Below are positions 1-64,000 of a stretch of 64,000 bases of DNA, piece by piece. A program made the translations under genes and the position numbers. The stretch comes from Antedon mediterranea (taxonomy: Eukaryota > Animalia > Echinodermata). The notes under the pieces are model-generated. The model searched no databases and was not told where the DNA came from. It worked only from the letters and a program-made list of their open reading frames with translations. Location of the stretch: positions 17,219,432 through 17,283,431 of the forward strand of contig NC_092679.1 of the NCBI RefSeq assembly GCF_964355755.1, in the 5' to 3' direction. How positions within the stretch are numbered: the first letter of the stretch is position 1; each line of letters starts with the position of its first letter.

Positions 1-23
1 ATAAACTGTTTCATATTTTGTAG

Positions 24-1599
24 GTTTTTGCTCTCAATTCTGTGTTATCTACTGACTGTAGTTCCAACACTGTGGATTTTGGAAATCCGTTCCCTCAAAA
101 TTTTGGTGGATGGTATGAATAACAATAGTTGTGGCAATGATAGCAAGATCTCTAACGAAACCTCAACCATTTTGGGATTACAGGTATATATTTTGATATA
201 TGTATATTTATCCAAAGGCAAAATACTGAAAAAATGACAATGCTGTGGGTATCAGTGGCTGGATCTCAAAGGAGATACAAAAAAAAAGCAAAAAGCTAAA
301 TCAAAACAATAAAGTAAAACAGCCAGAAAAGTTAGCAGAGCTTTCGGGCAACACTAGCCCTTCATCAGTGAAGATATATGTATATATATAAATGCTTTTT
401 ATTTTGTATCTCCATTGCGATCCAGCCACTGATACCCACAGCATTGTCATTATTTTCAGTAATTAGCCTTTGGATTTGTTGATACACTGATGCATTTGTG
501 AAGTGGTAGTGTTGACCGAAAGCTCTGCAAATAATTCTGGCTGTTTTACTTTATTGTTTTGATGTTAGCTTTTTACTTATTTTATTTTGTATCACCATTG
601 AGATCCAGCCACAGCATTTTCAGTAATTTGTGTCCGGTGGGTAAAGCCTGTTTTCCTGTCGACGCTATCGTCGTTGATCGTTAACAGTTCAACGACGATC
701 GTTTGAAAACGATCAAGTTGAAATAATAACGATAGCGAGTACCTTTTCCTGTAAATCGTTAACATTTCAATGTTTACGTAGAAGATCGCCGATTATTGTT
801 AACGATAGCGTCGAATAACGTCGACAGGCTTTAGACTGCTTCCAAATAAACTGTTGCAAGTCAGGTAACTGTAACATACTCTTACAACTGTAAATATGCA
901 ACCCTTTAATTGACTTGCATACAAATGTAATCTTTTTTTTTTAAGATGACGCACCAAGAGTGGTCTGTGACCCTTCAACAAATTCTTCTTTTTGTGCTAA
1001 TAATTGGTCGATGGATCCTACCGCGAGGACCAGTCACAAGTGACCAAATATCGCAACTGCTTCTAATCCAGATCGGCATAGGAGCAGATATCCTCGAGTT
1101 CTCGACCGAGGGGTTACGGCTGCCAGAGGTACAGGCCCAAAGTAGCGTTGTGTACGTTATTCTTGCGGTGTGGACTGCCAGCTTATTCCAGTTCACGTTG
1201 TGTTTGACACTTCGTAAGAGACGAAAACCACGGGCAAATGTTAAGGGTTTTCAAAAGTTTAAATCCTTTGCTGGTATGTGTTGTGCGACAGAAGTCTGGA
1301 GTATTGTCGTGACTTCTAGTCTTCAAGACGGCCCATTTTTACTAGTCCGCATCTATCTCATCTCGATTCAAGAAACTCAAAACCAGCTTCTAATCTTTTT
1401 TATGTTGAAAAACATACTTGTGTTACTTCTGCAGTGCTATAGATTATGGGTGTTGTTGAATAGGAGGCTAGACATGAGGCGTTCTCAGCGTATTGCTGTG
1501 AAGCTGGGGAAAGTTAGACATGGGGTGGGTGATGTTGGTACTTTAGATTCAAGAAATAATGGAACGCTGCGACCTGGCATTATGGATACAAAAGTATAA
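24..1599 (+). CDS. TMEM26: TMEM26-like membrane protein, last two coding exons (24..183 and 946..1599); 5' part lies outside the window
   Basis: AG acceptor at 22-23, CAG|GT donor at 183/184 and AG acceptor at 944-945 give a phase-0 in-frame join. Translation FLLSILCYLLTVVPTLWILE...QILLFVLIIGRWILPRG...QLLLIQIGIGADILEF...LQDGPFLLVRIYL...FFMLKNILV resembles TMEM26 family motifs (recognised from memory). Confidence 0.85.
211..630. mobile_element. Penelope-like element terminal-repeat (pLTR) fragments in inverted and tandem arrangement, inside the TMEM26 intron
   Basis: 211..291 is the reverse complement of about 392..475, and about 290..357 is the reverse complement of about 507..575. The unit carries a minimal hammerhead core, which is typical of Penelope pLTRs. 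Confidence 0.6.
336..370 (-). ncRNA. Minimal type I hammerhead ribozyme motif (Penelope-type)
   Basis: Minus strand reads CA-CTGATGA-A-GGGC-TAGTGTT-GCCC-GAAA-GC-TC-TG: CUGAUGA box, stem II GGGC/GCCC, GAAA box, palindromic AGCT stem III, putative cleavage after UC, short stem I CA/UG. A degenerate copy lies on + at about 486..527. Confidence 0.7.
645..830. mobile_element. Small MITE-like element, possibly Harbinger/Tourist type
   Basis: Termini AGCCTG...CAGGCT, internal inverted matches (TCGACGCTATCG / CGATAGCGTCGA), flanked by TAA and TTA. Confidence 0.45.
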
Positions 1600-1609
1600 T
1601 CTATGCGAC

Positions 1610-1810
1610 TATTTAAATTGTGGGAAATCATTTGAATTGTGGGAAACCATTTGAATTATAAAAACTTATTTAAATTGTGGGAAATCATTTGAATTGTGGG
1701 AAATTATTTAAATTGTGTGAGATCATTTGAACTATGGGAAATTATTTGAATTGTGGGAAATTATTTGTATTTTGGGAAATAATTTGAAATGTGGGAATTA
1801 TTTGAATTTA
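1610..1810. repeat. Degenerate ~20-bp tandem repeat in the TMEM26 3' region
   Basis: About 9-10 copies of ATTTGAATTGTGGGAAATy, with more copies near 1965..2025. Confidence 0.8.
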
Positions 1811-3553
1811 TTAAAACTTCACTTAAATCAGTAGTACGCACTCATCAAAAAACACACAAATTGATACAATATCAATAACTTAAATAAAATAATTAAATAA
1901 ATAAAAGTTTTTGAAATAAAAAAAAGCTGACACGGCCGGCGTTTAACCATATAAATGATATTTCTGAATTTTGGGAAATTAACTGAATCATGAGAAATGA
2001 TTAAATTGTGGGAAATAATTTGAATTTAACTGCGGAAAAAAATAAATAATATTAAATTCTAATTAATTTTATTACCTACATATAATAGATAAATTGCTTA
2101 ATTTTGATTAAGGCCTGCTATTGTTATATCTTACTTTGCTAAATCTTTAACTTTTGCGTGTTGTTATACAACACCAGAACAGGACAAAATAAATTATTAT
2201 ATACTATAATGAATTCGGCAATACATGGATTAGAAACTAAAAACACTTCAAAAATGAAAGAGGAAATTTATTGTTCTCTTTTTTAATGCATCAATTGATC
2301 AATTCGACAATTATTTTTGTAAAATCCTTTTGTAATATTGCTTTTGATCTATTTATTCGTAGCAAGGAACAAGGAAATTCCTTTCATAATACAGTAATAC
2401 TGTAGTATAGTAACAGGAAATTTAACATTAAATTTGAAATTTAAAATTGCTATTACGATTTTCCACATTTTTTCAAGGTCAAGCTCAACTCTGCTCAGAG
2501 ATATACTTTATTTGTATATAGGCCCTGCCCTAATATAAAAAAATATTAATTTAGTGTTCCTAATAATAATAATGATCGTTTTGTACTAGATACTACAATT
2601 TTAATTGATTAAATCAATTATTATTCCAACAAAGTCTTCCCAGTTGTATGTTATATATTTATACGTGTATTTTTAACAGCTTGTAAATAAGTTTTATCAA
2701 GATAATTTTACAGATTTTGTTTACATGTATAAAGTAAGTGTTCCTTTAATAGGAGTTTCCCCAGCTGAACAAGAGTTGGTAGTAGCATTAAAACATATCC
2801 CTTCATTAAGCAAATTCTCTTTAATAAGGGTGTACCATTGACATGGGCTAGTGTTAAGTGTTAAAAATGTGTATGATGGGAACATGTCCCTTATTAACTG
2901 TCCCCTTGATGGGGGTGTCCAAATGTGGTTCTGTAGCTGCAAACACGAAACTCACAAAACAATCATAATCATTATTAGGCATGTCACAATGTTTTTAATA
3001 CTTGCCAACAGTGTACTAATTTCAATATTGTGAAAATTTTTAATAATATATGGCCTACTGCATATTTATGGGATATTATGGTACCAATACCAAATGTAGG
3101 TCTACCCGTAAGGTGATTACATTTTTTGATAAACTATTTATATACATAATGCCAAATTTTCTTCCATATTCAATTTAATATGGAAATAGAATGGAAATAT
3201 TATATTAAATGTAAAGTATTTTTCGCTTTTGGTGCAAGTGATATGCTTGAAGAAAACTAGTTATAGTTGACATTTTAATGCATGCGCAGTTTGGTCGTTA
3301 CGATGTTGATTAGTAAGTCTAGCCTTTGGTCTCCTGAAAGGGGAAAGTCTATTAGGCATATACACTATTTATAATCATCATAATTCTTTATTCACCAAAG
3401 GCAAAACGGTATAATAATATGTACAACGAGCTAGATCTATTACCTTTTTACAATAAGCAACATATGTTTTTAATAATGTAATATTATAACTTATATAAAC
3501 CCATTGCAATAAAACATGATTTGTTGTACAACACTTCGTCTCATTTTTAAAAT

Positions 3554-6500
3554 CTAATTATATTGATTTATTTCCAGTGTTAAACTTTGTTTTTCTTTTG
3601 AAAGAATTAGGTCTTTCAAGTTAATAGCCTTCGATCCTATAAGTCTCTCCTTCGCCGACCCATCATTTAAAACCACCTTAAACGCAATAGAGTTCAACGT
3701 ATTAATATCAGAAAAACGAAACTTCTCCATAAATCGCACAGTCCATCCCTCGATCTTTCGTCGGGTGTAAGCCCGCTGGTTCCTTTCTGGCATCACCACA
3801 AGATGGACACGTACGTTAGATTTTCCCCCTGTTCTTCTATCTCTTGTCGTCAATCCATGCATCGATTTTAAAATCACGTATAGCCTTGAAGATTCAGACT
3901 TATAATCGAAGTCTAAATTTAACTTAACACTTGACATGTTATCCTGAAATAGACAAATATGTAAAATAATTAGACAGACATCTACTCAACACAAAATCCT
4001 CTGAAATCCTTCAATCGCATAATTCTGGGAGATTTCAAATTAGAATGTATATTCCTTTATACAAAACAAAATTGATTATTAATATTGCTTGAAGTGAAAG
4101 TGTATGGTAATAAGTATACAAATACTCACGTTATAACTTCCATTGCCGAATTCCATCATTTCAGACTCGTGCGTTCTTTCGTTGCTTGTTATAGTAGGCC
4201 AGTTTCTTCTCGATAAACTTCTGGACGATTCCATTCTACTGGATGAATTTGACATTGAATTTAGCGAGCTTGTTGACGATCCAAGTTTACTGGATCTGTT
4301 GACGGCTTGTGACGACCTGTACCTTGTAAAAGACCCCGATCCTCTATTGGACTCTGCCGATGACGAATAACTTGACAAGTTCCCTGTACTTGCGTACTTC
4401 CTTCCATTCCGATCGGCACCAGACAATCCTCGTGGTCTTGTTGATGACCTTGGTTCTCTCGTACTCCAGTGCCTCATTGAAGACCTCTCTAGACTTCCAT
4501 CTGACGGAATAGACCAGTGCGTACCTTCTGTATCAGCGCGACTGCCGCCATTCCTGGTCATTCTGGCAGCAGTATCGATGGCAGAATCTTCTCCGCCATA
4601 TGAGTACAGTCCGCCAGTCTTCTTGCTGTTTCCATCATATGATCCGCCTGTGGCATACTCGATCGGTGTTCCAGTCCACGGATATATTGGAACGCCGCTT
4701 TGGTAACTTATGCTACTGAGCCGTCGTCCGTCCAATGATGTTCCCCTGTAATCCACGACACCAGAATCAAAGCTGTTAAGACTACTGAAATCTTGATGTG
4801 ATTGGAACGTTGGTGTTTGTGACTGACTACGTTCTTCGTACGATCTTCTATCGTAAGGCAATGACCATAGTTTTGACTCGCTTAAAATACTGAAATTACT
4901 CTCTGATGCCGATTCTCCGGCTTCGTAACCATTTTCGGGTATCGGATCCTTAGACTCCTTTGAATCACTTAGTTTAAATAGCCGTGATAAACTCTTTCCA
5001 AACTTCGTAAGTAGTCCCTTTTCATTCTTCTTCTCCTCTTTTTTACCAGTTCCATCTTTACTTTTAAACGCTTTAACTTCTTCGTCTTTCTTGACTACAG
5101 GTATAACCTTCTTAGAGTATAAATTAACGTGTGCAAATTCATCAGAATCGTAGGACGTTTGAGAAATAGGCCTGGTGCCATCATTTGACCTTTCTACTCG
5201 CCCCCAACTACTAGTTGGTTTAATGTTTTCTTTTGATACCTGTGATCTTGCCACTGCGTCACTCTTTGTACCATGTGATCTGTGGTCCTCTGCACCTTAA
5301 TGAAATAAAAGTAAAATTTCTATTATATTTTTATTTTGTTCACACTACACGTAACCTTTATTTAATTTTACATATATTGGCCTATGCATTTGTATATAAA
5401 TTTTGTAATCTTTTTAACATAACATAATTTTATTTTTTTAACTGATTTTTTCAAATTTCTTAATGTTTTGTATAAATTTTTGTATTTTTTTAAATGTTTC
5501 TGTTTCCATATATTTATATATATATTTTTGTAAATCAACAATTTCAGCCTTCGGGCTGCATGTTTTTATTGTATAAACCTGAATAAATAAATAAAAATAA
5601 ATAAAGTAACATAGGCCATATTACATTTCGTTTAACACCCTTTTAGTGAAGCTATGCTATACACTATCAACATTGATGTGACAAAAAAATGTGATGTGCC
5701 CATATTATGTACATGATGATGTCATATCACTACCATATTTGGGCGTATCACTACCATATTTGGGCGTATCACTACTGTATTTGGGCGGTCACACCATACT
5801 TCACATCACATCATACTAGTTTGATAGTGTAGACATAAAATTAAATGTTAATATATCTAATTTTTCTATAGAAACTCATGTTTTTATGACGGAAGTTATT
5901 TTTGCAATAACAGGCTGTACATGATATTATATTAACTACTCTATTTTAGCCTGTTGGATTAGTTTTAAAAGGCATACTAAACGACGTATTATGGTCTGTT
6001 GCTGTTCCTTTGTACAGTACGGCTTTTCCTAAACACAATTTAGCAGAGATAACAAAAGAGATATCTCAGAGCTATTATTAACTGATTTCTATACTGTACT
6101 TACTGAAAAGTCGTGACGACTATTTTTACCACGTAACTAATTAGCTTTAATTTACTGCTTATGTGCTGTAAAATAGCAGCCTAGGGCTGCCGACAAATTA
6201 ATATGTTTAACGTTCAATTCTAATTGTATAAAGACATTATTTATTAATATTAATACCATAGGTTTTACACCACAATTTGTCTACATATACTAATAGTATA
6301 CTATAGTATTCAAAGTCTAATTTTCATCGGAAACAATTCTGATACTACAGATTATAATATATGCCTTCCGTTTCTGTCGGGCCATCCTCTTTTGTATAAT
6401 AAATAATTGGTTTTTACTAACAAATAACAGTGCATTGGCTATACTTACCATTCCAAGGTAAATATGGTGGATCTTCTTCATTTTCTGAGTTGTCTTTTAT

Positions 6501-6620
6501 CGGTTTGTCTTTTGTCGTCTGCTTCTTTTCGTCAAAGACCTTCTTTTGTAGAAGTTGATCGGCTGGTATATCGAGGAGCATAGCCGACTCTCGACAATTT
6601 TTAAAACACACGAGGCTCAT
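3554..6620 (-). CDS. SYT14/16-derived single-C2 protein, paralog 1 (exons 6620..6449, 5295..4130, 3943..3554; 575 aa): Cys-containing N-terminus, long Ser-rich linker, one C2A-like domain
   Basis: GT/AG junctions in phase 1 and phase 0 give an open 1728-nt frame. The last exon (VKLNLDFDYKSESSRLYV...RTGGKSNVRVHLVVMPERNQRAYTR...FMEKFRFSDI) aligns by eye with the C2A exon at 25391..25804. Confidence 0.75.
5650..5837. mobile_element. Harbinger-derived MITE (family H1), degenerate copy
   Basis: Shares CTACACTATCAAA-like termini and the TGTGACAAAAAAATGTGATGTGCCCATAT subterminal block with the right end of the element at 11869..16419. Confidence 0.7.
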
Positions 6621-8236
6621 ATTTAGACAAACTACCTGTCGAAACTATTCCAATAAACTAAACCATGATCTTGTCACTTGTATTATTTGGTAGCGACTAT
6701 ATAATAAATGTGGAATGCAATTGTGTTTTCGAGGCGAGGTTGGACACGGACGAAAGCTCATCACGTTCGACGACTATTGTCTAGTCTTTTGGTCCTTTAT
6801 ATCTAAGCCTCACTTTAACAATTTATAGTGACAATTGATTGGAATCAAATTCAAGTACATTATCACTTTTAGTTAATCTGTATTTCGTACTAATATCTAC
6901 CCCAATCGCATACTTTAAATTTGACATTACAGTATTTGATCTGATGTATACTATAATGCTCGGTTCGAAATCATTGTGCATGCCCTAAAGGCTTTCACCG
7001 GAGGCCTATGTAGGTCTGATTTTCCCTTCTTCTTTCCCTCTATCCATAGGCTTAGTTATCAAAGCTATAGAGCATCAAAGAAATAAACCAATACGACACA
7101 GCCCAGAATATTGAACAGAGAGAATGATGTTCGGCATTGCCAACACTGATAAATTATTTTTGATGCGGGGACATTATACATCAAGTCGACAAATGTATGA
7201 TATTATCCCGTCGTTGACGAATCCATTATTAATGGCATAAGATCGTATATGTATATCTTATACCAAGGCAATCTATCAACAGGATGCTGAGCGCCGATCA
7301 AAGGGTTTATCTGTGACTGCGACACAACGCTTAACAGACACCGCGGAGAATATGTACATGGTACAGTATTGTTGGTATTTGTCGCAGCCAGACATGAGAT
7401 CGAATGACTGTTACGAGTTCCTATATCTTGGCAAGGCGGGCTCAGTGTCCTGTTGTTACGTTGCCTATATCTTACCAATTACTGCTTCTGAATGATGTTT
7501 ATTGTCTGAGAGAATCCCAATTCAGCCCGTTTTACTTTATTTGGGACGGAATATAACCAGCTTTCATCTCTATCTAGTACATAGACCTCTAATGGCATAT
7601 TATATCGTGGAAATTTGCACGTGTAGTGTTCGTGTTTTGAATTTTAAAGTCGGCCCGGTGTTTACTCAAGAAATAATAGATTCCTGCGATTGTTGTGTGT
7701 CTACTTGTAGTTAGTATTTTTAATCGCTTTTCAACATTTGTATAGTATTTTCTTGTTCATCTTCATGTATAATTTTTTCTGAAATACACAGTGTAAGCAG
7801 AACCTGACCTGCGAGTTTATGTATACTATATTCCATATATTTTCGATCAATAACAAATGATTACAAAAAAAGGAAAATGTGGACTAGCGCCACCAAGTTG
7901 GTTTGAAAGTTAAGTTACAGAAATAACTTCTTACCAACAAACGCATTTGTGCTTGTTCAAACGTGACACTATGTCTACATAACGATGCTTTTCAACTCGG
8001 TTACAATTGATATCATGATAATATAATTTTATAAACACACTGTAACACATTATATCCTTCAAACACAATATGTACAAACGTTTTTACTGTTTAAATATTT
8101 TTTCCATACGTGTTAATCAATGTTATCATTGAAACTTTAAATGGCTATAAAGCAAGTAATACATGGAAAACATCTTATAATGGAAAACAATGTACAGTTA
8201 ATTACTTTTTTACATCATGCTGATTGGAAAAAAATC

Positions 8237-8267
<31 letters not shown>

Positions 8268-8346
8268 CCCATTGTCAGAAGTTTACAAGTGGTTGTTTAC
8301 CACAAGAGGAAAAAAGAACATAGATTAATTTGCGGATAAGACAACT

Positions 8347-8541
8347 ATTGCTACTTCCGCCAGAATTGCGAGAGGTTATGTGATCGATCTCGTGTGTTTG
8401 TGTTTCTTTCTTTCTATATGTTAGTTAGCAGGATTACTCAAAAAGTTATATGCCTGATTTTAAAGGAGGGTTTTATGGGAACAAGTTTTTAAATGTTCAT
8501 GCATGAGCGACGATCTGCGCGCTCTGAGTGCGCTTCTAGTT
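8347..8541 (+). mobile_element. Short non-autonomous Helentron/Helitron-type element remnant
   Basis: 5' ACTTCCGCCA...GAGGTTATG, internal GTTAGCAGGATTACTCAAAAAG, 3' hairpin GCGCGCTCTGAGTGCGC followed by CTAGTT. This layout resembles Helentron-associated short repeats (recognised from memory). Confidence 0.5.
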
Positions 8542-9203
8542 TAATTTATGTCTTAATTCATTAAACTTTAATCATTGTCTGTATCTAAAGCTAAATGTTT
8601 GGAGCAAACGTTAGTGTATTGAATTGATCTTGAATGGTTTTTTTTTTTTCGTTTAATAGTAGATTAAAGATTGATCTTGCTTTGGTCGTTTTTTTTTTAC
8701 TTTGTTAATGGCGGGCTACTTACTATTGAATGTAAATTGAAATAAATAAGTGCTTACAGCAAGTGAGACATGCCATGCTGTAGGCCTACGAATGTTCTAC
8801 TGAATAACTAATAAGTTTTCAGAATGAAAAGAAAAAGATTATAGTCAACCTCAAACTAATGTCAGGGGTTATGACTTAAAAAGTAGTCCTTGACTTTTAA
8901 ACAGTGACAAGTTCAGAATGCAACTTAGTATGAATAAAAACTCAGTAACCGAACCATAATCACGATTGTGCAGTGCTTCAGTAATTTTGTAGAGAAATTT
9001 GCATGAGCCATTGTTTAAATTGTAAAGAAAGTATTAGGCAGCTAGAAACCATGTCGTAAAGAATAAAGAGATTTAACAATCGCACAACGTTCGATGACGG
9101 GGTCAATGAGACTTATTTGAGATTTACGAAATAGTTTCGTATAAGTAGAGGTTGTTGAGATTCGGTAAACTTTTATTCAGTATAACATTTGTAGGCCTAC
9201 AGC

Positions 9204-12200
9204 ATGGCATGTCTCACTTGCTGTAAGCACTTCCCACTAGGTTTCGAAGGTTTGTCCATATTTGGTAAGAAATCAACAACGGTGCGTAAACGAGCTGCTA
9301 GGCCTAGATCTGATGATTCTGATTCAGATGGTACCGAAATTAACTTAGAAAGTTGGATAGTGGAACCACCGTTTGAGCTTGATAATCCGGCATTGTTAAA
9401 AGACGAAGACGAGGAGGAGAAGGTGTCAATCGCTACCAGTAAAGATTCAGGTCATTTTGAAGGCACGGTAGACCCGGTTACAGAGGCTACCACATCCTTT
9501 GCAGAGGACGCGTCAGGTAATCGTAATGTTTTACTTTTTAAGAGACATTTGATATTTTAGACGGTTTAGGACTATACAAATAATACTTTCGTCTTATTCA
9601 GAAAGAAAACGGCATATACCTTAGGATAGGGGCGCGCGTACACACCCCCTTTTGACAGCTAAAATAAAATTAGATATAAATCTATATTTGACAGACTATC
9701 AATATTGAATTGTAAGCTCCCGTTTAAAAATCCTGGATCCGCCTCCGTGTATTACGCACGGCCGGGGCTATAATACTTTCAACTTGACGCTAAAACAGTT
9801 TTAACCACATTGTGCTAAGCCTAATTGTTTCTTATAAAAACAAAACAACCTTCTTATGCCTATATTTCCAATAAATATTTAAGACAATAGTACGTTTTGC
9901 AGTCCTAGAAATGAACAACAATCACGTGCGATGAGACACGACAGGCCTACGTACTAAACATTTAAGAGAAAGTTATATTTCGTTGTTCTGAACAAAATTG
10001 AACTTAACGTATAGAAGTGACAGCGGAGGCATCTTTCCAATACTGTATTTACCTATAGAGATCTGCTTTCATTAATCCTATACAAATATCTATAGTGATA
10101 TCCTTAAATAAAGTATAATGATATTGAATTATTAATGGATAAACAGCTCGCATTATTGTATCTACGAAAAGAAATATTTGAACTGAATTCATTTGCAAGG
10201 CCATGGTACTTTCTATTAAATAAAAACTATTTGTCTAGTTGGCAGACGGTTCGGCTCAATAAGAGTTTAAATAATAACCGTAAATGCCAGAGCCTCTGCG
10301 GTTCATATCCCGCATTGTTGTTTTTTTCAAATCCAAAAGTCACTTTGAACACAATGACCAAACTTAAGTAATACATGCTGAGTTGACGCAGTATTAACTA
10401 TACTAACGTGAATAAATGAAAAGACGTTTACTGATAAATAAAAACAACAATATTTTCGTTCGATTTATCAGTTTTAGGAATCGTTAAAAAAACATTAAGC
10501 ATAGGCCTATCAAAGCAAACAAACGACCACCTTCTGCGTAAATGTCACCGAACTATCACCAAACTGTAAATGTCACAAGACTATATCACCGAACTGTAAA
10601 TGTCACCAAACTGTAAATGTCACCAAACTGTAAATGTCACCAAACTGTAAATGTCACCAAACTGTAAATATCACCAAACTGTAAATGTCACCAAACTGTA
10701 AATGTCACCAAACTGTAAATGTCACCAAACTGTAAATGTCACCAAACTGTAAATGTCACCAAACTGTAAATGTCACCAAACTGTAAATGCCACCAAACTG
10801 TAAATATCACCAAACTGTAAATGTCACCAAACTGTAAATGTCACCAAACTGTAAATGTCACCAAACTGTAAATATTACCAAACTATATCACCAAACGGTA
10901 AATGTCAAATTCTCACCAAATTATAAACGTCACCACCAAACTTTAAATGTCGCTAAACTGTAAATGTCGCCAACCTATATCCCCAAAATGTAAATGTCAC
11001 CAAACTACATCACCAAACTGTAAATATCACTAAAATCTCACCAATAATTATAAATGTTGCCAAACTTTAAATGTCACCAAACTATATCACCAAACTGTAA
11101 ATGTCACTAAACTGTAAATGTTACCAAACTATATCACCAAACTGTAAATGTTACCAAACTATATCACCAAACTGTAAATGTCACTAAACTGTAAATGTTA
11201 CCAAACTATATCACCAAACTGTAAATGTTACCAAACTATATCACCAAACTGTAAATGTCACTAAATTATATCACCAAACTGTAAATGTCACCAAACTATA
11301 TCACCAAACTGTAAATGTCACTAAATTATATCACCAAACTGTAAATGTCACCAAACTGTAAATGTCACTAAATTATATCACCAAACTGTAAATGTCACCA
11401 AACTACATCACCAAACTGTAAATGTTGCTAAACTGTAAATGTCACTAAATTATATCACCTAACTGTAAATGTCACTAAATTATATCACCTAACTGTAATT
11501 GTCACCAAACTGTAAATGTCACCAAACTGTAAATGTCGCTAAACTGTAAATGTTACCAAACTAAATCACCAAACTGTAAATGTCATTGACTTATATCACC
11601 TAACTGTACCATAAATGTCACCAAACTTTGTCACAAATTTGTAAATATCACCAATCTACTATATGTCCCCAATACAAATTATACTGTCTTTTTGCTCATA
11701 CAATGTTTTTGGTAATTTATTTTTTGTACCACAGCGACTGAAATAGAACCACAAGCAAGACCTCGAAGTGAAACCATTAGCACCAGTACGCCGAGTTCTG
11801 AAATTACCCATAAGCCACCGGTAAGGACCTCTAATCCAATTTTACACTAAAATGAACATTCGTTCTTAAGCTCTGTCTACATCATCAAAATTTATCAAAA
11901 AAGTATCAAATAAAATTTGATGAAACAATATCGTCAAAATACATCAATAATTTGATGCACTTTGATGAAACGTAATTAACAAATCTGATTGGTTGGTATG
12001 ACTTTTAGTGTTTTTTTATTGGTCAAAAGGTGTTTCATAATTTTAAACGTCTACACTATCAAATTTTTTAATATCAAATTTAATCAAATAGTAGAAAGAT
12101 GGAGCAGGAGAAGGTGGCTGCTGTGTGTCTCATTACTGGTATTATGTTAAAAAGAAAGAGAGAGAATGAAGAAAAGAAAAAAGAAAAGAGGATGTGGATT

Positions 12201-15200
12201 AAACCTTGGCTTGCGAGAAGAAATGAATTGGGAGCATGCGAGACACTAATGAGAGAGTTAAGAACGGAAGACAGAAAAGGGTTTGAGAATTATATACGAA
12301 TGGATCACATACTATTTGATCACTTATTGAAACTTGTGGGGCCTACTATTAGTAGGAAGGACACAGTCTTTCGGGAAGCAATCCCAGCACACCATCGTTT
12401 AAGTGTAACTTTGAGGTTCCTGGCCACTGGTAAGTATTAATTTTATTATAAAATAGTAATAATGGCCAATCCTCTACTTCAGTTTAATCTGTTACCTGGC
12501 GTAGTTGCTTCATTGTATAACTTTTAGTACTTTACATTAATATTTTATTTCAGGAGAATCTTACACAAGCTTGGCCTATCAACATCGCATTTCTAAGCAG
12601 TCTATCAGCAAGTTGATACCTGAAGTATGCGAGGCAATATATGACAGCCTAAAAGATGAGTACATGAAGGTAAGCCATCGCTTTCAAAAAAACTGTCAAA
12701 CACATTAAAAAATATCTACTTTCTCAATACTGTATGATAAAGTCATCATGGTAGTACAATAAAACAGAACACCTATAATGTGCAAAAACACTTTATTGAC
12801 GCATTCCATAAAAATAACATTTTTATCAATTTATTGCACTCCACCCTTACCTGTTCTCATTAAATACTTTAAAATAAAATTAATAATTAAGAAGTCGAAT
12901 TTGTTAAAGACACTTTCACTGCAACTTATATTTAAAAACTTATTTAAAAACCTTAAACCAGATCATTTCCTTTACGATATCACACCAAGTGGGTGTATCA
13001 CAGAAGCAAAACAAAGATATCTATCTACGCGCAATGCATGCTTGTATTTATAGCAGACTATTAAAATCAACTTATTTTTCAAATTTTGTAATAGGCTCAT
13101 ATTGTATTTTTTAACAAAAACCCCATATTCTGACAGACAAATTGACTATTTTTTGCTTTAAATTACAGTTTTTTCAGGTAAAACACTTTTTTTGGCCAAA
13201 GGGAATAACTATTATGTAATATTAAAATGGCATGGGGACAATATATCTTTAAAATTAGATTAAAAAAATTTAGTAAAAAGTGTCTTTAATTTATTATATT
13301 AGTCTTCGGATTGACAAATAATTTCCTGAATTTTTAATTTAATTAGGTTAATTTTTTTGCGATCTCCAATTCTCTTAAGTTCAGCGGCCACATAGCTTCC
13401 AAAACGTTCTTCTGGACCATTATTATCAGCTGACAGCAAGACTTGAAGTGATTTATTTATTAGTTCATCATCTTGATTTGACCTTTTTTCTTTTTTGGAT
13501 TTTTTTAATGGAGGGGGAATTGCTGAAACTGGTGGTAGGAGGGACAATTCTGGTAGAGAGGGAAGTTCTGATAGAGGGAGAAATTCTGATAGAGGGGGAA
13601 ATTCTTGTAGAGGGGGAAATTCTTGTAGAGGGGAATCTGAATTAAGTTGTTCCTGGCTTGGCTCTGAGATACATGGGTTCATCTAAAAATAAAATATATT
13701 AATAATAATACATTCTGTATACATTTTAATTTTAATCTTTTTTTAGACTCCATCAACACAAGATGAGTGGAGAAAAGTTTCCAATGACTATTTCCAAAAA
13801 TGGCAGTTTCCCAATTGTATTGGGTCCATCGATGGAAAGCATATCACTATGCAGTGTCCTCCCAAGTCTGGTTCATTCTATTATAATTACAAGGGGACCC
13901 ACTCTATCGTCTTGATGGCATTAGTGGATGCTAACTATAGATTTCTATACATTGATGTTGGATGCAACGGAAGGATAAGTGATGGCGGTGTGCTGCGAAA
14001 TTCAACGCTTTGGCAGGCACTGACATCGGAAAGCAACATGCTAAATATTCCAGAACCTTGCAAGTTGCCAGGATCTGACATAGTAACACCTCATGTCATA
14101 CTTGCCGATGATGCCTTTCCTCTACACAGGAACATCATGAAGCCATACCCTCAAAGAGGATTATCAAGGGAGAAGAGAGCCTACAATTACAGGTTAAGCC
14201 GGGGCCGCCGAGTAGTAGAGAATGTATTTGGACATCTTGCTAACCGATTCAGAATCTTTCACTCTAAAATAATGCTAGTCCCGTCTAATTGCCAGAAGGT
14301 TGTGCTATGCACATGTGTGCTGCACAATTACTTAAGGGCAAATGGGGAGGAAATGTCAGCGGAAGCAGTATCAAAGCTTCAGAACTTAGATAGTCAAGGC
14401 AGCAATAATAGTACATCAATTGCTAAAGATATTAGAGAACAATTTTGTCACTATGTAAATGAAGTGCAACCTCTTCCATGGCAATATAATTGACCATTAA
14501 AAACTTTAAGGACCAATCTTAACCCTCACCTATAAAAAAAAAACAACTTACAGATGATGTTGATTTTCTTGGAGTTACATGATCTGCCAAGAAGGATAGG
14601 CTTGTAAAAAAGGGCCATCTTGATGTGTAGCAATTTAACGACCCACTCCCACTAGTCTTGCTTTCTTTCTCTTTTCTTTTCTCACACCGATAATATGTCC
14701 GCAGTGCGTTGATTTTGTTTTTTACTTCAGTTTCTGTGAATAAAAAAATGTAATAAATGTGGTAAATATGATGTTATAGTAGGCCTACTATTCATTTATT
14801 TATATATTAGCCTAATTATTAATCATTATTCACATTCATATATTTTCCTTCATACAGTACATACATACTAGATTAAACATTTAATAAACAGGGAATAAAC
14901 ATATGGTCTTACCTAGATAATAAAGTTAAGTCCTTACATACTATATAATAATTTATAGGCCCTACTTATACTAACTAGTAACTAGGCTACTTTCTTGGGC
15001 CTAAAAAAAAGAGGCCTACTCTAGCCTAGTAGTTATTAGGTAAAATTAGGCCTAGGCCTACTCTAATTAATTAAAACATAGGCCCTAAGTCCTTACATGT
15101 TAATAATAATTAATAGGCCCTACTTATAGTATATACTAACTAGGCTACTTTCTTAGGCCTAAAAAAAGAGGCCTACTCTAGTAGTCGTTATTTAGAGTGA

Positions 15201-17950
15201 GTAGTAGTTTAGAAGTAGGAGTAGTAGTTATTATAATAATTAAATTAGGCCTAGCCCAGTATAATAAATAACTATAAATATTATTCACTCATATAATCAT
15301 TCCTAGCTAAGCATACCCTATCTAGTTAGGCCTAGGCTAGCCCTAGTAGACCAAGCCTACTATATAGCCTAGTCTAGGCCCTACCGCCGTATTTCTCCTT
15401 GTTAAAAGAGAGTCTCTAACGCGGGGAATACTGTAACTCTGTAAGTAGGGCCTAGCCTACTAAGTAATACTAGGCCCTAGCTAGGCCTAGCCTAGTTTGT
15501 TGGATTCATAATGGAAAAAAAAAATCAATCTAGGCCTAGCCTAGGCCCTAGCCTAGCTAGCCTAGCTAGGCCTCTAGCCTAGGCTAGGCCTATTACTCCT
15601 GATCAGATTAGGCTAGCCTAGGCCTAGTTGGCGAATGGTCCTGGAGGAATTATTTTAAAATATTTTGAAATAATTCCTCCATGCATGGTAATACGTAGGC
15701 TAGCTAGGCCCTAGGCTAGAGAGTATATAGATAGGCGGCCTAGGCCTAGCTAGTGTTCCGCGTGTGGTGTAGCTTGCGAGAGAGGAGGCAATGCGATGCT
15801 TTATCCCACCACCGCCGTCGGAAGAATAAATTGATATGCGTGCAAGGTCGCAGGTCGAACGTCAAGGGTGGTTGACCTATTTATGGGTCGTCGCGGGGCG
15901 GAGCGTACTCTAGGGACGTACGTGTACTTAGTTACGTAACTAATGTATCGAGAGCTAGGGGCTAAGCCTACTATGCGCTATCTGTATAATGACTAAATAA
16001 AATAGTGTTTACCAGGCATTTCCGGATCAAATTGTTTTCCAATTTGTTGGACAGCTTGCTGTCGTTTGACCCTATCATGGTAGGCCCTGCATTTGGTATC
16101 CCACAAACAGGGGGAACCAAATAGCAGGGAAATAAACTTTTCATTTTCTTCGGTTGACAATCGTCGCGAAGACATTTTTTCAAGAAACAAAAATACGGAG
16201 AGAGCGAGCTCGATTTAATAAATTTGATCAAAAAAATAACACACTGTGATTGGTCAATATAAAAATTTGACAACTTTTTGATAGACTACATCAAAAAAAG
16301 TTGAACATGTTCAACTTTTTTTTATACAATTTGATGATGTGTGGTATGATGTCATCATATCCATATATGGGCACATCAAATTTTTTTGTCACATAAAGTT
16401 TGATGATGTAGACAGAGCTTTACAGCTGATAATGAACTTTGCATCCTCTAACGACGTTTCACCATTTATTACAGGAACCAGAAATTGTTGGAGACTTGGA
16501 AATCAAACTTGCGTATAAAGAGAAAAAGAAACGCTTAAGTGTTGCAATAATAAAGGCCACTGGTTTGCCAGCAAAAGAACATGGAGGTGCACTGGGTGTG
16601 AGGATCCAGATAGCTCTCCTACCAGATAAACTACAGCGGGGAAAGACAAGGATACGCCTGGGACAAGACGTTTTATTCAACGAAGTGTTCCGCTTCACTA
16701 ACTTGACGCCGGCGATGTTGCAGACGTACGCGTTACGGTTTAGGTTATTCGGAAAAGACAAATCCCGTCAGCAGCTTAGGATCATTGGAGAGAAGGTTTT
16801 TGATTTATCTTGCATCGACAAAGATTTGGCCTCACAGCTAATGTGTTTGAAATTAAATGCAAAGAGTGCTATTGTAAGTATATATGTCAGTCTGCCGTAT
16901 CTTTATCTTATAAATCAATTGTATAAGCTTGGTTCCCATGGCACGACGCAAGGAAGTAAGCGCTACGCAAGAAATTTTACTTGATTTGACCAATCCCGAC
17001 ACGATGAATCATCTGGACTGTCGCTTGTTATTGGTGAACTCACTTCTTACGCGTAATCACTTATGCTATTATACGTTTAAAAGCTTGGTTCCCACTAGAG
17101 ACGCAACGCAAACGCAAGGACGTAAACGCAACGCAAGTGAATTTACCAATCACAAGCGATGGCTTATTCGGGTTTGATTGCCAATTGTCTATGTCTATAA
17201 CTTCGCTTGTCATTGGTTAAAACGCTTGCGTTGCGTTTACGTCCTTGCGTTACGTTCTAGTGGGAACCAAGTTTTAAGCGTGGTTTCCAATAGAACGCAA
17301 CGCAACGTAACGCACCGACGTATCGACGCAAAGTGTTGTATTGCGTAATCACAAGTTGGAACCGACGATGCAATAGTGCTGCAAACATCGAAGGTTTGAT
17401 TTCACGCAGGCGGGGGCAAACACAATGATTGAAAGGGCATTTTCTAACGTTGCGTAGGTTGCGTTACGTTACGTCGCTTGGTTTCCACTAGAACGTAACG
17501 CAAGGACGTAGACGCAACGCAAGCGAGGTGACCAATGACAAGCGACAGTTAGAATAACCCATCGCTTGTGATTGGTCAAATTCTCACGTTGCGTTACGTC
17601 GTTATGGTGCGTCTCTAGTGGGAACCTCGCATAAAGAGCTTGGTTCAATTCCCACTAGATTTGATCAATCACAAGCGATGGATTATTCAGTCACTTGTCA
17701 TTGGTCAACTCGCTTGCGTTGCGTCTACGTCATTGTCGTCACATTATTTTCTCTTTTACAGTCTGAACCAGTTCATCCATCGAGAAGATCCTTCTTTAAG
17801 AAGAGAACAGGTTCATTGGATAATGATAACTCATCGTTGAAGATCAATAAAGATCCACGAAAGGCGCGCAAGTTGAGTACAGAGACGATTAAAACAACCG
17901 GGCAAGTAGCAAGTTTGGTGGGCAATAATTTCGGAAAGGGTGTGTTATAA
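9204..17950 (+). CDS. SYT14/16-derived single-C2 protein, paralog 2 (exons 9204..9516, 11735..11820, 16475..16873, 17762..17950; 328 aa)
   Basis: All junctions are GT/AG (phases 1, 0, 0) and the 987-nt frame is open. N-terminus MACLTCC. The C2 exon VGDLEIKLAY...GLPAKEHGGALGVRIQIALLPDKLQRGKTRIR...FNEVFRFT...LRFRLFG closely resembles the C2A exon of the SYT14-like gene. Confidence 0.8.
9628..9746. mobile_element. Small GC-tipped MITE remnant
   Basis: AGGGGCGCG...CCCCC at the left end and AAAAATCCTGGATCCGCCTC at the right end; imperfect terminal inverted repeat. Confidence 0.35.
10538..11655. repeat. Minisatellite of 17-bp unit TCACCAAACTGTAAATG, interspersed with a 13-bp variant TCACCAAACTATA
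   Basis: Direct reading; about 1.1 kb in intron 1 of paralog 2. Confidence 0.95.
12099..14493 (+). CDS. Harbinger (HARBI1-like) DDE transposase (exons 12099..12429, 12554..12669, 13747..14493; 397 aa)
   Basis: GT/AG junctions (phases 1, 0) and an open frame. HTH-like region RLSVTLRFLATGESYTSLAYQHRISKQSIS. Catalytic motifs GSIDGKH, LADDAFPL and RRVVENVFG. Confidence 0.93.
13299..16175 (-). CDS. Harbinger accessory MADF/Myb-SANT-like DNA-binding protein with BESS-like C-terminus (exons 16175..16013, 14733..14552, 13682..13299; 242 aa)
   Basis: GT/AG junctions (phases 1, 0) and an open 729-nt frame. MADF hallmarks PCLWD..Y.DR.KR, VKNKINALRTYY..E and SRWPFFTSLSFL. C-terminal EERFGSYVAAELKRI...IKLKIQEII. 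Confidence 0.88.
14950..15760. repeat. (T)AGGCCTA/CTAG-rich low-complexity region with a ~140-bp direct duplication, in intron 1 of the MADF gene
   Basis: Dense TAGGCCTAG/GCTAG motifs; about 14927..15030 recurs at about 15085..15185. Confidence 0.7.
16926..17735. mobile_element. Cluster of 4-5 tandem or nested MITEs (family H2; TIR AGCTTGGTTCCCACTAG) in intron 3 of paralog 2
   Basis: Complete copy at 17082..17273, followed by TTA and a new copy starting at 17277. Partial copies at 16926 and 17637. ACGCA repeats and CCAATCACAAGCGA core. Confidence 0.85.
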
Positions 17951-18029
17951 GAACAGCATTCTGATGACGTAACACGGGGCATGCAACTGTGTATCACCAC
18001 ATCATACTATACTGGTTATATAGTTATAT

Positions 18030-18345
18030 TTATATAACACCTATATAAATTCCTGTCATTTGATTGGACGAATGTGGGTCACATGGCGTGCAATAGTACG
18101 CACTATTCAACGATCGTTAAATAGTACTTTTTGAAACATTTTTGTGTACGAAAAAAAAACGTCTAGATGTTATATAAAACAAATAATGAATGTTTTGTAT
18201 TCGTGTAATGGTACAAATAATGGCACTTGGTGAATGATGAAAGGTTATATCAACTCGGCTTTGCCTCGTTGATATAACCTTTCATCATTCACCTCGTGCC
18301 ATTATTTGTACCATTGCACTCATAAACATTCATTATTTGTATAAT
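18030..18345. repeat. Interspersed repeat ending in a long hairpin (arms 18179..18254 and 18268..18340)
   Basis: About 75-bp inverted arms with few mismatches around the loop TCGGCTTTGCCTC. Confidence 0.75.
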
Positions 18346-19060
18346 ATTATATACCAATAGGCAGATTATAAACAATACGGTGAATAATATCTTAGATGAT
18401 ATCTTAATAACGAGTTTTAATTTGTCAGATCATGGAGAAATCAGTTAGATTGCCATACCTGCATATTGAACGGTAGAAAACTTATTACTGTACCGTATAC
18501 AAACTATTGAATATAGACCTACTTGACGTAGTATCAATTACAACAATGTATTGCTTATTAGTGTGCACTCAATATCATTAATTCAATATAAATATGTTAT
18601 ACATTAATGTTATTATTTATGTACATTACAATGAATGGCCGAATAGACAATCGAAGTACATTGTTATAGTACATAAACTAAATTTCATAGCGCGTGTTTC
18701 TACGAGCAGGAGAATACGGATTTAAAATACCGTATAAAAAAAACCATGTTTTCTTAATCTTGCCAGCAGAACGACCGATTTTAAAATACGGGTTTAAAAC
18801 CCTCCAATGTTAAACTGCAACGCGATCTTTTTATGAAAACGGTTTGGAAGAAAACTTCTTTCCAATTTTTTCAGCAGAACAGCTGGCCTATAAAACTCAG
18901 AGGGGTTGGTGAATGAAAGAGGTAGAGCTATAATTTAAGTATTTGAGTGGGGAGGGTGGTTGCCAGATCACGCGATGATCAAGATGGCTAAATTCACAGA
19001 TAGCGCGCGAACGATCTTGAATTGTTTACCGATCTGGTGTTAATGGTGGATGAGAGAGGT

Positions 19061-19098
19061 GGGGGGGGGGGGGGGGGGAAGAGGGGGGGGGGGGGTGG
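19061..19098. repeat. Poly-G tract
   Basis: Two long G runs separated by AAGA. Confidence 0.85.
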
Positions 19099-20738
19099 AG
19101 ATTGACATCTTTGATATGTATATAATAACCAATATGATCTTCAAATTTCTCATAGCTATTTAATTATCTAAGTTGTGTAATTTTATAATGGCCAGCTAGA
19201 ATAAAATTATAAATTGTATATATTATTATAAGAATAGAAAAAATCTAAATTGCGAATTATAGCCTTCGGTGTAAAAGGAATTCACAGAAATATTTTATTT
19301 ATATTATCCAGATATTATTCTCAAACTTGCCCTGTTTTTGATATGTGTTATGTGCTTTTATACAGTATGGCATTATCTTATAAATGTTTTTTAGAATTAT
19401 TAGATTGTAAATCTGTTACATTTATCGCCGATATTAAAGGTCGTCTATATCAACCTTCATTTACGGTAACTGGTAATTCGACAGGAACACAAAAATAACA
19501 TGATTTTTAAAATATAGTACAAGAAGGGGCAGTATTTAACATGTTAAAATAGTGTAAACGTATTGTATTTATATTATAGTTTTTATACGGTGTCCCACCA
19601 AATTAAAAACCACGATTTTAAAGATGGTATTTAATTTGATGGAAACCTGTATCGATAAATTCAGGTTAGGCCTATACTATTTTTTTTTGTGATATCAATT
19701 TAATGATGATACAATTTCAATTTATTCTTAATTTTGTATTTTACTTTTGATAAGTCGAATATAAGCAAAAATATATATTGTACATATCAAGGTTGAATTT
19801 GCAAATTTGTTAACAAACCTATCGGTATAAAATAAAGACCCGGATGGTAAAAATTACATTCATTCATTCATTCATTCATATACACATTTATTCAGTTATT
19901 ATATGACAACAACAACTGGGGCCCTCATTGATATATGAATGTTCTTCTTGAAGTCTGTTAAAAAGAAATTGTTAAATTAATTTATTAATCTTGAGAATTA
20001 TAATATTATTACATTAAATGATTATTTCAGATTAACTTCACTCTTCAATATTATAATAAGTGAAGAAAAAATCTCACTCCGATCACACGCCCTCACCACA
20101 CCAACAACTTACGCGTCACAATTTTCTCGGCTTTGCTATATCGATAAAACACGGCTGCGGGTTAAAATCCTTTAGGGAATTATTTGTTAAACCGAGCATT
20201 AGAGTATAATGATGACATTAACATCGTATTCCTCCAATATGTACTATATTATAGCCAAGATCTTTGCTTTTAGTACATGATTCATTCACACTATCGAGAA
20301 AATGGGAAGTAGGCCTCCAGTCTGATTCGAACGATTTACACAATCAATGCGTTACCGATAATCCCTTTGAAATGTGTTAAAAATCAATGTATTTATTCGA
20401 ATTTACTTTAGTTAGGTTTTAGCTTGTTGTCGGCTGGCCAATCGATAATTGAAGAACTACACCCATATTAAGCTTTTTGCTAGCAATTTGAATTTGAAGG
20501 GAAATTGTATGGAAAACCGCGCTCCGTCTAGGAGGATCAAAATAGTGACCGCAATTGAAATTGAATACTAAAACTAACAGGGATACAAAGATCGTTCCCA
20601 ATCAATCAAACTATATCGGTTCAAACATAAATATTCGCAGTAACAATTAAAATACACAATGCAAACAAAGACAGTTATATTTCCCAATAAAAGTTATGAA
20701 CAAAATGATGGTATTCGAGCGTCAGTCTGAAGACTAAA

Positions 20739-20859
20739 AGCTCCGTCTCAAACTAGTTTGACAAAAAGTGTGATGTGCCTAAATGTGGTAGTGATATGTC
20801 CATATATGGGCACATCACATTTGTTGTCACATAAAGTTTGATAGTCACTACACAGAGGT
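20739..20859. mobile_element. Harbinger-derived MITE (family H1), internally deleted
   Basis: AGCTCCGTCT...CATATATGGGCACATCACATTTGTTGTCACATAAAGTTTGATAG matches the right end of the autonomous element. Confidence 0.75.
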
Positions 20860-21237
20860 TTGGAATCATGTCCGCCACGACACCACTACTTGCAGAGTTT
20901 GAATCCATATTAAATGTAGGCCTATGGCGATAGTGATCTCAGCTCATTATAACTTTACAATCATTTGTGACAATCCTATCCCCCTGGAGAGATAAATAAT
21001 TTCAGATCAAACATCGCATCCTCATAAGAATCCATAACACCGTACATACCGTATGTAGTTATAATAATTTAATAAATCGCCACATATTACAAGTTAGAAA
21101 CTGCATATACATATTCAGTGTATTATTATTAATACAGTCATTAATGATACATACTATCTTACTGTACACAGTGAAGCTGTATGTATGAGGCACCTGAATA
21201 AAAAGGAAACGTGGGCTTTGATATAACTACCTTATTA

Positions 21238-21383
21238 AGCCTTGTCTACACTTTCAAAAAAATGTGATATGCCCATATATAGACATGATGTCATACCACG
21301 ACCATATTTGGGTATATCACTACCATATTTGGGTACATCACACTTTTTTTTTGTCAAACTAGTTTGATAGTGTAGACAGAGCT
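21238..21383. mobile_element. Harbinger-derived MITE (family H1) with TTA TSD
   Basis: TTA|AGCCTTGTCTACACT...TTTGATAGTGTAGACAGAGCT|TTA. Confidence 0.85.
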
Positions 21384-21504
21384 TTAGGAAGTACAGTAAC
21401 TGGAAGGTTAACCCTTAAAATATTCACCAATATAATATTACAAAATTCCGTAAGCCAAATTTACTTGAATATTTCTTAACTAGTTTGATTAACTCTTCCC
21501 TGTC

Positions 21505-21675
21505 TATGCTTGGTGGTTGAGATGCTCGGCTACCAAACCCAAAGTCCTGAGTCCAACTCTTGTCAGACGTCAGAACTGTTTGTTCAACCACAAAAGACTA
21601 TTTAAGACTTTCTTTCATCTTGTAATTTGCCACCTTTAATAAGGAGTCAAAAAAAAGCAAATAAATATTAAAAAC
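21505..21675 (+). mobile_element. Degenerate tRNA-derived SINE
   Basis: Head GCTTGGTGGTTGAGATGCTCGGCTACCAAACCCAAAGTCCTGAGTCCAACTC parallels the head at 23818; A-rich tail. Confidence 0.4.
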
Positions 21676-23010
21676 TTTGATTGTAACTCGTTGAATTTAT
21701 GCAAAAAAAACAAACAAATTCTAATTTTAAAATCTATACCTTAAAATCTTTTTAACCAAAACATTATCTACTAACCCAAATATTGACTTTGAATTGAAAG
21801 ATAAAACTTTTTAAAACACTTTTTACAAAACTAAATGAATGTAAAATATAAAGAATATGTATAAAACAATTTTTGGTATAGAATAAACACAAATACAAGT
21901 AATAAAAATAAGTTTAAATATGTAAATAAATTTCTAAATGGTATTTAGAAAACAATGATTTTATAAGTTCCGGGTAAAATATTTTCAAACCATTATATCT
22001 TTCTACGTTATTATATTAATCAATAAATATTTTTGTACAAATTTATAAATACATTTTTAAAAACTGTTTGATCCTATCCATGGTATTAACCAAAAGCTTT
22101 AGTAATTTACTCTAAATTTCTGTTAATACACAAAATGTGTCTGTAACAACTAAACACACATCTTCGCATGATGGTAATAGACGTATATGATTGGTTGCTT
22201 ACAAGCTCCTCAAAACGCTTGTAAAAAACATACCTACTTGCAGTGCTCGTGTAGAAACAACGAAGAGTCCGATGAGCTAGAAGACTTTAAAACAAACCTA
22301 CTGTAAAGCTGCAGTTACTACACACAACGATGAAACAAGTTTCGGAATTGTCAAAAATTTCCCCATTAACGATTGACCGTGATTTTACCGTGTCAGAGAA
22401 AAAGGACACAAAATTATTAAATCCGACCAATCCTTTGCATGTACAATTTGGTTAAAGTCGGATCTTGTGCAAGTACACAACGATGACAATTTTTTATTTT
22501 TTTTTTCCGAACGCTGGCAATGTGCGCGTTTACGTATTTATAAATACGTCAATTTATATGATTGAGGATTGGAAAAAATAAATCATAAAATTTTCAACCG
22601 ACATGCACAACCTGGCTATGTTTATATTGTTAGGTTGTGTGTTCTCATAAACTTACTACTTGCTGTGCATGTAGCAGTAAGTGCTCAACTTATTCCTCAA
22701 TTACTCTCCATCTCAAATTTGTTAAAATATTGGTACACAAACAAATACGAACATTTCCCAATTCTTATACTACAAAACAAAAACAAAATACTGCCTATAT
22801 GAAGAAGGGTGGGAATAGGAAATTGATTTGATAAACTTTCACCTTTGACCTCAAGTGTTAAGTAACAGTTATTGGGTATGAACTATGACCTTCACCATCA
22901 AAGGGTAAAGTATGTTATGGATATTTTAAAGCACATTTTTGGTTGTAGCACATGGCCTTTGAACTTATGGTTCAAGGACACGTTAACTGCATACTTGATG
23001 ACCTTTGACC

Positions 23011-23324
23011 TTATGGTTCAAGAAGGGCGTGCCACCTGCACACTTGATGACCTTTAGAGTCTCGCATCTCATTCCAATGTGCCAACTCTTCCTCGCTGCT
23101 ATTCTGCAGACCCATTGAGAACCAGCCTAAAGTCTCTTTACGCTTCATTGCACGTTTGTTGAAGACTGTGTAGAGTAACGTGACGTCAGGAAGCTGAAAT
23201 TGAGCCACTTGAAAGATGAACGTCTCTTTGAATGTCGGGTTAGGCTGGCCTCGTCGTATCGACGTCTTGCTCTTGGTCATCTCAAACCCACTCGACGACA
23301 TCAGTGACACACGCACATACGAAT
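23011..23324 (-). CDS. SYT14: SYT14-like last exon (C2B, C-terminal part)
   Basis: Acceptor AG at 23326-23325, phase 1; (D)SYVRVSL...HALLEP stop. Confidence 0.93.
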
Positions 23325-26300
23325 CTTAATATAATAAACAGTTTACAGTTTAATTGTATATAAAATTGATTGGATTGGAACTTAAAACTATAAAGAATAC
23401 GCCTACCAATTTAAAAAACAAAAAAAGACTTATCTAAGTGAAAGGCTCTCAATTTCTTTATGATACATACTGTGACATATTACAGTACCATGTGCTACCC
23501 TTCTACCCAGCATATTTCATTTAATAATCACTTAAAATATCACTTTGTGACCAACATGTGACTTAAAACGCCTATATTTCACTAACAAACTTCAAGTACA
23601 AAGTACAACACATACTTAAATTAAATATGTCGTACTTACTATTCTAAGTTATTGAAGATTAATAAATAAACCATCAAACATTGTTCGATGACGACAAAGG
23701 GAGTCAGACAACAAAGAGGTAAATAATGCAGTTATTTTAATAGCATTATGAGATGGCAATAATAGTTACACAAATTAACTGGCAATATGAATCAGGCATT
23801 TATGCATAAAAGTAGTGTAGAGGTAGCGTGGTGGTTAACATGCTTGCCTTCCAATCCCAAGGTCCAGGGTTCAATCCTGACCTATTGGTCTTTTAACTCC
23901 ACTTCTTAAGCCTCAAATGAGACTTATTCTATAAGCATGATAAACTATAAAATAGTTTATCCATCCTTTAATTAGCGAGTTTGTGCTCGCTGTTGGATGA
24001 GTATGAAATAAAAACTAAATAATTAAAAAAAAACTTACACAAATTAAAAACATTGTTGTAAAAATTTTAAAAATATTTACCTGGTGCACGGCCTGCAGCC
24101 AAATTCTTGAAATGGCTGCCTTTGAGAATTTCAACTGATAATCGGCCAGTCGTTGAGTTATAAGAAAGTCCGACTAAAAGTTCCGGCATACCGCCATGTT
24201 GCAACGACTGCAATGACGAGTTGCTTTCACTGTGTGATAGATCTGATGAACTAGAATATGGCGATGATGAACCACTCTGTATAAGAATAAAATGTTGAAT
24301 TTTACAGAAGGAAAGTAGAATATGAAATAACAAATAAGTAAATTATACCCGATTAACGCACACAACAAAAAATGTAACTTTTACATATATATTTCCTAAT
24401 TTTATCCAGTTATAATAACATATACACAATTCAAACAAGTAAAATGTAAATGCTGTTAAAACACGTACATTAGAACAATATGTACATATGTGCAGATATG
24501 GCTGAGCTACCGTACCTCGAATAGCTTGTTCACATATGCACAGATATGGCTGAGCTACCTCGAATAGCTTGTTCACATATGTGCAGATATGACTGAGCTA
24601 CCTCAAATAGCTTGTTCACATATGCGCAGATATGACTGAGCTACCTCGAATAGCTTGTTCACATATGCACAGATATGGTTGAGCTACCTCGAATAGCTTG
24701 TTCACATATGTGCAGATATGACTGAGCTACCTCAAATAGCTTGTTCACATATGCACAGATATGGCTGAGCTACCTCGAATAGCTTGTTCACATATGTGCA
24801 GATATGACTAAGCTACCTCGAATAGCTTGTTCACATATGCGCAGATATGACTGAGCTACCTCGAATAGCTTGTTCACATATGCGCAGATATGACTAAGCT
24901 ACCTCGAATAGCTTGTTCACATATGCGCAGATATGACTGAGCTACCTCGAATAGCTTGTTCACATATGCGCAGATATGACTGAGCTACCTTGAATAGCTT
25001 GTTCACATATGCGCAGATATGACTGAGCTACCTCGAATAGCTTGTTCACATATGCGCAGATATGACTAAGCTACCTCGAATAGCTTGTTCACATATGCGC
25101 AGATATGACTGAGCTACCTTGAATAGCTTGTTCACATATGCGCAGATATGACTGAGCTACCTCGAATAGCTTGTTCACATATGCGCAGATATGACTGAGC
25201 TACCTTGAATAGCTTGTTCACATATGCGCAGATATGACTGAGCTACCTTGAATAGCTTGTTCAGAGATTTTACATTGAGGTAACACAGAAAAGCTTTCAC
25301 ACATTTGTACCAAGTAAAAGATTTTTGTATGTGAATTTGGTATACGCTGTATTAACTAACTGCTATAATGTTCGCCTTGATTTTACTTACAGTATCGCTC
25401 CTGGCCAGGATTGGTATTGTAATTGTCTGCGTCGTTGTTGTATTGGTATTTAGAGACGAGAACTTTGTCACACATTCGCCAATTAACTGTTCCTTTCGCA
25501 TTTTCTCGGTCCCGAATAACCGAAACCTCATTGATGTGCTTGCTAATTCATGCGGAAAGAGGCGTGTGAAGCGAAATAGTTCTTTGAATTCTGGATTCTC
25601 ACCCTCGCGAATCCTTGTCTTTGCCCTTTGTCTCTTACTGGGCATGAGTGCCAAACGGACACGACAGCTTCCTGGGCCTCCTCGATCTTTAGAGGGTACG
25701 TCTGAAACTTTAACGACTGTGATATTCATCCTGCGTGCCTCTCCACTGTATGAGAATGCAACTTCCAATTTTCCGACTGTTGGTGGGGGTTCTCGAGGTT
25801 TTACCTGTCAAAAATTATATACAAGTCATTAATTATTCCATATTTTATAACTCCTAATGCTAGTGTTAGTGTAATAATAGCAAAAAAGTTTACTCTTTTA
25901 CTATGGTAATAAAAAAACAGTAATTATCATATCATATACCATATTTGGACGTATCCACAAATTGGGCTAAGCTTAGTTTTTAACCAAAATGATATAATTG
26001 GTATAAACTCACTTTGAGATACAAACACCTTATATGGATCTGGAGTGTTTTTTTGTGCTCTATTGGTCCTTGTTAAAGTGTGCGCCCTCTATTGTTGTGG
26101 TATTTGTACACTTATATGCAAATTATGCTTGTACACTACTGTATAATGCCAATCACGTAAAACGGCATTGAAAGGGACATTGTGGTCGAAGGCGGTGTTA
26201 TGTGCGAGGCCTTACAATTTATTATCAGTGTTTCCAGGATATGTATTGTAGTATCATACGTTATTGAAAGAATAAACCCTGCATAAAAATTAAGCCTTCG

Positions 26301-29300
26301 TGTACGAGTTATTAATAAAGTGTCGCTTTATTACAATAATAAATTGTGCCGTTATAGGAAGTACCTATAAGTCATTGAAGCCACTGTAGTTGATTGCGAA
26401 GTCCGCCATTGTTTTTTGAGTTGCAGAAACTGATCAGGACTGTATAATAATTGATTGCTAATTGTTACAAAATAATTTGGTGATCTAGGTTGTCTCTGTG
26501 TTGCGGAGGCCGCCATTGTTATCTGCGTTGCGGAAACTAATCGAATTTGTTAACCCAATTGTTTATTCTGTGTTGCGGAATGGAAGACGATTCGAAGTTT
26601 GGTTTAGGTGGATACAATTTGAGGAAGGTGCCCGCTCAAACTGAAAAAGGAAACCAATACAGGAAGGAGTTGGCACAGGAAAATCGGTATTCATCTAGAA
26701 ATTCATCTCGTTCATTTGGAACAAGTGCAGCCAGCAAATCTACGCGGTCTATGCGAACTCGTTCTTCTGCTAGAAGTTCAAGATTTGACATAAAGGAGAA
26801 ATTATTGAACTTGGAAGAACAAAAGGTGTCCGTTAAAGTGGAGCTGGAATTTGCGGAAGAAGAAATGCGGTTGAAACATTTGCACCTTGATAATGAAACA
26901 AAATTAATGAAACTTCAGCAGGAAAAGGAACTTGCCAAGGTGGACGCCGTTCTAAGTAAGGTAAAACAATTAGATTCTAAATCCGTTACCTCATTTATGG
27001 AGTACTTAGACGAATTACCTACACAATCTACAGATGATATTCAACAATATGTTGATAACATTCCCGAGAAGAACGTTGAACGTAATTCAGTTGATGCTAC
27101 GTTTGCAACACAACATTACAATACGTATAAACGGCCAACAACGGTATCTTCATTTGGGCAGTATGCGCCAATACCTGGGGTTGTTACGTCGTCGATTGCA
27201 TCTACTTCATATATGACAGTTCCTACTATATCATTGCCAATAATTACCGCACCTGAAGCTATGACAATTCCTGTACCGACGTGTGTTTTTGCTCAAATAC
27301 CGGTACCTACAATGACTAAGAATACTAACTCTATGCCTGTTCGGGCAACGTCATCTTTGTTGCTTCCGTCGACATTTGTGCCAGTTAGAGTAACATCCAC
27401 AATATCGTTTACTCCATCTCAACACATTACAGTTCCATCATCGTTTACTCCATATTCACTTGTTACTTCATTACCACCACAGCGTGTGGAGTCTCAATTC
27501 TTGATTCCAGTTTCATCACAAAATATGAACTTTCAGATTGCACCATCACTTGCTACTACGTTACCACCACAGCGTGTTGCATGTCAAGCCACGACGCCAG
27601 TCTCATCACAAAACTTTCCGATTTCGTCACCATTTGTGCAACCTTCACTGTTTAATCAGCCACAGTTTAATCAGCCACAGTTTAATCAGCCACAAGCACC
27701 GGTTATGAAAGAGTTAATAGATTCATTACGATTACCAACAGTAAGGGTGGAAAGGTTTGATGGAAACCCTTTAAAATACCCCATGTGGGAATGTGCATTT
27801 ACCTCTTTAATTGAATCTAAAGCCGTATCAGTGAATGAAAAGTTGAACTTACTAAGTCAACATCTGTCAGGAGAGCCGCTAGCTATGATAAGTAACTATA
27901 TGTTACTGCAGTCGGAAGAAGGTTATTATCGTGCACGTAGTGAACTTAAAAATAGATATGGTAACAATGCTGTTATTTCTAAGGCGTTTTTGTACAAGTT
28001 AGAAAGTTGGCCAAAGATCCAACCAAGAGATGCGCCTGGTCTTAGAGTATTTTCAGATTTTCTTAACGAAATCGTGGTAGCTAAACAAAAGATTCCGGAT
28101 TTGGGAGTTTTAGATTACCCTCAAGAGAACCTTAAACTAATAAAGAAGGTACCTTATTTCATAGAAAATAAGTGGCGAAATATTGTACAATCGTATGCTA
28201 ATGTTGACTCTTTTCCAAGTTTTGAAATATTTACAGGTTTTGTCAGAGCAAGGGCTGATGAAGCCAATATACCAATGTTTATTCAACAACCAACCGTACC
28301 ACGGATCGATGAACCAGAGAAGAAGCATCAACGCCGACAAACATCTCAATCATTTGCCACCAAAGTGAACATGCTCTGTACGTATTGCACTAAGGACCAT
28401 CATATAGATGACTGCGAAGGTTTTAATAAGCTGACAAGACGTGATCGAAAGCAGTATCTGTGTGAACACAAGTTATGTTACGGATGTGGTATGACTAATG
28501 AACATCTAGCATACCAGTGCTCTAATGCTATAACATGTAAACATTGTAAAAACAAACATTTATCAAGCTTGCATATTTTTAAGCAAAACGATAAACGCAC
28601 TGTTAATACGTCTTTGTGCACCTCCGTTACAAGTAAATCATCAAATACTTCTATGATAGTGCCTGTTTGGTTTCGAAGTTCTCGATGCCCACAGAATGAA
28701 ATTCTAATCTATTGTATTTTGGACCCCCAGTCTAATACTTGTTTTATTTCAGATAGCATTGCTGAGAAACTGAAGTTGGAGGGGAATAAAACCAATCTAC
28801 TTCTGTCAACTATGCATAGCAAATCATCCGTGTCATGTCGCAAGTTTAGCCACATGGAAGTTGTTAGCTTTGACCGAAAGACTGTGATACCAATTCCTAC
28901 AGTTTTTTCTAGAGATCAAATTCCAGCCACCAGGTCCCAAATTCCTACTCCAGCTGTTGCAAGTAAGTGGACTCACTTGAACCGCATTTCATCTGTTATT
29001 GTTCCTTATATGCAGAATGTGCCGATAGCAATGTTAATAGGAAACAATGTTCCAAATGCCATTAGACCTAGAGACATAATAGCTGGTGGAGAAGATGAAC
29101 CATACGGACAACTATCAGCTCTTGGATGGGGTGTCGTGGGCACCATGTGCCAAAGGGTTCCGGAAGTGTCGGTGTCTAATCACATGGTTGCTTCGGAAAA
29201 AGACTCGATTGTATCACCGAAGAATCGTTTGGTTAATCAAACTAATGCCAAAGAGATGATTTTGATAATGTATGAACTAGATTTTAATGACGATAAGCCT

Positions 29301-32300
29301 GGTCAATCTGCAATGTCAGCCGATGATCGTAAATTCATGGATATCATGGAATCAAATGTAGTTCAGCGTACAGATGATCACTACGAAATGCCTCTGCCCT
29401 TTAAGATAAGAGAAGGTATGCCGAATAATCGTAACATGGCTTTAAAGCGTCTAAAACAGCTTAAACACAAACTAAATCATAATTCAACCTTTAAGAATGA
29501 CTACATGAACTTTATGGTAGATGTTCTTGAGAACTGTTCAGAGAAGGTTCCTGTAAACGAACTGGACATGCGTAATGGTGAAATTAATTACGTTCCCCAT
29601 CATGGTGTATATCACCCGAAAAAGAAAAAACTTCGTGTGGTATTCGATTGTTCAGCCGAGTATGCTGGAACATCATTAAATAAACGTTTATTACAGGGGC
29701 CCGATATGATTAACAATTTATTTGGAGTCTTAACTCGTTTCAGAAAGGAACCAATTGCTATTCAAGCCGATGTGAAAGGAATGTTTCACCAGTTTTTCGT
29801 TTCAGAGCCTGATCGTAACTTTCTTCGATTTCTATGGTGGAAGGACGGTTCTGAAGAAATAGTCGAACATAGGATGACTGTTCATCTGTTTGGCGCTGTG
29901 AGTTCGCCTGCAGTCGCTAACTTCGGCCTACGAAAGGCTGCTGATGATGGTGAATCTCAATACGGTAAACCAGTTGCTGACTTCATACGTAATGACTTTT
30001 ACGTCGACGACGGTTTGAAATCTCTTCCATCGGAAGCTGATGCAATTCAATTGATCGACTCTTCTACTAAGATGTGTGCTAAGGCAGGTTTAACATTGCA
30101 TAAATGGGTAACTAACAATAGACAAGTGTTAAATTCAATTCCCACAGATTTGAGAGCAACCGACTGGAAGGAGATTTCTTTACACGACCAGTTACCTATT
30201 GAACGTGCTCTTGGTGTTGTTTGGTGCGTGGAAACGGATACGTTCGAGTTTCGAATGGAATTTAAAGATAATCCTGTCACTCGCCGTGGGATTCTCTCTA
30301 CTTTAAGTGCAGTATACGATCCGTTTGGTTTCCTGGCACCTGTATTGATTGTTGGAAAACTGATTCTACGAGAGTTGTGTATGTCTCAGCTTGATTGGGA
30401 CGATCCACTTTCAGACGAGATGTATCATAAGTGGGCCAAATGGCGAAATGATATAATATCAGGAATCGAGAACATTAAGGTCAAACGATGTTTTAAACCG
30501 GTTGATTTTGGTTCCGTGAGCAAGGCAGAAATGCATTTTTTCTCAGACGCAAGTGAATTTGCTTATGCTCAATCATCTTACATCAGACTAATTAACACTC
30601 TAGGACAGGTGTCCGTATCTTTTCTTTTAGGTAAATCCAGGATTGTACCAAAAACCAAAACCACTACCATTCCAAGGTTGGAACTTGTTGCCGCAGCCTT
30701 ATCAGCACGTATGAGTGGATTGATAACGAGAGAACTGGCTTACGATGCTACACATTATTATTGGTGTGACAGCAAAGTTGTTCTGGGGTATATCCGAAAT
30801 GAAGCAAGAAAGTTCAAGGTATTTGTATCTAACCGCATACAACAAATTCATGACCACTCCAGTACCAATGATTGGCATTACGTTCCATCCGCATCTAATC
30901 CAAGTGACTCTGGTACAAGGGGAGTGAGTATTGTTCAGCTGACGAACTCTACATGGTTAAATGGACCGCCCTTCTTGCATACTAATGAGCCATTACCGAC
31001 TGCTGAATCTTGTGTGGAAACTGCTGATGTTGACATTTCAGACGAGATGCGGAAGACTACTTGTGTATTTTCTACTTGCATATCTTTAGATTTGTTTCAG
31101 AAATGGTTTATTAATTTATGCAATAATTTCTCATCATGGACCAGGTTGCGCAGGGTAATCGCTAGATGTCTGATGTGGAAGAAACGACTGATGGACGCTG
31201 CTAAAGTTAATATAAAAGAGGGTAGCATGTTTAAATCGATTTCTTCTGACTGTACCATACCTTGCGTAGATGACATTCAAGTAAGTGAGAAGTTAATATT
31301 GAAACATGTTCAAGATCAACACTTCTACGATGAGAAAGTATTACTAAGTAAGCTGTTAAACACGAATAGTTTAGAGGATCGTAAATCAGATGTTCAGCTG
31401 AAAAGATCAAGTTTTCTATATGGACTAGATCCGTTTTTAGATGAAAACCAACTTATAAGAGTTGGGGGAAGAGTAAAACGTTCCAAGTTTGCATTTGATG
31501 TTAAGCATCCCTTGATCTTACCGAAAAGGTGTCATTTAACTAATCTTATTATCTCACATTTTCATGAGCAGATGAACCATGCTGGGAAAGTTTCAACCTT
31601 AAATGAAGTCCGACAACGAGGCTATTGGATAATCCACGGTCTATCTACAGTTGGCGAATTGGTTCATCGTTGTGTAATCTGCCGCAAGTTAAGGGGTAAA
31701 TTATCGAACCAGAAGATGGCAGACCTACCAATTGAGAGGATTTCAGATGCTGCACCGTTTACCTACAGTGGAGTAGATTTATTTGGACCTTTTAACATAA
31801 AAGAAAGAAGAAGCCTCGTAAAAAGGTACGGAGTACTTTTCGTTTGTTTATCATCGAAGGCTATACATTTAGAGTCGGCAAATACGTTGGAAACAAATTC
31901 GTTCATTAACGCATTAAGACGGTTCGTTAGTGTTCGTGGACCAGTCAGACAACTACATTCGGATAGGGGAACCAATCTTGTCGGTACCAGAAATGAATGG
32001 CAAAACGTAAATGAAGACGAGGTCAAGAAATATCTTGTGGGCCAAGGTTGTGATATCCATTTCAAATTTAACTTCCCGTCCGCCAGCCATATGGGAGGAA
32101 TTTGGGAACGCCAAATTCGTACTGTGAGAAATGCTTTGGCTCCTCTACTCAACATACATGGTAGCCAGTTGGGTGATGAATGTTTTCGTACGTTGCTTTC
32201 CGAAGTCATGAACATTGTAAATTCCAGGCCCCTTACTGTTAACAACTTAAATGACCCAAATTCAATGGAACCGCTAACACCTAATCACATTCTAACCTTA

Positions 32301-35300
32301 AAACATAAAGTTGTAGTTCCTCCACCAGGTATCTTTCAGAATGCTGATATGTACTGTAGACGGCGATGGAGACGAGTGCAACACTTATCCAACGAGTTTT
32401 GGTGTAGATGGCGAAAAGAATACTTATCGTCAATGCAGTCACGGTCAAAGTGGACGTCACCAAAGAGCAACTTCAAAGTTGGCGACGTAGTGCTTTTGAA
32501 GGGAGACAACGTTCCACGTAACATCTGGGAATTAGCCAAGGTTATTGCACTGCATCCAAGCGACGACGGGCTCGTAAGAAAGGTTTCAGTCTTCGTTGGA
32601 CGACGACAATCCGTGCTGGAAAGACCTGTGCACAAACTAGTGCAGTTGGTGCCAGTTGATTGAACTTATGAACTTGATAATACTAGAATCATGGTTAGCC
32701 ATGCTCTTTTATAAAATGTATTGCGAATAATATGGATTTTGGCGATTCGCCTATACTGATGATAATCTTTGATTGAATAGACCTTAAGTCTTAATCATAA
32801 GTAATTTCATTATTGTTTCAAATCCCCGTCAGTGGAGCCTTTATAACTTGATCGTGCTGTTTAATGTTTGTAATATGTTATTATATTTTATGTTTTGCAA
32901 AGATCTCTAGTATCGTTTGCAAGGGAGCCATGTTAAAGTGTGCGCCCTCTATTGTTGTGGTATTTGTACACTTATATGCAAATTATGCTTGTACACTACT
33001 GTATAATGCCAATCACGTAAAACGGCATTGAAAGGGACATTGTGGTCGAAGGCGGTGTTATGTGCGAGGCCTTACAATTTATTATCAGTGTTTCCAGGAT
33101 ATGTATTGTAGTATCATACGTTATTGAAAGAATAAACCCTGCATAAAAATTAAGCCTTCGTGTACGAGTTATTAATAAAGTGTCGCTTTATTACAGTCCT
33201 CATGAGTAATAATAGTTATGACCCCTTTAAGATCCTACAAAGTGTACCCTTAAATAGTTGTTAGTCATAGTGTTAACAAAATATATAGTCCTTCACTTCT
33301 TTCATAGGAGTGTATTACCTTAGGGGTGTCACCTGAAAAGGATTTCCCAAAGGAGGGGATTTGTACTGGAATCTACTTTATTGTACTCTACAGGGATTCT
33401 GTTGGGTTTTCCCCAAATGTCAAGGTTTAAAAATAGCATTTATCATGTTCTTGAATGTTATAGCTATAATTAGCATTGACAGTTGTTATTCATTAACACA
33501 ATACCAGGTAGTTAATATTATACATCTTTTATTGTCAGATACCTGTATTATAGTGGATACACCACAGATACCCACATATTAAATTATTATTATGAGATAC
33601 CTTCATATTCATAAAGGTCATAATACTGCTACTAACTGTAAGGTTCATTAAACATTGTATCAGTGTAAACATGCCAAAAAGAAGTTCTTTTTGTATAGAT
33701 AATCCTAGCTATTAAATATAACAATACTTGTGGCCACTGTTTGAATATGTATTCTTTAGTACTATGGTTTCATTTTAGGATAAGATTAAACAAATGTTTT
33801 ATGTATCAAAGAACTCAGTTGTCTCAGTATTGTACTTTGCTTTCCCATTATGTATCTATACTTTAAATACTATATTTCCAGTTTTAAAATATGGATACAC
33901 CCATCCTCACTACTATCTACATAACCATTGTAACCCTTTAAAACAACTTTGAAAGTTGATGGTCTCATATACAGCTATGTAAATGGTATAACACGAGTGG
34001 TGTAACGCAGAGACATGACGCCCCTGGTTTAGGGACGCAAGTGGTCCTCCATCGCTGGAGACCATCAGCGTTTTAATTTTTTTCGACATATTTTAATGCA
34101 TGTTTTCTTCTTCTGGGCCTGCTCCGGGGCCCCTGGGTTTAGCAAGTGAGCGCTCATAGCCGTTACTTTATCCCCATCTGGTTACCCTTAAAACAACTTA
34201 AAAGTTAATGGTTCCATACATGTTTGTATCTCTCTCAATCTAAATAAATTTACCTCTCCTCCCTCTAAACCAATTGTATCGTTTTCATCATCCTGGTCAA
34301 AGAGTCCAGCAGAAGAACCAAAACTACCGCTGCCTACGGTGCCTTGTTCTACATCACCAAGATCTTCAGTGTGTACTGCGAAAAATATCAAAAAATAAAA
34401 CGTTTAAAATAAAGGACACAACACAACAATGAAGATTATGTTAAACAAGAGATTAAAAAAACAACAGTCAATTAAATTTTCAATTAAAAATTCAGCTGAA
34501 CAATATTTCACAGAAATCCATCCCCATCCACCTCCTCCGCACCAGAAGAATAAGCTTCTGCATTTTTTGTTCAAACTGATTGGTGCAAAAGTATTCTCGA
34601 TTATAACATAACAGACACAGAGTGCATCCTTGCCATTCAGTACAGTACTACTATTATACGGAAAAGTGATATTCAATGATGATTTTTAATGGTACTATTG
34701 TACGATGATTTTAAGAATTTTGTGAGAACATGTACTACTACTGTTCTATTCTATGTACACAATATGAGCACTACCTTTTGAATGGTATAGCATTTGATAT
34801 TGATAGTGGAGTCTGTTAGGGCTGAAATAAGGGAGAATATATCCCTGACATACTCCACTATAATTAAAGATAGAAGGAGCAGATTAACTGAATATAAGTT
34901 TACTTTAAAGCTCGGTCTACACTATCAAAGTAGTATGACAAAAAAAGTGTGATGTGCTCAAATATAATATGACATCATCATTTCCATATATGGGCACATC
35001 ATATTTTTTGTCACATAAGGTTTGATAGTGTAGACAAGGCTTTGAAAAAGATTTGGTGTGTTATAAAGAAAAAAACATTCCTCCTATTTAACTCAGAATC
35101 ATTCATTATTTGTTGAAAATGTTGTGGAGGAAAACAATTTATTCACTAAAATATTTGTTCAATCTTCCTGCAAGTGCTGAATTGATCTTTTCCCGAACTC
35201 AAATTTACTTTAAAAGCACATGTATCAGAAAAATATTTGTTTATACCAGCAACAGTAAATTATGCTAATTGTAAATTATATGCATATGGCATAACAAGGC

Positions 35301-38300
35301 AATATATTAATACAGTAGTATGCATTGTGTATAAATAACCTATTTCCGAGAATAATAACAATACTGTTAATTAAACATTGTTGTTGTTGTTATGTTAGTA
35401 TATAATTGCCATTTATAGTTCAGATATTAAATAGTGCATCTCAAATGGGGTTGGTGACATGTTCCTAACCACCAAACCATAGGCCTTTACAAAACAATTT
35501 ACAAAATAAAATAATCATTTTCCTTCCTAAAAAAACTTTGAAACCATCGTAAAACTATCTAATACATCATTTGAAAAAAAAACCCACAAAAAATAATTTC
35601 CATTACAACAATCAATGCAATGGATTTAGATTTCACAGTAAATTTGAACTACATGCTTCTTCCTTGTCCAAGACAGTGGCTGTGTGAACTAATACACCCC
35701 GAGGTAACTCTCTACTTGTCTTGTAAGATGTACTACTGTAGGTTCCTTTTGAATACACAATATTATCTGGGATGTATAACTCTAAAATTATGATAGATAC
35801 AAATCAATCATATAGTGGTCACCATATTATTTATTGCTGATCTACTGATCTAGTTAAAGATAGTATGAAGATATTATATTGACTTGTGATATAAAAAATG
35901 ACATAATAAAAGTCAAGTCTATTTCCAGAATAGAATAATCTATTGAAAGAAAGAATGACTATCTAAAGAAATAATTCACATATTTATAAATTCTAAAATA
36001 AACCACTTCATATTTGAAAGGGTCAAATTAACAATGGCATAATTATCTATAAAACTAGATAAAAGTATTATGATTCAAAAAGTATATAAAGATTGTGGTA
36101 TTAATTTTACTACTTAAATAGGCTGTTTGGCCATGAACTGGAAGGAACCGCAAGCCACATCGGGTAATCATGTTTTGAAAGTCTGATTTTTCCCCATAAA
36201 AGTCGACAGTTGGTAATCTTGTCAGACACACAATCAGTCATTCCTGGTCAAATCCATCAGTACTAATACCAGTCGCTGTCCAATCATTGAAACTTCAAAA
36301 GAATCCCTCCTTTTCAAACTAGATGCCAGCAGCATAAAGTTATACTAGTAGTTATAAATTGTGGTTACGATACAAGCTTACTTCACTTAAGAAAGTGACC
36401 CGTGGTAGTTCATGAAACCTTGGTTTAAGTTTTATAATACAACATTTTGATAAAAAAGACCTAGATTCCGCAACTGGGTTCATACAGCATGTAAAAAATT
36501 AATATAGTAGTTTTAGTCTTTGGGCTAGTTTACTGTATTTTATGGCAATATGCATAATAAACAATCATATATTTATATTTCAAATACGGTAATAATAAAG
36601 ATGATTGACAGCGATGACCATGCTGTACTAGCTTTAATAAACACTAAGTGTACTGGTAGGCTAAGCCAATATGCTAAAACAAGTATAACACATTAAAAGC
36701 CCCAATGGTGAGTGACTCATAATCACATAACAAAAACATATAATTGAAAATGACATACATAGATTTTGTTCATTCCGTATTCTCACGCAAAGTTCGGGCC
36801 TACCGAGTTATGGTTTTGTATCATACACAACAATATACAACTGAACTAGGAAGAGATTAGTGGAAGCCACCATTTACGACACTGACCTTTTGTTTGTTAC
36901 GAAATCTATGGGTACAAAATTAATGTATATTGCTTATGATATGAAAGTCATACACCAACAATTTTGCCCACCTCATCCCCCTCCCGCAACTACTGTTCTG
37001 CGAAACATCAATAAAAATAAACGTTAATCAAGTTGAACACTTTGCAGTTACGATACTAAACGTGAACTGGTTTACGATACAAAAGCGTAACAATCTATCT
37101 GAACATACTTTATTCTAAAAACAACAAACTGACAGCAAATCTTTTAAGGACATCATTAATACTCATAAATCATAAAATCAATAAACAATCCAGATATATT
37201 GTGTTTTACCTCTGTATACATATCCTGACCTCTCCGAACTTGTCCACGTACTACTACAAATTGACGAATCATCAGAATAATTAAAAGCAAAGCCAGCTAG
37301 TCCTGCGTGATTTTGAAGAAATGATGGATTGTTTTGTAGTCCTGTTTTACTACTGGCACTTATATACTCGTCCTGTTGTTCGTCCAAAATGTTATTTACC
37401 TCTTCGGCGGTATTCACGTTAACAGAACCATTTGCCTTCGTTTCATTTGATTTCCAAAAGGTGAAAATTCCAAAGCCAGGCTGTCCAAAACTAAAATTTG
37501 CACAACAACTCAAGCAACCCATGCTTTTAAGCTAACTATTCACACACAAATGAAAGAATCAGTGAATCGAGTTAAAGTCAATATGCAAATACTAGCAGGT
37601 CACATAAATTGACCTTGAATGAATTCAACCATTGTAAAGTTGAGAAAACTAAAAGCCTGTGGTATATGGCTTTTAACTGAGATAATATGGGTTTATGAAA
37701 TGTACAGAAACGAGCTTAAATTTGAGATTATGTTCTAATTATCAACTCAAAAGTTCATAATCATAAAACTAGATTTTCTAAACCTAGAAACTCAATTCAT
37801 AATAAAACACTATCTGATAATGTCCGTATACATAACAGACTCAATTATTGATACCACTAATGTTCAATATAAAACTCATGAGAAGGAAGTCTTGATTTAA
37901 CGTTTTGATCTCTTCCTTTCAACCATTATAAATATGAACTGAAAATTATTGACAAATGAGGTCTATGATTTAAACAAATCTGGTGTTTTTTAATTATATA
38001 AAAATCCTTTTTTTCTTGATCAAATATATTATTCTGTTAAATATTTTTAAGGTGTTTCATAAGGACCAAAGTAGAAATATGTTTGGCAGGGTTATAGAGT
38101 TACTCTAAAACTAACCACGACACTCAGAAAGTGTTTTCCATTTATTTAAACATTATTATTTGATAAAATATTTGTAGAAATTAAAATGATTTCAATTTGA
38201 AAACATTCTAAAACATTTAATTTTGTTCATTAAAAAGCAATTAAAAAGTAAATATACGGTTGAATTGCATTCAAATTTCTTCAAAATATCAAATTTGTTT

Positions 38301-41300
38301 TGTTAAAATACAGTTTACTATTCATTTCATTTCTCTTGTTTTTATTTCAGACTACATATCCATAAACTGTATATATCCACAAACTGTATAAATAGGCCTA
38401 CTGTGCATGTGTTTAAATTAAATAAAATGACAAACACTTTCCATTTTCTAAAAGAACCTTTGACTATAATATAATATATGATAATTATATGCTTATAAAC
38501 AAAAGACCAGAAAAATAATACAGAAATGGTTCACAAACCATGAATACTAATTGAGAATTATGAATACCTAATTAGTTGAAAAAGCAATTTATATATTTAT
38601 ATTCATGTGAACACAATCAAGCACACAATGTTAATATTCTAATGTATATTGTATGGCATGATCATTACATTATCAACTGGATTTATCCAAGATGATCTCA
38701 TTATCTTGTCATTGGTTGTAATGAATCACCAATCATTCATCTTTTTGACACAGCTCAGATGTACCATGTTAGTTCACTGGGGAAAAGCAGCTTTCACACT
38801 GCGCCCGGATTGGGAAAAATATAAAAATCATGAAATATTGTGGAAAATGGGTTCAGTGGAAGATCGTTCACACCAAATTTGTATGATTTGAATCTGTACC
38901 TGATTTGGGCTCCAAATTTGTAGCGATGGATCAAAAGCTTTGTTTTCTGAAATCATACAATTGTTTTCTTTTGTCCAATCAGCAGTGAGCATGAATGACC
39001 TCGCTTGACAACAAATAACCGAATTTGTGCATAATGTGAAGGCACGCTCGCTATATTTTTATAAGAGCGCCGGACCGAATCCGGCGTAATATGATGGCCA
39101 CATGTGTACACTGGACCTCCATCCCACCCTCTGATATTTCACCCTATGATTTACTATAATTATATGTGAAACTCAAATTCTACATCCTAAACCCAATTGT
39201 AAGCCTGTCTGTTCAAGGTAAGGCAATTGTACCCAAGTCATTGCTGATGTATTAACATTGAAGAATTATCCAAATGATGTAAGTGTAAGCAACTTTGACC
39301 TCCTACTTTCAATGTTCAAACCAATCCTAATCTAATATTTCCATAAAAAACAACGATTTTTAAAAATCAAGGCAATGCAAGGTCTTAAAAACCATTGTCA
39401 CAACTGTATGCATAGAATGCCCACTGATGACAAAAGGTAATCCTTATGCACATACACAAGTTTAAACCTCTTTATTTGTTAAAGATTAAAGAGACTGATA
39501 TAGGACATATAAGATTAAGAGGAGACCACTGAATAAAACTACATTACAACAGCAAGTGATATGGGCCAGTGAAAACCATAAAGCACCTAAAAGCTGGAAC
39601 CAACCATCTTCATCTATCTGTTATTATGAATATCTACAACTTTGTGAAACTTTTCTAAACTTCTTTCAAAGACTATAAACATTACAATCTTAAATTTCAC
39701 CTTTTACACTGCTAATTTTGATGATTTTTTTTTACTGTAAATAGTTTATATATTTTCAGTTAAGGGTCACAGTTGTTGTTACGGATTTGGTTTACTTTTG
39801 TGTCCGCTGACTATCATCTCAATCTGTTTTTTGTTTGTCTATTCAATGTTTTTGTCATGGTAATAAAGTACGACAATAAAAAAAAAAGAGTGAAAGCTAC
39901 CAATTGTATGTACCTAAGCAGCATTTGTTACATAGCAAAAAGTCTATTTTGGTTTACCAAAGGAAAAAATACAAACATAAATCATTTGAAACCAGATGAA
40001 TTTTTTTAGAACATTTCTTAAATGTTTGACATAAGCTTCACCAATAACTACTTACAATCTTCAGAACTTGTTTGAAAGTTTACAATTTTGTGCAAAAATC
40101 CGAGAGTGAGTACTGCACCACCATTCATTTCAGCTGAAGAATCCTTGTCTACTTTTGGGCTAAGTAATGCAGATTTTGCTAAACTTGTCCACATATTTTC
40201 CTTCTTTTTTGATTCAGTTACCAAGTTGCTTGTTTCCATTTTGTTATCTTCCGGGTTGTGATGCGAAAAATCTGGAGAAGCTTCCGTGCCATCATTCAAC
40301 TCAGCTGAAGAGTCTTTGTTGCCTTTTGACCTATGTAATGCCGATTTTCCTAGACTTTTCCAATTATTTTTCTTCTTTTTTGAATCAGTTACTAAGTGGC
40401 TCATTTCCATATTGTCATCTTCTGGTGCGTGATGCAAAAAACCGCAGCATCTTAAAATCCAATTAATCATTTTTGTTGCTGGTACTTTCCACTTTTCACC
40501 ACAACACCAACATATACTGTACCTTGTAAACTTAATGTCACCATGAAATGAAAGACAAACTAATAAAAAACAGCAAAATAATTGACAATATGGCATGTCT
40601 CTAGGTATACAAACAACACAATGCTGGCAATAAAATGTTACCACAATGTGTATGGCCCTACATTTTTACAAATGAAGAACATCGACAAATACACTAACTG
40701 TATGGCAAAATAGTTGACTTTGACAAATTTACGCCTCGAATCAGTAGACCAAGTTCATATTAACAAAACTATACTAATCTACATTTGTATAAAAGAGTGT
40801 ATCTAAACTTAGTTTAATATAATAGGCTTTGTATTTACCATTGACACTTCTTTTTGGAATAGCCCATTTTTTAACCTTTGCTATTTTAATTAAACAAAGT
40901 AATTGAAATTAGAATTTTTTTAATTCTGATTGTGAATAGTTGGTTTAGTTTAATGCCTTTACACCGAGTAGTCTTCTGACCACTTCACCTGGGCTGCTTT
41001 GGTGAGGTTGCAGATGAGATCTTATTATTAGTAACAATGCACCCAAAAATAATGGTAAAATTCTTACTTTAGTGGCCATATATAATTACCTATAGAAATG
41101 TATTAATATGATTTATACTGCAATTGGATTGTACTGCTTATGATTGTTTTTATTGTAATTTTCATTTCTGTGTATAATATATATATTTTTGATTGCTTTT
41201 GTCCGTTTTTGTTTTGGCATCTCTGACACAAGCATTTGCTTTCTTGGTGCCGCCACCATTATTTGGAAATAAATGTTATTTTGATTGATTGATTGATTTA

Positions 41301-44300
41301 ACTAATACCGAAAATACAACTACAGGATAGAATAATTTCGCTGAAGACCTCTTTGAGATCAGAGGTTGGAATCTATAGCTCACCACTTTATGAATGAACA
41401 TCGAGGTATTGATGAACTACATGCTATACATGGAAATAGAAATAAAAAGAACAGAAATAGGGTCAGCATCGCTTATTTGCATCAGCATTTTTCACCAGGA
41501 TCACTATTTTATTAAAGAGCTCCTAAGGAGGTTGGAACCACTTAGCTCACCACTTTAGTAGCAGTATGCCTACAATTTCCATTCAGAAAGTTAATATACT
41601 GTACAGTATGTTACTTTATGAAGTTCATTCTATTGAATTTACCTTGAAATTAAGGCTAAAGCAAATTGCTTATTCGCCTCTCTGGAATTACACATCTCTT
41701 ACATACGGCTGAAACTTTTGGTGGTGGTTCAATGACTTTGACTCTACTACAACTCTCGGCAAAGCGTTCCAATCGTTAACTACCCTTGCTCCAAAATTAT
41801 TTGATCCCCATTTAGTTTTGACCCGCAGCTTTGATAGTTTGAAAGAATGACCTCTAGCCTGTCTAGGTTTAGCTTTATCTTTCGCACCATGTTTATCACC
41901 GCCGCCGGTAGCCATGATTGTACTACGATGAATAAATATAGGCCTATGTGACAACAGTAGGCTAAGAATTTTAATCTCGAAAAATAAACTCAATCCTAAT
42001 CCTTAAAAACCCACAACTCAGATTTCAGTAACCTGTTCATGCAATTATTTAGAACGTTCTTTTTGTGGATAACCATACACTGTAACTGCTTCATAAACTT
42101 GTACATTGAAACAAATTAAAATTGTACGGAATCAAAGTAATGAGCAATCCAACTAGCAAACAGAAAATTTGTTTAATAAATCAAATAAAGTCTAAAATTA
42201 CAGTAAGTTGAATTTACAGATATTGGCAGATCACGTATCAAGTACATTTGCTAGACTAAAAAGTAAAGATGGTTACATTAGCTAGTTTTGAAATTATAAA
42301 AAGGTAAATTTCTAGTACTGCTGCTGCAAACAATTACAAACATTTTAGCACCATCATGTATGGTGACAAAATACCAAATCATCTCTTTTAGATTTGAAAA
42401 CATTTAACCATAGAAATATTATATAGTGGATATCTCTATGATTAAACTAATAATTCATCTATCAATAATACATACCAGATTCTGAATCATTACCAAAAAA
42501 AGACACCGGAGAAAATGCATTGAAGAAGCTTTTTGGTGCTTGTTTGGTAGGTGGTAAACTAGATTCTTCTGAACTATTGCTTAAGGAATGTGTACTTTCA
42601 TAGCTTTTTGCTAAAGACTTGCTGCTATTGCTGTTTATCAATTTATTGATTTCCACTGATTCTTCATCAGATTGTGGTGTACATTTACAACAAAAATGGA
42701 ACAACCACTCCATTGATGATACTTCTCTCAAAATATATGTAAAGTTTACTTAGGAGAAACAGTTTCTTGGATGTAATTGGTCAAAGTACTGTATATAAAT
42801 TCAAAAGGAGCAATTAAAATTCAGTCACCAACATTACCATGAGGCAACTCTTCTTGGTAAAAAAAGGAAAAAGTACTTGGGAATACACATCAACTTCAAG
42901 ACAGAATCCAATGGAATGCTTTTAAAGAAAAAGTTTCTTCAGTTAAAGTACTGCATATAAGATTGAGTAAACAGCAATTCAATGCAGTCACCAACAATAC
43001 CATGAGGCAACTCTTGTAGCTAAAAATTATTATCAGGTACTGTAATATTCTAGTTTTAAATTCACACTCTAAAAGTCAATGGCAGGGTTCCTTCCTGCAA
43101 CAGATATTCCAGAATGATTTGTGAAACCTGAATTTTAATCTCGTCAGAAGTTTCCTGATTGACTTATTACAATAAGTAAAAACTTCCAAATTGTCGATGT
43201 GAGCAATTATTTCTTGATAGAATATTTTCAAAAATACATTTCAACTTTAGAAAAATAATTTAGAAGCATACTCTATGTGTAGTACACTTTATCAATAATA
43301 GAAAAGCAAAATTAAAACTATAGCTACTGCATCAAATTGTAGACATTTTCCAAGTCCATTTGGTGACTGTATAAATTTACTTCAGATGTTTCCGAATAAA
43401 ATAACTTTTAATCAAAACTGTTTGCTGCAACAACAATACTACATATAATTAGAATAATAAGCAGTAATAATTATAGTTTAGACAATAATCAATCCGACTT
43501 TGAGTTAAAACACCAATTCTAGTGAAATAATACTGAAAACAGCAGGTGTCAATTGTTCTTGCAGTTTGAATGGAATCTCTAAAAAGTAAACCACAAATGG
43601 AATTTTTTTCCACCTTACAGTGAGTTAATAATAACAACCTTGAATAGGACCAATTTTAAATGCATCAATAGTTTAAAAATGTACAATCATATCAACACTA
43701 TTTATTTTTAGTATTAGTATATACAAATTGTGTACAATGAATTGTATGGTCTATAGCAATACCAATGATGGAAGAAGAAGAAAGGTCATTAGTTCAAGTT
43801 GGCTTATTATTTGTCAGCAGCCAGTTGGTGACCATAATCTCAAGTCTGGTTTTAGTAGAATCACTACAGATAAATTATATTATGTAAGTAAGTTCAAATG
43901 AGAAATGAACACTAGTAAAGTTAAGTTTGGGTTACACCATGTGATTACAAAAAATAGAGTAAGGTTGAGAATGTTCTTCTTCAATCATCTTCTGGAAAAT
44001 GGTGCAACTAATGACTAATCAAAATATGATAAAGAGAATCATTCACATAGAAATCCAATTATTATCTATTTATTCTGATGAGTTGTTAAAGCGTGGTTCC
44101 CACTAGCGACGCAACGCAAGGATGTAACGCAACGCAAGTGAATTGACCAATCCCAAGCGATGGCTTATTCGCTTGTGATTGCTAACTGTCTATAACTTCG
44201 CTTTTCATTGGTTAAAACGCTTGCGTTGCGTTTACGTCCTTGCGTTACGTTCTAGTGGGAACCAAGCTTTAATGTCGTATGAGCCTATAACTTTTGCTAC

Positions 44301-47300
44301 CGATGGGTGTGACCATGATCTTTCTAGGGAGTTGGTAGAAGAGTTTCAAATATCCATTGCGAGTGAGTTGTGGCTAGCCTAAACTTCAATAAATAAATAT
44401 TTAATCAAGTTACAGTTAGTAAAAAGCCAAAAAAATATAATAAAATAAAATATGGACAAAAAGGAAGGAGAGAAAAGGCAACTACTGTACATGCATATTG
44501 AGCTAACTTCCATTTAACAAGGCCGGCTGAAATCGCGTGCTCAAATTTGAGTTAGTGTTTACCGACCGACCGACATAGTGAGATGTAGAGTCGCGTGCAA
44601 ACGTGTGAGGAAGTACTTACCACCAGAGCAAAAACTACTGTCAACTGTGTAAGTAAAAGTTGGAATCTTTTTAGCGGGAGTGCAACTAGATCCATAGGAG
44701 TAACTTGTTGATGTTGATGAGCATTCTGAAGAATTTAACTTTGATGATTTTTGTTCTTTTGCCTTTAGTAGTAACTGGCTATTTTCCAAGCATTCATCTT
44801 CAGAATCCAACTGTTCTGAACAACAACATTTTAGCACATAGCACACCATTGCATCTGGTGACAATTTAATTATACCAATCTCAATGGTAAATAATCCAAA
44901 ATTAATTTTATTATATATTTGACAACGCACAAAGCCTCAATATTGAAATTTATAATCTTCACTTAAAAAGTAACAGAGTATGTTTATGTTCAAATTTGCA
45001 GTAAACCATCTGGAGTATAATCTTAACTTAAACAGTAAATATATCTTTAAATAAAAGTCCAAATTGGAGACAAATTTTCTATACAGTATATTCCATAGTA
45101 GGGAAAGTACTGCACTACTACTACAGTACCGTATACAACATCTAAGAATCCAACCGAAGCAACAAAGTGATCACAAGAGATTGTACTGGTAGCTGCAACG
45201 ATATTATGAACATCTGGAAGGATCATAAAATCTTTAAACTGTCCATTTAGAAATCAACTGCTAACAACGCTGGTATCAATTTACCTTTGGTATATTGCAC
45301 CAAGATACAATAAAAAAGTTATTGATGCACTTTACTACTTTTACTTAGCATCAGTGAAAATGTATTACAGGATAGAAATATACCATTAAAACTGTCCTTC
45401 TAGAATACTGCAGAATGGATAAGTTTGGTGCCTCACAAGCACATAGAAAACCATACATACCCCACACAAAAATGTACACACAAATGCCAAAAAGTATACA
45501 GTATGGTCTTACTTGTGTATTTCAAAAGAGCTGTGATCATTCATATAATCTTATTCATTGTTCTTCTAAAAATAGTGTTAAATACAAGCCAACATGTATT
45601 CACTTTAAAACAAAAGGTATTGCTAGGCATAATTAATTGCTAAAATAAAAGCCACTACAGTATGTTAAATTATAAACTCTCTGAAAAGGATTGAATATAC
45701 ATATATTCTAAAGTCAGTCAGGGGATATTTGGTTTTGCAACATTATGGCAAGTTGAAACTGTAATGTGATATTCTACAGTAGTGTTTTCAACAGGAACAA
45801 AGGTCTATAGCAAATAGACATTTTATTTATAGGAATATGTGTGCAAATATATATTTTATTTATAGGAAAATGTGTGCAAATAATCTAAGTTTAATGACAT
45901 ACATACAGTAGTCGATAACATTAATCGCTTTATTCTAGATAGTAGGTATGATGTATACTATTGGTGAAATAAGGAAGATGTAATTTTGTTATGTTTTATT
46001 AATGTTATGGTTGATAAGTTGATTAATATTTTAGACCTAAAATAGATTTAAATAAATTTGTAGAGAATGTTTTACCTGCTCTTTCTGGTTCCACGTTTGG
46101 TTCAACGTTTTGTTCACCTTTGACATTTGTTGGGTAGAATTCCTCTGTACCTGCACTTTTAACTGACGAGGGCCTTCTAGAATGCTCATAGTCTCTCACG
46201 CTTGGAGATCTTGAACGTCGGATCTCTTCATCTGGAATGTCTTGTGCATCGTAAGGAAAGTCAGCTAATGACCCTTTCCGATAATCTAAATCCCCAGGTT
46301 GTGCAAACTCACTGGTTGCTCCCCTGATAACAAGCTCATCGTCAATAAGGTATTCTCCCTCATTATTTGGATCATTCTTTATTTCTACTAATCCATCTTG
46401 TTCATCATTGTTGTTATTATTCTCTCCATTTTCTTCTGGTTTTGGCTCTTTCTTTTCCAAACCAAAGAATGAGGTCACAGATGTGAAAGAATCTCCGACA
46501 GAGTCTCCTATTGAAGTGACCGTTGAAGAAACACTGTCGCCGATGGAACTAAACTTTCCACCAACCGTAGAAAAAAGATCGTCCAACGGCATAATGATGA
46601 TCACAAAGTTAAAAACATTTAATAAAACACAACTGTCCTACTCAAAACAATAACCAAGACTATCATAGTTCCAACAGATAATGATGCGTCAGTATGCTTC
46701 CAACAAATCGGCAACAAAATTCCATATGAACAGAAATTTACATCGACAGAGGTGTGAAAAATCTATAAAGTTTAACTGAATCTGTTCCAAAAGGTAAATA
46801 CAGGTTTGGTACTCTTCTCTAACAGATGTTCATTCCCAAGGAGACTACAGACTATAAGACCTGAAGCTTTGCTATCTACATGCATATAATACCTGCAATC
46901 AATTAACTAGAATATTAATATGACCATGGACCATGACGTAATCATGGATAAATAAATAGTTAGATAATGAACAAAAAAAACATTGGGAGTAGTACGAACA
47001 CATAAAAAAAAGTTCAAATATATATACGGTACTTTCAAAGTTATTATTTTCATAATGTTTTTAGTTTGTTTTCAGAAAAATAAAAAATTTAAAAGGTGAA
47101 TGATTAATGATACATAAAAAATGTCAAATTATTCAGATATGACGGATCAATGAATATACTGTACATGCAGTTATTTAAATTATCAGATCTTTTGAATGTC
47201 AAAAAATGCATATAAAATAATTTAAATTATCAGATTTTTGAATGTCATAAAATGCAATAAAATAATTTAAATTATCAGATCTTTTGAATGCCATAAAATT

Positions 47301-50300
47301 ACATAAAAATTAGGTCAGGTAGTGTTATTCTATTTTACCTAACTTTAAAATGTATGAGTTAAACTATACTAAACAGAAAACTAATTTTCAAATACTCAAA
47401 AGTTCCTTCAATTGTTTTTCTTTAAATCATCCTTATAGTGATCATTCAATGTATCAGAAAACTCAAGGAAGGAAAACCCTGGAACGAGTTACCAGATGAA
47501 GTGTTAAACACCAAACTGTACTGGAACAAGTTACAAAATGAAGCGTTAAAACACCAAACAGTACTGGAACAAGTTACAAAATGAAGCGTTAAAACACCAA
47601 ACAGTACTGGAACAAGTTACAAAATGAAGCGTTAAAACACCAAACAGTACTGGAACAAGTTACAAAATGAAGCGTTAAAACACCAAACAGTACTGGAACA
47701 AGTTACAAAATGAAGCGTTAAAACACCAAACAGTACTGGAACAAGTTACAAAATGAAGCGTTAAAACACCAAACAGTACTGGAACAAGTTGGAATAAGTT
47801 ATGTTAAAGATGCAACTTCACCAGAATTGCTGCACACAAGTAACATTTACAATTGGAATCAAAAGCTTTTTCAGATTAATGTTTGTAGATCAGTTCCATT
47901 TTACGATATATCTTCATCCATGGGACACTTTTAGAAAATTATACTCCTAATAAGCGTACATGTTTCAATAAACATTCAAACACAGATAGAACTTTAACAA
48001 ATTGTTGATGGTTCAGTACTTATTTCAAGTCTCAACTACAACTTCTTGAAATTACATATCACATGTAGATTAGAAACCGAGACAACGTGTATTCATGTTT
48101 GTTCTCTAAAGGCGTGCAGAGAACAAACAGCCAATCAATGATAAAGTATAAAACACAACAAAAGGATAAGGACAGAGAATCAATATTAGTTTGGAAAACA
48201 AACCGTTTATATAGTTCTTTACTGAACTTGAAAGCAAAACAAGTTGTAAGTTTACATAATGTTTGAATCATTGAAGGCGTGTTTATGTTGATTGTTGAGT
48301 CGTGTGACGTGATCTAAGTTGGATCGGCTGGTGCAAAGTATGCATAAAGAGTGGAGAACTTTAATTCAAAGAATATGGGAATTGGTCATGTTAAAATAGT
48401 CTATTTTGGATCTGTTGGGGGAGTGCACAATATTGGGAATACACGTTTAACATTCAATTGATCCTATGTTTCCTGTACTCTGACATAATTTTACTATAAA
48501 AAAAAAATTCAGGTAATTCAGGGGCATGACATAAACCCATGACGTTCACTAGCCTGGTGATCCTACCTATAGACCACCAATCTTTCTCTAATAGGTTCAA
48601 GCGATAGATTCAAGCCAGGAAAATTTAAAATAAATTTACTTATGTATTGAAACGAAAGAGGCCTCAAGAGGCCTAATGGTGGAAGTACCATATTTCATAT
48701 TTAACGCAATTCACAATTGGCTTATAAAATCATTTATTGACTTGATTGATTTTCCCTCCCTCCCTAATATCCACTACATGTGCCTATTATTGTATACATT
48801 TTAAGTTTAACAATTACAAAGTGTCATAATCAATATTAATATTGATTTGCCATCTAGTATATCACAAATGATACAATGCCGTAAACACACCAAAACTTTA
48901 TTATTATTATTATTGGCAGTACTATATGTCCCATTTATTTGTATCAACAGAATATATATACAGTATTTTTTTTCAAGAATATTTCTATAAGTTTAATCTA
49001 AATCATAATTAATGGAAAACGTATTTGATACAAAACGGATATGCAATGAGCCGAAGCACATTACCCTATAATACCGATACCGATATCTAATTAGCAAATA
49101 AAACAAAATTAAAAATAGAAATAAAATGTTAGCCCAATTTTTGTTTTATCGATACATTTTCAACTTGTAGAATTTAAGATTAATAAAATAATTGACAGTG
49201 TAGTTAAACAACAAGCTGTCGCTCAACTATTTTCAGCAAAATCCTGTAGGCAGGATGTTCACAGGAGATTATTTTCCGCAAAAGTGGCAAAAATTGTCAC
49301 AAGCCATGCAAAAGCAAATGCTAAGCTATTTGAAAAGGGCATTTCAGGCAAAGAGGCAACTGGTTACGAGCTTCAGCGATATTTTCAACTATTTGTGCTC
49401 ACGTTCAACCTAGTGACTGGTTCGTACAACGGCAATCAACATTGAATTTGTCACAACACAGAGAAACTCAATAAAACAAGTGATTAAAAGAGTTTAAATT
49501 TAAAAATTAAATTTACTTATTCAGGATAAGTTGGAAGCAAATTGTAACAAAAATTTAAAATAAAACCAAAATGTATTATATAATATCTAAAATTCTTGTG
49601 ACAATATAATATATTAAGAAATAACTTTAATAACTATGTACATTCTTGGTTTTTAAATATTAAATCAAATAAAAACATACTACTCTAAAAATGAAATTAT
49701 ATTTCATAATAAATAAGTACCATAATATTTATGCATAGTCAAATAAAAAGAATTGCACTATAATTTACAACATAATATATTTTTTTATTACTCCTGTCAT
49801 TCAAAAACTTACTTTTTTATATGATTAATATTTATCAATAGGACACAAATAATTTGTATAACACTACTTCCCTACTTAGCCTAAAGATGGAATGGTTGGA
49901 AATACACGATTTTAGTAATTGTATAACTCGGCACCTCTATTTATACGTCGTCTCAAGACCATTCTTTTTATCCAGTAGTTTGAGTATTGTTAGGCGATCT
50001 GTCATATAAACGCTTAATGATAGTAATAATAATATATAACAACAGATCTTTTTTAATAAACTATTCAGAATTTTTTTTTCTCAATAGGAGACTTTATAAT
50101 TTGTTAAAACTGTATACACACTTTCTTCTTTATTGTTTTTTTCTCGATTTGGTTTTTTTTTCTCCAACAATAAAAGAGTTTCAATTAATCTGCAAAAAAA
50201 AAAAAAAAAACATTTATAACACTGTATATGATAACATTAATTTCTACTTGAGGTAATATAATAATATACAAGATACTGTATAACAGAGTAACTTTAAACA

Positions 50301-53300
50301 TTTACTACAGATGTAATTAATTAATATAACTGTACATAATTGTAATATAACTGTACATAACTGTAATGTAACTGTACATAACTGTAATATAACTGTACAT
50401 AACTGTAATATAACTGTACATAACTGTAATATAACTGTACATATTCAAATTACTTTATTTAAACATTTTGACTAATAATCTAATTGTATGCACTGCAAAT
50501 ATAATTACAGTAATAATGCTATACCTAACATTACATTAATATTATTTCCTCAATAAAGGATAACTATTGTAGTATTAATTTAATATGTAATTTAATATTA
50601 TTAACTAAAATTATCAAAAAAACTCAACAATTAAAATATGCAATAAAGAATAAAAAAAATCCCCTTTCTAATGACCTTTTTTGAATATGTATAAAAATAT
50701 TAATATATGTAAATATTATGCAGTTGGTGGTTATATTATGAGCCATAGCAAAGACCATTAAAATGCTAACATATGTTATAAAATAAATGCTATTTTACAA
50801 ATTCTAAACAACCAATCGTAAAAAGGTGCAAAAGGAAAAAAAAAGAACCAAGCAAATGGATACTTACACAAATTGACATGCAAAAATGGTTGATAAGCAT
50901 GATGATTGTGATGATGGATGAATGGTGCTCTACAAAATGCTACAAAAAAGTTGTAAAATCTTCATCCAAAAAAACGCATGCAATCCACGCGGTATCACAA
51001 TGTGTGGAAAAAGATGCAAAAGAGAGTAAAATGTTTGTATCTTTAAACAATTAAATTTGTTTATAATCTTGATGTCTTTTAAAAGCTATTTAGAATTTGA
51101 AAAATATTTTATGAAATGATCCACTATATAAATTATAGCGGACAATACCATTGTACATTTCACAGTGTACAGTTTTGTTCAAATTCAAAAAATGAATTTG
51201 AGAAACTTTTATATAAAAATCATCTATTTGAAATAAAAAGAAGTATTTTGATTATTTAATATAAAGAAAAACTCACATGTAAATACATCTGTTATATAAA
51301 GAATATTTGAAAAAAAGAAGAATATTTTAAGTTGTATTAGAAATATAGTAAAATTAGTATGTGATATACTGTATAATAAAGTATCCATGCATTTATCAGA
51401 GTATATAAGGAAGGGTCTGTTCAGACTTAAGTTATTTACCCAGGTAAGTTGGTTTCATATGCACAGTAGGTATAGAAACCAACTTTACTCTGATACAAAT
51501 AACTACAGTAGGCCTACAATAACCCTGAATTTACATAAAGTCAAATGTTGTGATAAATGGTTAATATTACATATAAATATTAGCATACAGCAATGCAAGA
51601 ATATAGTATTAGTGCAAAAGATAAAGTCACATGACCATTAATACAATAAAAGCAAACATAAATATTAATATGAAGTTTTTATTTCGATAATATTATTTTA
51701 ATGACTTGTTTTTGTATCACTGTATTTTCACTCTCTCTCAAATGATGAGCCTAGTACCCAGTGTATTTTGCATTGAATACTATGTCGGTGTCAAAAGTCT
51801 GAAGGGCTGAAACAGGTACACAGGGAGACTGTTTACATACTATAAACCTACATATCACATACAATTCATATACAGTAACAGTAGTACTAATAGTAGGCCT
51901 AATCCAAAAGACTTGTTTCATCTACAACTTGAGCCTCCAATAGGTCACTTGACGCTGCTGTATCCCAACAACTCAATTGTTGATGCTATCGATTTTCTTA
52001 GGCCTCTGTCATCCTTTGGAACGGTTTACTCATCTTTATCTGTCAGGCTACCTCAATCGCTTAGTTTAAGCCTGCTCTGAAAACTCACCCTTTTCTCTTA
52101 TTTTTCAGATTTTTATTTATTTTGTTATGCGCAATGCTTTGCATTGTGCGCTATATAAGCCCATTTATTATTATTATGTTTTATTATCGTTTAATATACT
52201 ATTAGTTTAAACAATTTTTTTAATACAGTACTATCCAATGCAACTCCTGATAATATTAATAGTATTTAAAATATTTTGTGCATTACCATACTGATTCAAC
52301 TATAAGGTTACCCTGAGCCACATTCCCCTCCCCCTTACCCAAACTTGACCCCGATAATTGGTGTCGGAGAGGTCATGGAGCATGACCCTATAATTTAGTC
52401 AGTATGGTTGTAGTTGTTATCACTGCAAGCTTACTTCTTGATTAGTATCCTTTTAAAACTTAATTATTTTGATGTTACCTGCAATGTAAACTTTGGACTC
52501 TGTGGTTTTTTTAAGAAGGTTATAAAAACTTGATTCTGAAATGATTGCATTTTTATAATGGTATAAACAATGAACATAATGAATAGACAACACGAACCAG
52601 AGTGGTGCTGGTGCTGGTGCTGGGTGGTCTATACCTGCTGTTTAACTGGATAAACCAACATATGCCGTTTCCTCACAAAAGGGAGAACATAACTTTCCTA
52701 AAGCGTGGTTCCCACTAGCGACGCACCACAAGGACGTAACGCAACGCAAGTGAATTGACCAATCACAAGCGATGGCTTATTCGCTTGTGATTGCTAACTG
52801 TCTATAACGCTTGTCATTGGTTAAAACGCTTGCGTTGCGTTTATGTCCTTGCGTTACGTTCTAGTGGGAACCAAGCTTTAACAACTTTGAACGCCTGTTT
52901 AACACAGTGGTATAGCCCATGAGCCATGGTGGCAAACTTTACCATTTGAATGTGAATAAATTATTAATGAGGAAAACTTTCCAAAAAGAAAATGATATTG
53001 GACAAATTTTGATACAGTATGAAGAATTACATGATCCATATGTAATGTAAATAAATATAACACGCCAGCTTAATGAAAAACAGTGAGTCAATGTTTGTAC
53101 TTGTATCCCAATAAAATCCACAAAAATGGGAATGTCTTATTGAACAATAAGAATATCCGTATGATATGGACCTAAGACTTACTTTCAGAGGGCACTCTTG
53201 ATGCAGCTGCTACAGACTTCTTCTTATAACCACTTATGCTAGGCTGACGAGAAAGGCGACCGAAGCTGAGAGACTGCTGGTACTTCAGTAACATCTCATC

Positions 53301-56300
53301 ATCACTGTCTGATGACGATTCATCTTCATCATAGCCATAGCTTCCTTCTAAAGAATAAAATGATTAAACAATTTAGCTTTGACTGAATCAGTTTGTTTAT
53401 TAAGTGTAGGTTTCAGTTCTTTGATCCAAAGCATTTCCTTAATTAAACAATCAAATTTGAAACTTTTAATCATTTCAGGATATTGTCTATAAATCCAAAT
53501 TTGATTTGACTTAATAAACAAACAGAATAAAATGATTAAAGAATGAAATGAAGAATAAAATGATTGAAGAATTAAATGATTAAAGGACTAAATGATTGAA
53601 AAATATGAAATGAAGAATAAAATGACATGATACACTGTAAATGTCCGGGGTTCAAATCTTGATAATCTTTACAGTGCCAAAAAACACTGCTACTGATATT
53701 TATTCTACTTCAGTTATTGCTGCAGTAATAAACGTAATACAGCAATAATAATGTTAGTTTACTGCAATAACTGCAGTAGTATAATTTTCACGAAATCCCA
53801 AGCTTTTTAATGAGAATTATATTCGATTTATGTGTTTAGTATTTTATTCTACAAACAAGTGGAGTAAACTTGATGTGAGATATGTGCTAAAATTCAAAAT
53901 AAAGTTACTATAATTATCATACCCAAGCCTTGTTTTTGTTTTTTCTCTTTCTCCTTTTTCCCTTCCTCCATGCATGGACATCCTCCGCAATTGGCAAAAC
54001 ATAGTGACTTACTTAGGTACAAGAAGAACAAGATGACCATGAATAGAAGGACGACCACTACAGTGAGGAACACGATAGCCTGGTCAGGAACTGAAAATAA
54101 ATTATTATTATTATTATTTTAATAAAAATAGGAATTTTCTTTATTGAGGTTTTATTTATGCACTGCAGTAATCTGAAAGGCTATTTGGGTCATTCCATGT
54201 CAGATCACCCAATGGTAAACACCCTACTGACTCGGATTTTAATGAAAATTGGTACAGGTGGTTATTAGCCTAAAAAAAGCTTAAATATAAAATTTTACGT
54301 AATTCAGAAAAACAGATTAAAAGTTACGGGCTGGACAAATTGTGGAAAAAACGCAAAAAACCGTAAAAATGGGTGCGGCCGCCAATTTTCAAAAGGCCAT
54401 AAAACAAGAACTACAAGTCCAATTAAAAAAAAATAAACAGTATGGGAAAGGAAATGCCCCAAATATTCCAAATTTGTTATCAGAATTGTAGTAGAATGTC
54501 TTAAAATATATTTGACCTTTTGATATATAAAATGACCCCCGGTTTGACCTTGTGGAACGTATATTTTTTTAATGTCATTACTTTTTTTTTAAACTATAAA
54601 GTGGTATTTATAACATATGTAAAATGCTAAGATGTCTTTTACCTCATTTAGAAGATATAGTTATATCATGTTGTCTGGGTTTGTGTTTTGTATCAATCTA
54701 TGTGTTAATTGATATACCAGGAGGATATTGATGAAGTAGAATACTGTACAACAAGCAATGGGTAACAACAGACCGCACAACATTAATAATGGTGAAAAAG
54801 TATTGAAGAATGCGGTGATGAGCTACTGTAGCTGACCAAATGAAGCTAACAAGGCACCAGTTACTGTTGCTGAAGCTCAGGGGTCATTTATCCTTTGCAG
54901 GAGATGATTTTGCTGAAAATTACGCTTTTGTCATCCAAGATGAAATAAAAAGCTTTCACTGGAAAAACAAACAGGCAACACTGCATCCATTTGTAGCATA
55001 CAGATGTGAGATGGATGGAAATTTATCTAATTGCAATACACTCAACAACAGTGTGGACTTTCCAAAAAGTTGTTTTAAATCATTTGAAGGGTAAATTTTA
55101 CGAAATAAAGAAGGTTCACTACTTTACCGATGGATGCGCAGGTCAATATAAAAATAAGTCCAATTTTATCAATCTATGCAATCACAAACATGATTTTGAT
55201 TTAAATGCCGAGTGGAACTTTTTCGCCACATCACATGGGAAAAGTGAATGCGATGGAATTGGGGGGACATTACAACGACTGGTAACCAAAAAGAGTCTAA
55301 AACGTCCATATCATAATCAACTACTAACATCAATAGACATGTTTAATTTCTGTGTTGAAAACATTCCTGGTATCATTTTTTTTCATTTATGGGAAATGAC
55401 TGTTTTACCTTTCTATTTACTTATATTGTTCTATGTAAAAGGGTCCTACAAAAAAACAAAGCTACAGCTTTTTTATGCAGGATCCCTGTTATCAGTTGTA
55501 TTGCAATTATGTTGTAATTGATGACTAAATAAATGTGGAATAAATTGAAATTTCATCCGAAGAAATTAAAGAATCTGTAGCCCGACTGAAATCTCGATTT
55601 TCTGAAGCCAAAACCATCAAAGGCACCCTTCAACTGCACAGATTTGTACCGCAACAAGATGGTTCTCTTATGGTATACAAGTGCACAAAAAGATGAACCA
55701 AGGAAAGTAAACGTAACAAGCTGCCCATCAACATCTACTACATTTGCACGAGAAGTTCCACAATATGCAATTTCTCAAAATCATTTTGTGGCGTGTTTGT
55801 ATGATGGTGTGTGGTGGATTGGGATGGTGCTGGATGTCATTTCAGCTGAATTTGGTGACTAAACAGTACTTTAAATCATTTATGCATCATCCTGGTCCTT
55901 CAAAAAATGTCCATTGGCCAGATAAAGCTGATGGATTGAAGAATCAAGTGACCTATGTCTTATTGATGCACCATCACTAACATCATCATCAAGTAGGAAT
56001 TTACAGTATATCAAAACAAGAAGAAGATGCAATATTGACTACTTTCAACAGGAATGATATCTTTCAATAAAACATTTATAGAGGCAATGTAAAATATAAC
56101 TGATTAAACATGTTAAACGCTGTTTTTCACATAGAATTTGTTTGATGTGCAATTTTGAAAGCCTATAAAATAGAACTGGTACAAAAGACATCTTAGCTTT
56201 ATCTAACATTTTACAGGCAAGAAGTGTGAAAATATAAAAATTAATATTTAAACATTATAATTTTTGTTCCACAAGGTCATGGCAAAGGTCAAATTATAGG

Positions 56301-59300
56301 TCAATAGAACATTTTAAGGGAAATTTATAAGAGTTAATTCTGATTGCAGATTTGGAATCCTCCTTAAATGGCCATTAATTTGTTACTTGTTTCATTAAAA
56401 TCGGACTAGTAGTTTTGAAAATATTCACGTTTTAAAATCGACAGTCTCGCGATATTTTGCTCTTTTTAACGATTTTCGGCCATTTTAAATTGCCCGTAAC
56501 TTTTTAACGGTTTGTCAGATTTGAATAAAATTTGAAATTTTGGAATTTTTCATAGTGATTACCATATATTTCAAATTTGATCAAAATCTGAGATGGTGAG
56601 GTGTAAATTTTGGTTTTTTTTGGGTGATTTGACATGGAATGACCCATTTATAAGAATTTACCCTTTGATTGTAACATGTAGGTGGGAGAGGGAGGGAGAG
56701 AGATGGGGAAGGGAGGGAGAGAGGTGGGGGAAAGGAGAGAGGTGAGGAAGGGAGGGAGGGAGGGAGAGAGAGGTGGGGAAGGGAGGGAGAGAGGTAGGGA
56801 ATGAAGAAAGAAAGGAGAAGAGGGAAAGAGGAGAAGGAAGAGAGGAGGAGGAGGAAGAGAGCAAGAGGAGGGAGAGGAGGAGGAGGAAGAGAGGTGGGGA
56901 AAGGGAGGAAGAGAGGTGGGAAAGGGAAGGAGAGAGGTGGGGAATTGAGGAAGAAAGGAGAGGAGGGAAAGAGGAGGAGAAGGAAGAGAGGAGGAGGAGG
57001 AGGAGGAGGAGGAAGAGAGGATGAGGAGGAAGGAAGGAGGGGAGGGTGAGATGAGGGATAAAAGTGGGGAGGTAGTAATAACCTCATTGACATGAATTTG
57101 ATAATTAAAATTAGATTTACTGTAATTCCCCTACAATGACTGGTTATAAATTCTACTACAGTACATGTTTTTAGGGTACAGTATAACATGCATTATGAAA
57201 TGGGGAAGAACTTCTCTGATTGGTAGGCCTTCTCTATCAGAAAATATATAACATACCGATATAATTTGAAAGGGGAAAAGGGATTTGATATTATAGAAAA
57301 TAAAATGGACCAAATAGGTAAAGACATTGAACAACAAAACAGTCCTAACTACATACCACCAACATTAACTAGGTACAGGCTAGCTTACATTATAAAAGAA
57401 ATATTGAATATCATTATCAAATGACTAAGTTGTACATTACAGCACATTAATAATAGACGTGTTCTATAGTATTAGGAAATGACTGAACTAAACAATCTTA
57501 AATTTGGTCAAACAACAATCACAACATTTATTTATTTAGTTCACTTAAAATGATGCAGAATCTCTGTAGAACAAGAACAAAAAACACCCAATAAAAAAAT
57601 TACACTGGATAACAACACTGAAAATTACTGTACATGTACAGTAGTAAAATATCAAGAAAATCCATTCTAAAATACTTACGTGAAAAATCTATATTTTTGA
57701 ATGCGGAGAGGAAAAAACAAATTTTTATATTCTTTCTTTCAGTACAATTCAGGAGTACACGTTTGAATATTAGACAAATTGAAAAAGGGCTGATCTGTTA
57801 CTAAATTTAAGCAGAGCAGAAATTGAATATTTTTATACTGTACTGTCATAATTACTAATACAGTATACTTTATTCATCATTCAACACTGCAAAAAGCCTG
57901 GCAATTTTACTAATGTTGATAATTACTTTGATTTAACATCTGATGTACAAAGTGTAGCATTAAATAGTTTTTTTACAATCAAACAGATGGCAAAAATAAA
58001 TTGGTTTCAGTATTGTATGCATGTTTATTTCTAAAATTTAAAGTAAAAATAAGGCCTTTTTTAAAAATAAAATTGTAGGTGTGCTACAAATTGCACTCCT
58101 CAATACATTCAGGGATGCTGTAGGTGTGCAGTTTGTATTTTGGTGTGTAGAAGTTTACCAAATTTAAGTTTGTTGAAAATCGCACTCCTCAAGGGCAGTT
58201 TAGGAGTGTGTTAGGTGAGTGATTGCACTCGCTCACCTTAAAAGAAAAGGCCTGATAAATAATTAAATTTACTATTTACTATTAATTTATGGATTTGTTA
58301 TGAATGGTGATACAGTAGTAAAGTAGTTTTAGACTTAAATTATAACCAACAATCTTGAACTAAAGTAACCAAGCAAATACTTTATACTAAAAAATATCCA
58401 AAAAAATAATTTGTTTGATACAAAAACAGTGAAAACATCCTACCTTTTCGATACATTTGACTAGCATATGTTTGCTGTAGTGTAATCTTACTAACGATAC
58501 ACAGGACATTTTTATTATTAGACACCAGTGATGCATATTATCTAGATGGACTTATACTTTTACTCTCATTACTGGCCCATCATATTATAAGTAGTAGTAA
58601 TAAATATGCAATTATTGCTACGGATACTTGTACTATGCTTGTACACAGTTTAAAGGGGGATTCTGGGTTTAAAATTGCTTTTAAATATCGTTTATTTATT
58701 AAATAAAAAATATTATAACAATATAGACATGTCAGAATGAAGAAGTAATAACGAGAAATTAAAAAAATTAAATTTCATATACATTTTAGGGTAAATTCAT
58801 GGAAAGTCTGTTTTTCAGCAGCTTAGGGAAGCTCATTAATATTCATGAGATATTCACAAAATCACGTCACCAGTGGATTCCAAACTCGCGACGTCATGTA
58901 CGTTGTGTTTGTCAACTAATTTACATCTCTCTCCCCTGTCAAACGACGACCACCCGATCATTGTGAAATACATTTTTTGTAGATTTTCTAAGCTAGGCCT
59001 AAAGTGTAATAATAACAGTAGTAGCATATATTTATTTGACATTTAATGAAATACAAAATTTAGTACAGATACGGAGTCATAAATTATACTATTTTTATAC
59101 CTCTATAGTACAGATCGTATTATCGGCTTCACGTACAATACTACTCTAGGCCTAGCCTAATAATAATATGGGCGAGAGCCATTCTGACTAGGGATTCCAT
59201 GCCACGATGGCTAGGTTAAAACAATGGGGCCCATGGGCCTAGCTAGCCTACTACTAAACGATTGGCCCATAAATAACAAAACCCATCCTATCAACCAAAC

Positions 59301-61241
59301 TCCTAAACAATCTAAACCTAAAACGTTCTACAAAATCGGCTGTAAATATTGAAGCAAAACAAGGTCCGATCGCCGTCCACACGACGTATGGTGTCCCGAT
59401 CGTCTAAGTAGGCCTAAAATAAAATAGGCTTAGTTTACTCTCCAAAAAAGCGGATACTCATGCATCAAGCAAGTAGACCAGGTAGTAGGAAGGAGACCTA
59501 GCCGATCCGGCCCAGTTAAAAATTGAGCTAGCTAGTGTAGTAGACCCTATGCGAATTGATACTACCAGGCCTTTTACTATAGGCTGCACTACACAAATAT
59601 TCCAACTCTCTCATTCGAGCTATATTATCTATACCATTCCGGTAGGTCAAGTCGACCTTCAATCAAATACTGTACATCGTTCATGTTGTGATTATAGACG
59701 GGGTATACTCGACCCGACCAGTTTGGTATTGTATACTGTATCTGCTTATCACGTGACGATGCCAGGCATGGGCAGCAGAGAGAGCACGTGTATCGTCGTC
59801 TCCTCGATCCTCAGCAGGAATGTACAGTATACGTTACGCTTCATTGATTTTGATTTTTCCCTAAGTCGGTGCGAAAATCGGCAAACGTAAAGTGCAAACA
59901 TATCTAATTTTTCACTGTTTTGATGAATTTTCATAAAAAATTGACTTTATAAATGGGAAGACCGACTAAAATTACATCAGATAAGTATAATTTTCCAAAA
60001 GTAATTGATATGGTTTATGATAACGAGTCGTCGGAAGATGGACCATTTCACGAATTTCCTATTTTGTAACCACAGTGTGATTTTGCCGTAGCTGCACTTG
60101 TAATCTGGCCTGATTTCACAGCCTTCGTTCTGCTTCACTGGGCGCTTATATAAATTGAAACTTTTACCGTTCAAGAGACAAACAAATATATTTTACATTT
60201 TTTACTATTCATTTTAAACCCGGAACCCCCCTTTAAACAAAAGAAATTTATAGGCTGTAAAGTTAAAATTTAATTGTAAAATCAAATGTTTAGCTGTGTT
60301 TATTCATTGAAATTAACTAAAAAAATGTATTTTGTGAATGAAGTTCCAATCATACAGCTACAAGAAATTTCTCTAATGGTTTACAAAAACTCAGAAGAAT
60401 CTGGGAAACTGCCCTTTTCTGTCTATGGTATTCTAATAATACTAGAACGTAACGCAAGGACGTAAACGCAACGCAAGCATTTTAACCAATGACAAGCGAA
60501 GTTATAGTTAGAAATCACAAGCGAATAAGCCATCGCTTGTGATTGGTCAATTCACTTGCATCGCTATTGTACAACACTGGGGTTGAAAGTAATTTCAATT
60601 ATTATTAAATATTACATTCAAAAATTCAGAGTCTAGATTTGTTTTGAAAATTAATCGAAAAAGTGCCCTGATCTTTACGAAAATATAATTGTCACAGTAT
60701 AAAAAAAAATTATAGAAAATTTGAAAGAACTAGAAAAAAAATCGTAAAGCATTTAGTTTTCTGAAAAGTATAATTAATATTCTATTTTTCAGCAACTAAA
60801 GAAACAAAATAAATGTATAAAAAAACAGGTCAAAAAATACTTTTTATCACTATATGCTGATTAACAACACCTTTGTTTATTTAAGTTCTATATACTTGTT
60901 CTTATGTAAAAGGGTCCTACAAAAAAACGAAGCTACAGCTTTTTTATGCAGGATCCCTGTTTTCAGTTGTACTGTAATTATGATGTACTGTAATTGATGA
61001 CTAAATAAATGTGGAATAAATAAATAAATGCTGAAGGCGCTGAAGGCACTGTAGGCCTATAACTCCCTGCCTATACTATCAATGACCACAAAGGAACCAA
61101 TTTAGTGCATGTTATCCTAGCAGAGGTACGGTTGCACTACCATATGGTTGGCACTCCTTCACATAATCCTATTTAATATTTAAAAACTAATATTAAATAA
61201 TATCTATAGTACTCACAATCACTATTTTCTATGGTTACCAT
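23011..61241 (-). CDS. SYT14: Synaptotagmin-14/16 family gene, transmembrane isoform (exons 61241..61217, [57688..57680], 54090..53923, 53347..53183, 34375..34254, 25804..25391, 24276..24081, 23324..23011; about 467-470 aa)
   Basis: All junctions are GT/AG and phase-compatible (1,1,1,1,0,0,1). TM exon PDQAIVFLTVVVVLLFMVILFFLYLSKSLCFANCGG and the next exon SSSDSDDEMLLKYQQSLS resemble the vertebrate SYT14 N-terminus. C2B [30 protein letters not shown]...RRGQPNPTFKETFIFQVAQFQL...QVCRWHALLE is characteristic of SYT14/16. The two most 5' exons are less certain. Confidence 0.88.
23818..24033 (+). mobile_element. tRNA-derived SINE
   Basis: A-box-like TAGCGTGGTGG and B-box-like GGTTCAATCC in a tRNA-like head (GCCTTCCAA loop). 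No complete acceptor stem; A-rich tail. Confidence 0.6.
24081..24276 (-). CDS. SYT14: SYT14-like exon (linker and start of C2B)
   Basis: CAG acceptor and G|GTAAAT donor; SGSSSPYSS...[16 protein letters not shown]...GRAP. Confidence 0.92.
24483..25262. repeat. 43-bp tandem minisatellite, about 18 copies
   Basis: Unit CACATATGCGCAGATATGACTGAGCTACCTCGAATAGCTTGTT, head-to-tail with no spacers. Confidence 0.95.
25391..25804 (-). CDS. SYT14: SYT14-like C2A exon
   Basis: CAG acceptor and GTAAGT donor, phase 0-0; VGKLEVAFSY...VPSKDRGG...KRQRAKTRIREGENPEFKELFRF...MRFRLFG. Confidence 0.92.
26071..26335 (+). repeat. 5' LTR
   Basis: TGTTAAAG...TTATTACA, preceded by GTCCT. Confidence 0.95.
26580..32663 (+). 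CDS. BEL/Pao Gag-Pol polyprotein (2027 aa from the first ATG)
   Basis: Domain order Gag (FDGNPLKYPMW), three Cys/His knuckles, protease (ILDPQSN), RT (YVPHHGV, YVDD), RNase H (HFFSDAS, TIPRLEL), integrase (HHCC; GVDLFGP, SDRGTN, GIWER). No stop codons. Confidence 0.95.
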   Translation: MEDDSKFGLGGYNLRKVPAQTEKGNQYRKELAQENRYSSRNSSRSFGTSAASKSTRSMRTRSSARSSRFDIKEKLLNLEEQKVSVKVELEFAEEEMRLKHLHLDNETKLMKLQQEKELAKVDAVLSKVKQLDSKSVTSFMEYLDELPTQSTDDIQQYVDNIPEKNVERNSVDATFATQHYNTYKRPTTVSSFGQYAPIPGVVTSSIASTSYMTVPTISLPIITAPEAMTIPVPTCVFAQIPVPTMTKNTNSMPVRATSSLLLPSTFVPVRVTSTISFTPSQHITVPSSFTPYSLVTSLPPQRVESQFLIPVSSQNMNFQIAPSLATTLPPQRVACQATTPVSSQNFPISSPFVQPSLFNQPQFNQPQFNQPQAPVMKELIDSLRLPTVRVERFDGNPLKYPMWECAFTSLIESKAVSVNEKLNLLSQHLSGEPLAMISNYMLLQSEEGYYRARSELKNRYGNNAVISKAFLYKLESWPKIQPRDAPGLRVFSDFLNEIVVAKQKIPDLGVLDYPQENLKLIKKVPYFIENKWRNIVQSYANVDSFPSFEIFTGFVRARADEANIPMFIQQPTVPRIDEPEKKHQRRQTSQSFATKVNMLCTYCTKDHHIDDCEGFNKLTRRDRKQYLCEHKLCYGCGMTNEHLAYQCSNAITCKHCKNKHLSSLHIFKQNDKRTVNTSLCTSVTSKSSNTSMIVPVWFRSSRCPQNEILIYCILDPQSNTCFISDSIAEKLKLEGNKTNLLLSTMHSKSSVSCRKFSHMEVVSFDRKTVIPIPTVFSRDQIPATRSQIPTPAVASKWTHLNRISSVIVPYMQNVPIAMLIGNNVPNAIRPRDIIAGGEDEPYGQLSALGWGVVGTMCQRVPEVSVSNHMVASEKDSIVSPKNRLVNQTNAKEMILIMYELDFNDDKPGQSAMSADDRKFMDIMESNVVQRTDDHYEMPLPFKIREGMPNNRNMALKRLKQLKHKLNHNSTFKNDYMNFMVDVLENCSEKVPVNELDMRNGEINYVPHHGVYHPKKKKLRVVFDCSAEYAGTSLNKRLLQGPDMINNLFGVLTRFRKEPIAIQADVKGMFHQFFVSEPDRNFLRFLWWKDGSEEIVEHRMTVHLFGAVSSPAVANFGLRKAADDGESQYGKPVADFIRNDFYVDDGLKSLPSEADAIQLIDSSTKMCAKAGLTLHKWVTNNRQVLNSIPTDLRATDWKEISLHDQLPIERALGVVWCVETDTFEFRMEFKDNPVTRRGILSTLSAVYDPFGFLAPVLIVGKLILRELCMSQLDWDDPLSDEMYHKWAKWRNDIISGIENIKVKRCFKPVDFGSVSKAEMHFFSDASEFAYAQSSYIRLINTLGQVSVSFLLGKSRIVPKTKTTTIPRLELVAAALSARMSGLITRELAYDATHYYWCDSKVVLGYIRNEARKFKVFVSNRIQQIHDHSSTNDWHYVPSASNPSDSGTRGVSIVQLTNSTWLNGPPFLHTNEPLPTAESCVETADVDISDEMRKTTCVFSTCISLDLFQKWFINLCNNFSSWTRLRRVIARCLMWKKRLMDAAKVNIKEGSMFKSISSDCTIPCVDDIQVSEKLILKHVQDQHFYDEKVLLSKLLNTNSLEDRKSDVQLKRSSFLYGLDPFLDENQLIRVGGRVKRSKFAFDVKHPLILPKRCHLTNLIISHFHEQMNHAGKVSTLNEVRQRGYWIIHGLSTVGELVHRCVICRKLRGKLSNQKMADLPIERISDAAPFTYSGVDLFGPFNIKERRSLVKRYGVLFVCLSSKAIHLESANTLETNSFINALRRFVSVRGPVRQLHSDRGTNLVGTRNEWQNVNEDEVKKYLVGQGCDIHFKFNFPSASHMGGIWERQIRTVRNALAPLLNIHGSQLGDECFRTLLSEVMNIVNSRPLTVNNLNDPNSMEPLTPNHILTLKHKVVVPPPGIFQNADMYCRRRWRRVQHLSNEFWCRWRKEYLSSMQSRSKWTSPKSNFKVGDVVLLKGDNVPRNIWELAKVIALHPSDDGLVRKVSVFVGRRQSVLERPVHKLVQLVPVD
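32931..33195 (+). repeat. 3' LTR
   Basis: Copy of the 5' LTR, preceded by the short purine tract AAGGGAG and followed by GTCCT. Confidence 0.95.
34254..34375 (-). CDS. SYT14: SYT14-like first constant exon (phase-1 acceptor shared by all predicted N-termini)
   Basis: TTTTTCGCAG acceptor and GAG|GTAAAT donor; xHTEDLGDVEQGTVGSGSFGSSAGLFDQDDENDTIGLEGGE, in frame with the C2A exon. Confidence 0.8.
34909..35041. mobile_element. Harbinger-derived MITE (family H1)
   Basis: TAA|AGCTCGGTCTACACTATCAAA...TTTGATAGTGTAGACAAGGCT. Confidence 0.85.
37210..37522 (-). CDS. Candidate alternative first coding exon A (MGCLSCC..., 313 nt, phase 1)
   Basis: ATG, open frame, AG|GTAAAA donor. Homologous to, and the same length as, exon 1 of paralog 2. 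Confidence 0.8.
40056..40470 (-). CDS. Candidate alternative first coding exon B (MINWILRCCG..., 415 nt, phase 1; internal 57-aa duplication)
   Basis: AAAATG start, open frame, T|GTAAGT donor. An upstream in-frame ATG at 40596 is also possible. Confidence 0.68.
41725..41880 (-). mobile_element. CR1-like LINE ORF2 C-terminal fragment
   Basis: ARGHSFKLSK...NNFGARVVNDWNALPRVVVESKSLN matches the TRGH..KL...FFS.RVV..WN.LP..VV tail motif of CR1-clade ORF2. Confidence 0.75.
42476..42713 (-). CDS. Candidate alternative first coding exon C (MEWLFHFCCKC..., 238 nt, phase 1)
   Basis: ATG, open frame, TG|GTATGT donor. Confidence 0.68.
44090..44268. mobile_element. MITE family H2, complete copy
   Basis: TAA|AGCGTGGTTCCCACTAG...CTAGTGGGAACCAAGCT|TTA. 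Confidence 0.9.
44621..44849 (-). CDS. Candidate alternative first coding exon D (MVCYVLKCCC..., 229 nt, phase 1)
   Basis: GCAATGG start, open frame, TG|GTAAGT donor. Confidence 0.68.
46076..46592 (-). CDS. Candidate alternative first coding exon E (MPLDDLFSTVGG..., 517 nt, phase 1; amphipathic 11-mer N-terminus, no Cys)
   Basis: 172-codon open frame with protein-like composition, CAG|GTAAAA donor, in-frame stop just upstream of the ATG. Confidence 0.72.
47479..47790. repeat. 43-bp tandem minisatellite, about 7 copies
   Basis: Unit CTGGAACAAGTTACAAAATGAAGCGTTAAAACACCAAACAGTA. Confidence 0.95.
47800..48060 (-). mobile_element. Possible decayed LINE reverse-transcriptase fragment
   Basis: Minus strand GAAACATGTACGCTTATTAGGAGT gives KHVRLLGV, like the K.LGV motif of non-LTR RTs; frame broken. 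Confidence 0.3.
50325..50442. repeat. 21-bp tandem repeat TAACTGTACATAACTGTAATA, about 5-6 copies
   Basis: Direct reading. Confidence 0.9.
51930..52190 (+). mobile_element. L2/CR1-like LINE 3' end fragment
   Basis: TTTAAGCCTGCTCTGAAAACTCACCCTTTT (FK..LKTH.F motif), then hairpin GCGCAATGC...GCATTGTGCGC, TATATAAG and a (TTA)n tail. Confidence 0.55.
52702..52877. mobile_element. MITE family H2, complete copy
   Basis: TAA|AGCGTGGTTCCCACTAG...CTAGTGGGAACCAAGCT|TTA; near-identical to 44090..44268. Confidence 0.9.
53183..53347 (-). CDS. SYT14: SYT14-like juxtamembrane exon (165 nt, phase 1-1; too short for the ORF track)
   Basis: TTCTTTAG acceptor and A|GTAAGT donor; (E)GSYGYDEDESSSDSDDEMLLKYQQSLSFGRLSRQPS. 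Confidence 0.85.
53923..54090 (-). CDS. SYT14: SYT14-like transmembrane exon (168 nt, phase 1-1; too short for the ORF track)
   Basis: TTTTCAG acceptor and G|GTATGA donor; PDQAIVFLTVVVVLLFMVILFFLYLSKSLCFANCGGCPCMEEGKKEKEKKQKQGL. Confidence 0.88.
54760..55980 (+). pseudogene. Frameshifted DDD-type transposase remnant
   Basis: Motifs DFAENY...QDEIKSFHW...ATLHP, YFTDGCAGQYKNK and WNFFATSHGKSECDGIGG are spread over different frames and interrupted by an insertion at about 55411..55544. Confidence 0.8.
55411..55544 (+). repeat. Retroposon-like 3' tail fragment, copy 1 (inside the transposase remnant)
   Basis: TATGTAAAAGGGTCCTACAAAAAAAC.AAGCTACAGCTTTTTTATGCAGGATCCCTGTT...AAATGTGGAATAAA, repeated at about 60886..61028. 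Confidence 0.7.
56680..57072. repeat. Polypurine (GGA/GAG) low-complexity tract
   Basis: About 390 nt almost entirely G and A. Confidence 0.9.
57680..57688 (-). CDS. Candidate 9-nt microexon of the TM isoform
   Basis: Pyrimidine tract, then TATAG|ATTTTTCAC|GTAAGTA; frame-preserving, phase 1-1. Confidence 0.45.
58654..60232. mobile_element. Non-autonomous Kolobok-like DNA transposon
   Basis: TTAA|AGGGGGATTCTGGGTTTAAAAT ... ATTTTAAACCCGGAACCCCCCT|TTAA. A TTAA TSD with 5'-AG termini fits Kolobok rather than piggyBac (5'-CC). No intact ORF. Confidence 0.75.
60441..60562. mobile_element. MITE family H2, truncated copy in the opposite orientation
   Basis: ACTAGAACGTAACGCAAGGACGTAAACGCAACGCAAGC...GTGATTGGTCAATTCACTTGC. 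Confidence 0.8.
60886..61028 (+). repeat. Retroposon-like 3' tail fragment, copy 2, ending in (AATA)n
   Basis: Matches about 55411..55544. Confidence 0.7.
61217..61241 (-). CDS. SYT14: Candidate start-codon exon of the TM isoform (MVTIENSD, phase 1)
   Basis: ATTATGG start context and T|GTGAGT donor, phase-compatible with the TM exon. Confidence 0.55.
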
Positions 61242-61894
61242 AATTCCTCAAAGGTGAAGAAAAATCCCTATGAAGGTATTTCATATGAGTACCATGTAAT
61301 AATATTGAATACCACCATTAGTTTTTGGTGGTTCAATAAACATAAAACTGTGTTATTATTTTGTTCATTCTTTTGAATTCAACAAGTGGAAGGCAAACAT
61401 AGGAATCTTCCATTTTATAATAGGTGTTCATAAAGAAATTTTAAATGGGATAAAGCAGTAATACTGTAGAAAGTAGTTTTTCTGTATTTCAAAAGTCTTG
61501 TTCATCGCCCTGTTTTTATGTTCCATGCAATGCCCAGTGTAAGCAAGCTGAATGCGACCTAGGATTCTATGTACAGTTGAATGTACAATGCAAGCATAGA
61601 TAAGACTAAGAGGCGAGTATGGTTTAATATATGTGAGTAAAAAATGTAGACAAAATGGGCAGATGGATGGTGAGTTGGTTATTGGCACTTGAGAGGTTGA
61701 GTGATGGCTGGCATGTGGATAGATGGGCATCTTTTATCTATTTATTTTTATTTTAACCATATTTAATGAGGGTGATCCATCCAGCATTTGCTGATCATTT
61801 GGGACCCTCATTGTGTATAAATGATAGATACAATAGTACCGTAAATCTTCTAATTGTAACCCTGGGTTATTATTCTTTGATTGTTTTTTAGGGC

Positions 61895-62290
61895 GGGTTA
61901 CTATTAGAAGTAGTGGGTTACTATTAGAGTGTGGGTTACTATTAGAAGGGGGGTTACTATTAGAGTGTGGGTTACTATTAGAGTGTGGGTTACTATTGGA
62001 GTGTGGGTTACTATTGGAGTGTGGGTTACTATTGGAGTGTGGGTTACTATTGGAGTGTGGGTTACTATTAGAGTGTGGGTTACTATTAGAGTGTGGGTTA
62101 CTATTAGAGTGTGGGTTACTATTAGAGTGTGGGTTACTATTGGAGTGTGGGTTACTATTGGAGTGTGGGTTACTATTGGAGTGTGGGTTACTATTGGAGT
62201 GTGGGTTACTATTAGAGTGTGGGTTACTATTAGAGTGTGGGTTACTATTAGAGTGTGGGTTACTATTAGAGTGTGGGTTACTATTAGAAG
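61895..62290. repeat. 18-bp tandem minisatellite GGGTTACTATTRGAGTGT, about 21 copies
   Basis: Direct reading; A/G variants occur in blocks of about four. Confidence 0.95.
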
Positions 62291-63060
62291 ATTTACGGTA
62301 GTTGTGGAAAAATGAACCATAATGGGATGATGGCGGCAATATTTGTTACTGTCCTCAATATAAAATGGATGGGAGAAAATGAATTGAAGATGGAAAAGAA
62401 TGAATAGGTATGATGGGTACTGTACAGTACAGTAAAGAGAAGATACTGTACTGTAGTGTAATAATTTTCTAGACTAGATTTAAATAAAAATTGATAATTT
62501 ATTGTATTTGGATTAATTAATTAATATTATTGGGTTCTTACAGTATACTGTACTGTAGATACACAGGAGGTATAACTGATTTTGTATTGTGAAATATGTA
62601 TTTGTGGAAATCTATTATTATCAAACGATTTATTTTTTCAACAAAACAGTTGATACTATTTTTATAGAGTACCTCAAACAGCATAATAAATTATGTGAAG
62701 AAAGTCCTACTGTAGGACTTGTTTCCTGTCAAGTGGATTTTTTTTTTCTGGGAAAAGAAAAAATTGTTGGGGGATTTCACCAATCATTTTACCAGACAGG
62801 TTTTTTTGTAATTGGCCCCGATCGTCTGTTCACCCCTACAATCCAAATAAAAAGGCACAATATCAGAATTTTATGTTACAGTATATCAAATTACAGTTTT
62901 ACCTGTCTGTTGTTGGATGTAATTTTAAGTTTTTTTTAAATTATAAATAATACGCTGCTGAAAAAAATATATAAACAAAATTATTAATATTATATTATTA
63001 AAATTATGAACAAAAATCATAAATATTAAAATTCAAAATGTTTTAGCTAGCTAGGCCAAA

Positions 63061-64000
63061 TACAGATCACTCCGGCCGCGCTTCACTCCGGCCGCGATTC
63101 ATTCCGGCCGCAGCTATGGAGCGCCCAATGAGTCTTTTACAACCGAGACAAGTTTTTTTGTAGAGAATCAAAATAAATATTTGTAATCATACAGTATATT
63201 TTTTCTCTTTCAGGATCACAACAACATCGCAAGTGTTTTAAATTAGGTCTAATGCTAAAACAAAATAATTTATGTGTTGTATCCAATTAAATGTAATAGG
63301 CTAGTATATTAATTGTAATGTGATTAATTAATGTAATTTATTGCAATGTACCCTATATGTCATATTATTGTTATCATATATAAATTAAAATATAAAATCA
63401 TTGTAAATTGGACTGTACAAAAATAATATATTAATTCTTGATACAATTCCAGGTAACATTAATTACACGGATATTTGATTATTTGAAATAAATAAATTAA
63501 TATTTTACATATTGTTATTAACTATAACAAACATCAATAATAATTGATTATTTGAAATAAATAAATTAATATTTTACATATTGTTATTAACTATAATTAG
63601 TAAGTATGGGTACTGGCAAGATAAAGTGTTATAAAAATAAGGGTTTTAACAAATTTTTAATGTTAATAAATGTAAAGCTATAAAAATAAATGTACATAGA
63701 AAGAAATTAAATAGTGTTAACTGTTATTCAAGCATTAATTAGACGGGTATTTGATTATTATTTTTTTATTGAATTTAATTAAGTTAAGTTTAGTTTGAAA
63801 GAAAAAGCAGTTCCAACTTCTTTGAATGTTATTGTTAATGAAAAAAGTAAAATTGTTGCTAATAAATATTCAACTAGTTCCATTTAAATTCACCAAGAAT
63901 TTGTTATAACACTGAACAGTATAGAAAACGTATATATGGGCGCTCCATACTAACGGCCCCTTTGCACAGGAAGTCGAATTGAATAGCGGCCGGAGTGCAT
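63061..64000. mobile_element. Non-autonomous TIR element, right end probably cut by the window edge
   Basis: CACTCCGGCCGC and TATGGAGCGCCCA at the left mirror TGGGCGCTCCATA and GCGGCCGGAGTG at the right; AT-rich non-coding interior with an internal ~65-bp duplication. Confidence 0.65.

What the first reader, a model, noticed from the sequence alone, without database searches (positions are those of the whole stretch)
9204..17950. Paralog 2 looks like isoform A frozen into a separate gene that lost C2B
Seen: its exon 1 has exactly the same coding length (313 nt) and phase as exon A, with a similar start (MACLTCCKHFPLGFEGLSIF vs MGCLSCCANFSFGQPGFGIF; later LDNPALL vs LQNNPSFL). The exon phases then match the parent (1-0 linker exon, 0-0 C2A exon). 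The fourth exon ends in a basic 62-aa tail instead of C2B. It lies inverted, tail-to-tail with the parent gene. Inference: an inverted partial duplication captured the innermost promoter. This also independently supports exon A being real.
Basis: partly seen in the sequence, partly recalled or inferred. Interest (0 to 1): 0.7.

Follow-up and report, generated by a model that had tools for sequence, protein, structure and literature searches.

The report
C2A-only Syt16 copy in feather stars
This is a real four-exon gene kept in two feather-star families, likely a cut-down, flipped copy of the neighbouring synaptotagmin-16 gene that took one cysteine-rich start exon and one C2 domain with it and is predicted to attach to membranes by lipid anchors without sensing calcium; the copying process is a known kind.

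Summary
Real gene; reading mostly right, with corrections. The four exons translate to a 328-aa protein identical to an uncharacterized Antedon mediterranea model; an Anneissia japonica ortholog is 74% identical, tail included, so it is not a pseudogene. Its C2 is a Syt14/16 C2A: the best non-ortholog among 1.84 billion proteins is the neighbouring parent, and it falls in the echinoderm Syt16 clade in 3 of 4 trees. Exon 1 matches exon A only in residues 2-22 (9 of 21 in register; 1 of 82 after), so the equal 313-nt length and the 'LDNPALL' match are likely coincidence. A DSG motif ties exon 1 to the same first-exon class in urchins, starfish and brittle stars. New: the basic tail lines up gap-free with the parent's linker/C2B-start exon (13 of 61, best of 392 offsets), so it is likely a decayed piece of C2B, not a replacement. 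A brittle star has a C2A-only gene of the same build. The parent still has exon A, so this is a copy, not a partition. Promoter capture, timing and function are untested. Interest moderate-low.

The parts
9204..9516 (+). Paralog 2 exon 1 (coding, 313 nt, phase 0-1): Cys3/Cys6/Cys7 start, acidic linker, DSGHFE motif at residue 81
   Evidence: NCBI model identical; X1 contig covers 9203-9516 and goes on with 27 letters that do not fit the intron
11735..11820 (+). Paralog 2 exon 2 (linker, 86 nt, phase 1-0)
   Evidence: 18 of 31 columns identical in Anneissia
16475..16873 (+). Paralog 2 exon 3: C2A domain (399 nt, 0-0), acidic residue at 2 of 5 calcium-ligand positions
   Evidence: Pfam C2 E=2e-9; pLDDT 90-98 over residues 141-260; alignment; 81% identical in Anneissia
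17762..17950 (+). Paralog 2 exon 4: basic 62-aa tail, likely a decayed homolog of parent exon 24276-24081
   Evidence: 78% identical in Anneissia; gap-free register test; low pLDDT
10556..11585 (.). 17-bp tandem array in intron 1
11869..16419 (.). Harbinger-type DNA transposon in intron 2: terminal inverted repeats, TTA flanks, open 397-aa transposase (+), MADF gene (-)
   Evidence: spliced joint 13682-14552 in X1
8748..8825 (-). Mirror copy of 9160-9232, including the start codon and first 29 coding bases of paralog 2 (42 bases identical)
   Evidence: both copies also in DNA contigs
37210..37522 (-). Parent Syt14/16 exon A, innermost alternative first exon (313 nt, 0-1), Met-Gly-Cys start
   Evidence: NCBI isoform X5 XP_071963786.1
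34254..34375 (-). Parent common linker exon (122 nt, 1-0)
25391..25804 (-). Parent C2A exon (414 nt, 0-0)
24081..24276 (-). Parent exon for the C2A-C2B linker and the start of C2B (196 nt, 0-1)
23011..23324 (-). Parent last exon (rest of C2B); no second copy in the window
3554..6620 (-). Paralog 1: coding exons 6620-6449 (0-1), 5295-4130 (1-0), 3943-3554 (C2A, stop); 575 aa; head-to-head with paralog 2
   Evidence: spliced X1 contig 6801-6447 / 5293-4129 / 3942-3385; open frame; Pfam C2

Best explanation
Paralog 2 is a conserved four-exon gene for a protein with one C2A domain and no transmembrane segment, which likely arose as a local, inverted copy of the neighbouring Syt14/16 gene from its innermost first exon onwards, likely kept the next exon as a decayed basic tail, and is predicted to sit on membranes through acylated N-terminal cysteines without binding calcium. 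Shown: exon structure, conservation in two crinoid families, Syt16-C2A as closest relative, N-terminal match to exon A, absence of the last C2B exon and of the other first exons nearby. Inferred: the duplication event and its ends; the tail's origin; the membrane anchor (by analogy with Syt17; Ala2 rules out the myristoylation that exon A's Met-Gly-Cys start would allow, from recalled rules); calcium independence (2 of 5 ligand positions acidic, as in the parent); a role as a peripheral-membrane modulator of vesicle traffic, helped by the basic tail. The C2A ran through a long period of fast change (stem 1.3-2.0 changes per column) and then settled under constraint (0.2 between the two crinoids, against 0.03 for the parent), which fits a new role rather than a backup copy.
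For: NCBI model identical to my four-exon translation. Ortholog 74% identical, on a contig of the same length (386,798) as the Anneissia parent. Best non-ortholog among 1,835,955,588 representatives is the parent, E=1e-24. Inside the echinoderm Syt16 clade at 99/100, 100/99 and 100/100; a tree with ambulacrarian Syt16 monophyletic without it is rejected, p-AU 0.0175. Same intron position and phase after C2A. Residues 2-22 match exon A. D[SE]G[HYFL] occurs in 8 of 10 peptides of this first-exon class and 0 of 18 other first-exon peptides (pattern chosen after seeing the data). Tail: 13 of 61 identities at offset 0 with the parent's next exon, best of 392 offsets, shuffle p about 7e-4, mostly at positions conserved across Syt14/16. 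C2A folds with high confidence like synaptotagmin C2A.
Against: Exon similarity stops after residue 22 and the linker exon shows none. Exon A itself lacks the DSG motif (has RSG). The 24-row tree did not resolve the echinoderm clade, and the AU test did not reject joining paralog 2 to the Syt1/4/7 outgroups (p=0.229). Grouping with the crinoid parent has only 80/60 support. Tail homology fails other tests: global BLOSUM p=0.11 and 0.15, local p=0.59 and 0.85, local profile p=0.28-0.95, DNA p=0.16, and the Antedon tail needs one inserted residue set aside (5 of 61 without). No DNA similarity upstream of the two start codons. Junctions 2 and 3 were not among the rows shown. Acylation, calcium independence and function are untested.
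Confidence: 0.68

Rival explanations
1. One old duplication in the echinoderm stem gave a C2A-only gene that survives in crinoids (paralogs 1 and 2) and brittle stars; it came from the ancestral first-exon class, not from the crinoid exon A as such.
For: Amphiura XP_072030374.1 has the same build (Cys start, DSG motif, one C2A) and the same longest-contig length (80,523,477) as Amphiura Syt16. One tree joins it to paralog 2 at 87/60. Echinoderm Syt16 monophyly without paralog 2 is not rejected (p=0.375).
Against: The tool warned that long branches meet at that join. Each N-terminus is closest to its own lineage's isoform: paralog 2 to exon A (50, 32), the Amphiura gene to Amphiura isoform X6 (27); cross scores -2 and 8. 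The 3' ends differ. No urchin, starfish or holothurian counterpart was recognised among the 150 rows listed, of which I read 54.
Confidence: 0.35
2. The whole gene was duplicated, and the copy later lost its upstream first exons and its last exon; no promoter was captured by a partial duplication.
For: The copy is old (long stem branch), so lost exons would have decayed beyond detection; the tail shows that at least one exon past C2A came along.
Against: No remnant of other first exons or of the last exon near paralog 2; only 2.4 kb separate it from paralog 1's first exon; the parent spans more than 30 kb.
Confidence: 0.25
3. Exon 1 is a new exon, and its likeness to exon A is convergence on a cysteine-rich lipid-anchor start.
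For: Likeness is confined to 22 residues; the parent has at least three other cysteine-rich first-exon candidates.
Against: 6 of the 9 identities are not cysteines; the other cysteine-rich exons score at most 12; the DSG motif is shared with the same class in three other echinoderm classes; same phase.
Confidence: 0.1
4. Paralog 2 is a decaying pseudogene or a chance exon chain.
For: It evolves faster than the parent (C2A 81% against 97% between the same species); intron 2 carries a transposon.
Against: Open frame over four exons in two families, 74% identity including the disordered tail; confident C2 fold; X1 contig ends at the exon 1 donor.
Confidence: 0.02

Closest known systems
Syt14/Syt16 (invertebrate Syt16 of Craxton 2010, PMC2823689, passages seen)
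   Same: C2A sequence, intron positions, lack of calcium ligands; that paper already reports Syt16 variants with other N-termini and no TM domain in S. purpuratus and Ciona.
   Different: Separate gene, one C2 only, and it is C2B that is missing, the part that paper calls the most widely conserved.
Syt17 (B/K protein; PMC10404969, passage seen)
   Same: No TM domain; cysteines near the N-terminus, which in Syt17 are fatty-acylated and anchor it to membranes.
   Different: Syt17 has two C2 domains (recalled) and is another subfamily; acylation is only predicted here.
Single-C2 synaptotagmins and Rph3a fission (Syt18, Nematostella Syts, Rph3al/Doc2b; PMC2823689, passages seen)
   Same: Duplication with loss of domains, kept as linked genes.
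   Different: Syt18 single-domain forms keep C2B; here C2A is kept with a recycled tail.
Splice-form subfunctionalization after duplication (PMC4417111, abstract and start of introduction seen)
   Same: A duplicate fixes one isoform's exon structure.
   Different: No partition: the parent still carries an intact exon A.
Amphiura filiformis XP_072030374.1 (uncharacterized)
   Same: Cys start like its own Syt16 isoform, DSG motif, single Syt16-type C2A.
   Different: No long tail; orthology unresolved.

Membership tests
Syt14/16 subfamily (by descent) | C2A closest to Syt14/16 C2A | tested here: met
   caveat: AU test against outgroup placement inconclusive
Syt14/16 subfamily (by descent) | Shared intron positions and phases around C2A | tested here: met
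Syt14/16 subfamily (by descent) | Calcium-ligand aspartates not conserved | tested here: met
   acidic residue at 2 of 5 positions against a Syt1-like row (ligand positions recalled); PMC8164606 states this for SYT14
Canonical synaptotagmin | Tandem C2A and C2B | tested here: not met
   one C2; no second copy of the last C2B exon in the window
Canonical synaptotagmin | N-terminal transmembrane segment | tested here: not met
   no helix or hydrophobic stretch in residues 1-133
Syt17-like acylated Syt (works like) | N-terminal cysteines conserved | tested here: met
   Cys3 and Cys6 in both crinoids; Cys7 only in Antedon
Syt17-like acylated Syt (works like) | Cysteines are acylated and needed for membrane binding | not testable with these tools
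   needs acyl-exchange assay and mutants
Splice-form subfunctionalization | Duplicate carries one isoform's first exon | tested here: met
Splice-form subfunctionalization | Reciprocal loss of that isoform in the other copy | tested here: not met
   exon A intact and annotated
Promoter capture | Homologous upstream DNA or shared expression pattern | tested here: inconclusive
   no DNA similarity at E<1e-4; too old to expect any; expression not testable with contigs
Pseudogene | Broken frame or neutral divergence | tested here: not met
   dN/dS itself not computed, no ortholog DNA available

The most novel reading that the evidence does not exclude
Echinoderms have repeatedly and independently spun off C2A-only mini-synaptotagmins from the same innermost, lipid-anchored first exon of Syt16 (twice in crinoids, once in brittle stars), and the crinoid copy turned the stump of its broken C2B into a conserved basic tail: a recurring route to a calcium-blind, one-domain regulator of membrane traffic.
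Probability: 0.3. Interest if true: 0.55.

Novelty: new variant of a known kind. Interest (0 to 1): 0.36.

Why it matters
Syt14/16 is among the least understood synaptotagmin groups (PMC8164606 says little is known of its function). A naturally C2B-less version, held under selection in two crinoid families and mirrored in a brittle star, suggests that the C2A plus a lipid anchor has a job of its own, and gives a ready-made construct for testing it. It is also a clear case of a first-exon isoform becoming a gene and of a structured exon being recycled as a disordered tail. The process is known and the gene is lineage-limited, so the weight is modest.

Tried and rejected
No whole genome is held for this window. 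No RNA holder listed on record for exon 3 (5 runs, 0 on record as RNA; X1 is a guess, share 0.90); this says nothing on expression. Idea that the mirror copy at 8748-8825 is paralog 1's first exon: its phase would fit, but the spliced X1 contig uses 6801-6447 and a low-depth contig runs unspliced through 8507-8777; not supported, not excluded as a minor form. Equal exon length and the later motif match as evidence of homology: rejected. Linker exon homology by sequence: none. Paralog 1's start against exon A: no match (score -6; best 21 and 19 with urchin and Amphiura starts, and 19 with an unrelated class). hhalign of the tail failed on a formatting error and was not repeated. Timing tests were all inconclusive: p-AU 0.235, 0.077, 0.375, 0.267, 0.177. 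No Anneissia exon A was found (1 hit among 37 candidates; weak search). The other NCBI isoform of paralog 2 implied by the label X2 was not retrieved. Earlier scan findings: none. Paper searches listed no title or abstract start on such a paralog; I saw listings only, and did not open the supplements of PMC2823689, whose invertebrate Syt16 alignment may bear on this.

Full report
Setting. The window is animal DNA with a synaptotagmin-14/16-like gene on the minus strand and two single-C2 paralogs beside it. No genome is held. The four exons at 9204-9516, 11735-11820, 16475-16873 and 17762-17950 have canonical splice sites and give an open 328-aa frame. A search with exon 3 returned 2 proteins among 313 candidates: XP_071962273.1 of Antedon mediterranea, identical to my translation, and XP_033100344.1 of Anneissia japonica. 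These are different families of Comatulida. NCBI models are computed predictions whose evidence I did not see.

The observation. Lengths, phases and orientation are as stated. Exon A is the innermost credible first exon and is the start of NCBI isoform X5. Residues 2-22 of exon 1 and exon A share 9 of 21 positions in register (shuffle mean 2.1, p=2e-5); residues 23-104 share 1 of 82. Exon A's best non-self tblastn hit in the window is the start of paralog 2 (E=0.002). Among 8 Antedon parent first-exon peptides, exon A scores 50 and the others at most 12. The Anneissia ortholog has gaps in this region, so the shared 313 nt is most likely chance. The later motif match is out of register and lies in the non-significant part.

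Is it a working gene? Identity between the two crinoids is 62% in exon 1, 58% in exon 2, 81% in C2A and 78% in the tail; the parent shows 74%, 84%, 97% and 98% for isoform X1. So it is constrained but faster. The predicted C2A has pLDDT 90-98 and the rest is low-confidence; the fold matches synaptotagmin C2A domains. Run X1 is only guessed to be RNA, but it holds an intron-free contig of paralog 1 where DNA runs X2 and X3 run through the introns, and a contig that covers 9203-9516 and continues with 27 letters that do not fit the intron. The other two junctions were not visible. dN/dS could not be computed. Three differences in exon 1 in X2/X3 are 2 silent and 1 conservative, too few to weigh.

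Where the C2 comes from. Among 1.84 billion representatives the best non-ortholog is the parent next door (E=1e-24), followed by other echinoderm Syt16 proteins. Trees on 132 columns put paralog 2 in the echinoderm Syt16 clade at 99/100 (45 rows), 100/99 (22 rows) and 100/100 (20 rows). A 24-row tree left this open; there the AU test rejected ambulacrarian Syt16 without paralog 2 (p=0.0175) but did not reject joining it to the Syt1/4/7-like outgroups (p=0.229). The smaller sets left out paralog 1, most protostome, vertebrate and cnidarian rows, and in two cases the outgroups. Whether the duplication is crinoid-only or older is unresolved. Labels such as Syt1-like and ophiuroid on unnamed rows are my own.

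The first-exon class. Echinoderm Syt16 genes have many alternative starts, as PMC2823689 noted for S. purpuratus (passages seen). One class begins with cysteines in the first seven residues and carries D[SE]G[HYFL] further on: 8 of 10 peptides I assigned to it (both paralog 2 copies, two urchin, two starfish, two brittle-star; not exon A, which has RSG, nor paralog 1), against 0 of 18 others. The pattern was chosen after seeing the data and the 8 are about four or five independent lineages. Paralog 2 thus kept a motif that exon A appears to have changed.

The tail. Laid without gaps from the splice acceptor, the Anneissia tail matches the parent's next exon (C2A-C2B linker and start of C2B) at 13 of 61 positions, the best of 392 offsets along the parent; shuffle p is 7e-4, and 1.5e-3 without serines; a position profile gives z 2.3 and 2.6. 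The Antedon tail does the same once one inserted residue is set aside, and gives 5 of 61 otherwise. Ordinary global and local alignments, a local profile search and a DNA test are not significant, and I devised the register test after noticing the match. I put the homology at about 0.75.

A parallel case. Amphiura XP_072030374.1 is a 310-aa protein with a cysteine start closest to Amphiura Syt16 isoform X6, the DSG motif and one Syt16-type C2A; its record has the same longest-contig length as Amphiura Syt16. Adjacency was not testable. Paralog 1 in this window has the same exon plan (0-1, 1-0, C2A with stop).

How it likely works. No transmembrane segment; Cys3 and Cys6 are conserved. By analogy with Syt17, which is anchored by acylated N-terminal cysteines (PMC10404969, passage seen), it would bind membranes through S-acylation. 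Ala2 excludes myristoylation, which exon A's Gly2 would allow (recalled rule). Only 2 of 5 calcium-ligand positions are acidic, as in the parent (positions recalled), and SYT14 is described as lacking them (PMC8164606, passages seen). The basic C2A (25 K/R, 14 D/E) and tail would add calcium-independent binding to acidic lipids. All of this is inference.

Comparison and verdict. By descent a Syt14/16 member; not a canonical synaptotagmin (no TM, no C2B). Single-C2 and TM-less Syts, and duplication with fission, are known (PMC2823689); fixing an isoform in a duplicate is known (PMC4417111, abstract), though here the parent kept exon A. Searches listed nothing on this paralog (listings only; supplements not read). 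A new variant of a known kind; interest 0.36.

Noticed in passing
window 8748-8825 and 9160-9232: Inverted repeat (88% over 78 bases, 42 identical) that copies paralog 2's start codon onto the minus strand, facing paralog 1, with a phase-1 donor-like site at coding base 19. Present in DNA contigs; no splice seen.
   Followed up: partly
window 6620-3554 (-): Paralog 1: 575-aa single-C2A gene with a 1166-nt Ser/Arg-rich middle exon, spliced in X1; 7 of 10 listed coding differences are silent. No ortholog search was left for it.
   Followed up: partly
window 11869-16419: Apparently intact Harbinger transposon in intron 2, transposase on the same strand as paralog 2, MADF gene spliced in X1. Whether the unretrieved other isoform of paralog 2 splices into it is untested.
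   Followed up: partly
window 40056-44849 (-): Three more cysteine-rich candidate first exons of the parent (starts 44849, 42713, 40596 or 40470), all with phase-1 donors, none among the five NCBI isoforms retrieved.
   Followed up: partly
window 46592 and 54094-52480 (-): First exon of isoform X1 and the transmembrane-coding exons of isoforms X2-X4.
   Followed up: yes
window 18360-23324: X1 contigs cover much of the stretch between the two stop codons, so long or overlapping 3' UTRs are possible; contigs give no strand.
   Followed up: no
window 26068-33195: Pao/BEL LTR retrotransposon in the parent's intron, 2040-aa open frame, LTRs 99.6% identical, so a recent insertion.
   Followed up: no
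window 931-1599 (+): Last exon of a TMEM26-like gene, tail-to-tail with paralog 1.
   Followed up: no
P0146 (XP_072030374.1) and unnamed P0222: C2A-only Syt16 derivative in a brittle star, and a 57% identical unnamed fragment.
   Followed up: partly

Follow-up and report, generated by a model that had tools for sequence, protein, structure and literature searches.

The DNA analysed here, a window of 64,000 nt from the crinoid Antedon mediterranea (contig NC_092679.1, positions 17,219,432 to 17,283,431), carries on its minus strand a gene that is identified by sequence similarity as the crinoid SYT14/16 gene. The 120 best of 1174 matches were SYT14/16-like, C2-domain or unnamed proteins, and among them C2A-C2B identity was 67-71% in echinoderms and hemichordates. 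The constant body, in which the Pfam C2 domain was found twice, is encoded by a first constant exon with the common phase-1 acceptor at 34375 (34254..34375), a C2A exon (25391..25804), an exon for the linker and the beginning of C2B (24081..24276), and a final coding exon with the remainder of C2B and the stop (23011..23324). The canonical form has an N-terminal transmembrane (TM) helix and an acidic juxtamembrane segment, as expected of SYT14/16 and of Craxton's Syt16 group. RefSeq isoforms X2-X4 map exactly to a TM exon with a Cys-rich juxtamembrane tail (54090-53923, hydropathy 3.45), and include a juxtamembrane exon with an acidic Ser/Asp tract and a phase-1 donor (53347-53183). The exon list of the earlier note had overlooked two minus-strand exons of the TM isoforms, a 57-nt phase 1-1 cassette (52535-52479) present in X2 and X3 but not X4, and a 25-nt coding first exon to which X3 maps exactly (61241-61217).

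Aligned with SYT1 and scored at the residues that we take to be its calcium ligands, each C2 domain keeps only two of five acidic positions; by this comparison the C2A-C2B body lacks most calcium ligands, like the SYT14/16 group. Passages of one source describe SYT14 as lacking the calcium-binding aspartates (PMC8164606). All donors checked at the locus are ordinary GT; a U12-type intron is mentioned for Syt16 in part of the literature (PMC2831892).

The earlier note had reported five ATG-started frames in the 18.8-kb intron between the juxtamembrane exon and the first constant exon, and these were reproduced in full. Minus-strand exons A (37522..37210), B (40470..40056), C (42713..42476), D (44849..44621) and E (46592..46076) are 313, 415, 238, 229 and 517 nt long, all 3n+1, and each ends in phase 1 at a GT donor that joins 34375, so that the TM and juxtamembrane exons are skipped. 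Splicing each in silico to the four constant exons yields predicted proteins of 452, 486, 427, 424 and 520 aa, each with a single terminal stop; no Pfam family was found in any of the five exons. Their donors had been picked by eye, and an unbiased scan of the intron (34376-53182; ATG frames with a phase-1 GTR donor, at least 70 codons) recovered exactly A-E on the gene strand, against two frames on the opposite strand. At 76 codons the counts were five and one, and 300 local shuffles of the intron yielded a mean of 0.32 frames and a maximum of 2. Five frames are far above chance.

The protein predicted from exon A and the constant exons matches RefSeq XP_071963786.1 (Antedon mediterranea SYT14-like X5) at every residue, and that from exon E likewise matches XP_071963782.1 (X1). 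Transcript evidence came from the sequencing runs matching the locus, of which five were listed, none on record as RNA. One was judged RNA-like, a guess, although its contig does skip a GT-AG intron that a DNA-like run retains; three further runs share one sample, look like DNA and are probably near the source of the window, and so are not independent. In the RNA-like run, a contig of depth 76 begins at 37543, 21 nt before the ATG of exon A, and joins 37210 to 34375, the junction that the earlier note had proposed for this exon; the junction is absent from the DNA-like run. The corresponding junctions from 40056, 42476, 44621 and 46076 were not seen among the joints listed for the assembled contigs of this single run. 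The contig over exon E (46080-46841) stops 4 nt before the donor. Those over C (depth 3) and D (depth 8) run through their donors unspliced, that over B (depth 2) is no deeper than the intron background, and no joint or loose end at the B and C donors was among those listed; at these depths the B, C and D contigs are uninformative beyond the absence of a junction. Exon A is thus seen spliced, and E is annotated, as an alternative first coding exon on one C2A-C2B body, and B, C and D, judged by their sequences, are likely to act in the same way. Of the proposed minimum of six differently anchored forms at one locus, those of A and E stand on the contig junction and on annotation; for B, C and D we infer the same role.

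It is unlikely, in our judgement, that only A and E are live and that B, C and D are decaying relics of a birth-and-death process, rarely or never spliced. Such decay would fit the lack of junctions and of above-background RNA cover for B-D, and their absence from the five RefSeq isoforms found for the Antedon mediterranea SYT14-like gene. It would also fit an alignment search with B, C and D, in which none of 1612 candidates was a longer protein bearing them (weak evidence), and the read variants, which are mostly non-synonymous in B (8 of 9) and C (3 of 4), some of those in B possibly reflecting mis-assignment within its repeat. Against decay, B, C and D are still open over 76-138 codons, end at phase-1 GT donors and have kept both N-terminal motifs described below in register, though they are only 24-27% identical, and an internal tandem duplication in B (40091-40432) has a unit of 171 nt, exactly 57 codons; the RNA evidence, moreover, comes from one RNA-like run. 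The 17 read variants across A, B, C and E introduce no new stop. An alternate haplotype (42161-44050) differs by 12 substitutions and 3 indels, none in exon C, too few to infer constraint.

Acylation-type sequence features, Gly2 and/or an N-terminal Cys cluster, are present in A-D. Exon A has Gly2 with Cys at 3, 6 and 7; B, C and D have a Cys pair at 8-9 and clusters at 8-11 and 8-10, with a dileucine-type motif at 22, 21 and 22, respectively. Exon E carries neither Gly2 nor a Cys cluster; it is Cys-free, with a predicted amphipathic helix over residues 1-45 (hydrophobic moment 0.35 vs 0.10 shuffled), then an acidic disordered region. The amphipathic moment exceeded shuffles (p<0.05) in seven of eight Cys-free 18-mers, and an ortholog of E in Anneissia japonica is identical in 129 of 175 columns. 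These starts strengthen the earlier idea of an anchor swap, the anchors being predicted from sequence.

In pairwise shuffling tests, only two of the ten exon pairs scored above shuffles, B-D (p=0.0005) and B-C (p=0.007); C-D alone was not significant (p=0.077). From this similarity, B, C and D are likely to have arisen from a single ancestral exon by tandem duplication. That all five are paralogous, as in protocadherin clusters, was considered and rejected. A CC in the first 12 residues with a dileucine-type motif in the first 45 occurs in 4 of 251 ATG peptides of the window, three of which are B, C and D, the motif pair having been noticed in these exons before it was counted. A profile of 11 non-crinoid Cys-cluster starts, run against 465 ATG candidates, ranked D first, C third and B eighth, with the upstream ATG of B second. 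The profile of the non-crinoid Cys-free class placed E only 21st, giving no link, and that of exon A's class placed A fourth, not a strong link; the Cys-free and Gly2-Cys4 class profiles picked out none of A-E, and a profile search of the window's ATG peptides found no Antedon exon of the Gly2-plus-dileucine type of urchins and sea stars.

For exon B, the frame and donor reported earlier hold and the start is uncertain: 42 codons further upstream is another in-frame ATG (40596), and 40559 could plausibly be a phase-1 acceptor. Out-of-frame upstream ATGs lie within 75 nt of B, D and E. We regard it as quite improbable that some of B, C and D are internal phase 1-1 cassettes, or are fed by a common non-coding leader, with splicing and not a promoter making the selection. 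The locus does have one genuine cassette, the 57-nt exon, and phase-1 AGs preceding B (40559), C (42748, 42724) and D (44854) have scores that fall inside the range for true acceptors, although the model, built on 7 sites, is weak (81st and 93rd percentile for B and D; 67-100 for true acceptors). The A and E contigs, however, continue through upstream sequence past in-frame stops without an upstream exon, and the Cys pairs of B, C and D are all equally far from the ATG. Annotations of other echinoderms also place homologous types at the start of proteins, and the D-type start of sea urchin is a transcript-supported variant (Craxton 2010, PMC2823689).

In six other echinoderm species, 4-5 distinct TM-less N-termini per species are annotated that end at this junction; in the hemichordate Ptychodera there are two. 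Two or more Cys lie in the first 30 residues of 19 of these 28 starts; of those 19, 11 have a dileucine-type motif within their first 60 residues, against 2 in 2067 downstream residues of the same variable regions, related species not being independent in these counts. Anneissia and Acanthaster have one TM-less model each, and only TM forms were found in Diadema (5 models), Glandiceps (2) and Apostichopus (1). The position of the join, read from protein sequence, differs between groups: Ciona, vertebrates, molluscs and amphioxus join the TM-less start to the juxtamembrane segment, whereas echinoderms and Ptychodera join it downstream of that segment. That the exons are real and their products soluble C2 proteins, with the Cys and dileucine-like motifs serving metal binding, disulfide oligomers or protein binding, is very improbable. 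In its favour, acylation of A-D is a prediction from sequence, most A-type starts of other species lack Gly2, and in other synaptotagmins dimers form through N-terminal cysteines according to part of the literature. Against it, the Cys clusters sit beside hydrophobic residues on a cytosolic N-terminus, exon A and four starts of urchins and sea stars also have Gly2, a pattern that fits the acylation described for LAMTOR1, and such clusters return at just the place where the TM is missing, in 17 of 19 non-ambulacrarian TM-less proteins.

We therefore favour, as the probable reading, an anchor swap in which A and E, and likely B-D, are mutually exclusive first coding exons, likely with separate promoters, that would replace the TM helix of a constant C2A-C2B body with predicted anchors. 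The exon A form would carry a myristoyl group on Gly2 together with S-acylation. The forms starting with B, C and D would be S-acylated at Cys8-9 and directed by their acidic dileucine signal to membranes of endosomes or lysosomes; the amphipathic helix of E would itself serve as the anchor. Since the C2 pair lacks most calcium ligands, promoter choice would set the site of a calcium-independent C2 module, and would also set the reversibility of its attachment, the module itself being unchanged.

LAMTOR1 carries a dileucine motif; at the Antedon locus, the dileucine-type motif belongs to exons B-D and Gly2 to a separate exon, A. Gly2 and the nearby Cys cluster of exon A fit the acylation pattern of LAMTOR1/p18, in which, according to sections of one report, Gly2, Cys3 and Cys4 are acylated and palmitoylation directs the protein to lysosomes (PMC6454084); no homology is claimed.

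Heterogeneous first exons of plectin steer localisation, and the present array is closer in spirit to this type. Its proposed likeness to protocadherin alpha/gamma, UGT1 and GCNT2, and so the parallel drawn earlier with protocadherin and UGT1, is an arrangement of first exons in tandem, each joined separately to the same downstream exons; such joining is seen for A, annotated for E and the TM forms, and predicted for B, C and D. In UGT1 and GCNT2, however, the variable exons are paralogs that resemble one another and differ little in length, and they have a conserved promoter motif, whereas the Antedon exons (229-517 nt) belong to three classes with no relation to one another, only B, C and D being alike, and encode only short targeting tips and disordered linkers. 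Variable-first-exon clusters include plectin and NOS1 (PMC1885805).

The suggestion that such an array was new for a synaptotagmin was overstated. RefSeq includes arrays of other echinoderms, and Craxton 2010 (PMC2823689) lists N-terminal variants of Syt16, the same family, with TM-less alternative N-termini on a common C2A-C2B body (S. purpuratus var1-3, Ciona var1-2, vertebrate var1-2); S. purpuratus var2 and var3 correspond to the D and A types of Antedon. Antedon differs in having five TM-less starts, three of them unannotated and apparently a tandem triplet. The description of mammalian SYT16 as lacking a TM was likewise incomplete, as mouse Syt16 var1 has one. The main text of Craxton 2010 does not mention palmitoylation, acylation, myristoylation, promoter or first exon, and literature searches returned no match for anchor classes of TM-less SYT14/16 starts, or for the similar Cys-pair start that molluscs, a ribbon worm and amphioxus have. 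The architecture as such is already known; the three candidate exons are absent from the species annotation and are added to it here.

More tentatively, and with less than even confidence, SYT14/16 may be an ancient anchor-swap gene, with an early-bilaterian Cys-pair start and an echinoderm menu of five or six addresses that would send one calcium-independent C2 pair to different organelles by promoter choice. On this reading, a first exon with a Cys pair that replaces the TM helix would be shared by molluscs, amphioxus, Ciona, a ribbon worm and a termite, and echinoderms would have expanded it. The echinoderm addresses, as predicted, are TM, myristoyl-palmitoyl, palmitoyl plus dileucine, and amphipathic helix. 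SYT16 is usually described simply as TM-less (in parts of PMC9393329); if this reading is true, TM-less vertebrate SYT16 would not be soluble and its N-terminal helix would serve as the anchor. SYT14 is linked to human ataxia and, according to passages of PMC8164606, little else is known of it. Conserved, interchangeable targeting tips would offer cheap, concrete tests of where SYT14/16 proteins act, and the predicted TM, lipid and helix anchors form a natural series that could be compared on one cargo.

On the plus strand of the window, a neighbouring paralog (9204..17950) comprises an A-like first exon (9204-9516), a short exon (~11735-11820), a C2A exon (16475-16873) and a tail (17762-17950), with no TM and no C2B. 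Literature searches returned no match for such a gene. In the ancient reading, one crinoid address exon would have founded this separate single-C2 gene next door. By sequence comparison, it is an adjoining crinoid gene built from an A-type exon and C2A alone, conserved in another source: its open frame is about 324-328 aa, a full-length ortholog protein from another source maps to all four pieces, and its first exon scores 61 against exon A, vs 25.5 +/- 4.5 for shuffles, of which 0 of 3000 reach that score.

The SYT14/16 gene in the window has a set of alternative first coding exons, arranged as an array and conserved. On re-checking, the five minus-strand frames A-E of the earlier note (A, 37522-37210; B, 40470-40056; C, 42713-42476; D, 44849-44621; E, 46592-46076) all matched its description, with 3n+1 lengths and GT donors fitting the phase-1 acceptor at 34375. 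Joining them to the constant exons (minus strand, 34375-34254, 25804-25391, 24276-24081 and 23324-23011) reproduced the predicted proteins of 452, 486, 427, 424 and 520 aa, respectively. When the intron 34376-53182 was scanned for ATG frames of at least 70 codons with a phase-1 GTR donor, exactly A-E were found on the gene strand, versus two frames on the opposite strand (five versus one at 76 codons). The same scan of 300 local shuffles gave a mean of 0.32 frames and a maximum of 2, showing that the five frames are non-random.

The C2A exon matched best to synaptotagmin-14-like isoforms in RefSeq from the feather star Antedon mediterranea, and five isoforms (X1-X5) were found for the locus. 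X1 (E plus the constant exons) and X5 (A plus the constant exons) are identical to the window translation, showing that exons A and E are annotated products. X2-X4 are transmembrane (TM) forms, which place a 25-nt first exon at 61241-61217 and a cassette exon at 52535-52479 (both minus); no match in the window was found for the N-terminal 15 residues of X2 and X4. In the TM form, the juxtamembrane exon (53183-53347, minus) contains an acidic dileucine-like motif after a Ser/Asp tract, and inspection by eye shows it in homologs from echinoderms and hemichordates too. Each C2 domain keeps two of five acidic positions relative to SYT1, counted at what we take to be the SYT1 calcium ligands. SYT14/16 proteins are expected to have lost calcium-binding acidic residues (PMC8164606), and the Antedon C2 pair agrees.

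Transcript support was sought in one RNA-like run, whose RNA nature is a guess. One contig (depth 76), starting at 37543, splices 37210 to 34375, a joint missing in a DNA-like run, showing that exon A splices to the constant body. Exon E is annotated and transcribed: a contig of depth 22 (46080-46841) covers it with 249 nt upstream, ending 4 nt before the donor. At 46313 (minus), after codon 93, this contig reads through an internal phase-1 donor that looks strong (GTGAGT) and could yield a shorter E form. No splice junction was seen for B, C or D in this run; the C contig (depth 3) and the D contig (depth 8) extend into the intron, and that over B (depth 2) is comparable to intronic background. 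The three exons are absent from all five RefSeq isoforms found, and no longer protein bearing B, C or D occurred among 1612 candidates searched. That alternative first exons feed one C2A-C2B body is thus shown for A (junction, X5) and annotated for E (X1, with contig cover); B, C and D remain candidates, not refuted by the missing junctions. Most read variants in B and C change the residue, and none adds a stop. A plausible phase-1 acceptor lies upstream of each of B, C and D, exon B has a further in-frame ATG upstream, and short upstream ATGs are present at B, D and E. We consider it likely that B-D are expressed as first coding exons; each of A-E would be driven by its own promoter.

The exon A tip has Gly2 and Cys3, 6 and 7. 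In each of the B, C and D tips, residues 8-9 are a Cys pair, and an acidic dileucine-type motif follows at 21-22. The Cys pair and the motif, a combination spotted in B-D before being counted, occur in 4 of the 251 ATG peptides of at least 45 residues in the window, three being B, C and D. Pairwise alignment exceeded shuffles for B with D (p = 0.0005) and B with C (p = 0.007), and B, C and D are therefore probably a tandem triplet; similarity of C with D was not quite above shuffles (p = 0.077), nor were the remaining seven pairs among A-E. Within exon B, a 171-nt in-frame tandem duplication (40091-40432, minus; 75% identical) retains the dileucine-type motif in its second copy as well. Exon E is without Cys; over residues 1-45 its helical hydrophobic moment is 0.35, versus 0.10 in shuffles, and it is identical to the first exon of an Anneissia japonica model at 129 of 175 columns. 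A-D may be acylated at predicted sites, and E would attach to membranes through its predicted helix; chances are roughly even that the dileucine-type motif directs B-D to endosomal or lysosomal membranes.

Among the RefSeq isoforms retrieved, whose lists are incomplete and in which near-duplicate starts were counted once, distinct TM-less N-termini at the common junction number at least four each in Lytechinus variegatus, Strongylocentrotus purpuratus, Asterias rubens and A. amurensis, at least five each in Amphiura filiformis and Patiria miniata, and at least two in Ptychodera flava; only TM models were retrieved for Diadema, Glandiceps and Apostichopus. At least two Cys lie within the first 30 residues of 19 of the 28 TM-less starts of echinoderms and Ptychodera. 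Eleven of these 19 have a dileucine-type motif within the first 60 residues, versus two motifs in 2067 downstream residues. When 465 ATG peptides were ranked by a profile of 11 non-crinoid Cys-cluster starts, D came first, C third and B eighth. In the Cys-free class, 7 of 8 cases are amphipathic; the profile of this class gives exon E rank 21, failing to recognise it.

Outside this clade, 34 of 82 matches listed lack a TM, and 19 of the 34 place a new start ahead of a retained juxtamembrane motif. A Cys pair occurs in the first 30 residues of 17 of these 19 (16 molluscs or mollusc-like unnamed records, including several oysters, and one ribbon worm); Cys-pair starts likewise occur in amphioxus, Lineus, a termite and Ciona var2 (PMC2823689). 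These starts run into the juxtamembrane segment itself instead of the exon that follows, so their resemblance to A-E does not establish positional homology. By eye, tetrapod SYT16 seems to have an amphipathic TM-less N-terminus resembling class E, joined to a different exon (PMC2823689, Additional file 32).

TM-less N-terminal variants of Syt16 are already known in Ciona, S. purpuratus and vertebrates, alongside a mouse Syt16 with a TM (Craxton 2010, PMC2823689); neither promoters, first exons nor acylation come up in the main text of that paper. A summary of variable-first-exon clusters is given in PMC1885805. In the literature searched, with most subscription papers outside its reach, no paper on anchor classes at the SYT14/16 locus was found. 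The array is a new member of an already known kind; it contributes three exons absent from the annotation and an anchor-swap model that can be tested.

The top match of an A-type profile was a plus-strand frame at 9204, not exon A. It begins a convergent SYT14/16-derived paralog (9204-17950, plus) with an A-like Cys-cluster exon, a short exon, a C2A exon sharing about 36% identity with that of the main gene, and a short tail; it lacks both a TM and C2B. An A-type tip is thus seen joined to C2A in a separate gene. Its ortholog P0225, an unnamed 325-aa protein, matches all four pieces (82% over C2A); no other close relative appeared among 437 matches. An inverted copy of the paralog start (73-78 nt, 88% identical) ends just past a GTAAGC donor. 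There, a 19-nt first exon would join the phase-1 acceptor at 5295 to give an open 524-aa frame beginning with a Cys cluster, a predicted third, more divergent single-C2 gene (8776-8758, 5295-4130 and 3943-3557, minus) head to head with the paralog.

Inside an intron of the paralog, transposase-like (12084-14490, plus) and Myb/SANT-like (13302-16285, minus) frames suggest a PIF/Harbinger element, the family being assigned by eye. A Pao/BEL-type retrotransposon (26541-32663, plus), antisense within the intron that separates the C2A exon from the first constant exon, has one open 2040-codon frame with Pfam matches to Peptidase_A17, DUF1759, DUF5641 and an integrase zinc domain; short repeats lying on either side (26139-26327 and 32999-33187) resemble LTRs of this element. 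Two copies of a very-high-copy, MITE-like short element with inverted arms lie at 44087-44272 and 52699-52881, and intronic tandem repeats with units of 43, 21 and 18 nt at 47463-47849, 50301-50464 and 61734-62345, respectively. A hydrophobic 222-codon frame (931-1596, plus) resembles an exon of a multi-pass membrane protein.

What the first reader, a model, noticed from the sequence alone, without database searches (positions are those of the whole stretch)
40056..44849. Exons B, C and D share a Cys-cluster plus acidic-dileucine cassette and look like a tandemly duplicated family
Seen: all three begin M-hydrophobic-CC with the Cys pair at about residues 8-9 (MINWILRCC, MEWLFHFCC, MVCYVLKCC). 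An acidic patch follows, ending in a [DE]xxxL[LIV] motif: PEDDNMEMSHLV, SDEESVEINKLI, DSEDECLENSQLL. B and C also share (K/T)SL(A/G)KS. Established: N-terminal Cys clusters are typical S-palmitoylation anchors, and [DE]xxxL[LI] motifs bind AP adaptor complexes for endosome/lysosome sorting. Inference: these are paralogous exons encoding a lipid anchor plus a sorting address. Similar motifs occur in exon E (EGEYLI), the TM isoform (DDEMLL), paralog 1 (ESAMLL) and paralog 2 (DNPALL). Short motifs can arise by chance, but the fixed spacing in B-D argues against that.
Basis: partly seen in the sequence, partly recalled or inferred. Interest (0 to 1): 0.75.

Follow-up and report, generated by a model that had tools for sequence, protein, structure and literature searches.

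The report
Swappable lipid-anchor starts of synaptotagmin-16
A feather star's synaptotagmin-14/16 gene holds three unannotated, likely alternative first exons that would replace the protein's membrane-spanning segment with a predicted fatty-acid anchor plus a predicted endosome/lysosome sorting tag, a design that also appears in annotated sea star and sea urchin versions of the same gene.

Summary
B, C and D are minus-strand ORFs in the long intron of a crinoid SYT14/16 gene (C2A exon 100% identical to Antedon mediterranea RefSeq). Each starts M..CC, carries [DE]xxxL[LIV] at residues 21-27 and ends at a phase-1 donor fitting the shared acceptor. A neutral scan of 18 kb finds exactly five such ORFs: annotated exons A and E plus B, C, D (shuffled mean 0.19). 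None of five RefSeq isoforms uses B-D and no spliced join was seen, so they remain predicted exons. Likeness is confined to about 36 residues (B-D p=0.0005, C-D 0.0075, B-C 0.053): old tandem duplication is likely, not proven, and the shared SLAKS is chance-level. The best support is independent: annotated sea star and urchin SYT16 isoforms carry Cys-cluster first exons, and 3 of 7 such exon families keep a dileucine 8-22 residues behind the cysteines (p about 0.005). It works like the LAMTOR1 lysosome anchor and Syt17's cysteine anchor; acylation and sorting are untested. Non-TM Syt16 variants were listed in 2010; the cassette was not found in print. New variant of a known kind; interest 0.45.

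The parts
40056..40470 (-). Predicted alternative first coding exon B (138 codons; donor ATT|GTAAGT, phase 1)
   Evidence: not in the five RefSeq isoforms retrieved
40390..40470 (-). B cassette: Cys8-Cys9, acidic patch, EMSHLV
40117..40434 (-). Internal tandem repeat in B (copies 40434-40288 and 40263-40117, period 171 nt, gapless); the second copy repeats the dileucine-like motif; dN/dS about 0.37
42476..42713 (-). Predicted alternative first coding exon C (79 codons; donor CTG|GTATGT, phase 1); cassette 42713-42636 with EINKLI
44621..44849 (-). Predicted alternative first coding exon D (76 codons; donor GTG|GTAAGT, phase 1); cassette 44849-44769 with ENSQLL
37210..37522 (-). Annotated first coding exon A (RefSeq X5): Gly2 plus three Cys, no dileucine
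   Evidence: a 2261-nt contig of run X1 leaves the window exactly at 37210
46076..46592 (-). Annotated first coding exon E (RefSeq X1): no Cys, no TM; 74% identical in Anneissia
52480..54091 (-). TM-isoform exons (matched ranges 54091-53924, 53348-53184, optional 52533-52480); X3 starts at 61241-61218
34254..34375 (-). First constant exon; its phase-1 acceptor takes A, E and the TM exons and would take B, C, D in frame
25391..25804 (-). Constant exon, C2A domain
24081..24276 (-). Constant exon, linker and start of C2B
23011..23324 (-). Last constant exon, rest of C2B

Best explanation
B, C and D are likely alternative first coding exons of a crinoid synaptotagmin-14/16 gene, likely born by old tandem duplication, that would splice in frame to the shared C2A-C2B body and give isoforms without the membrane-spanning segment, predicted to be held on membranes by S-acylated cysteines and sorted to endosomes or lysosome-type organelles by an acidic dileucine. 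Steps. Shown: gene identity, open frames, phase-1 donors that fit the shared acceptor, absence of a TM segment, loss of most Ca2+-ligand aspartates in both C2 domains. Inferred: transcription from separate promoters and splicing; palmitoylation of Cys8-9 (no Gly2, so no myristate) at the Golgi; binding of ExxxL[LIV] to the sigma hemicomplex of AP-1/2/3; delivery of a Ca2+-independent C2 tandem to the endo-lysosomal surface, reversibly. Promoter choice would thus set where the same C2 body works. My odds by step: real exons 0.8; acylation if real 0.85; dileucine used for sorting 0.65; common origin by duplication 0.7.
For: Neutral exon scan returns only A, E (annotated) and B, C, D; null mean 0.19 of 300 shuffles. 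Donors match the U1 consensus at 6, 7, 7 of 9 positions against 6 and 7 for A and E. Codon score 0.08, 0.07, -0.02 against 0.04 for A and an intron mean of -0.24; reached by 4, 4 and 11 of 200 intron windows. B's internal repeat diverged gaplessly with pS 0.37 and pN 0.17 (Fisher p=0.03, 49 codons). Gapless three-way cassette; B-D p=0.0005. Annotated isoforms of 7 other deuterostome species with several isoforms: Cys-cluster non-TM first exons in all 7. Dileucine within 30 residues behind the cluster in 5 of 5 MG-Cys exons of sea stars and urchins, 2 of 2 urchin CC-acidic exons (Cys pair at 9-10, the closest look-alikes of B-D), 3 of 3 sea star CSC exons; per-sequence chance 0.02-0.12; 3 of 7 families p about 0.005. 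Spacing is specific: 13 of 24 for xxx against 4, 3 and 0 of 24 for xx, xxxx and x (related sequences are not independent). The S. purpuratus CC-acidic variant is in the 2010 alignment (PMC2823689, file S30). Precedents: PMC7039192, PMC6684635, PMC8859911 (passages).
Against: None of the five RefSeq isoforms uses B, C or D. In the one run guessed to be RNA, the contigs on C (267 nt, depth 3.3) and D (214 nt, depth 7.6) bridge the donors unspliced, by 45 and 54 nt, at the depth of plain intronic contigs, while A's contig (depth 76) leaves at its donor. Similarity vanishes behind the motif (p 0.36-0.64) and is only p 0.05-0.37 once the part up to the Cys pair is removed. B-C is not significant. 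No one-to-one orthologue: best pairwise hits of B, C, D among 47 first exons were low-complexity matches; D-urchin CC-acidic reached z 3.3 and 3.1 only. Four of 7 Cys-type families (11 sequences, exon A included) lack the dileucine, among them the brittle star and hemichordate exons that otherwise look most like B-D. The variants in C from one low-depth contig change 2 residues and leave 1 silent, no sign of constraint there. No acylation or localisation data.
Confidence: 0.55

Rival explanations
1. B-D are real exons with the same function, but arose separately: intron DNA was recruited three times and converged on the short anchor-plus-tag design.
For: No similarity behind residue ~36 or in flanks; the same design occurs with other spacings in three unrelated-looking exon families, so it can arise more than once.
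Against: Spacing from W/Y to the dileucine is identical in all three without a gap, whereas other families place the motif 8-22 residues behind the cysteines; B-D match at DNA level, p=0.004; local duplication is active here (B repeat; 86-nt duplicate upstream of C).
Confidence: 0.2
2. The exons and the acylation are real, but the E...L-hydrophobic stretch is not an adaptor signal; it is a short helix or binding site, and the isoforms sit at the plasma membrane or Golgi as Syt17 partly does.
For: B and both urchin look-alikes end in LV, off the strict E/DxxxLL pattern quoted in PMC8859911; the TM isoform's similar acidic-LL stretch breaks the pattern in three species; 11 Cys-type exons do without it.
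Against: The -4 acidic residue and the Leu are kept across sea stars and urchins while neighbours change; only the xxx spacing is enriched.
Confidence: 0.13
3. B-D are relics: once-used first exons now silent or nearly so.
For: Missing from RefSeq; only unspliced low-depth contigs over the C and D donors in run X1.
Against: All three frames, starts and donors are intact; B's repeat copies are 20% diverged without a stop or gap; run X5 shows 0 of its listed unique-sequence differences inside B or C (weak).
Confidence: 0.1
4. Chance ORFs in AT- and TG-rich intron DNA.
For: TGT runs give CC easily: an in-frame ATG 42 codons upstream of B also reads M..CC yet scores like intron (-0.30).
Against: 0 of 300 shuffles give three or more candidate exons; antisense control gives 1 without CC.
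Confidence: 0.02

Closest known systems
Synaptotagmin-14/16 family with non-TM alternative N-termini (Craxton 2010, PMC2823689)
   Same: Same gene family; transcript variants lacking the TM domain reported for Ciona and S. purpuratus; the urchin variant 2 in file S30 has the CC-acidic-E..LV start.
   Different: The paper's main text has no 'palmitoyl' or 'acylat'; no crinoid; no statement on a Cys/dileucine cassette in the passages seen.
LAMTOR1/p18 N-terminal lysosome anchor (PMC7039192); yeast Ego1 as a lipidated AP-3 cargo (PMC8859911)
   Same: Short N-terminal lipid anchor followed by an acidic dileucine; the first 39 residues of LAMTOR1 suffice to target the lysosome surface.
   Different: LAMTOR1 is also myristoylated; B-D have no Gly2 (the sea star/urchin MG-Cys exon does). 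No homology tested or claimed; here the anchor is one of several exchangeable exons.
Synaptotagmin-17 (B/K protein; PMC6684635)
   Same: Ca2+-independent C2 tandem without TM, held by N-terminal acylated cysteines; Golgi and early endosomes.
   Different: Syt17 is a separate gene with a fixed anchor; this locus is SYT14/16 by sequence and keeps a TM isoform.
Variable-first-exon clusters (protocadherin, UGT1, GCNT2; PMC1885805 abstract start only)
   Same: Tandem array of first exons of one phase spliced to common constant exons.
   Different: There the variable exons are long, clearly paralogous folded domains; here they are short, disordered-looking, fast-diverging targeting peptides of several unrelated kinds.

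Membership tests
Synaptotagmin-14/16 | Tandem C2 domains most similar to SYT14/16 | tested here: met
   C2B exon 73-87% identical to echinoderm and hemichordate, 64-69% to vertebrate proteins named SYT14/16; Pfam C2 twice. No tree was built.
Synaptotagmin-14/16 | Ca2+-ligand aspartates mostly lost | tested here: met
   Against Syt1 (2r83) each C2 keeps 1 Asp and 1 Glu of the five ligand positions (which positions are ligands is recalled).
Synaptotagmin-14/16 | N-terminal TM isoform exists | tested here: met
   RefSeq X2-X4 map to 54091-52480.
Variable-first-exon cluster | Several first coding exons of one phase upstream of shared exons | tested here: met
   Five phase-1 donors, one phase-1 acceptor; two of the five annotated.
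Variable-first-exon cluster | B, C, D are transcribed and spliced to the constant exons, each from its own promoter | tested here: inconclusive
   No join seen in contigs of one run guessed to be RNA; TATA-like words upstream of D only.
Variable-first-exon cluster | Variable exons paralogous over their length | tested here: not met
   Similarity limited to ~36 residues of B-D; none with A or E beyond p 0.03 for A-D.
LAMTOR1/Ego1-type acyl plus dileucine anchor | N-terminal Cys cluster followed by [DE]xxxL[LI] | tested here: met
   C and D fit; B has V in the last place.
LAMTOR1/Ego1-type acyl plus dileucine anchor | Gly2 myristoylation site | tested here: not met
   Residue 2 is I, E, V in B, C, D.
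LAMTOR1/Ego1-type acyl plus dileucine anchor | S-acylation and AP-dependent lysosomal localisation | not testable with these tools
   Needs acyl-biotin exchange and imaging.
Synaptotagmin-17 | Sequence orthology to SYT17 | tested here: not met
   All named synaptotagmin hits of both searches are SYT14/16; none is named SYT17.

The most novel reading that the evidence does not exclude
Echinoderm synaptotagmin-16 is an address-switching gene: one calcium-blind C2 body under an evolving array of promoters whose first exons supply different membrane addresses (TM segment, Cys-free helix, myristoyl plus palmitoyl, palmitoyl with or without a lysosomal dileucine). LAMTOR1-like anchors have been built into it several times, and crinoids tripled one of them, giving cell types their own lysosome-, granule- or pigment-organelle version of the tether.
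Probability: 0.35. Interest if true: 0.65.

Novelty: new variant of a known kind. Interest (0 to 1): 0.45.

Why it matters
[quoted passage not shown] A set of natural isoforms that differ only in a 30-residue address gives a direct test of where a Ca2+-independent synaptotagmin acts, and a natural series of short anchors for comparing acylation and dileucine sorting rules. Practically, it adds three probable isoforms to the crinoid annotation. It is not a new mechanism: each piece (variable first exons, Cys anchors, dileucine tags, non-TM Syt16) is known.

Tried and rejected
Whole genome not held, so no search of other crinoid DNA. Word-based protein search with the B/C/D alignment, lengths 42-242 aa: 0 of 196 candidates at E<=10; HMMER over 1.84 billion representatives: 0 at E<=0.001; neither is evidence of absence for short unannotated exons. 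Run search: no RNA holder listed on record. Run X1 leaves most of B without cover at 96% likeness; this says nothing either way. The joint tables were swamped by repeats. Pfam: nothing above cut-off for B, C, D. Atlas look-up not possible. Upstream and downstream DNA of the five exons: best p 0.026 (B-C upstream) and 0.010 (A-D downstream) among 10 pairs each, rejected as multiple testing (that DNA shuffle kept 2-mer blocks only). The upstream ATG at 40596 as B's start: rejected as less likely, intron-like codons. Earlier findings: none by place or words. Papers not held: PMC1222245, PMC1170590, PMC4340503; that yeast AP-3 accepts an LV ending is recalled and was not found in the four papers listed.
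Full report
What the locus is. The window holds a minus-strand synaptotagmin-14/16 gene. Its C2A exon is 100% identical to proteins named synaptotagmin-14-like from the crinoid Antedon mediterranea and 98% to Anneissia japonica. Five RefSeq isoforms were retrieved. They share four constant exons (34375-34254, 25804-25391, 24276-24081, 23324-23011) and differ upstream: X1 starts with exon E, X2-X4 with TM exons at 54091-52480, X5 with exon A. Both C2 domains keep one Asp and one Glu of the five Ca2+-ligand positions of Syt1 (ligand positions recalled), so the body is predicted to be Ca2+-independent. B, C and D lie between A and E and are in none of the five isoforms.

The observation. With C shifted by one residue the first 35 codons align without a gap.

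Are they exons? Each ORF ends in a phase-1 donor a few codons before its stop (B 40056, C 42476, D 44621), the phase of the shared acceptor. A scan that asks only for an ATG, 60 open codons and a common donor in phase 1 finds five ORFs in 18 kb: A, B, C, D, E. The antisense strand gives 1; 300 dinucleotide shuffles give a mean of 0.19, max 2. The donors match the consensus as well as those of A and E. A codon model trained on nine coding stretches of the window (eight RefSeq-matched pieces of this gene and one neighbouring ORF) scores B, C, D at 0.08, 0.07, -0.02, exon A (left out of training) at 0.04, intron windows at -0.24 +/- 0.14; 4, 4 and 11 of 200 intron windows reach these scores. B contains a 171-nt tandem repeat whose copies differ at 30 of 147 compared bases without gap or stop, pS 0.37 against pN 0.17, p=0.03. 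Against this: RefSeq lacks them, and in the single run guessed to be RNA the contigs on C and D run through their donors unspliced at depth 3.3 and 7.6, like intronic contigs nearby, whereas A's contig (depth 76) leaves exactly at its donor and E has a 762-nt contig (depth 22). Contigs drop rare forms, so this is weak. I put real exons at 0.8.

Are they duplicates? Local alignment against 2000 shuffles: B-D p=0.0005, C-D 0.0075, B-C 0.053; of the other seven pairs only A-D reaches 0.026. At DNA level only B-D passes (p=0.004). Behind the Cys pair p is 0.05-0.37; behind the dileucine 0.36-0.64. The trio was picked for looking alike, so these p values flatter. The family claim holds for a cassette of about 36 residues; the fixed, gapless spacing favours old duplication over convergence, but does not prove it.

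Independent test in other animals. A search with the C2B exon gave 56 proteins; members of 27 clusters were listed. For the eight species with several isoforms I cut off the common C-terminal part and examined 52 N-termini, 47 outside Antedon (single-isoform species, two Diadema species showing only TM forms, unnamed records, arthropods and vertebrates were left out). All seven other species have non-TM first exons with a Cys cluster. I grouped 21 Cys-type exons (exon A included) by eye into seven families. A [DE]xxxL[LIVM] lies within 30 residues behind the cluster in 5 of 5 MG-Cys exons (two Asterias, Patiria, two urchins: ETTPLL, ENTPLM, EGTALL, ETSALL), 2 of 2 urchin CC-acidic exons (EDQHLV, EDLCLV), 3 of 3 sea star CSC exons (DPVLLL, DPTPLL), and in 0 of 7 MCxxC exons, 0 of 3 brittle star exons of two other families and 0 of 1 hemichordate exon; 0 of 9 Cys-free non-TM exons have it in the matching stretch. 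Chance per sequence is 0.02-0.12; three or more of seven families p about 0.005 (I widened the last position to M after seeing ENTPLM, which does not change the family count). Other spacings are rarer (4, 3, 0 of 24 against 13 of 24). The urchin CC-acidic exon is the nearest look-alike of B-D (D: z 3.3 and 3.1), but orthology is not established. The TM isoform's DDEMLL breaks the pattern in brittle star and urchins, so I do not count it as a signal.

How it likely works. Promoter choice picks one first exon, spliced to the common body (shown for A, E, TM by annotation; inferred for B-D). B-D isoforms have no TM and no Gly2; the hydrophobic residues and Cys8-9 would be S-acylated, as Syt17's cysteines are (PMC6684635, passages). 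The acidic dileucine 12-13 residues further would bind AP adaptors and take the protein to endosomes or lysosome-type organelles, as the first 39 residues of LAMTOR1 do (PMC7039192, passage) and as palmitoylated Ego1 depends on AP-3 (PMC8859911, passages). Exon A's kind, without the tag, would go elsewhere. All of this paragraph beyond the sequence is inference.

What is known. Craxton 2010 (PMC2823689; passages, part 1 of 3 of file S30, a null search of file S1; the other 48 supplements not read and they may bear on priority) reports non-TM Syt16 variants in Ciona and S. purpuratus and prints the urchin CC-acidic start, without the words palmitoyl or acylat in the main text. Searches that could have found the cassette in print did not: (listings only; the library lacks most subscription papers). 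Variable-first-exon clusters are well known (listing). PMC8164606 (passages) says little is known of SYT14.

Verdict. Real feature, probably three unannotated exons; the anchor-plus-tag reading has good comparative support, the duplication reading moderate support, and expression is unshown. New variant of a known kind; interest 0.45.

Noticed in passing
window 26068-33195 (+): LTR-retrotransposon-like element in the intron before the C2A exon: one open frame of 2027 codons (26580-32663) between two identical 268-nt direct repeats, so a recent insertion; Bel/Pao-like is my recalled label, not tested.
   Followed up: partly
window 16472-16900 (+) and 3925-3569 (-): Two diverged C2A-like exons (37% and 31% to the main gene); no C2B-like partner found in the window by tblastn. 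Possible single-C2 offshoots of SYT14/16.
   Followed up: partly
window 9204-9560 (+): ORF whose first 20 residues are 50% identical to exon A (E=0.007 in the window); likely the first exon of the + strand paralog.
   Followed up: partly
window 46076-46592 (-) and P0005, P0028, P0043, P0018, P0056: Exon E belongs by eye to a Cys-free start with a helix-like pattern of aromatic and aliphatic residues found in all echinoderm classes examined, with similar starts in lizard SYT14 isoforms: possibly a further, older anchor type.
   Followed up: no
P0006 and P0011 (Amphiura filiformis): Two near-identical Cys-run first exons in the brittle star: a recent tandem duplication of a first exon in the same gene.
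   Followed up: no
window 40596-40471 (-): In-frame ATG 42 codons upstream of B that also reads M..CC at 8-9; codons score like intron.
   Followed up: yes
window 42780-42863 / 42942-43026; 44086-44272: An 86-nt duplicate upstream of C (83%) and a high-copy inverted-repeat element between C and D with relatives at 17080, 52699 and 60441.
   Followed up: no
window 12099-14493 (+): ORFs that look like a PIF/Harbinger-type transposase in pieces (recalled resemblance).
   Followed up: no
window 946-1599 (+): 217-codon hydrophobic ORF, a neighbouring membrane-protein exon (TMEM26-like by recall, untested).
   Followed up: no
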